Source: Candidatus Poribacteria bacterium
GTDB lineage: Bacteria; Poribacteria; WGA-4E; WGA-3G
Length of the DNA stretch: 64,000 bases
Assembly: GCA_965197475.1 (NCBI GenBank)
Contig: CBDANF010000003.1
Location: 3,008,001-3,072,000, forward strand
Direction of reading: 5' to 3'
The notes under the pieces are model-generated. The model did no database searches. It was not told the DNA's origin and saw nothing but the letters and a program-made list of their open reading frames with translations. The position numbers were made by a program, and so were the translations under genes. How positions within the stretch are numbered: position 1 is the stretch's first letter; the number at the start of each line of letters is the position of its first letter. Positions 1 through 64,000 of the stretch are shown one piece after another.

Positions 1-267
1 GACAGCATCATAAAGTGACATCTGAATACCGAATCCGACACCATCATCGTTCATGCATGCGAACGGATTTTGCCCTACCATTCGCTCAATATTACCTGTT
101 TCATCATATAAATTTTCGCCATATCCTATAACACCATTGCTAAGTTCAACGCGGTAAATGTAAACTCGTTCGCCGTGTGTTGATGCTCGGTGCATGTGTT
201 GACTAACACGATCACAGTAGAACGGAACACTCAACGGGATTGTTTCAAGATGTTTGATACTAAGCAT
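1..267 (-). CDS. Mandelate racemase/enolase-superfamily protein, N-terminal part (runs off window edge)
   Basis: Manual translation MLSIKHLETIPLSVPF...VYIYRVELSNGVIGYGE...GIQMSLYDAV fits the MR/MLE N-terminal domain; AGGGAGG RBS upstream of ATG at 267. Confidence 0.6.
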   Translation of the reverse strand, partial: MLSIKHLETIPLSVPFYCDRVSQHMHRASTHGERVYIYRVELSNGVIGYGENLYDETGNIERMVGQNPFACMNDDGVGFGIQMSLYDAV

Positions 268-464
268 GTTGTGCCTCCCTATCTTTGGATTGTTCCGAAT
301 TGTAGCATATTCTCAAAAAATTATGAATTTTTATAATTATTTGAAGAAAACCGAAGAGAGTAACAACAAACAAGAAAGCTAATCAGCAGAGGCGGCTTCA
401 ATTTGTAGTGATACAGTACAAACGAAATTGCTCCGAACTTTGTCAGTAATATGTTCTATATCAG

Positions 465-494
465 TTGACACTCCTCCTGTTTTGTTGGTATAAT
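465..494 (+). promoter_or_regulatory. sigma70-type promoter
   Basis: TTGACA-18 nt-TATAAT with TGn extension, 65 bp upstream of the 560 ORF. Confidence 0.7.
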
Positions 495-559
495 ATCAAT
501 GATAATTCAAACATTGAAAACCACGACGTGTAATATTACTTGGAGGTTAGGAGTGGATT

Positions 560-1423
560 ATGTCAGAAATTAAACCCTTTACTGTCTCAAATGAGTTGTT
601 AGATCAACCTGAGAAACTTCGCGAGCAAGCACAGCAAGATGGTTATCTGTATTTTCGTGGATTAATTGATGAAGAATCTATCTACAACTTACGTCGAGAT
701 TTCTTGGAGATTTGCCATCGACACGGGTGGGCGAAAGGCGGAGAGACACTGATGGATGGAATCCGTACGGGTGGTCCTTTCATGGAAGGTGATGATGGAT
801 ATTGGCCAGTTTTAGACGAATTCCAATCTCTTGAGTCATTCCACGCTTTTGCACATCATCCCGCTATTTTAGATATGTGTGACAAATTGTTCGGAGAAAA
901 AACACTGGTGCATCCACGGAATATTGGAAGAATTATGTTCCCTGAAAACACGAAGTTTACAACACCCGCACACCAAGATTTTATCCATATTCGGGGCACT
1001 GAAGAGACATATACTGGTTGGATTCCGCTTGGGGAATGTCCGCAGCATTTAGGCGGGTTGTCTGTATTAGCTGGGTCGCATCGGTTTGGAATTTTTCCAG
1101 TGAAGCCAGCGTTAGGTGCGGGTGGACTCGGTATTGACACGAATCCATTAGAAGCTGACGGATTGCATTGGGTTGGTGGAGATTTTGAAATCGGTGATGC
1201 AATGTTCTTTCACAGTCATGCCGTTCACAAAGCACTTCCCAATCAGACACCTGATTGCATCCGACTATCAGTAGATTATCGCTATCAAGGTTGCTCCAAA
1301 CCTGTAACGGAAGGGTCACTTCTGCCACATTTCAATCGAATGAAGTGGGATGAGATTTATAGCGGCTGGGGATCTACAAAATATCAGTATTACTGGAACG
1401 CTTTTAATCTAAATCGGGTGTAG
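560..1423 (+). CDS. Phytanoyl-CoA dioxygenase (PhyH) family Fe(II)/2OG oxygenase
   Basis: DGYLYFRG N-terminus, HQD iron motif, WIPL...GGLSVLAGSH, distal H in HAVHKALPN, RLS. Confidence 0.88.
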   Translation: MSEIKPFTVSNELLDQPEKLREQAQQDGYLYFRGLIDEESIYNLRRDFLEICHRHGWAKGGETLMDGIRTGGPFMEGDDGYWPVLDEFQSLESFHAFAHHPAILDMCDKLFGEKTLVHPRNIGRIMFPENTKFTTPAHQDFIHIRGTEETYTGWIPLGECPQHLGGLSVLAGSHRFGIFPVKPALGAGGLGIDTNPLEADGLHWVGGDFEIGDAMFFHSHAVHKALPNQTPDCIRLSVDYRYQGCSKPVTEGSLLPHFNRMKWDEIYSGWGSTKYQYYWNAFNLNRV

Positions 1424-1428
1424 TCTTG

Positions 1429-2235
1429 ATGAAAAGCGGGTTAATATTCTTACTGTTGGCTACTTTCTGCATTACAACGAGTATGTTGTCACAAACCAAA
1501 AGAGCAACGGAACTCGCTGATATGGTATTGATTCCGGCAGGTGAATTTCAGATGGGAAGTGCAAACGGTGATCGTGACGAGAAACCTGTCCATACCGTTT
1601 ACGTTGATACTTTTTATATGGATACGCATGAGGTTACAGTTGGAGAATATAAGCAGTTCATCAATGCCACTGGACATCGCGCTTTGTCCGATTCGGTTTT
1701 TCGGTGTTCACCCACTGACCAGCACCCGGTTGTCGGTGTGAGTTGGCACGATTCGATGGCCTATGCGAAGTGGGTAGGAAAACGTTTACCGACTGAGGCA
1801 GAATGGGAAAAAGCAGCGAGAGGCGAATTAATTGGAAAGAAATACCCTTGGGGAAATTCTATTGATGCCAGCAAAGCAAATTATAACAAAGATACGAAAT
1901 CTGGCACGCATAGCGAGCAGACAACACCCGTAGGAAAGTATCCTGCAAACGCTTACGGTTTATATGATATGGTAGGCAATGTCTCTGAGTGGTGCCTTGA
2001 TGCGTATCAAAAGGATTTCTACGCTAAGTCTACTCGGCGCAACCCTATTGCTGGAGCAGAGGACATCAGTCAGATTGTTGATAACTTCAAAAATATAGAG
2101 ACACGGCGTGTTGTGCGTGGTGGTTCATGGAGTTTCAATGCAAAGAGTGTCCGCGTGGCAAACCGGCTCGGAGAGAAACCTTCGCTCTTGAGCAGTGATG
2201 TTGGGTTTAGATGCGTGCAAGTTATAAATCCTTAA
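1429..2235 (+). CDS. Formylglycine-generating-enzyme (FGE-sulfatase/SUMF1) domain protein, secreted
   Basis: Signal-peptide-like N-terminus; FQMGS, HEVTV, RLPTEAEWEKAARG, NAYGLYDMVGNVSEW, RGGSW, GFRC motifs. Confidence 0.9.
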   Translation: MKSGLIFLLLATFCITTSMLSQTKRATELADMVLIPAGEFQMGSANGDRDEKPVHTVYVDTFYMDTHEVTVGEYKQFINATGHRALSDSVFRCSPTDQHPVVGVSWHDSMAYAKWVGKRLPTEAEWEKAARGELIGKKYPWGNSIDASKANYNKDTKSGTHSEQTTPVGKYPANAYGLYDMVGNVSEWCLDAYQKDFYAKSTRRNPIAGAEDISQIVDNFKNIETRRVVRGGSWSFNAKSVRVANRLGEKPSLLSSDVGFRCVQVINP

Positions 2236-2330
2236 ACATAAAATAGAGTGTATTACTAATCGGGCTTACAAAGCCATTCCAAAAGAGCACTTCACGACAA
2301 TTGAATACCTCTGGGAAGGAATAGGAATCA

Positions 2331-3410
2331 TTGACTAAACTAAAATACTTGGCACTTATCGGATGCAGTTTTATCATCGTTTTGTCCGCATCCGCAGAAA
2401 ACTACACAGGTGATTTTCTGACGAACGGCATTGGCGCACGTGCTCTCGGACTTGGCGGCGCGTATGTCAGCATCGCAGACGATGCTACCGCTACGTACTG
2501 GAATCCCGCTGGAATAGCAGGCGTTTCGCACAATTATCAAGTTTGCATGATGCATGCCACGCGCCGCTCCGGTTTAGGGGCATTTAGTTACGTTAGTGGG
2601 ATAGGAAAAGTTTTACCACAACTCACTGTTGGTCTGTCCTGGATTCGGGCGGGTATTGACGATATTCCTATCTATTACGATGTGCCAGCGTTTGATCCCT
2701 CTATTAGTGCCGATCAACGCAAAAACAATCCAAAATACCGACCAAGGGAAGAAGACTTTACCCCCGCAGGTTATCTTAGTGATAATGAAAACGCTTTTGT
2801 CCTTTCACTTGCGACACGCGTTGCCATCAGTCAATCGTGGTGGGATAACTTCGGAAGAGATTCTGTTCCGCCAGAATTTCTGTTCGGTCTAAATGTGAAG
2901 GGGATCTTCCAGAACTTCAGCGGAGGCGATGATCTTGACGAGGTTACTTCTGTGTTCTCCAGTTACGGAAGCCGTGGATACGGTTTTGATGCGGGTATGC
3001 TAATCCGTCTCCCGGATATGAATGCTCTGTTCGGTCTGGAGAACGTAGGGGGATTTGCGTTCGGTGTCAATCTGCAAGACATATCTCAGACAAGCTTGAT
3101 CTGGAATACCGTGCCCTCTCTCAAAGAATCGATACCTGCAAATCTGAATTTAGGTTTAGCATACAACACCAAACTCCTTTTCCAGCGAGAATTAATTCTT
3201 GCTTTTCAATGGCAGGAGCGTTACGGTGGACAGACACATATCGGCATAGAATACAAAATAAATTCACCATTGGCATTACGAATCGGTTATCGCGATAGTC
3301 GATTGACAAGTGGTATCGGCATCCAACTCAAACAGTTCCGGCTTGATTACGCCCTTCTCGTTGGCGATCTCATAAACACACATTTTTTGAGCGTCTTGTG
3401 GGCTTTTTAA
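2331..3410 (+). CDS. PorV/PorQ-like (UPF0164/FadL-type) outer-membrane beta-barrel protein
   Basis: Signal peptide; GIGARALGLGGAYVSIADDATATYWNPAG motif; amphipathic strands with terminal aromatic F. Confidence 0.75.
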   Translation: MTKLKYLALIGCSFIIVLSASAENYTGDFLTNGIGARALGLGGAYVSIADDATATYWNPAGIAGVSHNYQVCMMHATRRSGLGAFSYVSGIGKVLPQLTVGLSWIRAGIDDIPIYYDVPAFDPSISADQRKNNPKYRPREEDFTPAGYLSDNENAFVLSLATRVAISQSWWDNFGRDSVPPEFLFGLNVKGIFQNFSGGDDLDEVTSVFSSYGSRGYGFDAGMLIRLPDMNALFGLENVGGFAFGVNLQDISQTSLIWNTVPSLKESIPANLNLGLAYNTKLLFQRELILAFQWQERYGGQTHIGIEYKINSPLALRIGYRDSRLTSGIGIQLKQFRLDYALLVGDLINTHFLSVLWAF

Positions 3411-3456
3411 ATCCAAATTTCCATCTATAGTACGGTGTATCCACCTTGCCACCTTA

Positions 3457-4704
3457 TCAATCCTCTGAATTCGGTTTGGACAAATCCGGTTGATTGCGTA
3501 GGAAAATCAGAAGCGGTGCAACCAGCAGGGGAACCATCACTAACCCATCAAGCACAATAGGCAAGCCAAATTTATCACCCAAAGCACCAACAACCAAATT
3601 CAGTAGACCACCGACACCCCACGATGCCCCCATCATAAAACTTGATGCGATATTCTCATGCCCGCGCAGCATCATCTGTGCTAAGATAATATTAATTGTT
3701 ACTGAACTTGTGAGTACCATGTTACCTAAAAAGAGTAGCACGAGGAAAGTTACACCGCTGGTGTGAAGTGAGGCATAGAACAGTGGGGGTGCAACGACAA
3801 GTGACAAAAGCAGCAATACAAGTGTATTTACCCGACTTAGAAACCAACCGCTTCCCATGATACCCATCGAACCAGCGAAGATATAGAGTCCAATAACTAA
3901 TGAACGCTTCTGGTCAGAATATTTCAGGTCGTCAAGGTAAATAGAGAGAAAATTTTCTAATCCGGCAATTGTAACGGTTCGGAGCGATGCAATAACAAAT
4001 AGCGCGAGAAGTGGTAGAAGATAAGGATCAGCAACACGCCAAAAATCTTGACGTTCTGTTTTTCCTGCGTGTGATAGCACACGAGCAGACGCGGTTAGGT
4101 CAAGTTCATGCTCAAATTTCAGCACTATCGGCACCAGCAACGCTACAAGCAATCCAGGTATCATCTCCCATACCAAGTGTCCGTATCCCAAACGATATGG
4201 AATGTATAGAAGTGCAAGCGGTCCTAACGCGCGACCGATATTGCCACCCGTAAGAAAAATGGAAATCCCCATCCCTCTCGTTTCTGCGGCGAGCGCACCC
4301 GCATAAGTAGTCGCTTGTGGATGAAAAGCAGCAACACCTATTCCACCGACAGCTAATAACACAAATACGAGAGGCACTGAAGGTGCAATCCCTACCAAAC
4401 TTAAACCGATTGCTGTGAGAGCCACTCCAAACGTTATAAAATGTATTGTCCGCGCTTGATCCGAGAGCCACCCGAAGAGAATCTGTCCAAGAGAACTAAA
4501 GATGCTATACAGTGAAATTAGAATGCCCGCAAAACTATTTCGCGCACTTATTGAAGCAAACCTGTTCAATAGAAATGGCTGCAGATGTGGAAAAAGGGTT
4601 GCGTAAGAGTCAAGGACGGTATGTATGAAGGTGAGAAAGAAGAATTGTAGGAGATAAGGTTGTTTTTGCGTAGGTGAGTTATCTGGTTTTTGATTGTTTT
4701 CCAT
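3457..4704 (-). CDS. MFS transporter (Fsr-like)
   Basis: About 12 hydrophobic segments; GWLSD motif A; AAFHPQA and GGNIGRALGP motifs. Confidence 0.85.
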   Translation of the reverse strand: MENNQKPDNSPTQKQPYLLQFFFLTFIHTVLDSYATLFPHLQPFLLNRFASISARNSFAGILISLYSIFSSLGQILFGWLSDQARTIHFITFGVALTAIGLSLVGIAPSVPLVFVLLAVGGIGVAAFHPQATTYAGALAAETRGMGISIFLTGGNIGRALGPLALLYIPYRLGYGHLVWEMIPGLLVALLVPIVLKFEHELDLTASARVLSHAGKTERQDFWRVADPYLLPLLALFVIASLRTVTIAGLENFLSIYLDDLKYSDQKRSLVIGLYIFAGSMGIMGSGWFLSRVNTLVLLLLSLVVAPPLFYASLHTSGVTFLVLLFLGNMVLTSSVTINIILAQMMLRGHENIASSFMMGASWGVGGLLNLVVGALGDKFGLPIVLDGLVMVPLLVAPLLIFLRNQPDLSKPNSED

Positions 4705-4755
4705 TAGGTAGAATCGACACCGTGTTTCATATTTTTAGCGATTATAGCACAATCC

Positions 4756-6477
4756 CTATTTAACATCTTTTGTTTTTTTCAATTTCCGTCTTGCCCGCCA
4801 ATACACAAACTGCCGATAATGATACCCTATATTTTTCGGAATCTTCTCAAACTCTGGTACGAATTGGCAAGTCCCGCCGAGGACGATCAGTTCAGTCTTT
4901 GCACGCGTCATTGCCACATAGAAAACGCGGCGTTCTTCTGCAAGGATGGTATCACGCCGAGGAAACCTCCGATCCAAAGTATTGTGGATAAGGATGACCT
5001 TTTCCCATTCTCGTCCCTTCGCTTTATGTATTGTCGTCACCTCAATCAGAAAAGATGGAGACGCACCCGATAATATCTCTTGAATCCTGTCAACTTCATA
5101 GTTTGTCCTGACAAGGATTGCGGTCTCAATAGGTTCGGATAATTGTTCCAACAGATGTTTTGTTATCGTCTCAAGTGTTGTCTCAATGTTTTTAATTTCG
5201 CATTTCATCGGATTATAAGCGCGTAGGTTTTTCCGAATTCGGGGAGTATTCCGTTCAATCAAGGCTCTGGCATGCTCCACAATTGTTGATGTGGAACGAT
5301 AATTACGCGTAATTTCATATTTTGCAACATCTGATCGGTCAGAGAATTTTAGCATAATATGAGAATCACCCCCGCGAAAACTATAAATCGCTTGGTCATC
5401 ATCTCCGACAGCGAACAAGTTTTCGGACAACTGGGAAATCAGTCGAAAGTCGGTTGGGGCAATATCTTGAAATTCATCAACAAGTAGATATGGGTATCTG
5501 TCTCGGTAGGTTTGGCGGACATCAGAATGGGTCTCAAACAGATTTGCGGCGTAGATAATCATATCCTCAAAATCGATAGCATTTGCTGCGGATTTGAGGC
5601 TTTCATATTTCTTTGCAAATTCACGTGCAACAGGATTTTGTAACGTATTTGGATCAAATAGTCCGATTTCTACCTGCCGTTTTGCTCGCATCACAATCTC
5701 TTTTATATCATTGAAACGTTCACGGAGATTGTCAAAATCGGGGTTTCTATGCAGATGATCAGTGTATTGAATGTCGAAATGCTGGCAAAACATTTCAAGC
5801 ATAAGTTGATTGCTATACTGTTCTCGCATCGGGTCTGCACGGTTGAATACACTTGCTCTGTTTCTATAAAACCTTATCCAGTATGCCTCGCGTAGATTCG
5901 CTTCTCTTCCTTCAACCTGTTCCAACACCTCAAAAGTGAACTGCGTTTCGTCTTCAGCTCGAATGGCTTGACGGAGTCGATCATTTGATGAGTGTTCAAA
6001 ATGTTCACGCCTCCGTCGTTCAGGATTAGTTGACTGTCCTATGTAACACTTACCTGTTATTTTGTTCTCGATTTTATAGATAGAGACTGTGGTTGTTGAC
6101 GATATCTGATCAATTTGTCTCTTTTCTTGGGCAATGATTTGATCGATTTCACCTGACCAAATTTCAGGGTAATGTTTAAATCCTGCACGTTTATAATTTT
6201 TGGTGATTATATCTTTGCCGAAAGCGTGGAGAGTGCGGATCACAGGCAACTCATTTTTTGACGGTAGTTTCCGCATAATCCGATTTTCCATCTCTTCGAC
6301 CGCTTTTTTATTAAACGCTATGGCGAGGATATTTGAGGCAGGGATATTGTGTGTCTGAATTAGGTTCAGAATGCGTGCGGTAACGACAGTGGTTTTGCCA
6401 CTGCCAGGTCCAGCAACAACGATGGCAGGACCTTTTACATGGTTGATGGCTTTCTGCTGATTTTTATCGAGATCCAT
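4756..6477 (-). CDS. UvrD/Rep-family SF1 helicase with an inserted GIY-YIG endonuclease domain
   Basis: AGPGSGKT, LVDEFQD, VGDDDQAIYSFRG, NYRS, TIHKAKGREW, EERRVFYVAMTRAK; internal SIYKIENKITGKCYIGQS...R..EH...E..WI...FN. Confidence 0.85.
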   Translation of the reverse strand: MDLDKNQQKAINHVKGPAIVVAGPGSGKTTVVTARILNLIQTHNIPASNILAIAFNKKAVEEMENRIMRKLPSKNELPVIRTLHAFGKDIITKNYKRAGFKHYPEIWSGEIDQIIAQEKRQIDQISSTTTVSIYKIENKITGKCYIGQSTNPERRRREHFEHSSNDRLRQAIRAEDETQFTFEVLEQVEGREANLREAYWIRFYRNRASVFNRADPMREQYSNQLMLEMFCQHFDIQYTDHLHRNPDFDNLRERFNDIKEIVMRAKRQVEIGLFDPNTLQNPVAREFAKKYESLKSAANAIDFEDMIIYAANLFETHSDVRQTYRDRYPYLLVDEFQDIAPTDFRLISQLSENLFAVGDDDQAIYSFRGGDSHIMLKFSDRSDVAKYEITRNYRSTSTIVEHARALIERNTPRIRKNLRAYNPMKCEIKNIETTLETITKHLLEQLSEPIETAILVRTNYEVDRIQEILSGASPSFLIEVTTIHKAKGREWEKVILIHNTLDRRFPRRDTILAEERRVFYVAMTRAKTELIVLGGTCQFVPEFEKIPKNIGYHYRQFVYWRARRKLKKTKDVK

Positions 6478-6573
6478 ATTTTGTGTTGCAGGTTAAGTGC
6501 AAAACCCCCGGTAGTACGGAGGCTTCAAATTGCGAATATTTTAGAGGTAAAAGTTCATATAACATCCTATATG

Positions 6574-6937
6574 TTATAATATTTGCAAAAGGACTCCGAT
6601 TTTTTCTAAAACCTCGTCAATAGTTTCATCCGGTATTTCACAAAGAAATTCTGCATTTCTTGCCTGCCAATCAAGACTCTTAATTTGATCTATTTGAATA
6701 ACACCACTCACCTGCAAGCCTTCAGGAATATTCACTGTAAAAGGAGTTTCTTTAACATTTCGAGTAATTAGACAAGAATAGCCAAACTTCTTTTTCATTG
6801 TTAAACTGCCATGGAGATATGACAACAGCCGGACAGCGTTTTGTAATCTCATTTCCAACTTGCGGATCAAAGTCAATCTGCACCACATCGCCGCAAGCGG
6901 GAACATATTGAAAGGTTCCCTGAACAGATTTTACCAT
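6574..6937 (-). pseudogene. mazF: MazF/PemK endoribonuclease toxin, split by a frameshift near 6770-6795
   Basis: N-half (YVPACGDVVQIDFDPQVGNEITKRCPAVVISP) and C-half (ITRNVKETPFTV...GVIQIDQIKSLDWQAR) lie in different frames. Confidence 0.8.
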
Positions 6938-7305
6938 ATTTCATTGCCCGTCGGACCACCTGTGTCCCATTCACCATTTTCATCATCTTCAGTCTCTTGT
7001 GCAAGCATATCTGCCAAAGTATACTTAGGAGGGTTTAGAGGACAGCGAATTCTCTCAGGACGATGAGGCTTGGAAGGTCGAACTTTTAAATTTTCATCAT
7101 GCAAATCGTCATTTGACTCTTGTCCGATCAAATCTTCCAATGTATACTGAGGATTTTTCGCCCGATTACGCACCGGTTCCGGACGATGCGGCTTTTCATG
7201 TTTCACTTTTGAAACTTGTTTACCGTTCATGGTCTGAAGATAGTTCAAATATGCAAAGATTACAACACATTCTTGTGAAGACATATTTTCTAATGACATT
7301 ACCAA
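6931..7305 (-). CDS. MazE-like antitoxin with duplicated C-terminal motif
   Basis: YTLxD(L/M) motif twice and terminal EWDTGGPTGNEIW resemble the MazE C-terminus; overlaps the mazF start; GGAGG RBS. Confidence 0.65.
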   Translation of the reverse strand: MVMSLENMSSQECVVIFAYLNYLQTMNGKQVSKVKHEKPHRPEPVRNRAKNPQYTLEDLIGQESNDDLHDENLKVRPSKPHRPERIRCPLNPPKYTLADMLAQETEDDENGEWDTGGPTGNEIW

Positions 7306-7322
7306 TTCCTCCGTTATTTTAA

Positions 7323-7352
7323 ATTATACCACATAATATGTGTCAGTATCAA
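7323..7352 (-). promoter_or_regulatory. sigma70 promoter of the mazEF-like operon with a palindromic operator candidate
   Basis: Minus strand TTGATA-18 nt-TATAAT; inverted repeat CACATA-A-TATGTG (7330-7342) in the spacer. Confidence 0.55.
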
Positions 7353-7416
7353 ACTTTTTCATCATCAGAAAATAACACTATAAATTGACCAAAATTGGGT
7401 ATGCTAATTTTAAATT

Positions 7417-7851
7417 TCACTTTGGGATGCGCCTGACCCACAGTAGCAATGCTACATTCATGCCTCCTACGAAACCAAAAACGTAAGATTGAATTCCTGC
7501 TAATTTTGCGGTCGATTCAATTAAGATTATTCCTGCAATTGGTAAGCCGAGGGCAATACAGGTAAAATATGTTAAGCTTTTCGCACCTTTTGCTTGCCAG
7601 AAGGTAATCTCGCGCTTCAAAACCTGTAGATAGGACTTTTCCCACAGTCGTGATGTCCACTTTCCCTGCATAAAACCGAGTACAATTCCGAAGGCATATC
7701 CAAAACTTGACCAATGCAAGTCAATCCGCGGATCGTTAGATATTGCTGCAATCCACAGCACCTCACCGAGCAATGTAACTACAATAAATGCCCAAAATAT
7801 AGGTGTTTTCATATAGAAAGGGAGTAACCGTCGCGATAATTTATTCCGCAT
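7417..7851 (-). CDS. Hypothetical membrane protein (about 4 TM)
   Basis: Hydrophobic segments; ATG overlaps the purQ stop (TGATG). Confidence 0.7.
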   Translation of the reverse strand: MRNKLSRRLLPFYMKTPIFWAFIVVTLLGEVLWIAAISNDPRIDLHWSSFGYAFGIVLGFMQGKWTSRLWEKSYLQVLKREITFWQAKGAKSLTYFTCIALGLPIAGIILIESTAKLAGIQSYVFGFVGGMNVALLLWVRRIPK

Positions 7852-8660
7852 CAAAAGTTCGCTTTCGCATAATCAACAGCATTTTTGAAAATCGCGAGAC
7901 CATCACCTTCATCCGGAAGATCCTCTCGTGTCCAACGCGGATGGTTGTATTTAGTTAGGAACCTTTCAGGATGGGGCATCAAACCGAAAATTCTACCTGT
8001 AACATCACAGATTCCGGCAATATCCGCATCCGAACCGTTCGGGTTGTACGGGTACGCAGTTCTATCTGAAGATGGTTTTGAACTACTGCCATATCGGAAC
8101 ACAATCTGCTGGTTTGATTCTAATTCTTCCAAAACATCGGGTGGTGCAGTAAATCTGCCTTCCGCATGTGCTACTGGAAGATAGAGATGTGTTTTTATTC
8201 CTTTTGTGAATACACACGGACTCTGTTGTGTGTCCAATTCGATCCAACGGCATTCAAATTTTGCTGATGTGTTCATAGCCAAAGTAGCACGCTGCGTGAT
8301 CGCCGTGTTATCGTCTGAACTACCGTCATCTACTCCCGGCAGTAAACCTGTCCGAACAAGCACCTGAAACCCGTTGCATATCCCAATTATCGGTTTTTTA
8401 TCAGCGACAAACTGATTGAGAACCTTTCTCAGTTTATGTTTCATCTCTACCGCAAGCAGAATACCTGCGGCAATATCATCACCGTAAGAGAATCCACCTG
8501 GAATCGCAAGAATTTGATAATCGGATAAATTTACCTTATCAGCGATGAGGTGTTGAATGTGGACTAATGCGGTTTCCGCACCAGCGAGTTGAAAAGCCGC
8601 ATCTGTTTCAGCATCGCAGTTCGTTCCCGCTGTGCGTAAGATAAGTGCCTTAGGTTTCAC
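7851..8660 (-). CDS. purQ: Phosphoribosylformylglycinamidine synthase I (glutaminase subunit)
   Basis: GTNCD, PGGFSYGD, GICNGFQ, AHAEGRF, NPNGS, GLMPHPER. Confidence 0.95.
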   Translation of the reverse strand: MKPKALILRTAGTNCDAETDAAFQLAGAETALVHIQHLIADKVNLSDYQILAIPGGFSYGDDIAAGILLAVEMKHKLRKVLNQFVADKKPIIGICNGFQVLVRTGLLPGVDDGSSDDNTAITQRATLAMNTSAKFECRWIELDTQQSPCVFTKGIKTHLYLPVAHAEGRFTAPPDVLEELESNQQIVFRYGSSSKPSSDRTAYPYNPNGSDADIAGICDVTGRIFGLMPHPERFLTKYNHPRWTREDLPDEGDGLAIFKNAVDYAKANF

Positions 8661-8702
8661 ACTTTTCTCCTTGATTAATAAAACACATGTCTTGCTTTAA
8701 AG

Positions 8703-11099
8703 TTACGAATGCAAAGGTGTTTGCCATGCGGATTTGAGGTTATCTATTGAAGTATCCACAATTCGCTTGCCTGTTAATCCATTGATGACAAATTCTGGTG
8801 TTTCTGTAACGGTGCCTAAACAACCAAGTGGCACTTCAGCCATGTGATTTTCAAAAGCATCTTGGAGTTGTTGTTCAATTTCAACAATAAAACGGCTATT
8901 TGATTCTGAAAATAACAGAAAATCGTCAAAAGGAATTTCTGCTCCGGTCGGGACGTTGTCAAGATTTAATGACATGCCGTAACCACCCGAAAATGCCATT
9001 TCCGCTGCTGCAACACCGATACCGCCTTCAGAACAATCATGACAGGAACGCACCAAACCACTATTGATCGCAGCACTGAGTGTTTCCATAGTCAACTTTC
9101 CCTCACTCGGACGCACAATAGGCGCGGTGTTACCGATAAAATCGTGGATATCAAAGTAGTGAGAACCGCCTAATTCAGCATAGGTATTTCCAACAACATA
9201 AATCAGATTACGAGGGGATTTCACATCCATAGTAACTGCTTTACGAATATCCGGCAGGACACAGATTGCTGAAATGAGCAACGTCGAAGGAATTGCACGT
9301 TGCTCACCGGTTGTTGTATCACGGTATTCATTGTAAAGGCTATCTTTCCCAGAGATGAACGGTGTCCCGTAAGCAGTTGCAATGTCATAACATGCCTTCG
9401 CCGCACGCACTAACGCACCAAGCCGATCCGGTTTATCAGGGTTTCCCCAACAGAAATTATCCAGCAAAGCCGTCTTTTCAAGTGTTCCGCCGACAGCGAC
9501 TATGTTTCGGAGTGCCTCATCAATTGCCGATGCCGCACTGAGATACGCATCAACATCGCTGTATTTTGGGTTAATACCGTTCGCAACAATGACTGCCTTC
9601 CGATTTCCTAAGACTGGTGTCGCAACGCACGCATCGCTCGGTCCGTCGTTTTTGACTCCAACGAGAGGTTTGACAACTATACCCCCTTGCACCTCGTGAT
9701 CATACTGACGGATAACAGATTCTTTGCTTGCTATATTTGGACTTGCAAGGAGTTTACAAAGGTCTTCTGTATAGGATTCGGTTTGTCTATCTCGCGACGG
9801 CATTTCAGGGTGTTGTGGCGGTTGCCAAACAGCTTTTTTGACATGTTGCGGCAAGCCTTTATGCAGAAATTCCATATCCAAATCCGCTACCACTGCACCT
9901 TCATAAAAAACCTGCAACCTGTGAGTATCTGTGAAACTGCCAAGGACGGTTGCCTCAACCATTTCTGCTTCACAAATTTCCATCAGTTCCTGCAGATTTT
10001 CAGGTGGCACAGCGATTACCATCCGTTCTTGTGCTTCCGACAACCAGATTTCCCACGGTTCCAATCCCTCGTATTTTAGAGGGACCCGTTCCAGATGAAC
10101 CTCTGCGCCTGTGTCTTCTCCCATTTCACCCACAGCAGATGAGAACCCACCTGCACCGCAGTCAGTTATAGAACGGTACAGGTTTCGATCGCGTGCCTGT
10201 AACAGTGCATCAACTATCTTCTTCTCCATAATGGGGTTGCCGATTTGAACAACACTGCCGAGGTTTTCTGAAGTATCGTCCAATTCTGCCGAGGAGAAGG
10301 TCGCACCGTGAATTCCATCGCGACCAGTGCGACCACCAAGCGCAACAACAAGATCACCGGGTTCAACAGATTTATCACATCTGTCTCTTGGTATCAAACC
10401 GACGTTTCCACAAAAGACGAGGGGGTTTGCAGTATAACGTGTGTCAAAAAGAATAGCACCGTTTGCGGTAGGAATTCCCATCCGGTTACCGTAGTCGCGA
10501 ACACCAGCAACGACACCCTTCAACACGCGTTTAGGGTGGAGTGTCCCCTTCGGCAACTTCTCATAAGGTGTATCCGGCATACCGAAACAGAAAACATCTG
10601 TATTCAGAATCGGTTTTGCCCCCAGTCCAGTGCCGAGTGAGTCTCGGATAACGCCACCAATACCGGTGCCTGCTCCGCCATAAGGTTCAATCGCTGATGG
10701 ATGATTGTGCGTTTCCACCTTAAATACAAGATTGAAATTTTCATCAAATTCAATAATGCCCGCATTGTCTGAAAAAACGGAGACACACCAAGGTTTGTCG
10801 ATCTCCTCAGTTGCGCGTTGAATATAGGTTGGAAACAAACCATCAATTCGCTCCGTTTCCTTGCCCTCTTCAGAGTAAAGAATCATGCTTTTAAAGGTTT
10901 TGTGAACGCAATGCTCCGACCACGTTTGCGCAATAGTCTCAAGCTCTACATCGGTTGGATTGCGTTGCAGTGCTGCAAAATGGGTCTGAATAGTCTGCAT
11001 CTCGTTTAGATTTAGGGACAACGTGCCTTCTTGACTGATACGCATCAATTCAGTATCATCTGCATTCAAAATTTTAAATTCATTAACCTTATTGGACAT
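8703..11099 (-). CDS. purL: Phosphoribosylformylglycinamidine synthase II
   Basis: WSEHCVHK, KVETHNHPSAIEPYGGAGTG, GRDGIHGA, DCGAGG, SEAQERM, QYDHEV; likely start ATG 11099 after GGAGA. Confidence 0.95.
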   Translation of the reverse strand: MSNKVNEFKILNADDTELMRISQEGTLSLNLNEMQTIQTHFAALQRNPTDVELETIAQTWSEHCVHKTFKSMILYSEEGKETERIDGLFPTYIQRATEEIDKPWCVSVFSDNAGIIEFDENFNLVFKVETHNHPSAIEPYGGAGTGIGGVIRDSLGTGLGAKPILNTDVFCFGMPDTPYEKLPKGTLHPKRVLKGVVAGVRDYGNRMGIPTANGAILFDTRYTANPLVFCGNVGLIPRDRCDKSVEPGDLVVALGGRTGRDGIHGATFSSAELDDTSENLGSVVQIGNPIMEKKIVDALLQARDRNLYRSITDCGAGGFSSAVGEMGEDTGAEVHLERVPLKYEGLEPWEIWLSEAQERMVIAVPPENLQELMEICEAEMVEATVLGSFTDTHRLQVFYEGAVVADLDMEFLHKGLPQHVKKAVWQPPQHPEMPSRDRQTESYTEDLCKLLASPNIASKESVIRQYDHEVQGGIVVKPLVGVKNDGPSDACVATPVLGNRKAVIVANGINPKYSDVDAYLSAASAIDEALRNIVAVGGTLEKTALLDNFCWGNPDKPDRLGALVRAAKACYDIATAYGTPFISGKDSLYNEYRDTTTGEQRAIPSTLLISAICVLPDIRKAVTMDVKSPRNLIYVVGNTYAELGGSHYFDIHDFIGNTAPIVRPSEGKLTMETLSAAINSGLVRSCHDCSEGGIGVAAAEMAFSGGYGMSLNLDNVPTGAEIPFDDFLLFSESNSRFIVEIEQQLQDAFENHMAEVPLGCLGTVTETPEFVINGLTGKRIVDTSIDNLKSAWQTPLHS

Positions 11100-11249
11100 T
11101 ACTTTCTCCGTTATTTCCAAAGTTAAGCCACAGCCAAGCTGCAATGTTGGACACATCCAGAAGCGAAGCTAAAACGCAAGGATAGACCGGGACCTGCTAA
11201 AGAAAGATTTCGCTGCTTGATAAATCCACGTGTCGTTTTTGTCTCTGTT

Positions 11250-11501
11250 TTATTCTGAGTGTTCGTTATGGTTTTCATCTTCGGCGAGTGCATCAACTTC
11301 TGTCCGAAGTTCCTCAGGCGTTTGGGTAGTGGCGGCTTTCTCAAAGAGCATTTCAAGCCGGTTGCGGTCATCAAGTCTGCGAATCGTTTCAGCAAGTGGT
11401 TCTGACACATTGTGAAATCGGAGTTGTACGAGTTTGAGAATATATTCGCGTTTGGTTCGCGTTTCGCCTTGTTGTAAGTAATGTTCAGCCATGCTCTGCA
11501 T
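11250..11501 (-). CDS. Small C-terminal Rpn ORF (RpnS-like, 83 aa)
   Basis: Internal AAGGAG 9 nt upstream of ATG (MQSMAEHY...), open to the stop at 11250. Confidence 0.5.
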   Translation of the reverse strand: MQSMAEHYLQQGETRTKREYILKLVQLRFHNVSEPLAETIRRLDDRNRLEMLFEKAATTQTPEELRTEVDALAEDENHNEHSE

Positions 11502-11680
11502 GAGTTGTTTCTCCTTCTCTGAGATGTCCAAAAACGGATGGTTTTCAGAAACTATTTGATCTAACACCGGCCGCTCATCAATCGGACGTCTGTGTTTTCT
11601 AATAACCATTTCGCGCTTCGGTCCGGAAACTGTTCGACACGTGTTTTTAAAGCCTCGAGTAGATCGTTGATGTCTAACAT
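11250..11680 (-). pseudogene. Internally deleted Rpn/YhgA-like (PD-(D/E)XK) gene: N-terminal ~30 codons joined out of frame to the C-terminal domain
   Basis: From ATG 11680: MLDINDLLEALKTRVEQFPDRSAKWLLEN, then frame switch to HRRP...MQSMAEHYLQQGETRTKREYILKLVQLRF...LEMLFEKAAT (DUF4351/Rpn C-terminus-like); nuclease core absent. Confidence 0.6.
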
Positions 11681-11815
11681 AGTGATATTTTACTAATTTC
11701 CTCCCTTTCCGCGCTGGTGTTTCCTTTTTTATATTATACGGTTTCTCGCTTGTTTTCTCAAGTTTTTTGTGTTAGAGTTACCACTTTGTCCGGAATATAA
11801 ACACAACCAATAACC

Positions 11816-12043
11816 TTACGTTTCAGTTATCTCAGCAGGCAGATTATCAATAATCCGAGCAGATTCCACACTCACATAAACAATATGCTTAATTGCCGCA
11901 ACCAAATCGCGCGGACCGGCAAACCAACCGTTTGGGTCGTTGACGATGCCGCTGTCCTTATATGTTTTATATAGTCCCGAACAATTAACTATCTCAGAGC
12001 GATGTGCATCTTCTGGAATATCTGAATTTAAGTGTGCCATCAT
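11816..12043 (-). pseudogene. Displaced, diverged copy of the Type ISP RM gene 3' end
   Basis: SDIPEDAHR..IVN...KDSGIVNDPNGWFAGPRDLVAAI..I..VSVES.RII.NLPAEITET aligns with the C-terminus of 13007-17830. Confidence 0.85.
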
Positions 12044-12999
12044 ATCTCGACCCGATAGGCCATTTGTTCTTTCAGATGCCATAAGAGTGCCCTCACACCG
12101 TCAACAGTGGTTTCGGCTTCCATTAGTTCGGGGAGATTGTTGACGGTGCACTCAGGGTCATCCATTGGTGCCGTGATATAATGCATAACTTGTATGGGTG
12201 TCCAATATGGGAAATCACCGTAAATCGTATGTTCTATTTCATCAGAAAACCAATCACTTTGTCGAATTTCTACCATTTCAGCGAGATTGCTCTGTATTCC
12301 GAAATCCATCAGCGAGATGACGTGTAATTGTTGATTGCCATTGCGCGTTTGGTCATATTGTGTTTGGTATTCGTATACTTGATCAAGGAGTTCTTTGGCT
12401 TTCTGGTTCCAAGGGTGATTGTTAAGTAATAAATGAATAGGTTTACAAGTATACGAAAGACCTTCTAACGTTTGTTTTTCATTCACGTGTGCCGGTGGAT
12501 GGGTCGGAAAAAGTGCTAATTGTTGGCTGTCTTTCTCGTACTGAACTGATTCTAACAATTTTTGCCAGTGTTCACACTGAGTCGCAATGTCTTCCAATAC
12601 TTTGTCTTTTTCGGTTTCTTCCATCTCATGCACGGCATAATAATTTCCCCAGTTACTGCAGAAATCCATGAAATCTTTCAATGTAAATTGTTGAATTTCA
12701 GATATTTCGTATCGTTTTTTCATCCAATCTAAGTATGAATCGGGTTTAGGAAGGAGCACGAGCAATTGATAGAGTTTATCCAGAAGGTTAATGTCTATAA
12801 GGTAAAAAGCATCATTTTTCTCTTCATTTTCAAGTTCGGAAAATAATTCTCTTATTGAGTTATTGCGCGATAATTTGTATGGGTGGAGTGTAAGGAGTGC
12901 CTCAAGGCGTTCTATTGGTTCGCGAAGCGCGTCAAGTTCTTTCCTAAACTCTTTTTTCCATTCTTCATGTGTCATATCTACTTCCTTCATTATCTGCAT
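12040..12999 (-). CDS. Hypothetical protein (cargo between the Type ISP gene and its displaced 3' end)
   Basis: 319-aa ORF starting 7 bp after the ISP stop; no family recognised. Confidence 0.7.
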   Translation of the reverse strand: MQIMKEVDMTHEEWKKEFRKELDALREPIERLEALLTLHPYKLSRNNSIRELFSELENEEKNDAFYLIDINLLDKLYQLLVLLPKPDSYLDWMKKRYEISEIQQFTLKDFMDFCSNWGNYYAVHEMEETEKDKVLEDIATQCEHWQKLLESVQYEKDSQQLALFPTHPPAHVNEKQTLEGLSYTCKPIHLLLNNHPWNQKAKELLDQVYEYQTQYDQTRNGNQQLHVISLMDFGIQSNLAEMVEIRQSDWFSDEIEHTIYGDFPYWTPIQVMHYITAPMDDPECTVNNLPELMEAETTVDGVRALLWHLKEQMAYRVEI

Positions 13000-13006
13000 T
13001 CCTATT

Positions 13007-16000
13007 TTAGGTTTCAGTTGTTGTAATTTCAGCCGGTAAGTTGTTAATGATGCGGGTGGATTGGACGCTGATGTGGATGATGCGGGCGATTGCCGTGACT
13101 AAATCGCGCGGATCAGCAAACCAACCGTTCGGGTCATTGACGATGCCGCTGTCCTTGTCTGTTTTTATATAATAGCGGTCAATGAACCACTCCAGCGGTG
13201 ATCTGCCGTTGACGATATAGCGGTAAGCGTCTTCTGGGATACCGGATAAGCGAACATTCGTATTGATGTCAAGCTGTCTTTTCATATCAGGCCCATAACG
13301 CATCGCTTTTTCAGTTAGTAGGAATAGGTTTGGGTCCGCATCTTCAAGGTCTGTTGGTGATGAGGACATATTCGGAAACTCAACTCTGAGCGGGTATTGT
13401 TCACACGTCTCGTAATTGAGGTGGAATTCTGCCAATTTATATCCTGCGTCAGCAAAGGCAGTGAAGTCTGGGGCATAAGGGATACGCGGTAACATTTTGG
13501 ACAGATCATTTGCGAACTGTTCTCGGTAGCTGGGGGCGTGCAGGATACCGTAAACATAATAGAAGATTTCATCTTTGGTAATTTTATCCGTTCTATAATG
13601 TTTTTGGAATGCCTTAAGTGCGGTATCTGATATATTGTCAATACGATCAGGTGTGTCGTCAACATCAAGAAGTGATTCTGATGCGTCTGGTGTATCCGAT
13701 GGTTTCGGATATTGGTAGCGTGGAAAACATCGCGTGGCTTCATTGAAACCGAGATCTGGCATGGTATCAACCATGAGAGTGGAAAAATCCTTTTTTGAAC
13801 CCTTCCCAGGGGTACAGATGACAAGATTTTCACTGGTACTCTCAGGGAACATCTGGTTCATCTGGTATGCGCGAGATATGAAAGTATGATCAGCGTAACA
13901 ATTAGTGGTAACAAATGGTCGGTACGCTACATTTCGTATGTAGTTGACATTGAATTCTGTTTCTATTCTCGTCATCCGATTTATAAGTTCATCAGACCAC
14001 TTTATATTTGATGATTGACGTTGTGCTGCTTCGTCTGCAGTAAGATCAGAATTATCACTCATATCAGAACGGGCTGCAAGATAATCTTGGGTCATCCTCA
14101 AAGCGATTTCTGCACAAGTATCCTTTGTAAAATTGTATATGTATGCGTCTCTGGTCGTTTCTAATCCTCTCACATATAATCTAAATATCGCATTATCCGC
14201 TTTACCTTTCTTTGTATCCTCCGAACCCATTGGATAGAAATTTGCAAACGCTTCATTGCGTTGGTCAATCCAGTCGTTGTGTTTATCGGGTGTGATGGTG
14301 TCCCAATCAGTAAATCCCGAGATTGACTCCACCTCGCGTAATTCCTCCAACTTCTTCTGGCGTGTGAGGTAGTCGCCGATGTCGCGGTATTGTATTTTGC
14401 AGCCTTCGTGTGTTGCGTTCGGATTTTTGACAAGAATTGAAATACCGACAGGTGCACGTGAACCACTACCAAAGATTTTACCCCCTTCTTGTCGTGAACG
14501 TTCTCCTTGTGTACGCTGATTTCCTCGTAAATGTAATATGTGAATCGAACTAAACTCCTCTACTAAGCACGCTCGAATACCTGCATCTGTGTTACTATCA
14601 ATCCATGATCCGTTCGTGACAAAGGCAATGATACCCTGTTCGCCAATTCTATCGGATGCCCACCGGATTGCCATTTTGTATGTATCGTAAAGACTCCTTT
14701 TATTCGTTGTTGTAGCATACACTAAATATGTCTCTTTGATACGTTCTTCAAGATCAATATATTCCACATTCGGATTGTCATCTGTAGATCTTCTCTGTCC
14801 GATTGACCATGGGGGATTGCCAACTATGACTTGGATTGGCAGTTTCTGTTGACGTTCGGCGCGTGTGCTGTTGTCTGGCAGCCACTCTTTCGGGAAAAGT
14901 GTAGGTTCGTCTTCTTTTTTGTTCAGATTGAAGGTGTCTGCCAAGACAATACCGTTGAAAGGTTCGTAGGTGCTATCTTCTCCGCGCCGTCCGCGGAATG
15001 TCTCCTCTATGTTGACGGTGGCGATGTAGTATGCCAGCAGGACGATCTCGTTTGCGTGGAGTTCTTCGCGATATTTGCGTTCAAGATCGACATCTTGGAT
15101 AATATCGGACTGCAGCAGGCGTGTGAGAAAAATGCCAGTGCCAGTGAACGGATCCAGCACATGCACACCCTCATCGGTTAAGCCTCGTCCAAACTCATCT
15201 TGCAACACCTCATTGGCACTGTGCAAGATAAAATCCACAACCTCAACTGGTGTGTAGACGATACCGAGTCGTTCAACTTCCTTTTTCAATGCGGTTACGA
15301 AAAACTTCTCGTAGAGTTCTAACAGCACACGTTGACGTGCTTCGCTATTGTCAAGTCCACGGGCGCGATTCTGGACGCTTTCGTAAAATCCTTCTAAATC
15401 GCGCGTTTCGTTCTCAAGTCCGAATTCGCCAAAATCGTTTTGGAGTTTGTTCAGTGCGTTTGCTACTGGGTTGCCGGACGCAAAATCGTAGTTCTCAAAG
15501 AGTGCTTCGAAAACGGGGCGGGTGATAATGTGCTGTGCCATCATATCAATAGCACTCTCACGGGTGATTGAGTCGTTGATCGTTTCTGTCAACTCGCTAT
15601 GGAAATCATCAAACCACTCTTGCAGCGCATTATTTTCAGGATCCTCTAATAGATTTTCAATCCGTCCAACGAGTCGCTTGAAAATATCTGCGACATCTTT
15701 TGCCCAACTTTCCCAGTATCTTCTGTCGCCGCATTTTTCTACAATCTTAGCGAAAATTGCATCGGCGGGAATACCGATCGGCAGCGTCAACTGCTCAGGG
15801 TCTAAAGTTCCTTCTCTATATTCACCATCGCCATTTTCCTCTTCAATGATAATAATTTCAGTTGGTTCGGTGTTAAGGTCAATTTTATTGATTTCGGCAT
15901 TCAGTCTGTCATCGTGTGAACGGAGTGCGCGGAGGACACCCCACACCGCGGCAAATCTTTCATTATCGTTGAGTGCTTCAACAGGGTCTACACCTGTCGG

Positions 16001-17830
16001 AATTGCGACCGGCAATATGATGTATCCATACGCTTTATTGGGTGCTTTTCGCATTACACGCCCGACTGCCTGAACAATGTCAACGTGTGAGTTTCTCGGT
16101 GTCATGAAAAGCACAGCATCAAGCGCGGGAACGTCAATACCTTCAGAGAGGCATCTCGCATTAGAGAGAATACGGCAAACGCCTTCAGAATCGCCTTTTA
16201 GCCATTCAATTAGCTTTTTTCGTTCAAGTGCGTTATTTTTACCATCAACGTGTGCGGTTTCGCATGTGAAATTTTGTGGACGTTGATCTTCTGGTACCTT
16301 TTCAATAGCAGTTTCTATGATGCCGTTCCAATGTTCAACAAGGTTTTCTGACGACTTGATGGTGTTTGTGAATGCGATGGCGCGGGTGAGCGGTGTGATA
16401 GAATCGTCGTTTGGTGATTTTCTTTCGGGGTTCTGTAGTGCGCGCCAACATCCCACTATCTTTGTCGCGTCGTTAATGTTAACCTCACTGCCGCCATTAC
16501 TGAGATAGTTGTGTAGCGTATCTTGCACACCTTGTTCGGACATGGCGAGCACTACAACCTTATAGTCGGAGAGTAGGTCTTGTTCTACTGCTTTGGAGAA
16601 GGGGAGTCGGTGAAATTCGGGACCGTATATGTTCGGATCGTCCATAGAATACACGTCAATATCGTGTTTTGCTGCTTTTGTTTTCGCACTTTCAGTATAA
16701 AGACGAGGTGTCGCAGTCATATAGAGGCGTTTTTTAGCACGGATACGATCATTATCATGGACAAGTACAAAAGGCGATGTATCATCATCAAGTCTATCAA
16801 CACCAGTGGTTCTGTGTCCTTCATCGCAAAAGATAATATCAAAAGCGGGGACACCAGTGTTCTGTGCTTCTTCCACTTTAGGCAGTGAATGATAGGTGCA
16901 GAAAACAACTCTCATATTACCTTCATCGCTTTTTTGTAGTGCTTCAGAGATAACGGTTTCATCAGTGGTAACAGGGAATTCCAATTCCATGAGGGTAGCG
17001 TCTTCGTTCGCTTTTCCTGCTTTTGTATCGGAGCATATACCGATGTAGCGATGTGAAATTTTCTGCTGTTCTGCCCATTCACGCATTGCCTGTGCAAAAA
17101 GTCCGATGGAAGGGACAAGATATAATACCCTGCCGCCGACACCAGCAATCTTTTCAGCGATTCGGAGTGCGGTGAAGGTTTTCCCTGTGCCGCATGCCAT
17201 AATCATTTTACCGCGGTCGGATTCTTGAAAACCTTTGGTAACATCGTCAAACGCTGCTTTCTGATGTTCCCGCAGACTGAACGTTTCCAGTTGATAGTTT
17301 AGTTGGTCTGGTTCTTGTAGGCTGAGGTCGGGCCACTGAACGGGTCGACTTGCGAGGTCTGCTGCACTGATCCGTTGGCATGGGGGTTCTAATCCATCAA
17401 TGGCTTTTAGTAGGTTTTTACTCCAGCTTTTCCCAGTATCAACAAAAATACGTGCTGTAAAGGGTTGACGATTAGATTGTGAAATGAACGTATCAATATC
17501 GGATTTTGATACCCGTTTGTCTTCTGCATAGCACTTGCACTGGATAGCACAAATACCATTATTACGTTCTATTGCGACAAGGTCAATGCCTAAATCAGTA
17601 CGAGTGAACCCTGGTTGGTTCGCCGCCCATTCTGCCCATAGATACACTTCCGAAAACCGCTTTTTATAGAAAGGGTCTTCAAGGAGATATGCTCTTACTA
17701 ATCGTTCGAATAGTCTGCCTTTTCCAAATTGTGTGTTGGCGTTTTGACAGATGTAATTAAGCGCGTCATAGAATCCGTTGTCTGACTCTTCGTTTCCGAT
17801 GAATAAGGACATCTGTCTTGCATCTGACAT
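13007..17830 (-). CDS. Type ISP restriction-modification enzyme (Mrr-like nuclease, SF2 helicase, N6-adenine MTase, TRD; LlaGI/LlaBIII-like)
   Basis: GIDLVA...IQCKCY nuclease; MACGTGKT, DEGHRT, TATPR, QAVGRVMRK helicase; LDPFTGTG and GNPPW MTase; LRGNQRT and IVNDPN conserved blocks. Confidence 0.92.
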   Translation of the reverse strand: MSDARQMSLFIGNEESDNGFYDALNYICQNANTQFGKGRLFERLVRAYLLEDPFYKKRFSEVYLWAEWAANQPGFTRTDLGIDLVAIERNNGICAIQCKCYAEDKRVSKSDIDTFISQSNRQPFTARIFVDTGKSWSKNLLKAIDGLEPPCQRISAADLASRPVQWPDLSLQEPDQLNYQLETFSLREHQKAAFDDVTKGFQESDRGKMIMACGTGKTFTALRIAEKIAGVGGRVLYLVPSIGLFAQAMREWAEQQKISHRYIGICSDTKAGKANEDATLMELEFPVTTDETVISEALQKSDEGNMRVVFCTYHSLPKVEEAQNTGVPAFDIIFCDEGHRTTGVDRLDDDTSPFVLVHDNDRIRAKKRLYMTATPRLYTESAKTKAAKHDIDVYSMDDPNIYGPEFHRLPFSKAVEQDLLSDYKVVVLAMSEQGVQDTLHNYLSNGGSEVNINDATKIVGCWRALQNPERKSPNDDSITPLTRAIAFTNTIKSSENLVEHWNGIIETAIEKVPEDQRPQNFTCETAHVDGKNNALERKKLIEWLKGDSEGVCRILSNARCLSEGIDVPALDAVLFMTPRNSHVDIVQAVGRVMRKAPNKAYGYIILPVAIPTGVDPVEALNDNERFAAVWGVLRALRSHDDRLNAEINKIDLNTEPTEIIIIEEENGDGEYREGTLDPEQLTLPIGIPADAIFAKIVEKCGDRRYWESWAKDVADIFKRLVGRIENLLEDPENNALQEWFDDFHSELTETINDSITRESAIDMMAQHIITRPVFEALFENYDFASGNPVANALNKLQNDFGEFGLENETRDLEGFYESVQNRARGLDNSEARQRVLLELYEKFFVTALKKEVERLGIVYTPVEVVDFILHSANEVLQDEFGRGLTDEGVHVLDPFTGTGIFLTRLLQSDIIQDVDLERKYREELHANEIVLLAYYIATVNIEETFRGRRGEDSTYEPFNGIVLADTFNLNKKEDEPTLFPKEWLPDNSTRAERQQKLPIQVIVGNPPWSIGQRRSTDDNPNVEYIDLEERIKETYLVYATTTNKRSLYDTYKMAIRWASDRIGEQGIIAFVTNGSWIDSNTDAGIRACLVEEFSSIHILHLRGNQRTQGERSRQEGGKIFGSGSRAPVGISILVKNPNATHEGCKIQYRDIGDYLTRQKKLEELREVESISGFTDWDTITPDKHNDWIDQRNEAFANFYPMGSEDTKKGKADNAIFRLYVRGLETTRDAYIYNFTKDTCAEIALRMTQDYLAARSDMSDNSDLTADEAAQRQSSNIKWSDELINRMTRIETEFNVNYIRNVAYRPFVTTNCYADHTFISRAYQMNQMFPESTSENLVICTPGKGSKKDFSTLMVDTMPDLGFNEATRCFPRYQYPKPSDTPDASESLLDVDDTPDRIDNISDTALKAFQKHYRTDKITKDEIFYYVYGILHAPSYREQFANDLSKMLPRIPYAPDFTAFADAGYKLAEFHLNYETCEQYPLRVEFPNMSSSPTDLEDADPNLFLLTEKAMRYGPDMKRQLDINTNVRLSGIPEDAYRYIVNGRSPLEWFIDRYYIKTDKDSGIVNDPNGWFADPRDLVTAIARIIHISVQSTRIINNLPAEITTTET

Positions 17831-17868
17831 ATAGGTTTCCTGTTTTCAAAAAATTGTGTTAACGATCT

Positions 17869-17982
17869 TCATTCCTTAAACGAAGCAGTAACCCGTGGAA
17901 TACTCTCCTCACAGGCAAACCGTTCGATGCTGGATGCACCAACAAACCCAACGGTATCTGTATTCTCATTGATATATGCAGC
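17869..17982 (-). repeat. Direct repeat copy 3 of the last 114 bp of the TIM-barrel gene (24549-24662)
   Basis: 9/114 mismatches to the gene by eye (7 synonymous, 2 non-synonymous); includes the stop codon. Confidence 0.95.
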
Positions 17983-18007
17983 AACCATTTTAGGCGTTAT
18001 TTCTCCG

Positions 18008-20851
18008 TTATTTCGTGTTTATATCCGCATCAATGCCGACGAACATACTCCATTTACCACCGCCCTGACTAACTTTAACCAGCAAAAGGTTATCTCCTGC
18101 CTTCAAACCAACCTTGAAGCTATCCTGAAAGTTTTCTGCACCACGGTTCACAGCTTTTTTATACACTACTTTACCGTTGAGCCACACCTTGATAGCGTCA
18201 TCACTTCCAGCAAACATCCTCACGTCAGACTGATCTGTATCAGATTTAAGAGTAATGAGTGCATAAGCGGAATGGTCTTTCAAGTAAAAATCATCTGCTT
18301 TAGTTCTTCTATTCTTGCCGCGAACGAAATCGATTCTATTGACAACTTCATTGACATTATTATCGCTGGTGTCAGAAATCTTTGCCCGCGTCCAAACATA
18401 ATCACCTGCGACATCGCCTGCTTTCGCTCCGTTTTCTGCCACGGTGTTTTCAGTCACAACGCCTTTACTAATGGTAGCCAGTGAATCGCTGTCAATGGAA
18501 TTTGCACCGCCTTGTCCGGGTTCAGTTGGCGCGATCATCCAGAGCCACGGACCAGCAATTTTGTCCACGTTGTAGATGAGGTGCCACATATTATGACGGA
18601 TATTAGGGCTCTTTTCAAGTAGTACTCGAATAGGGGAAAAATCTTCAATCGGATTTTGAGTTATAGATAATTCCCTTAAGTTTGTCATCTCTGCAAGCGG
18701 TTTAATATCTGTGATTTGGTTTCTATCAATCTTTAAAACACGCAAATTCTGCATTTTTGCGAGCGGACGAATGTCATGAATCTGATTCTTACGGAGATTT
18801 AAATTTGTTAAATTCGTTGCGTGTTCAATACCAGTAAGGTCGGTTATACCTTGATCACTGACATCAAAATTTCCGTGCGTATTAAGTCCGACTAAGTTTA
18901 GCATATCCAATTGCGTAATGGCAGATTCTGGAGACAATTTCAAAGCTTTGCGCACCGCAGCCGCTAAATTGGCATCCGGTATTGAGATTGCTTTAGGTGG
19001 TGGCAGCAGAGAAGTCATGGTGATTGGAAACTTCTGTACGGTAAAATATCCATGCTTATCTATGACTCGAAGCCGTACAGAAGTCGCCTTAGGTGTTAAC
19101 CGCGTTGTGACGAATTCAACCGTGCTTTTTTCACCGTTCAAGGCTTTAAAATCCTGCAATTTTGAGAAAGGAGATTTATGAGATTCGGCGATAAGGAATT
19201 GTACCTGATGGAGTCCATCGGGGTCAGTTATGTCAAATTGGAAACGTATACCGTTAGCCTCATCTTCGCGTGTTGGGGTAGCCATCTGAATTGTCGTGGG
19301 TTGGTTGAGGCCAGTTATGTGAGAATTGAAATAGCGATGTACATTCAACCACTGTGCGGCACAGAAAGATGTCGACATCGGTTCAGTTGAATATAAATCT
19401 ATCCACGGTTTCAAATTGTTGCGATAGTCGTGTGATAATCCAAACGCATGTCCGAGTTCGTGGACGGTCACATCACTTTCATCAAAGCAGTAACCTGAAG
19501 CGGGGATGACTACTGTTCCGCCAAAATCACCGCGGTGTTCGCCAAATCCGCATGCGAAACCATCAAGGAGTTCTATGCTACTATCTAAAGCAGCAAGATA
19601 GATGTTGTCATAGGTATCGAACTGTTTATCAATTTCATCCCATATCTTCATGGACTTTTTTTGATAATATTTATCTGGGAACTTGCCTTTTACATGATGT
19701 ACGACCACATTTCCAGAAGGATCAGTTTCAAACTTAAAGGTTTTCCTACCGAATCCGTGGTATTCCATCTGTGAGGCGAAAATTTGCTGTACCTTCTTTA
19801 TTAATTTATCTAACTTTGCATCTATATCAGGTTGAGGGGAGCGGTCACTTGGGATGAAGTAGATTAAGCGGACAGTATTTGGTTCGCTTTGTGATTTTTT
19901 ACTTTCCATGATCTTCTGGACACGGAGTGTTCCATCATCAAGACCGCTACTTGCGATGGTGGTTCCGTCCAGTGAGAAGGCTGCTTCCATAACCCAACCG
20001 GTGTATCCTGTAATTGCAGTGATTTTTTTACCGTTTTCAACAGACCAAATGCTTACTTCTGCATAACTAGCACTGGCGAGACTCTTACCGTCCGGCGAAA
20101 AGGCGAGATCGAATACCGAAGTAACCTGTTTAATGCTACCGACTACTTTCCAATTTGACACCGACCATAGTTTGATATTCCCTTCCCTACCTGCACCGGC
20201 AAAGGTTTGACTATCTGGTGAAAAGGCAATAGCATCGATCCAGATTTTATCACATTCCAACCGGGCAATAACTTGTCGTTTCTCAACATCCCAAATTTTT
20301 ATATGTTTTCCATCTACGGCGGCGAGAAGTTGCCCATTCGGTGAAAAAACGACTGCAAGCACCCAGTCATCATGTTTAAATGTTCCGATCTCATTATGGT
20401 TATCAACATCCCATAATTTCACACTAATGTATCCTGCACTCGCGAGGGTGTGTCCATCAGGTGAAAATGCTAAAGAAGTGATATTTGATGGTCCAAAACC
20501 ACCGAAACTATGTTTTAACGTGGCAATATTTTGTTTACGATGGACATCCCAAAGCTTCAAGACACGGTCATCGCTACCACTCGCGAGTAATTTTCCATCC
20601 GGAGAGAATGCTACAGTATTAACTTTGTCCGTATGTCCAGTAAGGGTTGTTGAGGTGTTATCCTGTAAATTCCATATTTTAACGGTGTGGTCATCACTGG
20701 CACTGGCAACAAGCGAGGCATCCACAGGTGAGTATTCGACCGCTTGGATAGAACCACCATGTTTAAGAACTGTGGGTTGCTGTGCCAAACCAGAGAAACA
20801 AAAATTCAATAAGAGCGCAAAAAGAACAAGTAAAAACTTATTTGATTGCAT
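18008..20851 (-). CDS. Secreted WD40-repeat, zinc-metallopeptidase-motif, LRR, C-terminal beta-sandwich protein (paralog A)
   Basis: Signal peptide; GHTDKVNTVAFSPDG..LASGS...KLWD repeats; HELGHAFGLSH; internalin-like LRRs (LNLRKNQIHDIRPL); DDAIKVWLNG C-domain. Confidence 0.85.
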   Translation of the reverse strand: MQSNKFLLVLFALLLNFCFSGLAQQPTVLKHGGSIQAVEYSPVDASLVASASDDHTVKIWNLQDNTSTTLTGHTDKVNTVAFSPDGKLLASGSDDRVLKLWDVHRKQNIATLKHSFGGFGPSNITSLAFSPDGHTLASAGYISVKLWDVDNHNEIGTFKHDDWVLAVVFSPNGQLLAAVDGKHIKIWDVEKRQVIARLECDKIWIDAIAFSPDSQTFAGAGREGNIKLWSVSNWKVVGSIKQVTSVFDLAFSPDGKSLASASYAEVSIWSVENGKKITAITGYTGWVMEAAFSLDGTTIASSGLDDGTLRVQKIMESKKSQSEPNTVRLIYFIPSDRSPQPDIDAKLDKLIKKVQQIFASQMEYHGFGRKTFKFETDPSGNVVVHHVKGKFPDKYYQKKSMKIWDEIDKQFDTYDNIYLAALDSSIELLDGFACGFGEHRGDFGGTVVIPASGYCFDESDVTVHELGHAFGLSHDYRNNLKPWIDLYSTEPMSTSFCAAQWLNVHRYFNSHITGLNQPTTIQMATPTREDEANGIRFQFDITDPDGLHQVQFLIAESHKSPFSKLQDFKALNGEKSTVEFVTTRLTPKATSVRLRVIDKHGYFTVQKFPITMTSLLPPPKAISIPDANLAAAVRKALKLSPESAITQLDMLNLVGLNTHGNFDVSDQGITDLTGIEHATNLTNLNLRKNQIHDIRPLAKMQNLRVLKIDRNQITDIKPLAEMTNLRELSITQNPIEDFSPIRVLLEKSPNIRHNMWHLIYNVDKIAGPWLWMIAPTEPGQGGANSIDSDSLATISKGVVTENTVAENGAKAGDVAGDYVWTRAKISDTSDNNVNEVVNRIDFVRGKNRRTKADDFYLKDHSAYALITLKSDTDQSDVRMFAGSDDAIKVWLNGKVVYKKAVNRGAENFQDSFKVGLKAGDNLLLVKVSQGGGKWSMFVGIDADINTK

Positions 20852-20876
20852 GTGGAAGTCTCCTTTTATTAATAGC

Positions 20877-20994
20877 AAGACTTACGCAAATTTAGACTCC
20901 TTGGCGAAATTGATCGTAAATCACCGAAGAACGCGAAATGAATTGCACGACTACATATCAAATAACGCTTAAAAGAGCAACCTGCGTAAGTTTT
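20877..20994. mobile_element. MITE-like element with ACTTACGCA...TGCGTAAGT terminal inverted repeats
   Basis: aagacttacgca ... tgcgtaagtttt flanking about 95 bp of non-coding DNA. Confidence 0.55.
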
Positions 20995-21198
20995 ATAATA
21001 TTTTCAAAAAATCAAATATAAGACTCATGCATATTGAAAAGGATTGAAAATTCCCATTTGTCGCCGGCAGGTAATCACTCAATAAATCGCATCAATACAT
21101 TATATCAGCAATTTTTCATTAATATACACTTGTCTTAATCAGATTATTATACCCATTGAGATATTCTATGTCAACTAAAAAATTAAATTAATAATTTC

Positions 21199-21313
21199 AG
21201 GTCTTACACAAATTGAGCAGAGAAGGACATATTTTATGCAAAAAGTCGTTATTTTGGCGTTTTTAACCCCTAAATTCCTTATCATGGGACTTTTGAACTT
21301 ATTGCGTAGTCCT
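21199..21313. mobile_element. Second, degenerate MITE-like element of the same TIR family
   Basis: aggtcttacaca ... tgcgtagtcct, similar length to the 20877 element. Confidence 0.45.
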
Positions 21314-21358
21314 AAATAGGTGAAAATCTTTGTTGCAGCAAAGCTAAATTATGAAATT

Positions 21359-21472
21359 TCATACCTTAAACGAAGCCGTAACCCGCGGAATACTCTCCTC
21401 ACAAGCAAACCGTTCGATGCTGGATGCCCCTACAAACCCTATGGCATCAGTATTCTCATTGATAAATGCAGC
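21359..21472 (-). repeat. Direct repeat copy 2 of the last 114 bp of the TIM-barrel gene
   Basis: 2/114 mismatches to 24549-24662; preceded by a 25-bp linker carrying GGAGA and an in-frame ATG (possible 42-aa ORF 21359-21487). Confidence 0.95.
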
Positions 21473-21497
21473 AACCATTTTAGGCATTATTTCTCCG

Positions 21498-24335
21498 TTA
21501 TTTTGTGGTTACATCCGCATCAATGCCGACGAACATACTCCACTTACCACCGACCTGACTAACTTTAACCAGCAAAAGGTTATCTCCTGCTTTCAAATCA
21601 ACCTTGAAGCTATCCTGAAAGTTTTCTGCACCACGGTTCACAGCTTTTTTATACACCACTTTACCGTTGAGCCACACCTTGATAGCATCATCGCTACCGA
21701 CAAACATCCTCACATCAGATTGATCAATAGTCGACTTTAGTGTGATGAGTGCGTAAGCGGAGTGATCTTTCACGTAAACATCTCTTGCTGCAATTATTGG
21801 ATCACTTCCAGTTTTGAAACCGATTTTTTTGACAAGTTCATTGAGATTATTATCGCTGGTGCCCCTAATCTTTGCTCGCCTCCAAACATTATTACCAACG
21901 ACATCGCCTTCTTTAACACCTTTTACCGCAACGGTTTTTTCAGTCACAACGCCTTTACTAACGGTAGAAAGTGAGTCAACATCAATGGAATTTGCGCCGC
22001 CTTGCCCGGGTTCTGTTGGCGCGATCATCCAGAGCCACGGACCGGTAATTTTTTCCACCGAGTAGATAAGGTGCCACACATCATGTTGAATATTTGGTGC
22101 TTTTTCAAGTAGCGCGCGGAGGGACAACATATTTTCGACTGGATTTTGAATGAGCGATAATTCTCTTAAGTTTGTCATTGCTGTGAGCGGTTTAATATCT
22201 GTGATTTGATTTCTATCAATCTTTAAAACACGCAAATTCTTTAATTTTGAGAGCAGACTAATGTCGCGGATCTTATTCTTACTGAGAATTAAACCTGTTA
22301 AATTCGTCGCGTGTTCAATACCGGTAAGATCGGTTATCTGATGTTCGCTGACATCAAAACTACCGAATGGATTAAGTCCGAATAAGTTAAGCATATCCAA
22401 TTGCGTGATAGGATCTTCTGACGATAGACCGACTGCTTTGCGTACCGCAGCCGCTAAATTAGCATCAGGTATTGTCACAACTTTAGGAGGGGGTAGCAGA
22501 GGAGTCATCGTTATCGGAAACTTCTTTTCGGTATAATATCCGCGTTTATCAATTACTCGAAACGTCACCGATGATGTCTTTGGTGTCAATTGTGTTGTGA
22601 CAAATCCAACAACGTCTTTCTGACCATTCATTGCTTTAAAATCTTGTAATTTTGAGAAAGGAGATTTATGAGATTCGGGTATGAGAAATTGTGCCTGATG
22701 GAGTCCATCGGAGTCAGTTACGTTAAATTGGAAACGGACGCTATTGCTTTCACCAACACGAGTTGGGGTTTCCATTTGAATTGTCGTCGGTTGATTGAAG
22801 TCGGCTTTGGAAGTGTTGAAGTAGCGATGCACATCCAACCACTGTGCGGCACAGAGAGATGTCGTCATAGGTTCATTTGAATATAAATCTACCCAAGCCT
22901 TCAAATTGTTACGATAATCGTGTGCCAATCCAAAAGCATGTCCGAGTTCGTGCACGGTCACATCACTTTCATAAAAACAGTACCCCGAAGCGGGGATGAG
23001 TACTGTTCCCCCAAAATCACCACGGGGGCCGCCGAACCCGCATGCATAACCATCAAGGAGTTCTATGCTACTATCTAAAGCAGCGAGATAGATATTGTTA
23101 TACGTGTCAAACTGTTTATCAATTTCGTCCCAGACCTTTCCAGACTTTTTTTGATAATATTTATCTTTGAACTTACCTTTCACATGATGTACAACCGCTT
23201 TACCAGCTGGATCAGTTTCAAACTTAAAAGTCTTTCTACCAAACCCGTGGTGTTCCATCTGTGAAGCGAAAATATTCTGGACGTTCTTTATTAATTTATC
23301 TAACTTTTCATCTATATCTGGTTGTGGAGAACGGTCATTTGGGATGAAGTAGATTAAGCGTACCGTGTTTGGTTTACCTTGTGATTTTTTTTGTTTCGTA
23401 ATCTTCTGTACGTAGAGTGTTCCATCCTCAAGACCTCCACTTACAATGGTATTTCCGTCAGGTGAAAAGGCAGCTTCCATAACCCAGCCGGTGTGATCTG
23501 AGAATGAAGTGAACCTTTTACCATTTTCAACAGACCAAACGCTTACTGCAGGACCAGCACTAACGATGCTCTTTCCATCAGGTGAAAAAGCAAGGTCCGA
23601 TACCGATGAACTCTCTTTTATGTTACCTATGACTTTCCAATTCGACACCGACCATAATTTGATTTTACCTTCCGACCCACCACTGGCAAAGGTTTGGCTA
23701 TCAGGAGAAAAGGCTATGGCACCGATCCAGTTTGCATCGCCTTCCAGTTGAGTGATAATTTGTCGTTTCTTAACATCCCAAATCTTCATCCGTTTTCCAT
23801 CTACGACGGCAAGGTGTTTTCCATTCGGAGAAAAAATTACTGCATGTACCCAGTCATCATGTTTAAGGGTTGCCGTCTCTACCCAACCGTCAACATCCCA
23901 AAACTTAACACTTTGATACCCCGCACTTGCAAGCATCTCCCCATCAGGGGAAAAAGCTACAGAAATGATTTGTGATGGTCCAGACCGAGAAGGCGTATGT
24001 TTTAACGTAGTGATGTGTTGTTTTCGCTGGACATCCCAGATTTTTATTGCACGGTCATTGCCACCACTCGCTAACAATTTTCCATCCGGTGAAAACGTTA
24101 CAGAATTGACCTTGTCTGTATGTCCTGTGAGAGTGGTTGAGGTATTATCCTGCAAATTCCATAGTTTAATAGTTTGGGAATCACTGGCACTGGTAACCAG
24201 AGAAGTATCCACGGGCGAGAATTCAATTGATTGAATAGAACCACCATGTTTCAAGACTGTAGGTTGCTGAGCAAAACCAGAGATACAAAAAATCAATAGG
24301 AGTCCGATAGTAATAAATGGAAATCTGAATTGCAT
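21498..24335 (-). CDS. Secreted WD40-repeat, zinc-metallopeptidase-motif, LRR, C-terminal beta-sandwich protein (paralog B)
   Basis: Same architecture as 18008-20851 and colinear with it; HELGHAFGLAH. Confidence 0.85.
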   Translation of the reverse strand: MQFRFPFITIGLLLIFCISGFAQQPTVLKHGGSIQSIEFSPVDTSLVTSASDSQTIKLWNLQDNTSTTLTGHTDKVNSVTFSPDGKLLASGGNDRAIKIWDVQRKQHITTLKHTPSRSGPSQIISVAFSPDGEMLASAGYQSVKFWDVDGWVETATLKHDDWVHAVIFSPNGKHLAVVDGKRMKIWDVKKRQIITQLEGDANWIGAIAFSPDSQTFASGGSEGKIKLWSVSNWKVIGNIKESSSVSDLAFSPDGKSIVSAGPAVSVWSVENGKRFTSFSDHTGWVMEAAFSPDGNTIVSGGLEDGTLYVQKITKQKKSQGKPNTVRLIYFIPNDRSPQPDIDEKLDKLIKNVQNIFASQMEHHGFGRKTFKFETDPAGKAVVHHVKGKFKDKYYQKKSGKVWDEIDKQFDTYNNIYLAALDSSIELLDGYACGFGGPRGDFGGTVLIPASGYCFYESDVTVHELGHAFGLAHDYRNNLKAWVDLYSNEPMTTSLCAAQWLDVHRYFNTSKADFNQPTTIQMETPTRVGESNSVRFQFNVTDSDGLHQAQFLIPESHKSPFSKLQDFKAMNGQKDVVGFVTTQLTPKTSSVTFRVIDKRGYYTEKKFPITMTPLLPPPKVVTIPDANLAAAVRKAVGLSSEDPITQLDMLNLFGLNPFGSFDVSEHQITDLTGIEHATNLTGLILSKNKIRDISLLSKLKNLRVLKIDRNQITDIKPLTAMTNLRELSLIQNPVENMLSLRALLEKAPNIQHDVWHLIYSVEKITGPWLWMIAPTEPGQGGANSIDVDSLSTVSKGVVTEKTVAVKGVKEGDVVGNNVWRRAKIRGTSDNNLNELVKKIGFKTGSDPIIAARDVYVKDHSAYALITLKSTIDQSDVRMFVGSDDAIKVWLNGKVVYKKAVNRGAENFQDSFKVDLKAGDNLLLVKVSQVGGKWSMFVGIDADVTTK

Positions 24336-24349
24336 GTTGAAGTTCCTTT

Positions 24350-24508
24350 TATAGTAGATTTTAGAATTACTTGGACATTGTTATCGGTCCAGTTGGGAAA
24401 CAGTTCCTACCGCATATTTTGTAGCACAAACTTTTAGTTTGTGTCGTCCTTGCGCAAACTGAAAGTGGACGCTACAGCAGTGTCCAGATAATTACAGATT
24501 TTACTATA
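24350..24508. mobile_element. MITE-like element with about 27-bp imperfect terminal inverted repeats and an internal GTAG...CTAC hairpin
   Basis: atagtagattttagaattacttggaca versus tgtccagataattacagattttactat; internal gtagcacaaac..gtttgtg...gctac. Confidence 0.55.
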
Positions 24509-24548
24509 ATAGATTGAAAATCATGCTGTAATTTATATCATCCGATTT

Positions 24549-25370
24549 TCATTCCTTAAACGAAGCCGTAACCCGCGGAATACTCTCCTCACAAGCAAAC
24601 CGTTCGATGCTGGATGCCCCTACAAACCCTACGGCATCAGTATTCTCATTGATAAATGCAGCCTCCGGTGCTTTTGAGATAGGACCACCGTGTGACAAGC
24701 AGATCACATCAGGATTCTGTGCCTTCGCAGCATCACAAATTTCTTGCACTCGGACTGCTGCGTCTTTGAGTGTAAAAGCGGTTTCAGCACCAATTGTGCC
24801 ACCAATCGTAGTACCCATGTGTGCAATAATAACGTCCGCGCCGACCTTTGCCATATTCTCAGATTCTTCGGGGTTAAAGACATAGACGATGGTAAACAGA
24901 TCCATCTCATGTGCGATGCCGATTGTCTCAACCTCTTTATAGAACCCCATTCCTGTTTCTTCAAGGGTCACCCGAAAAGTGCCATCAATCACGCCAACGG
25001 TAGGAAAGTTATTGACACCATCAAAACCTACATCCCGAATCTGCTTAAGAAAGTTACTCATTCTTCGTGTAGGATCGGTACCGTTCACGCCAGCGATTAC
25101 CGGTGTTTCCTTCACAACAGGTAAAACTTCTCGTTCACCCATTTCCATCACGATGGCGTTTGCATCACCGTACGCCAAAAGCCCAGCGCATGATCCAAAC
25201 CCTGACATCCTGTAGCGACCAGAGTTGTAAATCACAATCAGATCCGCGCCACCTTTTTCCGCAAATTTCGCAGTGATACCTGTTCCTGCACCGACAGCAA
25301 GCAAGGATTTACCTTTATCTAACTCCGATTTGAGTCGATCTAACACCTCATCTCGTGTATAATCTGGCAT
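24549..25370 (-). CDS. Phosphoenolpyruvate hydrolase family / TIM-barrel signal transduction (Tm-1-like) protein
   Basis: GAGTGITAKFAEKGGADLIVIYNSGRYRM, NFPTVG, HGGPI, GFVGASSIER. Confidence 0.88.
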   Translation of the reverse strand: MPDYTRDEVLDRLKSELDKGKSLLAVGAGTGITAKFAEKGGADLIVIYNSGRYRMSGFGSCAGLLAYGDANAIVMEMGEREVLPVVKETPVIAGVNGTDPTRRMSNFLKQIRDVGFDGVNNFPTVGVIDGTFRVTLEETGMGFYKEVETIGIAHEMDLFTIVYVFNPEESENMAKVGADVIIAHMGTTIGGTIGAETAFTLKDAAVRVQEICDAAKAQNPDVICLSHGGPISKAPEAAFINENTDAVGFVGASSIERFACEESIPRVTASFKE

Positions 25371-25391
25371 ATAGTTTTCCTTTCTTAATCG

Positions 25392-26786
25392 TTATTCATC
25401 CCGTGATTTTGCTTGTAAACGCGCTGCCTCACCTGGATTTCCGATGTGCATCGTATTATACGCCTGCTCGGATGACTTAAAGGGACCGACACCTTTGTGA
25501 CCATGCCAATCGCCTTGATTCATAATCGGGTTTGACAGTCCAGTTTCCTTCTCACGCTGAAGTATCCAGTTCTTCATCCGCGTTTCCAGAACGTTGACAA
25601 TGTCAGGATGTGTCTCAACAAGATTGTTATTCTCATCTGGGTCTTGGATGAGGTTGTAGAGTTCGACAGGCGGCTTGTAATGGAAATCGGGTTCAAGTGC
25701 TACAATCAGTTTCCATTCTGGTGTCCGCCATCCGTGCTTACGCATCCACGTACATTCTGTGATATAAAACTCGCTATCATAAGATGCAATCTCCCCACTA
25801 ATTAGAGACGTGAGGCTTTTACCATCAAATGCGATGTCTGTTTCAATATCTGCTAACTCAAGAAGTGTCGGCACAAGGTCTTTGTGTTGGTTGTATCCAG
25901 AGACACGCTTTCCAGCAGGCACACGACCCGGATATCGGATGATGAGCGGCACATGCAGCGTTACATCGTAGATTCCGTGATGGTCAAACCAGCATTCGTG
26001 ATCATAGAGGGTTTCACCGTGGTCACCATTGATAATAACGATAGTTTCGTCCAGCACACCGCGTGTTTCAAGTGCATTAAAAAGCGTCTGAATACAAGCA
26101 TCCATATATGCAACTGCACCATCATACTGCGCTATGACATAATCTTTATCTGTAATACCCACCGGCATCCATGAAGCAAAGTAATCGCAAAACGGTTTGA
26201 ATGACATCACAGGTTCCATAGATTTGTTGCTCGGATCACACGCATCGCCGTGGTAGAACATCCGTTCATAAGGAGCAGGAGGCAGATAAGGCGAATGTGG
26301 ATCCATGTGTCGCAGGAACAGGAAAAACGGCTTTTCATCACTTTGATCGATTAACCGATTCAACTCAGGAAGAGTCGTTTTATTTAGGTTTTCTGCTTTG
26401 GGACTCCGTCCTGTATCATCAGGTCCCCATCCTGAGAATTCGAGATAAGTATCAAAACCACGCGCACTCGGTCCACCGAATCCAACACACGTAGTATCAT
26501 ACCCAGCGTCCTTCAGAATTTCCGCCAACGTTTTAACCTCTTCGCGGAGCGGTCCTTGGTGTCGAAGTGCTACGACTTGCGTGCTAAAGGTGTCCATACC
26601 TGTGAGCATAGATGCATACGCACTCGTTGTTGGGACATGGGGACTATAAGTTTTCTCAAAAAGAGTCCCTCCTTCCGCAAACCTATCAATGTGTGGTGTT
26701 GTCTGTTGATAATACCCATAACAACTCATGTGTGTAGCGAGAAGGGAATCAACCCCCATCAGGACGATATTTGGTTGTTTTGCCAT
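25392..26786 (-). CDS. Sulfatase-like / alkaline phosphatase superfamily hydrolase
   Basis: PNIVLMGVDSL, DPHSPY, YDGAVAYMD, GDHGE, HVPLIIRYP, ELYNLIQDPDE; lacks the canonical CxPxR. Confidence 0.85.
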   Translation of the reverse strand: MAKQPNIVLMGVDSLLATHMSCYGYYQQTTPHIDRFAEGGTLFEKTYSPHVPTTSAYASMLTGMDTFSTQVVALRHQGPLREEVKTLAEILKDAGYDTTCVGFGGPSARGFDTYLEFSGWGPDDTGRSPKAENLNKTTLPELNRLIDQSDEKPFFLFLRHMDPHSPYLPPAPYERMFYHGDACDPSNKSMEPVMSFKPFCDYFASWMPVGITDKDYVIAQYDGAVAYMDACIQTLFNALETRGVLDETIVIINGDHGETLYDHECWFDHHGIYDVTLHVPLIIRYPGRVPAGKRVSGYNQHKDLVPTLLELADIETDIAFDGKSLTSLISGEIASYDSEFYITECTWMRKHGWRTPEWKLIVALEPDFHYKPPVELYNLIQDPDENNNLVETHPDIVNVLETRMKNWILQREKETGLSNPIMNQGDWHGHKGVGPFKSSEQAYNTMHIGNPGEAARLQAKSRDE

Positions 26787-26829
26787 GTTCCATATTCTCC
26801 TTTACATATCCATTATTTTCAATGCGAAA

Positions 26830-27651
26830 TTAATTTTCCAATTTTTCATTTTCCCAATCGTTGTGCCAAACAAGCGTATTCTGCACATCGTCGTCAAGCA
26901 CATCACCGACCTTTAGCGAATTAAAATATGGTTCAGGTAGGATATTTCTCTTTCCATTGAAGGTACATCCATCAGGCATGAATCCACACGTCATCGCTCT
27001 ACGATGTGAAAACGTCATGTTTGCACCGGCACCGTGTGCAGTTAATCCATTGTGCCAAACCATAGAACCCGCGGGACACGGTGCTGATTGCGGTTCAAAT
27101 TCTTTCCATTCTGGATAAACATTAAACAGCGCACCTATATTCTCGCCGATACCGACGTTTTCAAAACGAGCAGTTTTGTGGGTTCCGGGAAGATACCACA
27201 TACATCCATTTCCAAGTGTCGCATCATCTAACGCAACCCAGAACGAAACAGCATCACGCGAATCAAAAGACCAGTACGGGACATCCAAGTGCCATGCCGT
27301 GGGGTTGCCATTTGGCGGTTTAATCAATGCTTGATCGTGCCAAATTCGCATCCCATCAACCCCAGCCAATTGTGTCGCCATCTGTCCGATTTTCGGGTCA
27401 TGCACCAACTTTCGCATACCAGAGTGTGAATCTGATAGACGTAAGCATTGCGTAAATACCCGCGCATAAAAATTTGACGGATCCAGTTGATTTGTCATGA
27501 CCTCAACGGAACCACCGAGGCGTTCGGTCACAGATTCATCCGTGCATCTGCGCCATTCGGCTAATTCGTCAGCATCAAGAAAGTTCTCAATGACAAGGGA
27601 TCCGTTTTCCCGATAAAAATCAATTTGTTCGGCAGTGAGTTCGTGCCGCAT
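26830..27651 (-). CDS. Phytanoyl-CoA dioxygenase (PhyH) family protein
   Basis: WHLD motif, WVALDDATLGNGCMWYLPGTH, HGAGAN, RRA. Confidence 0.88.
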   Translation of the reverse strand: MRHELTAEQIDFYRENGSLVIENFLDADELAEWRRCTDESVTERLGGSVEVMTNQLDPSNFYARVFTQCLRLSDSHSGMRKLVHDPKIGQMATQLAGVDGMRIWHDQALIKPPNGNPTAWHLDVPYWSFDSRDAVSFWVALDDATLGNGCMWYLPGTHKTARFENVGIGENIGALFNVYPEWKEFEPQSAPCPAGSMVWHNGLTAHGAGANMTFSHRRAMTCGFMPDGCTFNGKRNILPEPYFNSLKVGDVLDDDVQNTLVWHNDWENEKLEN

Positions 27652-27826
27652 CTCCCATTCTCCTTTTAGTTCTGCGGGTAATATTTCTTTAGAATTTTAA
27701 ACCCGATGTCAATACGTCATTATATTATTATCCTATCATGTAAAACGCAAATAGACAAGCGAATTTTAAGGACTCTCGTTTTCAACTGAAAGCGTACCTC
27801 AGTTAGTGTTCGTTCCCTATTTTAGA

Positions 27827-27855
27827 TTGACGGACAAAGTTAAATCTGTTATATT
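27827..27855 (+). promoter_or_regulatory. sigma70-type promoter of the TA operon
   Basis: TTGACG-17 nt-TATATT with TGn extension. Confidence 0.5.
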
Positions 27856-27929
27856 AAATTTACCTTGATTTATAACAAACCAAACAGTGTTCTCTTTGTC
27901 CATAATGCTATCTTTTTTGAAGCTTATCA

Positions 27930-28268
27930 ATGCGAAACACACAACCACGAGACCTACAATTCTACCGAACTCCAAATGGCAGGGAACCTTTTAACGAATG
28001 GTATAGATCGATTCGAGATCCTAACACAAAATATAGAATTCAAATAAGACTTGAGCGGCTTAAAGATGGAAATCGTGGGGATTGCAGGTCTGTCGGTGAA
28101 GGAGTTTTTGAACTACGACTCCACTATGGATCTGGCTATCGGATTTACTTTGGTGAAGTACATCACATGGTTATTCTTGTCCTATGTGGAGGTGACAAGT
28201 CATCACAGCAGAGAGACATTGAACGCGCAAAGACTTATTGGTCAGAATACAAGGAAACACAAACATGA
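27930..28268 (+). CDS. Type II TA toxin, RelE/HigB-like (addiction module killer protein)
   Basis: GREPFNEW, RLERLKDGNRGD..SVGEGVFELR...GYRIYF, GGDKSSQQRDIERAK. Confidence 0.9.
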   Translation: MRNTQPRDLQFYRTPNGREPFNEWYRSIRDPNTKYRIQIRLERLKDGNRGDCRSVGEGVFELRLHYGSGYRIYFGEVHHMVILVLCGGDKSSQQRDIERAKTYWSEYKETQT

Positions 28269-28606
28269 GAAAACTTCGAACCTTTCATGAGTTTTTAATG
28301 GAAGAACTTGCAAACCGAGAACATGCAATTGGTTATCTTGATGTAGCATTGGAAGAATATCAGGAAGATGGCGATACCTCCTTCTTTCTGAAAGGGATTA
28401 GAAATGTTGTAGAAGCGCAGGGCGGTTTTCCCGAGTTTGCCAAGCGAACCCACATGTCACCGGATGCCTTGCAGAAGATTCTTTCAAGTGATAAAGCACC
28501 GCATATTGACACACTCGGAACTATACTCAATGTACTTGGATGCCGACTTACGATTGAGCCGATACAAGCTGAAAAGTCTTGTTCTGAAATTGAAACTGAA
28601 AATTAG
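28265..28606 (+). CDS. Addiction-module antidote protein (HTH antitoxin)
   Basis: YLDVALEE...FLKGIRNVVEAQGG...HTH; ATGA overlap with the toxin. Confidence 0.88.
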   Translation: MRKLRTFHEFLMEELANREHAIGYLDVALEEYQEDGDTSFFLKGIRNVVEAQGGFPEFAKRTHMSPDALQKILSSDKAPHIDTLGTILNVLGCRLTIEPIQAEKSCSEIETEN

Positions 28607-28621
28607 AAGAAGGAAACCACA

Positions 28622-29674
28622 ATGAGAATACTTTTAACAATTCTATGTGTTATTCTCTCCTTTGTTGCTGACGCAAGGGCTAAAATTGTGTTTGAATCTA
28701 GTCAAGGCGAAAAACGTGGCGGCATCTTTGTTATGGATGATGATGGTGATAATATTACGCAACTCACCGAGGAACCTATCTTGGATACGGAACCACGTTG
28801 GTCGCCAGATGGGAAACGGATTGTTTTTGAAAGGGTGATAACACCAGACAAGCAATGGGGCGATCTCTTTATTATGGATGCAGATGGTGCAAATTTGCAT
28901 CAACTCACTGACCATCATGGACTGAATGCTTCCCCATCGTTTTCACCTGACGGAAAACGTATTGTTTTTACGAGCGATCTCAACAATAAGTTGGGTGTCT
29001 ACGTAATGGATCTTGACAGTAAGGCTATCAAAAAAATTGCTGACTTCCTCGCGAACTACCCTGATTGGTCTCCGGATGGGCATCATATTGTCTTTTCAGA
29101 TCAGGGTGTCAATATTTGGATAATGAATGCCGATGGTGGAAACGCGCGCCTACTCCTTCCTCCAATTCCTGAAGGAAGACGGATCAGGAGACAGGGACCG
29201 CGATGGTCACCAAACGGCAAACAGATTCTCTACAAGGAGGGTGAGTTTGAACTGGTCCAAATAGGTCCAGGAAAATGGAAATCTGTCCCTTTAGCGTATC
29301 GGTATATGATCTGCGATCTAAAGGGAAATAACATAAAACAACTGAAAATACCGAAGAATTGGAAACACGGTTCAATTGCCTGGATGGATAACGGTAAAGC
29401 TGTACTTTTCAGTGCCGATGCGGATTTTGATCCAGATCAACCAATTGGCCATCCAGATCGCACTTATGATTTCTATAAATATCATATTGCAACAAATAAG
29501 ATTACACGAATCACCATGCATTCGGAGAAATATATGGGGGGAGATTGGGTTAGCGGTGATCTCTCTGTCTCTCCTCAAGGAAAATTGCTAAGGCAATGGG
29601 GTGAATTGAAGACATTTTCGCAACACTTGAATGGAAGTAAACGTAACACAAATACCCCTGAACCGATACGATGA
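28622..29674 (+). CDS. Secreted TolB-like (PD40/WD40-like beta-propeller) protein
   Basis: Signal peptide; repeated P(R/D/S)(W/F)SPDGKRIVF and IFVMDxDG; C-terminal SVSPQGKLLRQWGELK. Confidence 0.85.
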   Translation: MRILLTILCVILSFVADARAKIVFESSQGEKRGGIFVMDDDGDNITQLTEEPILDTEPRWSPDGKRIVFERVITPDKQWGDLFIMDADGANLHQLTDHHGLNASPSFSPDGKRIVFTSDLNNKLGVYVMDLDSKAIKKIADFLANYPDWSPDGHHIVFSDQGVNIWIMNADGGNARLLLPPIPEGRRIRRQGPRWSPNGKQILYKEGEFELVQIGPGKWKSVPLAYRYMICDLKGNNIKQLKIPKNWKHGSIAWMDNGKAVLFSADADFDPDQPIGHPDRTYDFYKYHIATNKITRITMHSEKYMGGDWVSGDLSVSPQGKLLRQWGELKTFSQHLNGSKRNTNTPEPIR

Positions 29675-29769
29675 AAATGATTCACCTACGCTACTTAGGA
29701 CAAGATGTCGCATACCTAAGATGACATTAAATAGATACTAAACATCCCAATATTAGCGAAGGAAAAACT

Positions 29770-30252
29770 ATGACACCACCACAACACTTAGACATCCGAG
29801 TCAACCCCACCATCACACCTGACGAACTGTACAACTTCTATGAACGGAACGACATCTGCGAAGTTGGGTTCGGCAAAGAAGTGGCAGCGCGGATATTGGA
29901 ATTTCCACACCTGATAGTAGCTGCATACGCAGAGACAGAACTCGTCGGACTTGCACGCGCTACCTTTGACGGGCTTTCCGCACACATCATGGAATTTTCC
30001 GTTGACATTTGTTATCAAGGAGATAATCTGAAATACAATAACGGATCACTGATGGAATCAGATAATAGCGGTGTAGGAAACCTATTAGGAGAATACCTCC
30101 TGCGTGAATTAGAGCAAATGGGGATAACCTTCATCACAGGCTACATCGTTGCTAATTGCGAAGAGTCTTTTTACCGTTCAATTGGTTTTGATGAAAACGA
30201 AGGACATCTTGTCTATTACATTGACAAACGTCCTTATGTAACCGAATCCTAA
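29770..30252 (+). CDS. GNAT-fold acetyltransferase-like protein
   Basis: ELVGLAR, SVDICYQG...GVGNLL, FYRSIGF. Confidence 0.65.
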   Translation: MTPPQHLDIRVNPTITPDELYNFYERNDICEVGFGKEVAARILEFPHLIVAAYAETELVGLARATFDGLSAHIMEFSVDICYQGDNLKYNNGSLMESDNSGVGNLLGEYLLRELEQMGITFITGYIVANCEESFYRSIGFDENEGHLVYYIDKRPYVTES

Positions 30253-30290
30253 CAAGACGTTGAAGTTAACGTTGGAAAGGAGGCATTGTA

Positions 30291-30491
30291 ATGACGAAAT
30301 ATGAATATAAGATTATAAGAATTAGCCAGAAAGGATGGGGATTTAAATCTAGAACCATTCCTGACCTTGAAAGCACTCTTAATCGTGAGGCAAAAGAAGG
30401 GTGGCGACTGTGCGAAATTATCCAACCAGCTGCATCTTTCGGAGAATCTACAGCCGTGATCGTGATTTTTGAAAGAGTGTTAGAGGAATAG
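30291..30491 (+). CDS. DUF4177-like small protein
   Basis: KYEYKII...LNREAKEGWRL...IFER; AAGGAGG RBS. Confidence 0.8.
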   Translation: MTKYEYKIIRISQKGWGFKSRTIPDLESTLNREAKEGWRLCEIIQPAASFGESTAVIVIFERVLEE

Positions 30492-30595
30492 ATGATTCCA
30501 GAGAGTCTTTTAGGTTAGCAGAGGCGATCATTTCCTATCAACACTGTCAATTGAGTTTACCACATTACTCAATAAATACGAAGGAGACCAGAACG

Positions 30596-31762
30596 ATGAA
30601 CAATTTACCACATTTTCCCGTGACTGTTGTAGGGAGCATGCCCCGCTCACGATCCGTGTCACAGGCATTGCGAAACAGACAAAAGGGACGCGTTACAGAT
30701 ATGGACTTTAACACTATTGCTGATGAAGCAGTGATCGAAAGTCTCAAATTGCAAGAAGAAAACGGAGTCAATATCGTGAGTGACGGCGAACAACGTAGGG
30801 ACAACTTTTATTCCTTTATCACTGAGTGTATTGATGGCATCCGCTTGATGACACTTGCGGAAATGCTTGACTATGTTGAAGATAAAGCCGCATTTGAACA
30901 ACTGCTGAACGCGCTTGATGTCCCCGCTTTTGCCCTAAAAAATCCGGTCGTTGATGGAAAGTTAAAACGCACCTCGTCCCTTGTGTTAAACGACTATCTT
31001 TTTCTCAAACAGCATACTACAAAACCTATCAAAGTCACACTTCCTGGTCCGTATCTTTTGACTCGCTCAATGTGGGTTAAGAAGCTATCCTATGAATTTT
31101 ATCCCGATAAAGAATCCTTAGGAGACGATGTTGTAGCGGTGCTACGTCAGGAATTGCATGAATTACAGGAGGCAGGTTGCGAATTTGTGCAATTTGATGA
31201 ACCAGTACTGACCGAAGTTGCTTTTACAGGACCACATGAAACGCACACGTTTATGTGTGCAGCTCTGTCCGAAAAGAGCAGTCCAGAGGAAGAACTCAAT
31301 TTCGCTGTTGAACTAATGAATCGCGTCGTTGAAGGAATAGATGTAAATATGAAAACGGCACTTCATGTCTGCCGTGGCAACTGGAGTCAACAGGAAGATG
31401 TCCTACTTCGCGGTTCTTACGATTTACTGATTCCCTATTTTAGCCAAATGAACGTCAATCAGTTTGTATTGGAATATGCTACAGAACGGGCTGGTAGCAT
31501 TGATGTTCTCGGTGAACTACCTCCAGACAAAGAGATAGGTCTTGGTGTAGTTGATCCCCGCACCACCGAGGTGGAATCCGTTGACTTCGTATTAGCCAAG
31601 GTTCGCACACTTCTAAAACATAGAAAACCAGAACAGATTTATCTTAATCCGGACTGTGGTTTCGGCACCTTCGCCGATCGTCCTGTAAATACAACAGAAA
31701 TCGCAGCGCAAAAACTTCAAGTAATCCATGAAGCAGCAAAGATTTTACGTACTGATGTATAA
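30596..31762 (+). CDS. Cobalamin-independent methionine synthase II (MetE C-terminal-like) family protein
   Basis: VVGSMPR, SDGEQRR, QFDEP, LHVCRGN, LEYA, NPDCGFGT (Zn ligands H, C, E, C). Confidence 0.88.
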   Translation: MNNLPHFPVTVVGSMPRSRSVSQALRNRQKGRVTDMDFNTIADEAVIESLKLQEENGVNIVSDGEQRRDNFYSFITECIDGIRLMTLAEMLDYVEDKAAFEQLLNALDVPAFALKNPVVDGKLKRTSSLVLNDYLFLKQHTTKPIKVTLPGPYLLTRSMWVKKLSYEFYPDKESLGDDVVAVLRQELHELQEAGCEFVQFDEPVLTEVAFTGPHETHTFMCAALSEKSSPEEELNFAVELMNRVVEGIDVNMKTALHVCRGNWSQQEDVLLRGSYDLLIPYFSQMNVNQFVLEYATERAGSIDVLGELPPDKEIGLGVVDPRTTEVESVDFVLAKVRTLLKHRKPEQIYLNPDCGFGTFADRPVNTTEIAAQKLQVIHEAAKILRTDV

Positions 31763-31928
31763 GGGTTTGTGCAAAATTTTTACTATCTTTTTTTACTGTG
31801 ACCTCTCTATAAGGTCAAAAGCGTTCACAGATTCCCCGCTTGTTTTTTCTATGCGTTTATGCTATAATTCGGTCAATTGAAGTAGGGGAGCTAATTCAAC
31901 ATATCCGCAAAGCGAAGGAGACGAAAAT

Positions 31929-33017
31929 TTGATAAATCTATTTGGAGCAGCCTATGATAGGATACAACTGCTTCGCCACTTGGGAAACATCTCACAAGTA
32001 GCTGAGGCAAAGGTATACCAACTCGCGGATGGAAACGAAAAAGGAACGGATGCGATCAGTTTTCGAACAGGTTCCGGATTGAATTTCACTGTTCTACCGA
32101 ACCGTGGGCTGGATATATCTTACGCCGATTATAACGGAATCCCATTGTGTTGGCGTTCAGGTACCGGTGATGTAGCGGCAGCACATTACGAACCGACCGG
32201 TCTCGGATGGTTGCGCGGATTCTATGGTGGGTTGCTTACAACATGTGGCATGACACAAGCAGGGGAACCAAACGTAGATGAGGATGTGGAGCTCGGATTT
32301 CACGGTAGAGTTTCGCACATTCCCGCGAAAAACGTCTGGGTTGACAGTCGGTGGGAAGGTGATCGTTATATCTTATGGGCGCAAGGAAAGGTTACAGAAA
32401 CCGCAGCATTGGGTGAACATCTGTGCCGTACCCGCCGTATCTGGACTGAATTAGGCTCGCGTAAACTGCATATTGAAGACATTGTTGAGAACCTTGGATA
32501 TCAGGATTGCCCACACATGTATCTCTTCCACATTAATGTTGGTTTCCCAATACTTGCTGATGGAAGTGAGATTTTGGCACCCTCATCTCAAGTAACACCA
32601 CGAGACGAACACGCAAAAAATAATTTAACAAATTATAACTTCGGGGAACCACCCACCGTTGATTTCCAAGAACAGGTCTACTATCACGAAATGGAACCTG
32701 ATGTTGACAACCACATTCGCGTTGCGCTTATCAATAGAAGTTTTAACGATGGACAGGGCATCGGAATTGCTGTACGTTACCACAAAACACAATTCCCTCA
32801 CTTTGTCCAGTGGAAATTGTGTGGTCAAGGTGCCTATGTGATGGGTTTGGAACCATCAAACTGCCGAGTTGACGGTAGAGCATCGGAACGCGAACGCGGC
32901 ACCTTACAGCATATTGGACCTGGCGGCCGCCGCCACTACGAAGTCGAAATCAGTGTGTTAACATCCAACGCTGAGATTGACGCACTTGAAACAAAAATTG
33001 CAAAAACACAAAATTAA
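31929..33017 (+). CDS. Aldose 1-epimerase-like / DUF4432 family protein
   Basis: RGLDISYA, GLLTTCG, HGRVS, HINVGFP, YVMGLEP. Confidence 0.82.
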   Translation: MINLFGAAYDRIQLLRHLGNISQVAEAKVYQLADGNEKGTDAISFRTGSGLNFTVLPNRGLDISYADYNGIPLCWRSGTGDVAAAHYEPTGLGWLRGFYGGLLTTCGMTQAGEPNVDEDVELGFHGRVSHIPAKNVWVDSRWEGDRYILWAQGKVTETAALGEHLCRTRRIWTELGSRKLHIEDIVENLGYQDCPHMYLFHINVGFPILADGSEILAPSSQVTPRDEHAKNNLTNYNFGEPPTVDFQEQVYYHEMEPDVDNHIRVALINRSFNDGQGIGIAVRYHKTQFPHFVQWKLCGQGAYVMGLEPSNCRVDGRASERERGTLQHIGPGGRRHYEVEISVLTSNAEIDALETKIAKTQN

Positions 33018-33073
33018 CACCCTCGTCCGGAGAGGATATGCACTTGCTGTCCTACTCTTAAGGAGAAATTGGA

Positions 33074-34954
33074 ATGAATAAGCGTTTAACTTTATCCTTT
33101 ATTGCTGTCGTATTTTTGATAACTATTCTATTCACCACTTTTTATGTAGCTGAACCAATTAGAGCCGCAGAATCTGAAAGTATCACAGCAGAAACGACCC
33201 CTCAAAAATCTGAAGTTGCCCCAGTTGAAATTCCCGACAACAGTGTTTTAAATTTAATACCGGAAGACATATTAGGTGTCATCTATTGTCCCAGTTTGTT
33301 AGAATTGGATGACAGAATTAACACCTTCGTGTCAGAAATGATGCCGCAAGCAGGAGGATCACCTGAGCTCCTCGCGAAAATTTTGGCGAATTCCTTCGGT
33401 GCTGGATTTGAAAGTTTAGCCGAGTTGGAAGAGATTGGCTTAGATTTGAACCAAGATTTCGCAGTATTCCTAACAAGTTTGGATCCGCCGAGTCTTTCTG
33501 CAACCGTTCACCTCACAGATCCAGACGCAATGCTACAGGTAATTGAGGCAGAAGCAGAGGGAAGTGCCCCTAAGGAATATAACGGTATAACCTACTGGAG
33601 TTCTGATAAAGGTAGTGGTAGTTTTGCTATTTTGGAAAATACTCTTGTCTTTTCACAGCAGCCTGAGGTTTGTGAGAACGTCATTGATATTACCAAAGGA
33701 AAAATGAAGTCTATCGTAGCAAATCAGGATTACGCTTCATTCCTAACCAATATCTTAAACGGGGCAGATCAGATAGCGGCATATTTTAACCTTGAATCCA
33801 TGATCGCTCATCAAATTGAGTCAATTAAGGTAGAATTTGAATCAATGATTGACAGTATGCAAAGTGACCCCGGAGCCATGGCTCTGGTACCAATGGTTGA
33901 GGGTATGTTTAGCCAGCTAACAGAACTTCTTGAAGAGATAAAATCTGTTAGTGCTACGCTCCGAGTTGAAGGAACAGATGTGCAATTCGCGCCGTTCCTG
34001 AAATTCGACAGTGATGGACAGATTCAAGATTTCTTAAAAAAGATGACCCCCGGTGAATTAATGATCGTCAATGACCTACCCAACCAAGGCTTTTTGAACG
34101 CTGGCTTTCAAGGTAGTCCAGATGTGCTATTTGAATGGGGCATGAATTGGCTAAAAGTTTTTACAATGGATGATTCAGGTCCCAATGCAAATTGGGAAGC
34201 ACTCCTTGAACAAATGAAAGGTTCTTTTGAATCGCTGGCTGATGAGTGGAGTTTCTCTGCTAATTTTAACGACAGTTTTGTTCCTGAATTATTGTTCATC
34301 TCTGAACTGAAAAACGAACAAAAAATGAAAACATATATGGATGAACAGTTTTTGAAACAATTCCAAAAATTAATAATACTTGCCCGAGAGTCCGTAGATG
34401 ATGCCTCTCAGATGGGTATGTTTGATGAGGCTTATGTTGGAAACCCGATGATGCATAATGGTGTTGAGATTAAAACCTTCACCTTTCCCAATTTCAGCGC
34501 AGCTTTCGAAGATGTGTCCCCCGAAGTTGTTAATTTTATGCCGCAGGAATGGCACTGGTCTTATGCTTTTTCAGAAGATCAGTTCTACTTTGCGATAGGT
34601 GGTGCAGAACTGATTAAGTCAGCACTTGATAGCAAAGCGAAAATAGGTGAAAGCATATCTGAAAACCAGAGTTATCAAAAACTCATTGAGAAATTGGGAG
34701 CGAAAAATAATCTGCTTTTAGGTTTTTCTCCACTAACTATTACTAAAAGTTTCATGGCTATAGTGGCGAAGGCTGATCCAAACGCTGCCGCACAAATTCA
34801 GATGTTCTCAGGTATCTTAATGGGTATTCCTGAAAACTACAGCATCGGTTTTTCAACCAAAGTACGGGATGGCGGGATGGGTGCTAAACTACTCATCACC
34901 CTTGGTGACTACAAACAGTTAATTCAAACATTGATGTTGTTGTCCGGAATGTGA
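33074..34954 (+). CDS. Hypothetical exported protein
   Basis: 626-aa ORF with N-terminal signal/anchor; AAGGAG RBS. Confidence 0.7.
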   Translation: MNKRLTLSFIAVVFLITILFTTFYVAEPIRAAESESITAETTPQKSEVAPVEIPDNSVLNLIPEDILGVIYCPSLLELDDRINTFVSEMMPQAGGSPELLAKILANSFGAGFESLAELEEIGLDLNQDFAVFLTSLDPPSLSATVHLTDPDAMLQVIEAEAEGSAPKEYNGITYWSSDKGSGSFAILENTLVFSQQPEVCENVIDITKGKMKSIVANQDYASFLTNILNGADQIAAYFNLESMIAHQIESIKVEFESMIDSMQSDPGAMALVPMVEGMFSQLTELLEEIKSVSATLRVEGTDVQFAPFLKFDSDGQIQDFLKKMTPGELMIVNDLPNQGFLNAGFQGSPDVLFEWGMNWLKVFTMDDSGPNANWEALLEQMKGSFESLADEWSFSANFNDSFVPELLFISELKNEQKMKTYMDEQFLKQFQKLIILARESVDDASQMGMFDEAYVGNPMMHNGVEIKTFTFPNFSAAFEDVSPEVVNFMPQEWHWSYAFSEDQFYFAIGGAELIKSALDSKAKIGESISENQSYQKLIEKLGAKNNLLLGFSPLTITKSFMAIVAKADPNAAAQIQMFSGILMGIPENYSIGFSTKVRDGGMGAKLLITLGDYKQLIQTLMLLSGM

Positions 34955-34976
34955 CAGATGTAATAAGTTCTTTCTT

Positions 34977-35008
34977 ACTCGCCCACATCACCTTGTGGGC
35001 GAGTTTTT
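34977..35008 (+). terminator. Rho-independent terminator
   Basis: actcgcccaca-tcacct-tgtgggcgagt followed by a T run. Confidence 0.8.
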
Positions 35009-35196
35009 GTATTAATTGTAGTAGATTTTCAATTAACGATTCACCTTGATCCGCGCTTACAAAATGCACCTACAGGTAAGTATCTACTTATTTTAGACTT
35101 TCAACACAAGTTCCCACCCCAATAGACTATAGGTTCATACTTTTCCTTGGACATCACATATATTTCCCACATTTTCAAATAATATTCATTTTTAAT

Positions 35197-35225
35197 TTGA
35201 CTGATAAGTCGAAACCGAGTATAAT
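35197..35225 (+). promoter_or_regulatory. sigma70 promoter overlapped by a palindromic (BetI-like) operator candidate
   Basis: TTGACT-17 nt-TATAAT; TTGACTGATAAGTCGA imperfect palindrome over the -35; upstream of the porin-BCCT pair. Confidence 0.6.
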
Positions 35226-35408
35226 CAACCAAATTAAGACTAAATATTGTCTTATATGATATATGATATATGCGACAAGTTTAGTATGTTTGGTTAGATA
35301 GCAACTTAAGTTACTTTACTATAGTTTCAATTGTTGAGACAAAGGTTATTCATAACAAGTAGACATACCTATATAAGGGACAGTCTATCTATAAGGGGAG
35401 CTAAATTC

Positions 35409-36736
35409 ATGAAATGTGTTTTTAAAAGAGGTCTGAACTATCAAAACCTCATAAGTATCGCAATTACGATTTTATTGATCGTTGCGTCATTCGCAATTGC
35501 AGATACAGACGAAGAACAGGCTGCTGAGGCAGAAGCACCTAAGAAAAGCCCTATAAAAATCGGTGGTGCGATGCGTCTTAACTATGTCAAAGGCACTACG
35601 AAATTGACGACAAAAATGTAGTTGATGGACGAGGTGATAACAATGGCGATGTTGATCTTGAGATTTTCCGCTTGAATGCTGACCTGGACTACAATAACAT
35701 CATAGGCAGGATTGAATACCGGTGGTATCCCAGATATTTCGGTAAAAAAAGCGGTTATAGTATGATACATACAGCCTGGTTAGGGTATAACCTTGGTGAT
35801 TTAGGTACTATCAAGGCAGGAATTGTAAGAGTGCCTTTTGGACCGAGTCCATACGGTGTTTCTACAAGTTGGTTTTTTGACCAACATTTTTATGTAGGAC
35901 TCGCTGACGACATGGATTTGGGAATTAGATGGAATGACACCTTTGATCAGTTGACACTTGATGTAGCTTACTATCTTCAGAGTGAATTTCAAACTGATGG
36001 GAGTAGTCTTAATAGTTCTCGATACGCCTATGACGTTGTCAGGTGGGAAGAAAAAGCCGATGCAGACGGAAACGTTGAATGGGGTGCCGGGGAAAACGGA
36101 TATGATGAACAGCATCAATTTAACCTCCGTGCTATCTACACCCTTGCGGACAGTGCTGACGTTGGGGTATCACTTCAATACGGATTGCTGAAAGGAACAG
36201 ATGTGGGGGACGATGATAGCGGTAACCACTATGCCGTTTCCGCACACATGAAAAACACCGTCGCCGACTTTACTCTCTATTCACAGTTTTCCTATTACGC
36301 GCATAATATCGCTGAGGATACCCCTTGGGGTACCGGGGATTTAATTCCTATGGGTGCTTACGACTTTGCGTGGCCCATCGCATCAGAAGGATTAATACCT
36401 GCGTTATCCCTCCGCTATGGCGGTATAGACACATCAGGTATTTCATGGATTGACAGCGTTACACCTTATGCAGAGTGGAGCACTATCCTCAAAACTGTAG
36501 AAGACTATAACGCGAGTACTCTCGTGACAGTTGGTGCAAGCTGGACAATCCTGGGCGCACTGTATGTCTATAGTGATGTAGCACTTTCCAATGGCAACTC
36601 ATTTGTTGGAAACAGAACAGATGATGGCAAGATAGAAGGCTACGGTAATATCTACGATGGTGCCGGAGACTTTGGTGCTAACGGAAATAATGTCTGGAAT
36701 TGGCGGCTTAATTTTAACTTCGGTTATTATTTCTAA
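35409..36736 (+). pseudogene. Outer-membrane porin-like protein with a single frameshift near 35593
   Basis: Signal peptide and IKIGGAMRLNY in one frame; continuation YEIDDKN...DLEIFRLNADLDY...NFNFGYYF in another; one missing base restores a single ORF. Confidence 0.75.
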
Positions 36737-36806
36737 TCAGCGGACGCTATCCTAAGGCAAGCGCGCTTTGTAAGCACGCTTGCCCGTCTAAAAGGAGAAT
36801 ATTGAA

Positions 36807-38450
36807 ATGAACGAAGAAGGAAAACAACCCCAACAGATGCCACATCAGATTGATGAAGGCAGATACAAGAAATTATTTGGTTTAGAGATTTACTTGACTC
36901 CTGTATTCGTAATTTCCAGTATCACTATTATCGTTTTTATCCTAGGCTCACTTATCTTTCAAGAGCAAGCGACAACACTCTTCGGAAATGTCCGAGTCTG
37001 GCTTACCACAAACCTTGACTGGCTGTTCATGGGCACTGCCAATCTCGTCTTTCTCTTTTGCTTGTTTGTAGCAATCTCACCTCTCGGTAAAATTCGGTTA
37101 GGAGGTACAGATGCGAAACCCGAGTATTCCTACTTAACTTGGCTCGCCATGCTTTTTGCTGCAGGCGTGGGTATTGGGCTTCTCTTCTTTGGCGTGTCGG
37201 AGCCGGTTACCTATTTTCAGGGTGGTAGCTATTCGCCGCTGGGGATAGAAACGGTTTATAACGCAGAGACAGCTTACACCGCAGAAAATGTGCCTGACAT
37301 CGGAGATCCCAAAGTTCAAGCGGCGGCCTCCTTGGGTATAGCAGCAACAGTCTTTCACTGGGGACTGCAGGGGTGGGCAATCTATGGAGTCGTAGGACTC
37401 GCTCTTGCATTTTACGCATATAACCGTGGATTACCTCTCCTCATCCGCTCCGCGTTTTATCCCATATTCGGTGATCGGATTTGGGGTTGGACTGGACACA
37501 TCATTGATACATTCGCCATATTTGCAGGTATCTTCGGGTTGGCAACCTCCCTCGGTTTAGGTGTGCAACAGGTAACTTCTGGCCTTAACGATCTATTTGG
37601 GATACCTGCAAACGCCCTCACCATGATAGTGCTCATTGTAGTGATTACTGCCATCGCGCTGATATCAGTGATGACAGGCATTAATGTCGGTATCAAACGT
37701 CTCAGCCAGTTCAACATCATTCTCGCGTTCATATTGCTGGTAACTGTTTTCATTCTCGGTCCGACAGGTTATATTTTCCGTAATATTTTCACTGGACTTG
37801 GGACCTATGTCATGAAAATTGTGCCGCTTAGCAACTGGGTTGGACGTGCGGACACTGGTTTCCTACACGATTGGACAACTTTCTACTGGGCATGGTGGAT
37901 CGCTTGGGCACCGTTCATCGGCACATTCATTGCACGGATTTCAAAAGGACGTACCGTTCGTGAGTTTGTCATCTTCGTGCTTCTTCTGCCTACGCTATTG
38001 TGTCTGCTCTGGTTTAGTGCATTTGGTGGCACTGCTCTCCACCAGTTCCTCACTGGTGGCTTCACGGGCGTAACCGAACAAGTTGAGACATATAATTACC
38101 CACTAGCACTGTTCAAAATGTTTGAAGGACTCCCGTGGACAACGCTGCTTTCCTGTGTCGCAATGCTCCTGACAATTATCTTCTTCGTTACCTCATCCGA
38201 CTCTGGCTCTCTGATTATTGACATCATTGCAGCTGGTGGCAAGGTTGACGCACCGATCCCGCAACGCGTGTTCTGGTGTACCGTAGAGGGTTTAGTCGCT
38301 ATTGCGCTATTACTTGGCGGCGGGTTAAAAGCACTACAGGCTGCCTCTCTCGTTACAGGTTTCCCGTTTGCGATTGTGCTATTGGGGATGGGAGCGTGTG
38401 TCTTGGTTGGGCTTATGGAAGAAAGACGTAATTCTCTATCTGGAGATTAG
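36807..38450 (+). CDS. BCCT family (betaine/choline/carnitine) transporter
   Basis: WLAMLFAAGVGIGL, FHWGL, WTTFYWAWWIAWAPF, ARISKGRT, FVTSSDSG. Confidence 0.93.
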   Translation: MNEEGKQPQQMPHQIDEGRYKKLFGLEIYLTPVFVISSITIIVFILGSLIFQEQATTLFGNVRVWLTTNLDWLFMGTANLVFLFCLFVAISPLGKIRLGGTDAKPEYSYLTWLAMLFAAGVGIGLLFFGVSEPVTYFQGGSYSPLGIETVYNAETAYTAENVPDIGDPKVQAAASLGIAATVFHWGLQGWAIYGVVGLALAFYAYNRGLPLLIRSAFYPIFGDRIWGWTGHIIDTFAIFAGIFGLATSLGLGVQQVTSGLNDLFGIPANALTMIVLIVVITAIALISVMTGINVGIKRLSQFNIILAFILLVTVFILGPTGYIFRNIFTGLGTYVMKIVPLSNWVGRADTGFLHDWTTFYWAWWIAWAPFIGTFIARISKGRTVREFVIFVLLLPTLLCLLWFSAFGGTALHQFLTGGFTGVTEQVETYNYPLALFKMFEGLPWTTLLSCVAMLLTIIFFVTSSDSGSLIIDIIAAGGKVDAPIPQRVFWCTVEGLVAIALLLGGGLKALQAASLVTGFPFAIVLLGMGACVLVGLMEERRNSLSGD

Positions 38451-38480
38451 GATTTTTTAATCGGTGATAACCTTAAAATA

Positions 38481-38519
38481 ATAGATGAGGTGGACAACTA
38501 AAGTGTCCACCTCATCTAT
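38481..38519. terminator. 16-bp perfect hairpin after the BCCT gene (terminator-like)
   Basis: atagatgaggtggaca-actaaag-tgtccacctcatctat. Confidence 0.65.
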
Positions 38520-38878
38520 CGTTAAAAAGTTTGAAATGCATCTTAGCCATAACGTGAGTTTGATATTATACCATTTCTAAGTTATTATATTGCATTAATT
38601 CGTCCGTTGGGTAGAGTTTGCGAAACCCATTATGTGTCAACTTAAGGTAATTTACCCTTATTTGTATGTATTTCAGCCCCAGCGGGACTAAAGATGTGTG
38701 TTTTACCGTTTTCTATAAACATTCCGCCCCGTTGGGGCTGCTCTTTGCTACTATTGAGGTTTTTCAGTGAGTTACGTCCTCGCGCAAAACTCGCTGAAAA
38801 TCAAAACGGACTTGAAAACTCAACATGAAACTGACATAAATTGCCCAAACTTTTGTAATATTATCAGGCATATTGACA

Positions 38879-40021
38879 ATGAAAATCACTGCAATACACA
38901 CTTTCATGGCGAACTTTGGCAACCGTCCACGTGGTCTGATCAAAGTCGAAACGAATGAAGGTATCCACGGATGGGGTGAAGCATATTCTACAGGACCAGA
39001 TCTCTCTGTTGAACCGATTGCCAACTATATCTTTGAGATGATTCAGGGGGAGGATCCGCGTCGGATAGAATACATCATGCTAAAACTACATCAGCAGTTT
39101 CGTTTTCCACCGGGTGGTGCCGGTCTCGCTGTCATCTCAGCAGTTGACCACGCACTCTGGGACATCAGTGGAAAAGCAGCTGGATTGCCGGTGTACATGC
39201 TACTTGGCGGACACGCCCGGGACCGCATCCGTGTTTATCACGGTATCGGTGGGAGGGACGGTATAGAAGCCTCCGATCAAGCCCGTAAACTTAATGAGGA
39301 ATGGGGGTTCACCGCTTTCAAAACAAGTCCTTATCAACTCAATCCGGATGCAGACCGATGGGGCAGAGTCTGCACTGCGGCTGCTAACTACTTTGAACAA
39401 CTACGTCAGAATACACCGGACGATTGGGAGTTCGCATTTGACCCGCATGCCAAAATCTTTGAGCCGATTCGTGCACTTCAACTCGCCAATGCGCTTGCGC
39501 CGTACGATCCGTTCTTCTATGAGGAACCGCTGCGTCCCGAACATATCCCTGCGTGGTCGCGTCTCCGCTCACAGATGCAGGTGCCGCTCGCAACAGGTGA
39601 GTCCTTGTACACACGGTCTGAATTCCTTGATCTTATTACTGCACAGGGGGCAGACATCATTCAGCCTGATGTGTGTGTCTGCGGCGGATTGTTAGAGATG
39701 CGCAAAATCGCAGCGATTGCTGAGGCGCACTATGTGACCGTTGCACCACACAACCCGATGGGACCACTGGCAACTGCTGTCAATGTTCACTTCGCTGCCG
39801 CGACTCCGAACTTTAAAATCCTTGAATATCTTCTCCCGACTGATAGTGTTTGGAATTCATGGGTAGATGAACCCTACATGCCTAAAAACGGGTATTTGGA
39901 GTTGCGAAACCGCCCGGGATTTGGTGTTGAAATTGACGAAGACGCAATAACAGCCAATGACTACGTTCATTGGCAAAGAACCTGTCCTATCAGACCAGAT
40001 GGTTCTACAGGTTATATTTAG
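38879..40021 (+). CDS. Mandelate racemase/galactonate dehydratase-like enolase-superfamily enzyme
   Basis: GWGEA, ALWDISGKAAGLPVYMLLGG, YEEP, ATGE, IIQPD, APHNP. Confidence 0.88.
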   Translation: MKITAIHTFMANFGNRPRGLIKVETNEGIHGWGEAYSTGPDLSVEPIANYIFEMIQGEDPRRIEYIMLKLHQQFRFPPGGAGLAVISAVDHALWDISGKAAGLPVYMLLGGHARDRIRVYHGIGGRDGIEASDQARKLNEEWGFTAFKTSPYQLNPDADRWGRVCTAAANYFEQLRQNTPDDWEFAFDPHAKIFEPIRALQLANALAPYDPFFYEEPLRPEHIPAWSRLRSQMQVPLATGESLYTRSEFLDLITAQGADIIQPDVCVCGGLLEMRKIAAIAEAHYVTVAPHNPMGPLATAVNVHFAAATPNFKILEYLLPTDSVWNSWVDEPYMPKNGYLELRNRPGFGVEIDEDAITANDYVHWQRTCPIRPDGSTGYI

Positions 40022-40087
40022 GTACTTCACAAAACTATAGAACTATGGCTTAGCTTAATCTAAAACTAAAACATACATGGAGACTTT

Positions 40088-41146
40088 ATGAAACCAGTAA
40101 AATTAGGTGTTATTGGATGTGGTGTCATTGGAAGTAGACATCTCAGTATAGCATCAGATTCTGATCATATTGAGTTGGTCGCTGCGGCAGATTTAATTGA
40201 AGCAAACAGGGAGCGAGCTGCCGAACGCTTCAATCCCCCAAAAATGTATACGACTGACGTTGATCTTCTTGACGACGAAGATATTGAGGCTATCGTGCTT
40301 GCATTTCCAACGCAATACCGTACTGAAGTTGCATTACGTGCCTTTGAAAGAGGAAAACATGTCCTGATTGAAAAACCGATTGCAATGAACGTTGATGAAG
40401 TGAATCAACTGATAGCTGCACGCGGAGATTTAGTTTCTGGCTGTTGTTCATCTCGTAACCGTTTTAACAAATCTGCCCGTCTCGTGACTCAACTCATCAC
40501 AACAGGTGGGTTAGGAGAACTACGTACTGTGCATTGCAGAGCCATTAATGGTGCAGGAAAAGAACCGGGATCACCTCGGCCCGCGTGGCGACTGGCGAAA
40601 GCACTCAACGGTGGCGGTATCCTCGTTAATTGGGGGTGTTATGATATAGACTTCCTACTCGGGATGACTGGCTGGAAACTGAAACCGCAAACCGTATTTG
40701 CGCAAACATGGACAGTGCCACCTATATTTGAATCGCATATCGCTGCTGGTTCTGACGCTGAGACACACTATTCGGCACTGATCCGGTGTGAGGATGGAAC
40801 GATGATTACCCTTGAACGTGGTGAATTCATGACAATGCATTCACATTCCGACTGGGAGGTTATCGGTTCGGAAGGTTCACTCAAACTCAAAATGGGAGAC
40901 GGTAACCCAGCTAGTGTCGTCCATAATCAGACCACAACGGTAGACGGAGTGAGCTCGGATGCGCTTGCTGATACCAGGGATACTGAAGGTCCACATCACG
41001 GTAACCCAACGTCCGATTTTGCAGCAGCAATCCGAGAAAACCGCCAACCCATAACTGGCTTGGAACAAGCACTTGTCGTTCAACAAATTACGGATGCTAT
41101 CTACGCATCTGCTGAAAGCGGGAATGCTGTGGAAATAGCAGATTAA
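40088..41146 (+). CDS. Gfo/Idh/MocA family oxidoreductase
   Basis: GVIGCGVIG, GKHVLIEKP, GGGIL. Confidence 0.88.
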   Translation: MKPVKLGVIGCGVIGSRHLSIASDSDHIELVAAADLIEANRERAAERFNPPKMYTTDVDLLDDEDIEAIVLAFPTQYRTEVALRAFERGKHVLIEKPIAMNVDEVNQLIAARGDLVSGCCSSRNRFNKSARLVTQLITTGGLGELRTVHCRAINGAGKEPGSPRPAWRLAKALNGGGILVNWGCYDIDFLLGMTGWKLKPQTVFAQTWTVPPIFESHIAAGSDAETHYSALIRCEDGTMITLERGEFMTMHSHSDWEVIGSEGSLKLKMGDGNPASVVHNQTTTVDGVSSDALADTRDTEGPHHGNPTSDFAAAIRENRQPITGLEQALVVQQITDAIYASAESGNAVEIAD

Positions 41147-41583
41147 GGAAAAAATAGGCACCTGCTGGTAGGCATGTTTTCTAAGCGCGCCGATCAACGG
41201 TATACCGTTTATTGTAAAATCTTCCATAATTGCTTGATTGATGACAAAGATATAAATCTCAAGGATGCGGTTCACCCGCTTTCAGTTTCTCTTTAGGAGC
41301 GTTAGAATCCTTCCCAAAACGGATATGTAGTGATGCGCCAGGGGCATGTTGTTTTCCAAAAAGCGCGTGCTTGATTCCCAGAACGCCAATGTTGTCCCTA
41401 CCATCACTACAAAACCCCATAGCGACACTATCCACAACCATTCTGTGAACGAGAATTGATTCCCTGTCTGTTAACGTTGTTCCAGATTAAACGGGCTGTC
41501 TTTTCCGCTCCATCGGAGCGGAAAATGTAGTGCAATATAGTCATTTTTTCCAATAAATTAAAACTATCATACCATCTCAAAAC

Positions 41584-42936
41584 ATGCTTAAATGGTTTTC
41601 CCAATCCACATACCTCCTATTACTTGTATTTATCCTTCTGATGCTGTTCGTTCTGACTGAAGTGCATCCATCAGATTGGCAAGACTTTCTCGGACCAGAG
41701 CGAAATGGAAAATCGAAAGAAAAGATCAACATCACGCCGTGGAAAAAGACAGGTCCGCCAATACTTTGGTCAAAAGAAATTGGTACGAGTTACGGTGCTC
41801 CGACTATCGCAAACGGACGAGTATATATCTTTGCACGCCATGGGGACATAGCACGTCTTACCTGTTTAGAAAGCGACATTGGTAACGAACTTTGGCGATT
41901 TGAATATCCCACAGACTATGAGGATATGTATGGCTACAATAACGGACCGCGGTGTTGTCCTGTCGTAGATGAGGATCGTGTCTATATTTTTGGAGCAGCG
42001 GGGATGTTACACTGTGTTAACACGCAGAACGGGAAACGCATCTGGAAAATAGACACTGCAGCGAAGTTTAATGTCGTTCAAAACTTCTTCGGTGTGGCTT
42101 CAGCACCGGCAATTGAGGGTGAATTGCTTATCGTTCACATAGGCGGCTCACCGCCGGGAACTTCAAAGAATATCTGGGTATCAAACGGTAACCCTAAACC
42201 GAACAGTAGCGGCATCGTTGCTTTTAACAAACACACAGGTGAGGTCGTCTACCGAATCGCCGATGAACTTGCGAGTTATGCAAGTCCTGTTTTTGCTACC
42301 ATCAACGGAAGACGTTGGGGATTCGCTTTCTTGCGCGGCGGACTTGTAGGATTTGAACCTGCAACAGGCAAAATTGATTTCCACTATCCGTGGCGAAGTC
42401 GTAAGATTGAATCTGTCAACGCATCATGTCCGGTAGTCGCTGACGATCTTGTTTTCATTAGCGAATCTTATGGGATCGGCAGCTCAGTCGTTCAAGTGCG
42501 TCCAGGTGGATATAAAGTCGTTTGGAAAGATCAACCGAACACCCGAATCAAGGCAATGGAACTGCACTGGAATACTGCTATCCATCATGAGGGTTACCTC
42601 TATGGTAGTAGCGGCAGACATCCTGGTGGTGCTGAACTCCGATGTGTGGAATTCAAGACCGGTAAGGTGATGTGGCGGCAGCGTGTAAACGAACGCGCAT
42701 CATTGCTCTGGGTGAACGATTACTTCATCTATCTTGGTGAGTACGGACGTTTGATGTTACTGAAATGCACGCCTGAAAAAGCTGAACTTGTCTCTGAATC
42801 AGTGCCGACAGATGAAAATGGCAAACAGTTAATAAACTATCCTGCTTGGGCGGCACCTGTGTTAGCAGATGGTCGTTTGTATATTCGCGGCAAAAATCGG
42901 CTTATCTGTTTTGCATTGGATTCAGATACGGACTAA
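41584..42936 (+). CDS. PQQ-like beta-propeller repeat protein (BamB-like), exported
   Basis: DWQDFLGPERNG, repeated G...W motifs, APVLADGRLYIR. Confidence 0.82.
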   Translation: MLKWFSQSTYLLLLVFILLMLFVLTEVHPSDWQDFLGPERNGKSKEKINITPWKKTGPPILWSKEIGTSYGAPTIANGRVYIFARHGDIARLTCLESDIGNELWRFEYPTDYEDMYGYNNGPRCCPVVDEDRVYIFGAAGMLHCVNTQNGKRIWKIDTAAKFNVVQNFFGVASAPAIEGELLIVHIGGSPPGTSKNIWVSNGNPKPNSSGIVAFNKHTGEVVYRIADELASYASPVFATINGRRWGFAFLRGGLVGFEPATGKIDFHYPWRSRKIESVNASCPVVADDLVFISESYGIGSSVVQVRPGGYKVVWKDQPNTRIKAMELHWNTAIHHEGYLYGSSGRHPGGAELRCVEFKTGKVMWRQRVNERASLLWVNDYFIYLGEYGRLMLLKCTPEKAELVSESVPTDENGKQLINYPAWAAPVLADGRLYIRGKNRLICFALDSDTD

Positions 42937-42947
42937 CAGGTTTTCAC

Positions 42948-44036
42948 TTACGGCTGCCACAATGTTGCTTCAATAAATCGTTCACCGTCTGGTTCTTCAT
43001 CAAAATAGTAAACCGTTACCATGACACCGTCAGGACGTTGAACGGTGCGAGGATATCCGATATCATGATCACCACCATTATCCCGTAAAACAATTTCTTC
43101 ACCCCACGTTTTGCCATCATCTCTGCTCAACTTCGCACAGATGTGATGCGGTGCGTCCCGAAATCCGTAAGTAAGACATAGCCTGCCATCAAGTAGATGG
43201 GTTAACGTTGGTGGATTTCCACCGCGCCCTGTATCCTCAACAGGTTGGTTCATATTATACCACGTCTGTCCATTATCATCTGAACTGTAAAGATCAATCC
43301 AGTTTTGCAAGTTTTGCCAATCTTTGCCTGACTGGCTACTTCTACCGCGGCATCGGACAGCAACTAAAATTTGCGAAGCAGTGAGTCGAACACTTGCAGG
43401 CATAATCGCGAAACCTTCTGGCTCCGGTCCAATTTGAGAGAGCAGCGAAAAGGTCTTGCCACCATCGGTAGTACGTGCACAGAATACCAAACCCTCCTGT
43501 CCATTTGCTTTAGAAGCAGTCAAAAAAAGTAAACACACATCAGAACTTGAAATGAGATAGTCTGTCCGTGCTGCAATACCCGTATAACCGAACATCGGTA
43601 GTTGGAACGGACCATCCCAGCTGTAGCAACGATCGGTAGAGGTATAAAACCATGAGTGTGCGCCAGCTTTCAGACCAGACCTGCTGCACATCATTGCGAA
43701 ATCTGGATGTTCAAAGTTGACACTTTGCGGTGTGCTAAAGGCAGTATCCTCTTGTAGTCTGTGTTTGTTCTGTACGTGTTCGTCTGCAGATAAAGTTCCT
43801 GTTCCCGGCAAGCGGCATGGTGTTTCGGACACTGTCCACGTTTCGCCACCATCTGTGCTTCGTGCTTGCATTGCTGTAAAGGGTTTATCCTTGTCACGGC
43901 GATGAAACCCTGCATCTGATTTGTGATAACCTACGGTAAAACCGACAACGATTTCGTTGTCCCAAGACCAGACACCGTAGTTTGCTGGCCATCCAGCATA
44001 ACGTCCTTTTTCACGATAAATTGTAACCTGTCGCAT
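42948..44036 (-). CDS. Sialidase-like (BNR/Asp-box) glycoside hydrolase
   Basis: Asp boxes STDGGETW, TTDGGKTF, SDDNGQTW, SRDDGKTW; DIGYP; likely start MRQV at 44036. Confidence 0.8.
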   Translation of the reverse strand: MRQVTIYREKGRYAGWPANYGVWSWDNEIVVGFTVGYHKSDAGFHRRDKDKPFTAMQARSTDGGETWTVSETPCRLPGTGTLSADEHVQNKHRLQEDTAFSTPQSVNFEHPDFAMMCSRSGLKAGAHSWFYTSTDRCYSWDGPFQLPMFGYTGIAARTDYLISSSDVCLLFLTASKANGQEGLVFCARTTDGGKTFSLLSQIGPEPEGFAIMPASVRLTASQILVAVRCRGRSSQSGKDWQNLQNWIDLYSSDDNGQTWYNMNQPVEDTGRGGNPPTLTHLLDGRLCLTYGFRDAPHHICAKLSRDDGKTWGEEIVLRDNGGDHDIGYPRTVQRPDGVMVTVYYFDEEPDGERFIEATLWQP

Positions 44037-44197
44037 CTTTACGCTCCAATAGTAGTTTTTTGGATAGTATAGCAGCACCGTATTGAATTTTCAATCTTCA
44101 TGTTTTCCTTGACAAGAGACAGAATATCGCATAAAATATGAACATACTTTCGCAATTTTATTGTAGAACAGACATACTTTTTCAAAGGACAGAATAT

Positions 44198-45268
44198 ATG
44201 GAAAAAACACATCTTTTTCACGCGCCGCACCTTCATGCAATTGCACGAACCATCTTTGTTGCTGCTGGAACATCTCAACACATTGCTAACGACGTTGCCG
44301 AGATTCTTGTTAAAGCGCATCTTGCGGGTCATGATTCACACGGAGTGCTCCGAATCCCAGCGTATATCAGAGGTGTTGATGCTGGACACATAAAACCTTC
44401 TGCTGAGCCTGAAGTTGTTGCTGAAACCGATAACACCTTACGCGTTGAGGGAAACGGTTGTTTTGGACACTATGTTTCACGTTGGTCAATGCGAAAAGCC
44501 ATAGCGAAGGCAAAAACATCTGCTTCTTGTTGTGTGAGCATCTTCAATACTGGACATATCGGTCGTTTGGGTGAGTATGCGGAAGACGCGGCGGGAGCAG
44601 GTTGTATCGGGCTTATTTCTGTCGGAATGGGTGGAAAAGGTGCGGGACCGACAGTGCCTTATGGCGGTTCACAAGGCACTTTCAGCACGAATCCTATCGC
44701 TATTGGTGTTCCTACAGGTGATGATACACCTTTCATTGTTGACTATGCTACGAGCGTGATTGCTGAAGGTAAAATACAGGTTGCGCGTAGCAATGGGACT
44801 GAACTTCCAGAAGGATGCATTTTGGATAAGCATGGCGCACCAAGTATCAAACCTGCTGATTTCTACGATGGAGGCGCGCTCCTGGCATTCGGCAAACATA
44901 AGGGATATGCCCTCGCAATGTTTACATGTCTGCTCGGAGGATTGGCGGGAACGTTTGATGCTGAAACCGGACGGATGGGCGGCATCTTCATGCAAACAAT
45001 TGATGTCAATGCCTTTACACCTGTTACAGAATATCAGAAAGGTGTTCGTGCTTTTTTGGATGTCATTAAAGCTACACCACCTGCTACCGGATTTGATGAA
45101 GTCTTGGCTCCAGGGGATTTTGAATCCCGCTACCGTGCTGAACGTCTTAAGAACGGCATTGAAATACCAGAAACGATCAAAAATCAACTGCAGGAATGTG
45201 CAGAAAATCTGAATATCTCAATAGGTGAAGAAATAATTGAAGTAGAGGATAAGGTGCGTTACCAATAA
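44198..45268 (+). CDS. Ldh_2 family (type 2 malate/L-lactate dehydrogenase) oxidoreductase
   Basis: GHDSHG, HIGRLG, TNPIAIG, DYATS, HKGYAL. Confidence 0.88.
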   Translation: MEKTHLFHAPHLHAIARTIFVAAGTSQHIANDVAEILVKAHLAGHDSHGVLRIPAYIRGVDAGHIKPSAEPEVVAETDNTLRVEGNGCFGHYVSRWSMRKAIAKAKTSASCCVSIFNTGHIGRLGEYAEDAAGAGCIGLISVGMGGKGAGPTVPYGGSQGTFSTNPIAIGVPTGDDTPFIVDYATSVIAEGKIQVARSNGTELPEGCILDKHGAPSIKPADFYDGGALLAFGKHKGYALAMFTCLLGGLAGTFDAETGRMGGIFMQTIDVNAFTPVTEYQKGVRAFLDVIKATPPATGFDEVLAPGDFESRYRAERLKNGIEIPETIKNQLQECAENLNISIGEEIIEVEDKVRYQ

Positions 45269-45365
45269 TTTTTATGAGAGTTTCTTGTAGGAGCGGTTTT
45301 CAACCGCGATTTTTGATAATTTATGTGAGAATCTTTTGTAGGAGCGGTTTTCAACCGCGATTTTT
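45265..45365 (+). repeat. Two tandem ~51-bp units, each with a GTAG-family REP
   Basis: gtaggagcggttttcaaccgcgattttt at 45287 and 45338. Confidence 0.8.
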
Positions 45366-45443
45366 TAAGGACACCTCTGTAAACCTATCTCTTTCTAACT
45401 TTCGAGCGTTAATTGTGCCAACCTTCCCAGGATAAAAAATCTC

Positions 45444-56240: not shown

Positions 56241-57317
56241 ATGGATAAGCTAAAAATCGCGCATATCGGGACAGGTAACCGCGGAACCAATACATATCTT
56301 CCGCTTATTTCAAAACTAACAGATGATTTAGAACTCGTTGCAGTGTGTGATGTACACGAAAGAAGAGTCACAGAGCAGGGAGATAAGTATGAAGTGTCAG
56401 CTTACACAGATACAGAAGAGATGTTGGAAAAGGAAAAACCAGATATCTGCTCTATTGTGATTACAGCGAGCAACAATCATATCCCCGGTTTTCTCTGTTC
56501 GCAACGCGGTGTGAGTTATTGCACAGAGACACCTGTAAATACCGATCTGGGACGTGCAGATAAAATGATTGAAGCTGCCAAAGAACACGGTGTGAAGTTA
56601 GAGGTCAACGAAAACTATTACCGTCGCCCATCCGAGCGAATCAAACGTGCGATGATTCTTGAAGGGGTATTTGGGAAGGTGAACGTTGCTCACAACGATT
56701 TTCGAGGCCACGGCTACCACGGTATCAGTCTTTTACGGAGTTACGTTGGCTTTGATAACGAACCGGTGCAGGTTTACGGGTTCCGAAAAGGGTTTAGGGT
56801 TCAGGAACACGTGTGGCGCAAAGGACAACCGCAGCGTAAGAATGAGGATTGGCAGCACGCAGTGATTGAATTTGCTGACGGTGCCGTTGGAATTTTCAAT
56901 TTCAGTAGTCTCTCCTACGGTTCGCCGCTGCGTGGTTTTAATGGGACGAAATTTTATGCGGAGCGCGGAATGTGCTTTTGTGACGATGCTGTCATCTTAA
57001 ACGATGATGCGGACGAACAACGTCAGGTAACTATCACGCGCAAAACAAACAACGTTGATGGATATGAAACGCTTGCTGCACTTGTTGCTGATACGGAACC
57101 TGAAGTAGTTTGGGAGAATCCATTGCAGTATTATCCGCTTAGCGATAGCGAAATTACCGTTGCATCGGAATTAATGAGTCTTGCAAATGCAGTTCGCAAC
57201 GATACTGAACCAGAATATGGCGCATACAATGGGCGCAAAGACAGAGAAATTGATATTGCCATGGCAAAGTCATGGAATAATAACGGTGCTGCCATTTCCT
57301 TCCCGCTTGAGTACTAA
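56241..57317 (+). CDS. Gfo/Idh/MocA family oxidoreductase
   Basis: IGTGNRG Rossmann motif, ELVAVCD, ETP. Confidence 0.78.
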   Translation: MDKLKIAHIGTGNRGTNTYLPLISKLTDDLELVAVCDVHERRVTEQGDKYEVSAYTDTEEMLEKEKPDICSIVITASNNHIPGFLCSQRGVSYCTETPVNTDLGRADKMIEAAKEHGVKLEVNENYYRRPSERIKRAMILEGVFGKVNVAHNDFRGHGYHGISLLRSYVGFDNEPVQVYGFRKGFRVQEHVWRKGQPQRKNEDWQHAVIEFADGAVGIFNFSSLSYGSPLRGFNGTKFYAERGMCFCDDAVILNDDADEQRQVTITRKTNNVDGYETLAALVADTEPEVVWENPLQYYPLSDSEITVASELMSLANAVRNDTEPEYGAYNGRKDREIDIAMAKSWNNNGAAISFPLEY

Positions 57318-57418
57318 TTAAGAGAAGAATATATTTCCATTTCATAACATTGTCTGCCACATTTTTCTTGTTATGATCATCATATTGGAGTATACTTAAG
57401 AGATAGGTTAAAATAAAA

Positions 57419-58327
57419 TTGGAGGATTCAAAGGTGTTGAAATATTTTCGATCTATTTTCACATTGCTGCTTGTTTTTGGTTTTAGTGTAACCATACTCG
57501 GCAACGAATGGGCAAACTTCTATTTCCCGGATAAACTTGGAAGTTTTTGGGTTTATGAAGATCAAGAAGGAAACGAATTAACTCGATATGCTGTTGAGGA
57601 AGAAGAGATAGATGGAGAAACATATCGTTCCTTCAGTTATGAACCTGCCATAGATGATTGGGAAAAATATCAGTATGCTGTGCATCCCTTTCTCTATCAA
57701 GTCGGTGAAGAATGGGTGGCACTTTATGTTGGCGATGAAATAGAAAAAGCTACAAAGGCAATCCTGAGTAAAGAAATCGATAAAACGATCACTACAATGC
57801 GTCAGCAGATCACGCAACAACTTCCTGCCGGTATAACAATTGATATTGACTACACTGTTGAGCCTAAAGCACAAGATTATTTTTATCTTTTACCGACACC
57901 TGTTACTTTTAATGAAGAATGGGTTGCGATGCAGCTTGACGTAAAACTTGAATGGACTATGGACATTCAAGGTGCACCAGTAGAAATTCCAGAAGAACAG
58001 AAGTCTATAGCCTCTACTACCAATGTTATTGAAACTGGTAACGTTATCGGAAAAGAAACTGTTGAAGTTGAAGCAGGGACGTTTGAAGACTGCATAAAAA
58101 TTGAGTATCGTACCAAAACAACGATGGATACTGGCCTCCCCGCCGAGATCAAACAACTCCTCCCCGAACAACAAACAAACGAATCACTTACAACATTGTG
58201 GTTAGCACCAAACGTCGGAATTGTCAAATTCAAGAGTGAAAATGAGCAATCCGATGAGGTGGTTACATTAGAATTAAAAAGTTATGAAATCAAATCGGAA
58301 GAATCGGAAAACGAAGATAGCAATTAA
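57419..58327 (+). CDS. Secreted hypothetical protein, tandem paralog 1 of 4
   Basis: Signal peptide; [15 protein letters not shown] and AGTFEDC.KIEY...[12 protein letters not shown] blocks. Confidence 0.8.
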   Translation: MEDSKVLKYFRSIFTLLLVFGFSVTILGNEWANFYFPDKLGSFWVYEDQEGNELTRYAVEEEEIDGETYRSFSYEPAIDDWEKYQYAVHPFLYQVGEEWVALYVGDEIEKATKAILSKEIDKTITTMRQQITQQLPAGITIDIDYTVEPKAQDYFYLLPTPVTFNEEWVAMQLDVKLEWTMDIQGAPVEIPEEQKSIASTTNVIETGNVIGKETVEVEAGTFEDCIKIEYRTKTTMDTGLPAEIKQLLPEQQTNESLTTLWLAPNVGIVKFKSENEQSDEVVTLELKSYEIKSEESENEDSN

Positions 58328-58389
58328 TCCGGCAAAGTGTCCCTAAACTATCTGTCCCAGATTAATTATCCTTTTTCTGAGGAACGCCA

Positions 58390-59355
58390 ATGTTGAAAAA
58401 ACTGTGTCTTTTCATGATATTTTTGCTGATCTTTTGTTTCAGTGCAGCACTGCCCGGAAATGAAGTGGAAACCCCAAAATATTTTCCAGCTGTGATCGGC
58501 AGTTATTGGGTTTATGTAGACCAAGATGGAAACGAACTGACACGCCGTGCGATTGAAGGTGAAGAAATTGCGGGTGAAATATATCACGGGTTCAGTTACG
58601 AACCTGAGTTAGAAGACTGGAAAGATTTTAACCGTTATATGTTTCCTTCTCTGTATAATATTGGAGAGGAGTGGGTTACGTTCCTTGTCGGTGATGAGGT
58701 TGAGAAAGCTGTGAAGGCACGTCTCACCAAAGAGATGGAAACTTTCACTCAATTGGCAAAGAAGACTATAGAAACTAACGCTCCATCCGAATTTGACATT
58801 ACCTTTAATCTCAACTATGATGTGGAGGTAGAGGCAGAGGGCCAATTCTATTTACTTGATATTCAAGCAACTCTGGATGAAGAATGGGACGCAACACAGA
58901 TTAGTGCCAGAATCACAATGGAGTTTGATATACAGGGTTTACCAGACTTTCAAGGTGCCGCTGAAATACCAATAATTACGCTTGGTTTTAATATCCGCGA
59001 AACAGGGAAAATCATCAACACAGAAACCGTTGAGACTGCCGCAGGCACATTTGAAGACTGTTTGAAAATTGAATACCAAACGGAAACAGAAATGATAGCA
59101 TCCGAACAGGGAGGACCAGAAAACCAGCCTGGTGAATCAGTGACAACCTTATGGTTAGCACTTAACATTGGTATTGTCAAATTTCACCAAGAGGCTGAAA
59201 AGATGTTTATGCATACTATGTCTGAAAGAGAACTTGTTGAAGCATCAGTATCCGAGGAAGAAGCTGCTGAGATCATTGCTGCTTCGGTCAAAACATTTGA
59301 ATTAAAGAAATACGAAATAGCTCCTGATGTGTCGCAAGACGATAATAGTAATTAA
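58390..59355 (+). CDS. Secreted hypothetical protein, tandem paralog 2 of 4
   Basis: Same conserved blocks. Confidence 0.8.
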   Translation: MLKKLCLFMIFLLIFCFSAALPGNEVETPKYFPAVIGSYWVYVDQDGNELTRRAIEGEEIAGEIYHGFSYEPELEDWKDFNRYMFPSLYNIGEEWVTFLVGDEVEKAVKARLTKEMETFTQLAKKTIETNAPSEFDITFNLNYDVEVEAEGQFYLLDIQATLDEEWDATQISARITMEFDIQGLPDFQGAAEIPIITLGFNIRETGKIINTETVETAAGTFEDCLKIEYQTETEMIASEQGGPENQPGESVTTLWLALNIGIVKFHQEAEKMFMHTMSERELVEASVSEEEAAEIIAASVKTFELKKYEIAPDVSQDDNSN

Positions 59356-59413
59356 CAGGTTACCTTGAGACTTACATCAACGAAATCAAAAAACCGAAAA
59401 TGGAGAATTCCTG

Positions 59414-60331
59414 ATGTTAAAAAAAATTTGTGTGGCATTGATATTTTTGCTGGTCTTAAGTTTTAGCGTAACCTTGTTAGGGAACGAATCGGCACAAAAA
59501 TATTATCCCAGCACGTTAGATAGTTTTTGGGTTTACGAAGACCAAGATGGAAACAAACTGACAGGTCGTGCAATTGAAAGTGAAGAGATTGCTGGGAAAA
59601 CTTTTCCTGCTTTCAGTTATGAACCTGAGTTAGAAGATTGGACAGAATATAACCCTTTTATGCATCCCTTTCTATATCAAATTAGCGATGCGGGGATTAC
59701 CCTTGTTGCTGGTGATGAGGCAGAGAACGCATTCAAGGCACGTCTTAAAAAGGAGATGGATACTTTCGTCGATATAATCAAAGGACAAGTTCCTCCAGAA
59801 ATTGATCTTAACCTTTTTCAATTAGATATTGAGATTGAAGTCCAAGGGCAAGACCATTTGTTCCTACTTCCAGAAGAAATTGTCGTTAATGAGGAGTGGG
59901 AAGTCAACCAGATTGAAGCCAACATGAAGTTGATCCCTCGCGGTGCCGATATCCCAGGAGATGAGCAATTGACAATAGATTATACCATTATTGAAACAGG
60001 GATTGTTCTTGGGACAGAAACTATTGAAACAGACGCTGGCACGTTTGAAGACTGCTTAAAAGTTGAGTATCGCACTGAAACAACGGCAGTAATGACACCC
60101 ATCCCTGAACCTGATGAAATAGCCCCTCCGGGAGAAACAGTAACAACCTTATGGTTTGCCCCCAATGTCGGAATTGTAAAATTCCAAGAAAAATCGGGAC
60201 ACATTTTCTTGGACATGATACCAGATGATGCGGGTTTTCCTATTGTTATTCCTCCAAATCCTGAAAAGATTTTTGAATTAAAGGAATTTGAAATCAAAAC
60301 CACAGATTCTGAGAGTAATGGTAGCAATTAA
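59414..60331 (+). CDS. Secreted hypothetical protein, tandem paralog 3 of 4
   Basis: Same conserved blocks. Confidence 0.8.
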   Translation: MLKKICVALIFLLVLSFSVTLLGNESAQKYYPSTLDSFWVYEDQDGNKLTGRAIESEEIAGKTFPAFSYEPELEDWTEYNPFMHPFLYQISDAGITLVAGDEAENAFKARLKKEMDTFVDIIKGQVPPEIDLNLFQLDIEIEVQGQDHLFLLPEEIVVNEEWEVNQIEANMKLIPRGADIPGDEQLTIDYTIIETGIVLGTETIETDAGTFEDCLKVEYRTETTAVMTPIPEPDEIAPPGETVTTLWFAPNVGIVKFQEKSGHIFLDMIPDDAGFPIVIPPNPEKIFELKEFEIKTTDSESNGSN

Positions 60332-60386
60332 GGTGTAGGACACAAATCTTAAGCATTAATTTGATTCCTAATTGGAGAAATACATC

Positions 60387-61298
60387 ATGTTGAGAAAAGT
60401 TCGGACTGTTTTTGTATTATTGCTTGTTTTTAGTTTTAGTGCAACATTGATGGGAAATGAATCGGCGAAAAACTATTTTCCGGCAACAGTTGGAAGTTTC
60501 TGGGTATACGAAGACCAAGATGGAAACGAATTGACACGCCGTGCTGTTGAAGGCGAAGAGATTGCAGGTGAAACGTATCACGCTTTTGAGTATGAACCTG
60601 CCTTTGAAAATTGGGAGAATTACGAGTATTACGTCCATCCCACGCTTTTTAAGGTAGATGACACAGGAATTAAGTTTCATATTGGTGATGAGGTTAAGAA
60701 AGCTTACAAGAAACGCCTTACAAAAGAATTGGAGGTTTCTATGGAAGAGTCCCGACAAAGAATGCCTGCTGAAGCGAACTTCAATCCTACATTTGATGTG
60801 GAAGTTGAGATAGAAACGCAAGACCATTTCTATATGCTGTCAACTCCCGTTACCCCTAATGAAGAGTGGGATGCAATGCGAGTCAAACCGACAATTAAGG
60901 TTAAGATAAGTTATACAGAAAACAATTCTGAAGTGGATCCAGAGTTAGCTGGACAATCTAGGTATTCTTCTCTCTATTTCACGATTTTGGAAACAGGAAA
61001 AATCTTAGGAACAGAAACTGTTGAAATCCCTGCAGGAACATTTAAAGACTGTTTGAAAATTGAATACCGCACTGAAACTGTGATGCCAAAATTACAAAGA
61101 TCAAGTTCCGGCGATCCTAAAGCAGGTGAATCTGTTTCTACGTTGTGGTTAGCTCCTAACGTAGGGATTGTAAAGTTTCGCCAGGAAGCAGATAGACCTT
61201 TGTTACAAGAAATGGCGAATGCTGATTCCACAACCCAAGTGAAAACACTTGAATTGAAAAAATACGAAATTAAATCGGATGCGGCGGAGAGTGAATGA
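60387..61298 (+). CDS. Secreted hypothetical protein, tandem paralog 4 of 4
   Basis: Same conserved blocks; stop overlaps the hemB start. Confidence 0.8.
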
Positions 61299-62272
61299 GC
61301 GTATTTCCAATTTATCGTCCAAGGCGACTACGTGCAAATGAAAACCTTCGGCGACTTGTTCAAGAAACTAATCTATCGGTGGATGACTTAATCTATCCGA
61401 TGTTTGTTGTCCACGGGCAAAGGACAGCAATCGAAATTTCTTCTATGCCGGGATGTTACCAATACTCAGTGGATAGGCTCGTCTACGCTGCAAAAGAACT
61501 TGCATCACTTGGCATTCCCGGAACGATCCTGTTCGGAATTCCTGAAACGAAAGACCCACTTGGGTCTGAAGCTTATTCCGAAGATGGAATCATTCAGCAG
61601 GCTGTTCGTGCCATTAAGGATGCTGTCCCCGACCTGCTTGTGATGACAGACGTTTGTCTCTGTGAGTATACCGATCACGGTCATTGCGGTATCGTTGAAG
61701 ACAACGAGGTGCAGAACGACCCTACGCTTGATCTGCTTGTTAAAGAGAGTTTGTCGCATGCACAGGCGGGGGCTGATGTCATCGCACCTTCGGACATGAT
61801 GGATGGTCGTGTCGGTGCAATTCGCGATGCCTTAGACGAAGAAGGCTATGAAAATATTCCAATAATGGCGTATTCCGCAAAATATGCATCCGCTTTCTAC
61901 GGTCCCTTTCGTGAAGCAGCAGAATCCGCCCCTCAATTTGGTGACCGCCGCTCATATCAGATGGATCCCGCTAACTCTGAAGAGGCATTACGGGAAGTGA
62001 CGTTGGATATAGAGGAAGGCGCGGACATTGTGATGGTCAAACCTGCCCTCTCTTACCTTGATGTCATCTATCAAGTGAAAACGGAATTTCAGATGCCTGT
62101 TGCAGCGTATAACGTCAGCGGCGAATACGCTATGATAAAGGCAGCAGCGCAAAACGGGTGGGTTGACGAAAAGCGGGTTGCGCTGGAGGTATTAACAAGC
62201 ATAAAACGTGCAGGAGCAGATATAATTTTGACCTACTTCGCAAAATCAGTTGTAGAATGGCTAAAAGATTAG
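61295..62272 (+). CDS. hemB: Porphobilinogen synthase (ALA dehydratase)
   Basis: [44 protein letters not shown]. Confidence 0.96.
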
Positions 62273-62296
62273 CTTTTGTCAATTGGAGACTCTTCT

Positions 62297-62353
62297 GTAG
62301 GAGCGACCTTGAATCAACACCGAATGCGCGTATGGTATTCGGTGAGTCGCGAT
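62297..62353 (+). repeat. GTAG-family REP-like element with internal hairpin
   Basis: gtaggagcgac...caccgaat...attcggtg...gtcgcgat. Confidence 0.55.
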
Positions 62354-62417
62354 TTCTTTGTAGGACAATTTCAATGCCTTAACTTTACAAATTTAAATCT
62401 TGAATTGGAGGAATGAA

Positions 62418-63701
62418 TTGGAGAGCAGCAAATCTTTATCAGCTTGGCAAAAATCGCAGCAATTTATCCCTGGTGGTGTTAACAGTCCTGTCCGTAATTT
62501 CAGCAAGGTCGGCGGACATCCGCGTTTTGTTGAACGAGGTAACGGGTCAAAAATTTACGACATTGATGGAAACGAGTATATTGATTATGTCGCTTCGTGG
62601 GGTCCGTTAGTATTGGGGCATGCACACCTAGATGTAGTGGAAGCTATCAACACCGCAGCCGCAAGTGGAACCAGTTTCGGTGCACCGACTACATTAGAAA
62701 CTGAACTTGCGGAAATAATTGTAAATGCAGTGCCTTCCATTGAGCAAGTTCGACTTGTCAACTCAGGCACCGAAGCCACGATGAGCGCGATTCGCGTCGC
62801 ACGTGGATATACCGGACGCAACAAAATTGTTAAGATAGATGGGTGCTACCATGGACATGTAGACTATCTTTTGGCAAAAGCGGGTTCCGGTGTTGCTACC
62901 TTCGGTCTTTCGGATAGTGGTGGTGTTCCAGAGGACTTCGCTCGCAATACACTTATTATCCCATTTAACGATCCTGAGGCACTGAAAACAACCATTGATG
63001 CCAATCAGGATGAAATTGCGTGCCTCATTCTTGAGCCAATTATGGGAAACATGGGTATCATCCCACCGAGCGAAGGTTATCTCAATGAACTCCGTGAAAT
63101 CACGGAAGAACACGGTATCGTGTTAATCTTTGATGAAGTAATTACAGGTTTCCGTGTAGCTTATGGCGGTGCACAATCATACTATAACGTCATACCGGAC
63201 ATGACCTGTTTAGGAAAGATTATCGGTGGCGGTCTACCTGTTGGTGCTTACGGTGGAAAACGAGAGATTATGCAGTGCGTCGCGCCAGAAGGTGATGTCT
63301 ATCAAGCAGGGACGTTATCAGGAAATCCGTTAGCCGTCACTGCAGGAATAACGACTTTGAAGAAATTGGCAGAACCGGGGGTCTACGAACAACTCGAAAA
63401 CAGTGCATCTGTCCTTGCAGATGCACTTGCCGAAGCGACTCAAAAATACAGAATTGACGCGTGGCATAGCCGTGTCGGTTCAATGTTGATGCTCTATTTC
63501 ACACCAGAATCCGTTACAGATGCCGATGGTGCACGGACTGCGGATACAGAACGTTTCCGTCAATATTTCTGGGGATTGCTGGAACGCGGTGTATACGTTG
63601 CTCCTTCCCAATTTGAAGCAGGATTTGTGTCCTTAGTTCATTCTGAAGAGGACATCACCACAACCGTTCAAGCCGCAACTGAAGTAATCGCTAATCTCTA
63701 A
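62418..63701 (+). CDS. hemL: Glutamate-1-semialdehyde 2,1-aminomutase
   Basis: [44 protein letters not shown]; likely TTG start after GGAGG. Confidence 0.96.
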
Positions 63702-63810
63702 ACTATAGTAAAGTATACAAATAAGAGATACTGACGGTAGACCGCTTTGTAAGCGCGCTATCAGGGTACCTCAATAATTACAAACTTTGCTATAAAAGAA
63801 AAGGAATTGA

Positions 63811-64000
63811 ATGTCAAGTTTCGATCAAATTGTCAAATTAATTGTTGACGATCTTAGTGCTGTAGAGGCGAAACTTACTGAAAATACAGCGAGTGAATAT
63901 AGTTTTGTAGATATGGCGGTTCAACATGTTGTTGAAGGTGGTGGTAAACGGCTCCGTCCAATTCTTGTTCTGCTTTCCGCAAAAACGTGTGGATACGATG
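63811..64000 (+). CDS. Polyprenyl diphosphate synthase, N-terminal part (runs off window edge)
   Basis: MSSFDQIVKL...GGGKRLRPILVLLSA. Confidence 0.85.
   Translation, partial: MSSFDQIVKLIVDDLSAVEAKLTENTASEYSFVDMAVQHVVEGGGKRLRPILVLLSAKTCGYD

What the first reader, a model, noticed from the sequence alone, without database searches (positions are those of the whole stretch)
11816..13250. Second, independent case of 'gene > cargo > displaced 3' end' at the Type ISP restriction-modification gene
Seen: a 319-aa hypothetical gene starts 7 bp after the ISP stop. Overlapping its stop (ATGA) is a ~75-codon relic that aligns with the ISP C-terminus (SDIPEDAHR..IVN..KDSGIVNDPNGWFAGPRDL...LPAEITET versus SGIPEDAYR.IVN..KDSGIVNDPNGWFADPRDL...LPAEITTTET), with a short deletion and many synonymous differences. 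The target gene and cargo are unrelated to the TIM-barrel case, but the geometry is the same. Inference: incoming DNA replaced the 3' part of the RM gene and brought a passenger. In Type ISP enzymes the target-recognition region lies just upstream of this conserved tail, so such events could also swap specificity.
Basis: partly seen in the sequence, partly recalled or inferred. Interest (0 to 1): 0.7.

Follow-up and report, generated by a model that had tools for sequence, protein, structure and literature searches.

The report
Displaced tail of a restriction gene
A short, decaying second copy of the end of a large restriction-enzyme gene lies just behind a small inserted gene, a footprint of how new genes are slotted into this bacterium's defence region by a process of an already known general kind.

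Summary
A 1607-aa Type ISP restriction-modification gene (13007..17830, minus) is followed by an unassigned 319-aa gene. Behind that lies a 5'-truncated second copy of the last ~90 ISP codons (tblastn E 1e-21).

The copy is a pseudogene relic. Its orthologues in three relatives share its lesions and are frame-broken.

Comparison with Candidatus Poribacteria genomes shows that the stretch between the ISP gene and purL is an insertion hotspot. Of 38 ISP loci, 7 carry one or two same-strand tail relics. The relics have at least six different left junctions. They separate different passengers, including Ppl, a Schlafen-ATPase, PDC-S11 and unknown genes.

One junction fuses a purL 5' fragment to an ISP tail, which shows an illegitimate join.

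The "TIM-barrel case" lies directly upstream in the same island. At least four further gene > cargo > 3'-relic cases with unrelated genes occur in this genome.

Best reading: additive recombination anchored in the gene's 3' end. [quoted passage not shown] It is generic, not specific to the ISP gene. A linked change of specificity is not supported.

The parts
13007..17830 (-). Type ISP restriction-modification gene (1607 aa), the anchor gene
   Evidence: Pfam matches: Mrr_cat_2, ResIII, Helicase_C, ISP_coupler, N6_Mtase and Type_ISP_C (E 2e-91). Full-length match to LlaBIII 4xqk (1095 bits, residues 20-1600) and to LlaGI 5ffj.
13007..13270 (-). Resident copy of the duplicated stretch (last ~88 codons of the ISP gene)
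   Evidence: Aligns with the relic. Sequence read.
13010..13095 (-). Last ~85 nt of the resident tail ('block B'), an unusual allele
   Evidence: 46-62% nt identity to the 8 other resident tails compared, whereas the block just upstream is 96% identical to L095. 90% identical over 62 nt to the tail of L032. The resident tail is therefore a mosaic.
12040..12999 (-). Passenger gene 'cargo319' (319-aa ORF; probable true start ATG 12975, 311 aa); function unknown
   Evidence: No match in Pfam, PADLOC, NCBIfam or PHROGs. The family has 33 proteins, of which the one that carries a name is a hypothetical protein of Candidatus Poribacteria. Found in 17 of 176 genomes of the phylum, all in one family. 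The AlphaFold2 model is all-helical with pLDDT 63. No Foldseek PDB match at E <= 0.001. No PDB sequence relative.
11816..12082 (-). 88-codon frame holding the displaced ISP 3' end. Homology runs from about the cargo stop (12040) to the relic's own stop (11816-11818).
   Evidence: tblastn E 1e-21. Internal deletion and a compensating +1/-1 indel pair. Orthologous copies in L083, L096 and L041 are frame-broken. No Rfam match and no fold signal.
11250..11609 (-). 119-aa ORF between the relic and purL; unknown, only fragments kept in the syntenic relative
   Evidence: No family match. Two short DNA matches in L083 behind its relic 2.
8703..11156 (-). purL, the conserved right-hand border of the hotspot
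   Evidence: Syntenic purL-purQ-membrane protein-UvrD-like block in L083, L057, L086, L091, L092 and L049.
24549..25370 (-). PEP_hydrolase-like TIM-barrel gene (273 aa), left-hand border of the hotspot and second anchor gene
   Evidence: Pfam PF09370, E 8.6e-115. In L057 the homologous 273-aa gene lies about 1.1 kb upstream of purL.
21498..24335 (-). WD40 protein gene (945 aa), passenger behind the TIM-barrel gene
   Evidence: Pfam WD40 families.
21365..21502 (-). First displaced 3' end of the TIM-barrel gene
   Evidence: tblastn of the TIM-barrel C-terminus: 80% identity over 46 aa, E 4e-19.
18008..20878 (-). WD40/LRR protein gene (956 aa), second passenger, paralogue of the first
   Evidence: Pfam WD40 and LRR_4. 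81% identity between the last 120 aa of the two.
17872..18078 (-). Second displaced 3' end of the TIM-barrel gene, 42 nt before the ISP start
   Evidence: 59% identity over 73 aa, E 3e-20. One metagenome contig (X4, record 26, 1744 nt) runs from the TIM-barrel gene (24664 upward) straight into this copy (17983 downward) and on into the ISP gene.

Best explanation
**What it is**
- The 88-codon frame is the old 3' end of the Type ISP gene, pushed downstream.
- It is not a gene.

**How it arose**
1. DNA from a related strain carried an ISP 3' end followed by the 311/319-aa gene.
2. That DNA paired with the conserved ISP tail of the recipient.
3. It was added rather than exchanged. On the left the join was homologous, inside the tail. 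On the right the join was non-homologous, at about the cargo's stop codon.
4. Two routes give this result. One is homology-facilitated illegitimate recombination of a linear fragment. The other is single-crossover (Campbell-type) entry of a circle holding tail plus cargo.
5. The ISP gene stayed whole with an imported end. The recipient's own last ~90 codons were left behind the cargo as a target duplication, and have since decayed.

**Wider setting**
- The event is old and is shared by several relatives.
- The same process has acted again and again between the TIM-barrel gene, the ISP gene and purL. It has stacked passengers, many of them defence genes, separated by tail relics.
- It also acts at unrelated genes elsewhere in this genome.

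**Shown and inferred**
- Shown: the relic, its decay, its orthologues, the stacking, an illegitimate purL'|tail junction, and presence/absence forms in metagenome contigs.
- Inferred: the order of events and which of the two recombination routes was used.
For: 1. **The relic is real and terminal.** It matches ISP residues 1513-1605 at E 1e-21 and no other ISP part is detectable downstream.
2. **The relic is decaying.**
   - The window copy has a ~25-nt deletion plus a +1/-1 indel pair.
   - Its orthologues L083_r2, L096_r1 and L041_r share some of these lesions and are frame-broken.
   - Of 18 relics, 11 show a frameshift or an in-frame stop.
3. **The relic comes from a different allele than the resident tail.** In its last 85 nt it is 88-89% identical to the resident tails of L096 and L097, but only 58% identical to its own resident tail.
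4. **A syntenic relative shows stacking.** G094 (L083) reads ISP > Ppl > Schlafen-ATPase > relic 1 > PDC-S11 > cargo fragment > relic 2 > purL.
5. **The unit can itself be displaced.** In G074 (L096) the unit 'last ~74 nt of a tail, spacer, cargo319, relic' is colinear with window 13062..11828 (82%). It sits 2.4 kb behind that genome's ISP stop, displaced by later insertions.
6. **The pattern recurs.**
   - 7 of 38 ISP loci with at least 3 kb of downstream sequence have same-strand downstream relics.
   - All 15 extra tail hits, in 10 loci, are on the ISP strand.
7. **Left junctions differ between passengers.** Examples are cargo319|relic, p404|relic, p917|relic, purL'|relic and p494-flank|relic.
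8. **An illegitimate join is directly visible.** A purL 5' fragment (codons ~16-75) is joined to ISP tail codon ~1574 at the same nucleotide in L097 and L098.
9. **Metagenome contigs show other forms of the locus.**
   - TIM-barrel gene joined to purL (11110 to 24548).
   - WD40 gene joined to purL without the ISP gene (11115 to 18009; depth 182, 176 and 672 in X1-X3).
   - TIM-barrel gene continuous with its relic 2, then the ISP gene (17983 to 24664).
10. **The geometry is found across the genome.**
    - Copies of a gene's last 90 aa in short frames within 12 kb: 15 downstream on the same strand, 6 upstream on the same strand, 0 on the opposite strand, among 3294 ORFs of at least 200 aa.
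    - Four of these have one unrelated same-strand ORF between gene and relic. The anchors are NAPRTase, a pyridine-nucleotide oxidoreductase, a PSD-family protein and a TPR protein.
11. **Published models describe the same process.**
    - Homology-facilitated illegitimate recombination was proposed for sequential displacement in T6SS and Rhs loci (PMC5361080, passages read).
    - 'Insertion with long target duplication' has been described around RM genes (PMC2853133, passages read).
Against: - **No pre-insertion form was found for the ISP case.** No genome or contig shows an ISP gene with an intact common-type tail running directly into the 119-aa ORF and purL.
- **The low-depth joints that could be such a form are ambiguous.** Joints 11951-11957 to 13173-13176 (depth 2-14) may instead come from other ISP alleles that align better to the relic than to the odd resident tail.
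- **Cargo319 or fragments of it lie just upstream of purL without any ISP gene nearby.** This is seen in G175, G162 and G157. ISP loss, or another order of events, must then be assumed. G175 and G167 do keep a 34-nt relic remnant behind the cargo.
- **The two candidate routes are not told apart by these data.**
- **The relatives are not independent samples.** They are metagenome-assembled genomes found through ISP similarity, and many share ancestry, so counts are loci, not events.
- **One observation is only explained by assuming recent exchange.** The cargo 3' end plus relic is 90% identical between the window and G094, while the flanking ISP gene and purL are 79-80% identical. Recent exchange is assumed, not shown.
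Confidence: 0.65

Rival explanations
1. The relic is what remains of a second, tandem ISP gene (ISP1 > cargo > ISP2) whose first 4.5 kb were later deleted. No replacement tail was imported.
For: - These genomes hold several ISP and ISP-tail-bearing genes: 5 tail matches in the own genome and up to 10 in a relative.
- In G167 the cargo with its relic remnant is followed 3.3 kb later by the start of a full ISP gene.
- L046 has a tail relic directly before a 5'-truncated ISP gene.
- L096 holds a distant ISP-like fragment (aa 698-783, 31-41% identity) behind its ISP stop.
Against: - No other ISP part is detectable in the window's 1.6 kb downstream.
- 16 of the 18 relics run to within about 16 nt of the ISP stop codon (alignment ends). 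Random decay of a whole gene should leave internal pieces too.
- The same geometry occurs behind single housekeeping genes such as NAPRTase and an oxidoreductase.
- The purL'|tail fusion is a duplication-type or insertion-type junction, not a deletion scar.
Confidence: 0.12
2. Tail plus cargo units are recombinase-free mobile cassettes. Recombination between the two direct tail copies loops out a circle (one tail plus cargo). After transfer the circle re-enters any homologous ISP tail by a single crossover. The conserved tail thus works as a capture site that builds an array.
For: - Passengers flanked on both sides by tail copies: cargo319 in the window and in L096; p917 in L056 (relic > p917 > relic) and in L099; p404 in L098.
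- Stacks of two relics in L083, L016/L098 and L048/L097.
- The cargo 3' end plus relic is 90% identical between two genomes whose flanks are 79-80% identical.
- A life cycle of this kind has been proposed for RM units with long direct duplications (PMC2853133, discussion passage).
Against: - No circle junction was seen. Contigs cannot show rare forms.
- Right-hand junctions of one passenger differ: p917 is followed by purL', by a long relic, or by a short relic. This fits one-off illegitimate joins better than a cycling unit.
- The same geometry at unrelated genes argues for a general process rather than a dedicated site.
Confidence: 0.15
3. A site-specific integrating element used the ISP tail as its attachment site and carried a replacement 3' end, as islands in tRNA or gene 3' ends do.
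For: The geometry (intact gene, insert, partial 3' copy in direct orientation) is that of integrase-mediated insertion into a gene's 3' end. Several breakpoints fall within about 15 nt of the same place, the boundary before the last ~85 nt.
Against: - The 0.96-kb insert holds one ORF with no recombinase family match.
- No integrase-like gene lies between the TIM-barrel gene and purL.
- The repeats are 84% identical at best.
- Relic left ends differ by up to about 200 nt between junction classes.
Confidence: 0.04
4. The 88-aa frame is a working small gene, translationally coupled to the cargo gene through the ATGA overlap. It could be a tail mimic that modulates the ISP enzyme.
For: The frame is open in the window and overlaps the cargo stop. 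The last ~85 nt are well conserved among relics.
Against: - The orthologous copies in L083, L096 and L041 carry frame-breaking indels.
- The window frame is open only through a compensating +1/-1 pair and reads 'out of frame' for about 7 codons.
- G167 and G175 keep only 34 nt of it.
- The 88-aa frame has no family match in Pfam; the other family libraries were not searched with it.
Confidence: 0.03

Closest known systems
Insertion with long target duplication (Nobusato et al. 2000, recalled; Furuta, Abe and Kobayashi 2010, PMC2853133, passages read)
   Same: - Genes are inserted without any mobility gene.
- They are flanked by direct repeats longer than 30 bp that are a duplication of the target.
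- Repeat lengths vary from tens to hundreds of bp.
- The pattern was found by genome comparison and is associated with restriction-modification loci.
   Different: - There the RM system is the inserted cargo and the target is arbitrary sequence. Here the RM gene's own 3' end is the duplicated target, and the cargo is another gene (unknown, or other defence genes in relatives).
- Here the events stack repeatedly at one site.
- An empty site aligned to both repeats was seen here only for the neighbouring TIM-barrel case, not for the ISP case.
Sequential C-terminal displacement in Rhs, CdiA and T6SS effector loci (Jackson et al. 2009 as cited; Kirchberger et al. 2017, PMC5361080, passages read)
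   Same: - Incoming DNA is anchored by homology in the conserved part of a long gene.
- The other end is joined illegitimately.
- Old 3' ends are pushed downstream and accumulate as arrays of orphans, all in direct orientation.
- The proposed route is homology-facilitated illegitimate recombination.
   Different: - In those loci the displaced 3' end is the variable toxic tip and is kept with its immunity gene, which gives a selective reason for retention.
- Here the displaced piece is the conserved, non-variable tail of a restriction enzyme and decays.
- The variable recognition part is not in the relic.
- The passengers are free-standing genes.
Integron cassette arrays
   Same: New cassettes enter next to a fixed gene and push older ones away from it. 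Single tight ORFs are separated by a repeated element.
   Different: - There is no integrase.
- The repeated element shows no attC-like folded site (fold z-scores 0.07 to 0.93).
- Repeat boundaries vary.
Defence islands at hotspots between conserved core genes
   Same: A variable set of defence genes lies between two conserved genes: the TIM-barrel gene and purL. The set includes a Type ISP RM gene, Ppl, a Schlafen-ATPase, PDC-S11 and TIR-like genes.
   Different: Here the insertions leave readable footprints: duplicated 3' ends of the left-hand gene and duplicated 5' ends of purL. These footprints record the order and manner of the insertions.

Membership tests
Type ISP restriction-modification enzyme (LlaGI / LlaBIII type), for the 1607-aa gene | Single polypeptide with an Mrr-like nuclease, an SF2 ATPase motor, a coupler, an N6-adenine methyltransferase and a C-terminal specificity domain, in that order | tested here: met
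   Pfam: Mrr_cat_2 52-175, ResIII 184-376, Helicase_C 483-595, ISP_coupler 705-830, N6_Mtase 835-1092, Type_ISP_C 1214-1575. Full-length phmmer match to LlaBIII 4xqk and to LlaGI 5ffj.
Type ISP restriction-modification enzyme | ATP-dependent translocation, cleavage on collision, and hemimethylation of an asymmetric site | not testable with these tools
   Biochemical properties; only sequence was available.
Insertion with long target duplication (criteria of PMC2853133) | Insert shorter than 20 kb, with no other mobile element or mobility gene | tested here: met
   The insert is about 1 kb with one ORF. It has no recombinase or transposase family match.
Insertion with long target duplication | Direct repeats longer than 30 bp flank the insert | tested here: met
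   About 230-270 nt of the ISP 3' end is present twice in direct orientation.
Insertion with long target duplication | A related genome has the empty site, with one copy of the repeat aligning to both flanks | tested here: inconclusive
   - No locus or contig shows ISP > (119-aa ORF) > purL directly.
- The low-depth joints 11951-57 to 13173-76 are ambiguous.
- The criterion is met for the adjacent TIM-barrel case (joint 17983 to 24664).
Insertion with long target duplication | The inserted genes are an R and an M gene (criterion (i) of that study) | tested here: not met
   The passenger is one unassigned gene. The RM gene is the target, not the cargo.
Rhs / CdiA / T6SS-type C-terminal displacement | The displaced 3' end is the variable tip and is followed by its cognate immunity gene | tested here: not met
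   The relic covers the conserved tail (residues ~1513-1607). The variable part is 1159-1400. The next ORF downstream has no family match.
Rhs / CdiA / T6SS-type C-terminal displacement | Arrays of orphan 3' ends in direct orientation behind one full-length gene | tested here: met
   Up to two relics behind one ISP gene in L083, L016/L098 and L048/L097. All relics are on the ISP strand.
Site-specific integration into a gene's 3' end | An integrase gene in the insert and identical core repeats at both ends | tested here: not met
   No integrase. The best repeat stretch is 84% identical. Boundaries vary.
Integron | IntI integrase with attI, and folded attC sites bounding the cassettes | tested here: not met
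   No integrase among the ORFs of the island. The tail end has no fold signal on either strand and no Rfam match.
Phase-variable specificity shuffling (hsdS-type shufflons) | Silent recognition-domain cassettes in inverted orientation, with a nearby recombinase | tested here: not met
   The relic is in direct orientation, lacks the recognition region and is decayed.

The most novel reading that the evidence does not exclude
The conserved last ~100-270 nt of the Type ISP gene act as a recombinase-free capture site. Tail plus cargo units loop out by recombination between direct tail copies, move between Poribacteria, and re-enter any ISP tail by a single crossover. A defence island is thus built as an ordered cassette array whose relics record its history. 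The same homology-cassette route may spread the WD40/LRR eukaryote-like genes of these sponge symbionts.
Probability: 0.15. Interest if true: 0.75.

Novelty: new variant of a known kind. Interest (0 to 1): 0.48.

Why it matters
How defence islands gain genes at hotspots that hold no mobile element is mostly unknown. Here the insertions left readable scars: stacked copies of the 3' end of the left-hand gene and, in two relatives, a purL 5' fragment fused to a tail.

These scars point to recombination anchored on one homologous side, with the old gene end kept as a duplication. They give the order of the insertions. They also show a route by which unrelated defence genes and eukaryote-like WD40/LRR genes enter the genomes of uncultured sponge symbionts.

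For annotation, the lesson is practical. Short ORFs that copy the end of the gene two places upstream are relics, not genes. They also flag the gene in between as a recent arrival and, at this locus, as a candidate defence gene.

Tried and rejected
- **Function of cargo319.** Nothing usable came from any route:
  - Pfam, PADLOC, NCBIfam and PHROGs gave no match.
  - The ESM Atlas gave no usable hit.
  - A PDB profile search gave no match.
  - The AlphaFold2 model is poor (pLDDT 63, pTM 0.43). Foldseek against PDB gave nothing at E <= 0.001, and the listed weak rows are meaningless for such a model.
- **Cargo319 as a diverged, frame-shifted recognition domain of a second ISP gene.** Rejected. 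It has no similarity to ISP beyond chance and no Type_ISP_C match. It is all-helical, and it is an intact conserved family.
- **The conserved tail end as a structured RNA or an attC-like site.** No Rfam match at E <= 1. Fold z-scores on both strands of the relic and of the resident tail are 0.07 to 0.93.
- **A terminator in the relic.** None was found. Promoter-like and terminator-like hits in 11100-13300 are no more frequent than in shuffles.
- **RNA evidence.** No RNA holder was listed.
- **Pre-insertion allele.** Joints 11951-11957 to 13173-13176 at depth 2-14 could be that allele, but they are equally explained by other ISP alleles, so they were not used as evidence.
- **Earlier notes of this scan.** None exist for this genome.
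- **First search for cargo relatives.** The single-sequence search in genome contigs found only 2 distant loci. The six-frame search of the phylum replaced it.
- **A 70-residue fragment sent to Pfam.** It gave nothing and was repeated with whole ORFs by reference.
- **Literature.** Searches for 'Type ISP' with 'defense island' (5 papers hold both terms, 4 listed) and for Poribacteria with restriction-modification and defense (32 papers, 8 listed) showed no title or abstract describing displaced Type ISP ends. Only the listings were seen. Supplementary files of the two papers read in passages were not available.

Full report
**1. The observation**

On the minus strand the window holds three successive frames:
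- a 1607-aa gene at 13007..17830;
- a 319-aa ORF at 12040..12999;
- an 88-codon frame at 11816..12082, which overlaps the stop of the 319-aa ORF.

The large gene is a Type ISP restriction-modification enzyme.
- Pfam finds Mrr_cat_2, ResIII, Helicase_C, ISP_coupler, N6_Mtase and Type_ISP_C in order.
- It matches LlaBIII (4xqk) over residues 20-1600 and also matches LlaGI (5ffj).

The match between the small frame and the ISP end is far beyond chance.
- tblastn of the ISP protein against the 1.6 kb downstream gives one significant hit: ISP 1513-1605, 51 of 93 identical, E 1e-21.
- All other hits have E >= 0.043.
- The best DNA stretch is 83.8% identical over 99 nt.

Logan contigs of three runs cover relic, cargo and ISP tail without a difference (records 1, 9 and 17). 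They may stem from the data the genome was assembled from.

- The family's conserved start is M9. The cargo therefore probably starts at 12975, 31 nt after the ISP stop, behind AAGGAAG.
- The relic has a deletion of about 24-25 nt between CCGC repeats, plus a +1/-1 indel pair about 22 nt apart. The relic's 'IVN' is therefore not homologous to the ISP 'IVN'.
- Substitutions sit mainly at third codon positions (3, 5 and 18 in 56 codons). This is the signature of divergence between working alleles before displacement.

**2. It is a relic, not a gene**

The same cargo|relic junction occurs in relatives: L083 (G094), L096 (G074) and L041 (G081). In L085 (G167) and L086 (G175) only a 34-nt remnant is left.
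- The copies share lesions with the window's copy. The +1 is shared with L083_r2, the -1 with L096_r1, and the same in-frame stop in the ISP frame occurs in all three (WIN_relic, L083_r2, L096_r1).
- Each relative's copy carries further frame-breaking indels.
- Of 18 relics aligned to one reference tail, 11 show a frameshift or an in-frame stop. Some indels near relic 5' ends may be alignment noise.
- There is no Rfam match and no fold signal.

**3. The surroundings: a hotspot between a TIM-barrel gene, the ISP gene and purL**

The closest ISP relatives are metagenome-assembled genomes titled Candidatus Poribacteria. G094 is syntenic with the window from the ISP gene through purL, purQ, a membrane protein and a UvrD-like gene. 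Gene maps:

| Genome or locus | Order of genes |
|---|---|
| Window | ISP > cargo319 > relic > 119-aa ORF > purL |
| G094 (L083) | ISP > Ppl > Schlafen/HATPase > relic 1 > PDC-S11 (DUF4268) > cargo319 fragment (aa 267-319) > relic 2 > purL |
| G074 (L096) | ISP > fragment of a 917-aa gene > distant ISP-like fragment > DUF2779 gene > last ~74 nt of a tail > cargo319 > relic > TIR-like genes > Ppl > Schlafen/HATPase |
| G081, G106, G100 | ISP > geneA > geneB > cargo319 (a relic follows only in G081) |
| L049 | ISP > geneA > geneB > purL |
| G177 (L098) | ISP > 917-aa gene > purL'(5' fragment)\|relic > Schlafen/HATPase > relic |
| G176 (L097) | ISP > four genes with a relic among them > purL'\|relic > geneA > geneB |
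| G180 (L056) | relic > 917-aa gene > relic |
| G179 (L057) | no ISP gene: sulfatase > TIM-barrel gene > relic > DUF433/DUF5615 pair > relic > purL |

Cargo319, geneA, geneB and the 917-aa gene match nothing.

Of 38 ISP loci with at least 3 kb of downstream sequence, 7 have same-strand downstream relics. All 15 extra tail hits, in 10 loci, lie on the ISP strand.

**4. What the junctions say**

- Left ends of relics differ between passengers but are constant for a given passenger. Examples are cargo319|relic, p404|relic and p917|relic.
- In G074 the stretch 'end of a tail, spacer, cargo319, relic' is colinear with window 13062..11828 at 82%. That is the window's arrangement pushed downstream by later arrivals.
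- One relic in L097 is of the distant L041-type allele (91% identity in the conserved block), behind a window-type resident ISP gene.
- In L097 and L098 a purL 5' fragment is fused to ISP tail codon ~1574 at the same nucleotide...GAGACT(A/T)TT|CCGCG.... This junction can only arise by an illegitimate join of the right end of an 'ISP tail ... purL 5' end' segment to an ISP tail.
- The window's resident tail is itself a mosaic. It is 96% identical to L095 in the conserved block, 46-62% identical to the 8 other resident tails compared in the last 85 nt, and 90% identical to L032 over 62 of those nt. The relic keeps the common allele (88-89% to the L096 and L097 tails).

**5. The process is not specific to the ISP gene**

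The 'TIM-barrel case' is the neighbouring block: PEP_hydrolase-like gene (24549..25370) > WD40 gene > its tail relic (21365-21502) > WD40/LRR gene > second tail relic (17872-18078) > ISP gene.

Metagenome contigs show alternative forms of the locus.
- The TIM-barrel gene is joined to purL.
- A WD40 gene is joined to purL without the ISP gene (depth 182, 176 and 672 in X1, X2 and X3).
- One contig runs from the TIM-barrel gene straight into its relic 2 and then into the ISP gene. This shows that relic 2 is the working tail where the WD40 genes are absent.

A genome-wide scan looked for copies of a gene's last 90 aa in short frames within 12 kb.
- It found 15 downstream on the same strand, 6 upstream on the same strand and none on the opposite strand, among 3294 ORFs of at least 200 aa.
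- Of the 11 cases examined, five have exactly one same-strand ORF between gene and relic.
- One of those five is a tandem paralogue of its anchor (as is one further case among the 11). In the other four the passenger is unrelated to the anchor.
- Those four anchors are NAPRTase, a pyridine-nucleotide oxidoreductase, a PSD-family protein and a TPR protein.

**6. Mechanism**

The best reading is additive recombination anchored in the 3' end of the left-hand gene.
1. Incoming DNA from a related strain pairs with the conserved tail.
2. The other end is joined without homology.
3. The gene is kept whole with an imported end.
4. The recipient's end is left as a duplication behind the passenger.

This is the route proposed for T6SS and Rhs arrays (PMC5361080, passages). 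It yields what Furuta et al. call insertion with long target duplication (PMC2853133, passages). Entry of a circle holding tail plus cargo by a single crossover gives the same product, and these data cannot exclude it.

Shown here:
- the relic and its decay;
- its orthologues;
- the stacking;
- one illegitimate junction;
- presence/absence forms in metagenome contigs.

Inferred:
- the order of events;
- the route used.

**7. Evidence against, and limits**

- No pre-insertion form of the ISP case was found.
- Cargo319 lies next to purL without any ISP gene in three genomes.
- The cargo end plus relic is 90% identical between the window and G094, while the flanks are 79-80% identical. I explain this by recent exchange, without proof.
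- The relatives are related metagenome-assembled genomes found through the ISP gene, so counts are not independent events.
- Three breakpoints fall within about 15 nt of the boundary before the last ~85 nt. This is unexplained.

**8. Specificity**

The recognition part (residues 1159-1400) is highly variable among close relatives and lies between conserved flanks, so swaps by ordinary recombination are plausible. The breakpoint visible for this event lies in the last ~90 nt, so a linked specificity swap is not supported.

**9. Verdict**

- The process is of a known general kind, seen here in a new setting: the RM gene is the target, other defence genes are the cargo, and relics are stacked at one hotspot in uncultured sponge symbionts.
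- Interest is moderate.

Noticed in passing
window 17872-25370: The 'TIM-barrel case' lies directly upstream of the ISP gene. A PEP_hydrolase-like gene is followed by two paralogous WD40(/LRR) genes of about 950 aa, each followed by a copy of the TIM-barrel gene's 3' end. One metagenome contig shows the form without the WD40 genes.
   Followed up: partly
G000 C2:1153261-1155855; C2:1319081-1321261; C3:75915-79648; C3:1891371-1898157 (loci L100-L103): Four further 'gene > one unrelated ORF > copy of the gene's 3' end' arrangements. They lie behind NAPRTase, a pyridine-nucleotide oxidoreductase, a PSD-family protein and a TPR protein. The passengers are an unknown 288-aa gene, an unknown 317-aa gene, a weakly metallopeptidase-like 350-aa gene and a 1017-aa LRR/WD40 gene.
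   Followed up: partly
L041 6219-8391; also L006, L031, L039, L049, L013, L044, L037, L048: A two-gene module (about 193 aa and about 547-586 aa, overlapping, with no family match) follows the ISP stop by about 55 nt in several loci and recurs in at least 9 loci. It is a candidate ISP-linked or stand-alone defence pair.
   Followed up: no
L016 8100-10853; also L021, L056, L013, L030, L044: A 917-aa gene with no family match is a recurrent passenger behind ISP genes. In L056 it is flanked by tail relics on both sides.
   Followed up: no
window 13010-13095: The last ~85 nt of the resident ISP gene are an unusual allele: 46-62% nt identity to the 8 other resident tails compared, and 90% to one distant locus over 62 nt. 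The change starts at the same boundary where two relic junction classes also begin.
   Followed up: partly
window 11832-12195 versus L083 8617-8981: The cargo 3' end plus relic is 90% identical between two genomes whose flanking ISP and purL genes are 79-80% identical, although in the relative both are pseudogene pieces.
   Followed up: no
G000 C3:145739-145987: A tail-like match (44% identity to the ISP tail) lies in a 161-aa open frame, apart from two full-length genes of about 1040-1100 aa with the same kind of tail (C3:164667-164918, C2:980575-980847). It is possibly another relic of an RM gene end.
   Followed up: no
L057 6215-6782: A DUF433/DUF5615 (PIN-like) pair sits between two ISP tail relics in a genome that has no ISP gene at this locus.
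   Followed up: no
L046 4718-7476: A tail relic lies directly before a 5'-truncated ISP gene (885 aa, starting in the coupler region).
   Followed up: no

Follow-up and report, generated by a model that had tools for sequence, protein, structure and literature searches.

The tandem array at the 3′ end of a PEP-hydrolase-like gene in this Candidatus Poribacteria genome most probably represents the scar of one illegitimate (non-homologous) join within the interval between that gene and purL, which was then reworked by ordinary homologous recombination; we put the probability of this reading at about 0.8. The window analyzed is a stretch of 64,000 nucleotides, to the whole of which all positions refer; G000 denotes the genome under study, and G001 and so forth denote its relatives in the genus. 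On the minus strand, the terminal 114 bp of the PEP-hydrolase-like gene are present three times in direct orientation (R1, R2, and R3), and the paralogous genes W_B and W_A sit between the copies (Table 1). An earlier note on this DNA had proposed an undescribed cassette-accretion system, served by a recombinase acting in trans or driven by homology. A homology-driven process fits our results, but a dedicated cassette system does not, the 25-bp linker that precedes each extra copy being made up of the purL ribosome-binding site and purL codons 1-5.

Table 1. Features of the array and its surroundings, listed in the direction of transcription
Feature	Coordinates	Strand	Basis or remarks
PEP-hydrolase-like TIM-barrel gene, intact, 273 aa	24549..25370	-	PF09370, E 8.6e-115, full length
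R1, end of the intact gene	24549-24662	-	
Spacer IG1, R1 to W_B	24336..24548	-	remnants of the short ancestral G013/G014 spacer plus inserted sequence
W_B, 945 aa, predicted secreted WD40 propeller with metzincin-type zinc protease motif, LRR, and C-terminal domain	21498..24335	-	Pfam WD40, LRR
Joint stub J_B, purL leader (GGAG) and purL codons 1-5, in-frame fusion to R2	21473..21497	-	21/25 nt as in the G016 W-to-purL spacer (manual count on printed sequences); also G000 purL start
R2, PEP-hydrolase codons 237-273 and stop, apparently dead copy	21359..21472	-	98% identity to R1
Spacer IG2	20852..21358	-	12/12 sigma-70-like promoter at 21146-21174; MITE-like repeat at about 21240-21315
W_A, W_B paralogue, 947 aa from ATG 20851 or 956 aa from TTG 20878	18008..20851 (ORF 18008-20878)	-	Pfam, alignment
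Joint stub J_A, purL leader and codons 1-5, first ATG mutated to ACG	17983..18007	-	sequence comparison
R3, probable displaced former gene end	17869..17982	-	differs from R1 at 9 positions; consensus peptide, private changes absent
Type ISP restriction-modification enzyme, 1607 aa	13007..17830	-	Pfam Mrr_cat_2, ResIII, ISP_coupler, N6_Mtase, Type_ISP_C
ORF, 319 aa, without Pfam match	12040-12999	-	within 11100..12999
940-bp mosaic spacer upstream of purL	within 11100..12999	-	parts recur beside purL 5′ stubs in G013, G002, G054, and G049
purL (FGAM synthase), right-hand core gene	8703..11099	-	Pfam; true start ATG 11099 (MSNKVNEF...)

The origin of the linker is apparent from relatives with a simpler arrangement. 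In G016, G051, and G053, the W stop codon is followed by the same 25-nt spacer and then directly by purL, the purL start lying 10-12 nt past the W stop; the sequence reads TAA-CGGAG..ATG CC. A.. AAG GT. and runs on into purL. The same string is present in both units of G000 and in G021 and G044, but there PEP-hydrolase codon 237 comes after GGTT. The two near-identical linkers previously reported for G000 were confirmed (J_B and J_A); the G016 counterpart of J_B occupies the identical place, right after the W stop, and the purL start and leader are conserved among the genus genomes whose fetched stretch included purL. Because the linker is the purL start, the unit is a plain piece of the chromosome, bounded by PEP-hydrolase codon 237 and purL codon 5 and with W in between; successive units follow one another head to tail through one illegitimate joint that fuses purL codon 5 to PEP-hydrolase codon 237. 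At this joint (GGTT/GCTGCA), shared bases amount to 1-2 nt at most, and the anchors at hand are PEP-hydrolase or purL.

The breakpoint at gene nt 709 and a derived AAG>ATG change are common to the four extra copies, which occur in 3 of the 40 genus species (G000, G021, and G044). All four copies have ATGGTT, and the full-length purL starts listed have AAG, AAT, AAA, AAC, ACG, CAG, or AGA at that codon. Among 185,579 species genomes scanned for this pattern, only two records contained the joint, both Candidatus Poribacteria MAGs (apparently G021 and G044). On these comparisons, the joint evidently arose once in the genus and has a single origin. It stands beside W genes of three lineages and in three distinct downstream contexts.

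The repeats themselves are as first described: alignment confirmed three copies of the gene end, every extra copy beginning at codon 237 and ending at the stop. Relative to the gene end, R2 has two changes in 114 positions (V>I and E>V, neither synonymous), and R3 has nine (two non-synonymous, F>Y and A>T, and seven synonymous); in the repeat family alignment, R3 is 90% identical to R2, the family reference, and R2 is 98% identical to the gene end. A 161-nt query searched against the whole 5.7-Mb G000 genome matched these three places only (E-values of 2e-79, 2e-53, and 3e-52). All eight private changes in the extra copies, including the two in R2, are non-synonymous, compared with 73 of 465 changes in functional alleles, and the extra copies are therefore taken to be dead relics.

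R3 encodes the genus consensus peptide and has no private change. Its 148 nt of downstream sequence match, at 96% identity, those that follow the intact gene in G006, and the Type ISP gene starts 38 bp past R3, an arrangement shared with the intact gene of G006 and G024. The same downstream sequence and Type ISP gene support the view that R3 is the displaced former gene end, and the earlier suggestion that the distal copy is the older end thus stands. The companion claim, that the two proximal ends were brought in by cassettes, was not supported: R1 is not detectably foreign, and the alleles most like it, with 7 and 9 differences, belong respectively to G020 and G003, which the left flank also places nearest to G000. 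The base at position 57 is C in all three G000 copies and does not occur in the other 39 alleles; this G000-specific base shows concerted evolution, which can explain the young look of R2. The short patch of similarity that follows the stop of the gene and of R2, and not that of R3, is real and is the remainder of the short PEP-hydrolase-to-W spacer of G013 and G014, remnants of which are retained in both IG1 and IG2.

The PEP-hydrolase orthologue has the same left neighbours (PhyH and sulfatase) in all 40 genus genomes. Judging from its contents across the genus, the interval between this gene and purL is clearly a recombination hot spot. It measures only 60-190 bp in G018, G012, and G042 and contains W in 11 of the 40 genomes, in eight of which (G014, G010, G050, G051, G053, G055, G013, and G016) the order is PEP-hydrolase, W, purL with no repeat after W. 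The number of units varies among relatives (0, 1, or 2) and is no fixed two-gene layout. A Type ISP gene is found in the interval of G006, G024, and G000, and a partial ISP-like gene, 55% identical, in G044; other contents include CRISPR-Cas genes (G003 and G020), DDE transposases (G022 and G001), and, elsewhere, a methylase and repeat proteins. W is absent from G003 and G020, the closest species to G000. Stubs of the purL 5′ end (codons 1-56 or 1-31) are present in G013 (two), G049, G002, and G054. Past the last gene-end stub, the G021 sequence matches G008 and G022 at 83% and the G044 sequence matches G017 and G049 at 71%, that is, what trails the intact gene in species without W. In G000, R3, the Type ISP gene, the 319-aa ORF, and a spacer lie between the second joint and purL; the last unit does not run into intact purL.

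The W_B translation contains the HELGHAFGLAHD motif and a signal-peptide-like N-terminus. W_A and W_B share 75% protein identity and 79.8% nucleotide identity (dS of 0.65, dN/dS of 0.23), and the dS of the neighbouring gene between G000 and G014 is 0.71; the last 300 nt of the two units are 93% identical, compared with about 80% elsewhere. In the best tree, W_A groups with the W of G021 (support 86/90), and a topology with W_A and W_B as sisters survives the AU test (p-AU of 0.067). Grouping of the G021 W with the W of its left-flank sisters G051 and G053 was rejected (p-AU of 1e-41), a tree conflict that supports exchange of W between species. The earlier observation that R2 resembles the gene end far more than W_A resembles W_B was correct. 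The conclusion drawn from it, successive arrival of units rather than an old duplication, is not established: the W genes may be sisters, and concerted evolution can explain the young R2.

The array most probably formed as follows. The starting layout would have been PEP-hydrolase, W, purL, which survives in relatives. A single event within the genus then fused purL codon 5 to PEP-hydrolase codon 237, possibly through head-to-tail duplication of the whole unit, roughly 3.1 kb long, or possibly through uptake of a relative's DNA that was homologous at only one end (homology-facilitated illegitimate recombination). The product is PEP-hydrolase, W, the purL stub with the 114-bp gene-end stub, other content, and purL. 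The primary product of a simple tandem duplication, with the last W leading straight into purL after the joint, is found in no genome compared, so the duplication route needs an extra replacement step. The 114-bp stub is a dead relic whose length still permits RecA-type recombination with the real gene end; in G000, such recombination, whether by unequal crossover or through insertion of an R-W circle that had looped out, would have taken the units from one to two, and gene conversion would hold the copies alike. Growth from one to two units via homologous recombination between the 114-bp stubs is the most likely course. A difficulty is that R2 is 98% identical to R1, yet the dS of the W genes is 0.65: an old duplication would need gene conversion confined to 114 bp, and a recent addition would need a donor with the same R allele.

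For the W pair, and within the illegitimate-join reading, an old in-place tandem duplication that diverged while gene conversion kept R1 and R2 alike is a tentative option that we place somewhat short of even odds, the alternative being later addition of an already diverged W allele via the 114-bp stub. Survival of the W_A and W_B clade in the AU test, the closeness of the W dS to that of the neighbouring gene, the conversion implied by the G000-specific base in all three R copies, and the elevated identity of the final 300 nt of the units agree with the old duplication. The best tree, however, pairs W_A with the G021 W, and, with W lacking in G003 and G020, the whole array would have been lost there. 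Moreover, in the public contigs of one run, W_B-like genes have a depth of about 2400 and W_A-like genes of about 100, and the W_B-like genes there are followed by a spacer that, on a by-eye reading, is like the reverse complement of the G014 spacer; the depth gap and the differing spacer hint at separate carriers of W_A-like and W_B-like genes.

Single-gene cassettes without an integrase, added successively by a site-specific recombinase in trans with the 114-bp repeat as the attachment site (CIME- or integron-like), would account for the different unit numbers among species, and the R-W-R-W-R order, in which the repeats share one left boundary, looks like the tandem accretion at gene 3′ ends described in a review (PMC5704250). 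The joint seen with three W lineages and in three contexts is a difficulty for the illegitimate-join reading because a site-specific process would give this pattern too. Nevertheless, we consider such cassettes very unlikely. Every repeat is preceded on its left by the first part of the adjacent purL gene and not by an element arm, the joint is confined to one locus in the three species, and W has no repeat after it in 8 of the 11 W-bearing genomes; the repeat boundary was rejected as an attachment site, the boundary being the single illegitimate joint. As the earlier note had it, no recombinase lies in or near the units: none was found in a Pfam scan of 24 ORFs covering 560-42936, which stops short of 21 further ORFs of 150 aa or longer, and whole-genome family searches placed none inside the window. 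The scan for unlinked recombinases that it advised gave a sole tyrosine recombinase (Phage_integrase, PF00589; C3:2069666), about 0.96 Mb from the locus, and zero matches to serine recombinases (Resolvase, PF00239) in the G000 genome, which is 92.7% complete and so leaves room for a missing recombinase. There was no integrase or resolvase among 38 ORFs scanned from this interval in seven other species, no inverted repeat of at least 30 nt, and no attC-like hairpin (folding z-scores of -0.5, -1.1, +0.3, and +0.6 for joint and repeat).

The extra copies could alternatively be functional, with the purL ribosome-binding site and start driving a 40-43-aa peptide of the enzyme C-terminus, or with a regulatory or spacer role. 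The purL stub is in frame with the repeat, and the ATG (of ATGGTT) and the stop are kept in 4 of 4 copies with zero indels; the exclusively non-synonymous private changes, loss of the first ATG in 2 of the 4 copies, and lack of an Rfam match or stable fold make a function highly improbable. A false duplication is conceivable in a metagenome-type assembly with 7% contamination, given that the public short-read contigs break at the repeats. Such an artefact appears exceedingly improbable: the units are only 80% identical and hence not a collapsed or doubled repeat, contigs in runs X7 and X8 (runs which may represent the source sample) bridge the W_A start, IG2, and R2 (20839-21415) with 0-1 differences, a contig of run X10, which belongs to a different study, connects the ISP gene with R3, and the same joint is present in G044 and in G021, a one-contig genome.

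Among known arrangements, the array resembles tandem or segmental duplication scars (RecA amplification, concerted evolution) in its head-to-tail units, a joint that links unit end to unit start, truncated gene pieces at the joint, copy number changeable by repeat recombination, conversion that keeps repeats alike, and units collinear with the single-copy layout in relatives. Unlike such scars, the copies here are old, the last unit ends in other hot-spot content instead of W-purL, and the joint is present in three species, through spread or survival. Integron cassette arrays also stack single-gene units in one orientation, but here there are no intI, attI, or attC hairpins, and the repeats are coding sequence of a neighbouring gene. 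Accretion of mobile elements at a gene 3′ end is reportedly exemplified by ICESt1 at fda. Where integrative elements and CIMEs accrete in tandem at a target gene's 3′ end, as treated in the review (PMC5704250), direct repeats of the gene end flank and separate stacked units that have no integrase of their own; the present array differs in having no att structure, matching integrase, or element arms and in the chromosomal purL start as the left neighbour of the repeat. Vibrio cholerae T6SS orphan immunity-gene arrays and Rhs C-terminal displacement, attributed to homology-facilitated illegitimate recombination in PMC5361080, are likewise integrase-free; there, as would apply here under the uptake route, homology in a conserved gene anchors the new DNA while its opposite end is illegitimate, the former gene end is shifted downstream and kept, and the array can lengthen by repetition. 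In contrast to that account, the cargo here is a complete unrelated gene rather than a toxin tip with an immunity gene, what has been displaced is the end of a gene for a metabolic enzyme, the R stubs trace to a single illegitimate joint, and the lineage is uncultivated.

More speculatively, the 114-bp stubs and the mirror-image purL 5′ stubs might serve as portable homology arms that turn a replace-only hot spot into a stacking locus, where RecA alone would add a stub and W circle, or DNA of a relative, before the resident unit. We regard this as rather unlikely; if true, it would mean integrase-free collecting of diverged secreted WD40-metzincin-LRR host-interaction genes by sponge symbionts.

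Under the illegitimate-join reading, a candidate new mobile-cassette system is removed: the array is a commonplace scar of duplication and recombination, located where this sponge-symbiont genome is variable. The look of site-specific accretion can come from one illegitimate joint plus homologous recombination, and reading the sequence just inside each repeat and comparing relatives with the simple arrangement is a reusable test. In these sponge symbionts, one core-gene interval appears to swap defence systems (Type ISP and CRISPR-Cas) and secreted eukaryote-like repeat proteins between species; the W gene moves across species boundaries, and stubs of the two flanking genes pile up at the locus.

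The three copies of the last 114 bp of the PEP-hydrolase-like gene (R1 within the intact gene and the extra copies R2 and R3, of which R3 is distal) have no further counterpart in the 5.7-Mb genome under study (G000). The earlier note described the feature accurately: it is real, and the mismatch counts given for the 114-bp copies were confirmed by recounting. In three relatives from the same genus (G016, G051, and G053), the stop codon of the W gene (the orthologue of the paralogous secreted WD40-metzincin-LRR genes W_B and W_A) is directly followed by CGGAG, a few bases, and the start of purL (MP[NI]KVNEF...). In both units of G000, each consisting of one W gene, a joint, and a gene-end stub, and in the relatives G021 and G044, this string likewise comes after the W stop codon, and ATG CCT AAA ATG GTT then runs into GCT GCA, which is codon 237 of the PEP-hydrolase gene, instead of continuing into purL. 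The 25-bp linker is thus the purL leader with purL codons 1-5, and the repeat unit is a plain copy of the chromosomal stretch that begins at PEP-hydrolase codon 237 and ends at codon 5 of purL.

Layout of the locus in G000 and contents of the corresponding interval in other genomes of the genus
Feature	Genome (locus)	Position	Strand	Remark
PhyH-type dioxygenase	G000	26830-27651	minus	first in minus-strand order
Sulfatase	G000	25392-26786	minus	
PEP-hydrolase-like TIM-barrel gene, intact	G000	24549-25370	minus	PF09370
W_B	G000	21498-24335	minus	
25-bp linker, then R2 (copy of the last 114 bp of the PEP-hydrolase gene)	G000	R2 21359-21472	minus	
Spacer, R2 to W_A	G000		minus	507 bp
W_A	G000	18008-20851	minus	alternatively from 20878
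Same 25-bp linker, then R3	G000	R3 17869-17982	minus	
Type ISP restriction-modification gene	G000	13007-17830	minus	38 bp beyond R3
Unknown ORF	G000	12040-12999	minus	
Spacer, unknown ORF to purL	G000			940 bp
purL	G000	8703-11099	minus	
purQ	G000	7851-8660	minus	after purL
purL next	G018, G012, G042			60-190 bp after PEP-hydrolase gene
W orthologue next	G000, G021, G014, G010, G044, G050, G051, G053, G055, G013, G016			11 of 40 genomes
Type ISP gene directly next	G006, G024			
CRISPR-Cas genes (Csc2, Cas6, Cas4-Cas1 fusion)	G003 (L036), G020 (L037)			downstream of PEP-hydrolase gene
DDE transposases next	G022, G001			
DNA methylase; cadherin/LRR, TPR, fn3, or HEAT proteins	other genomes			
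purL 5' stubs, codons 1-56 (two)	G013 (L066)	6672-6839, 8177-8344		upstream of intact purL
purL 5' stub, codons 1-56 (one)	G049 (L058)	8130-8297		upstream of intact purL
purL 5' stub, codons 1-31	G002 (L048)	14634-14726		upstream of intact purL
purL 5' stub, codons 1-31	G054 (L059)	8314-8406		upstream of intact purL

Several other features of the window were noted. The longest purL ORF begins at 11156, and the ATG at 11099 is the start that is conserved (MSNKVNEF, with a GGAG leader); judging from this conservation, the called ORF probably includes 19 extra codons. The spacer upstream of W_A contains, about 270 nt from the gene, a 12/12 match to a sigma-70-type promoter (TTGACA, 17 nt, TATAAT; 21146-21174, minus strand), the sole such site within 17700-25500. 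An element of about 80 nt (about 21240-21315), which looks like a MITE, recurs in either orientation in the spacer following the PEP-hydrolase gene in G044, G055, G004, and G023 (79-80% identity). An Rfam search of 7000-29000 with E-values up to 0.1 matched no family. The minus-strand ORF at 4756-6477 encodes a UvrD-type helicase, with a GIY-YIG nuclease domain match within the N-terminal helicase region (aa 133-206).

All four extra gene-end copies start at nt 709 of the PEP-hydrolase gene, and each of the four joints has ATGGTT; at the codon occupied by this ATG, the full-length purL starts compared have AAG, AAT, AAA, AAC, ACG, CAG, or AGA. Only three of the 40 species-level genomes of the genus carry an extra gene-end copy. 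An exact-pattern scan of one genome per species (185,579 species) recovered the joint in two records, taken as G021 and G044, and a pattern scan of the JGI metagenome contig collection returned 0 matches. The shared breakpoint and the shared ATG codon show that the joint has a single origin. Genome G012, which has a full PEP-hydrolase gene, also carries a partial second copy (aa 155-273, 96% identity; L055, contig C42, 3215-3571) at the end of a 3.6-kb contig; this copy could reflect variation among strains or a different organization of the locus.

An assembly artefact was considered and is out for practical purposes, given the bridging read contigs, units that share 80% identity, and the recurrence of the joint in G021 and G044. 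The public reads were available as short-read contigs only, which break at the repeats of this locus; read joints with sides of up to 32 letters inside WD40 repeats were excluded, and uncovered parts were left uninterpreted. Five of the 12 public runs for the stretch are labelled sponge metagenome, all with small shares. Contigs from two runs (X7 and X8), possibly derived from the source sample, bridge the start of W_A, the spacer before it, and R2 (20839-21415) with 0-1 differences, and a contig from another study (X10), 95% identical, links the Type ISP gene to R3. At the loose ends at 18009 and 21499, W genes of other strains continue into sequence unlike the joint; by eye, this continuation looks like the G014 spacer in reverse complement.

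As the earlier note stated, the locus itself encodes no integrase. The Phage_integrase family has one match in G000 (C3:2069666-2070181), about 0.96 Mb away, and the Resolvase family has none in this genome (completeness, 92.7%); neither was detected among the ORFs scanned from the interval in seven other species. The region contains no inverted repeats of at least 30 nt, and the joint with the repeat folds no better than shuffled sequence on both strands (z = -0.5, -1.1, +0.3, and +0.6). A scan of G000 for gene 3' ends copied 0.3-20 kb away, a check proposed in the earlier note, yielded no family of similar duplications and no hint of a system acting across the genome under a megablast filter (at least 85% identity, 50-400 nt) that old copies would escape; the nine flagged pairs comprise two from this locus, three from a single region of a repetitive gene family (C2:1455-1463 kb), and four others. 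Perfect (100%) direct repeats on contig C3, namely, 91 nt 12.2 kb apart (1135188-1135278 and 1147428-1147518, one copy ending a long ORF), 165 nt 10.7 kb apart (2466065-2466229 and 2476772-2476936), and 124 nt 2.0 kb apart (836950-837073 and 838971-839094), could flank inserted elements. With the linker being the purL start and no site-specific machinery found, the proposed new cassette-accretion system is not supported, but the homology-driven variant of that proposal may hold.

The extra gene ends are relics, as their substitutions show. States absent from all 40 functional alleles number two in R2, four in the G021 copy, two in the G044 copy, and zero in R3, and all eight are non-synonymous, compared with 73 of the 465 differences from consensus among functional alleles. 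The R3 peptide is the consensus peptide, and the 148 nt following R3 share 96% identity with the stretch behind the intact gene of G006, in which the Type ISP gene likewise comes next. The post-stub sequence of G021 resembles the post-gene sequence of G008 and G022 (83%), and that of G044 weakly matches G017 and G049 (71%). The distal stub is thus the former end of the gene, now displaced, which agrees with the earlier note; the 114-bp allele network is too short for naming the R3 donor. The companion idea that the proximal end arrived with a cassette is not supported: the alleles nearest to R1 are those of G020 (7 differences) and G003 (9 differences), the species that the left flank places nearest to G000, and R1 itself shows no sign of import. 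At position 57, R1, R2, and R3 all carry a synonymous C that none of the other 39 alleles has, which shows gene conversion among the copies.

W_A and W_B each encode a signal-peptide-like N-terminus, a WD40 propeller, a HELGHAFGLAHD motif, LRRs, and a C-terminal domain also found in other G000 proteins. The motif fits HExxHxxGxxH, the metzincin pattern; the Pfam peptidase matches are under the cut-offs. A third, more distant relative is encoded at 45444-47951 on the plus strand (43% identity over aa 1-608, the propeller and protease-like part), and a search of G000 with W_B gave 327 matches in all. W_A and W_B share 79.8% DNA identity (dS 0.65), and their dN/dS of 0.23 indicates that both are under purifying selection. 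For the PEP-hydrolase gene, dS is 0.71 between G000 and G014, close to the W_A-W_B value, and 0.42 between G000 and G003 or G020, below that value. The units could stem from an old in-place duplication, with R2 converted by R1, or from later addition of a diverged allele via recombination in the stub. In the W tree, W_A, W_B, the G021 gene, and the G014/G013 pair form a star-like group with weak support, and a W_A-W_B clade is not rejected (p-AU = 0.067). Similarity between the units is highest at the 3' ends (93% over the last 300 nt, joint and stub included), and insertions have reworked the spacers before W_B and W_A too much for their comparison to date the units.

One illegitimate joint formed by either of two routes. 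The segment may have been duplicated head-to-tail, after which other hot-spot content would have replaced the interior of the last unit, the stub and purL serving as homology arms. Alternatively, in homology-facilitated illegitimate recombination, a fragment from a relative would have found its anchor in one core gene, its other end being joined without homology; this route needs one step fewer and would yield the G021 and G044 layout directly. For orphan immunity arrays of T6SS and displacement of Rhs C-termini, models built on the same logic have been published (PMC5361080). Site-specific tandem accretion involving CIMEs (PMC5704250) looks much the same, but the features that define it are not seen at this locus.

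The block of PhyH, sulfatase, and PEP-hydrolase genes is present in all 40 species-level genomes, and the content beyond it varies (see the table; described for genomes with purL inside the fetched stretch, and, for the CRISPR-Cas, DDE, and other-content groups, based on Pfam assignments for 38 of 71 non-nested ORFs from seven genomes, 85 before nesting was removed). The purL 5' stubs of G013, G049, G002, and G054 mirror the gene-end stubs of the window, and each is followed by a mosaic spacer of about 1 kb, parts of which recur in G000 in front of purL. The left flank makes G021 a sister of G051 and G053, but its W gene does not group with theirs, and constraining these W genes to group lowers the log-likelihood by 382 units (p-AU = 1e-41). 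These comparisons show a locus that recombines. In the two closest species, G003 and G020, CRISPR-Cas genes occupy the place that in G000 is taken by the W genes and the Type ISP enzyme, and the interval between the PEP-hydrolase gene and purL acts as a defence and variable island.
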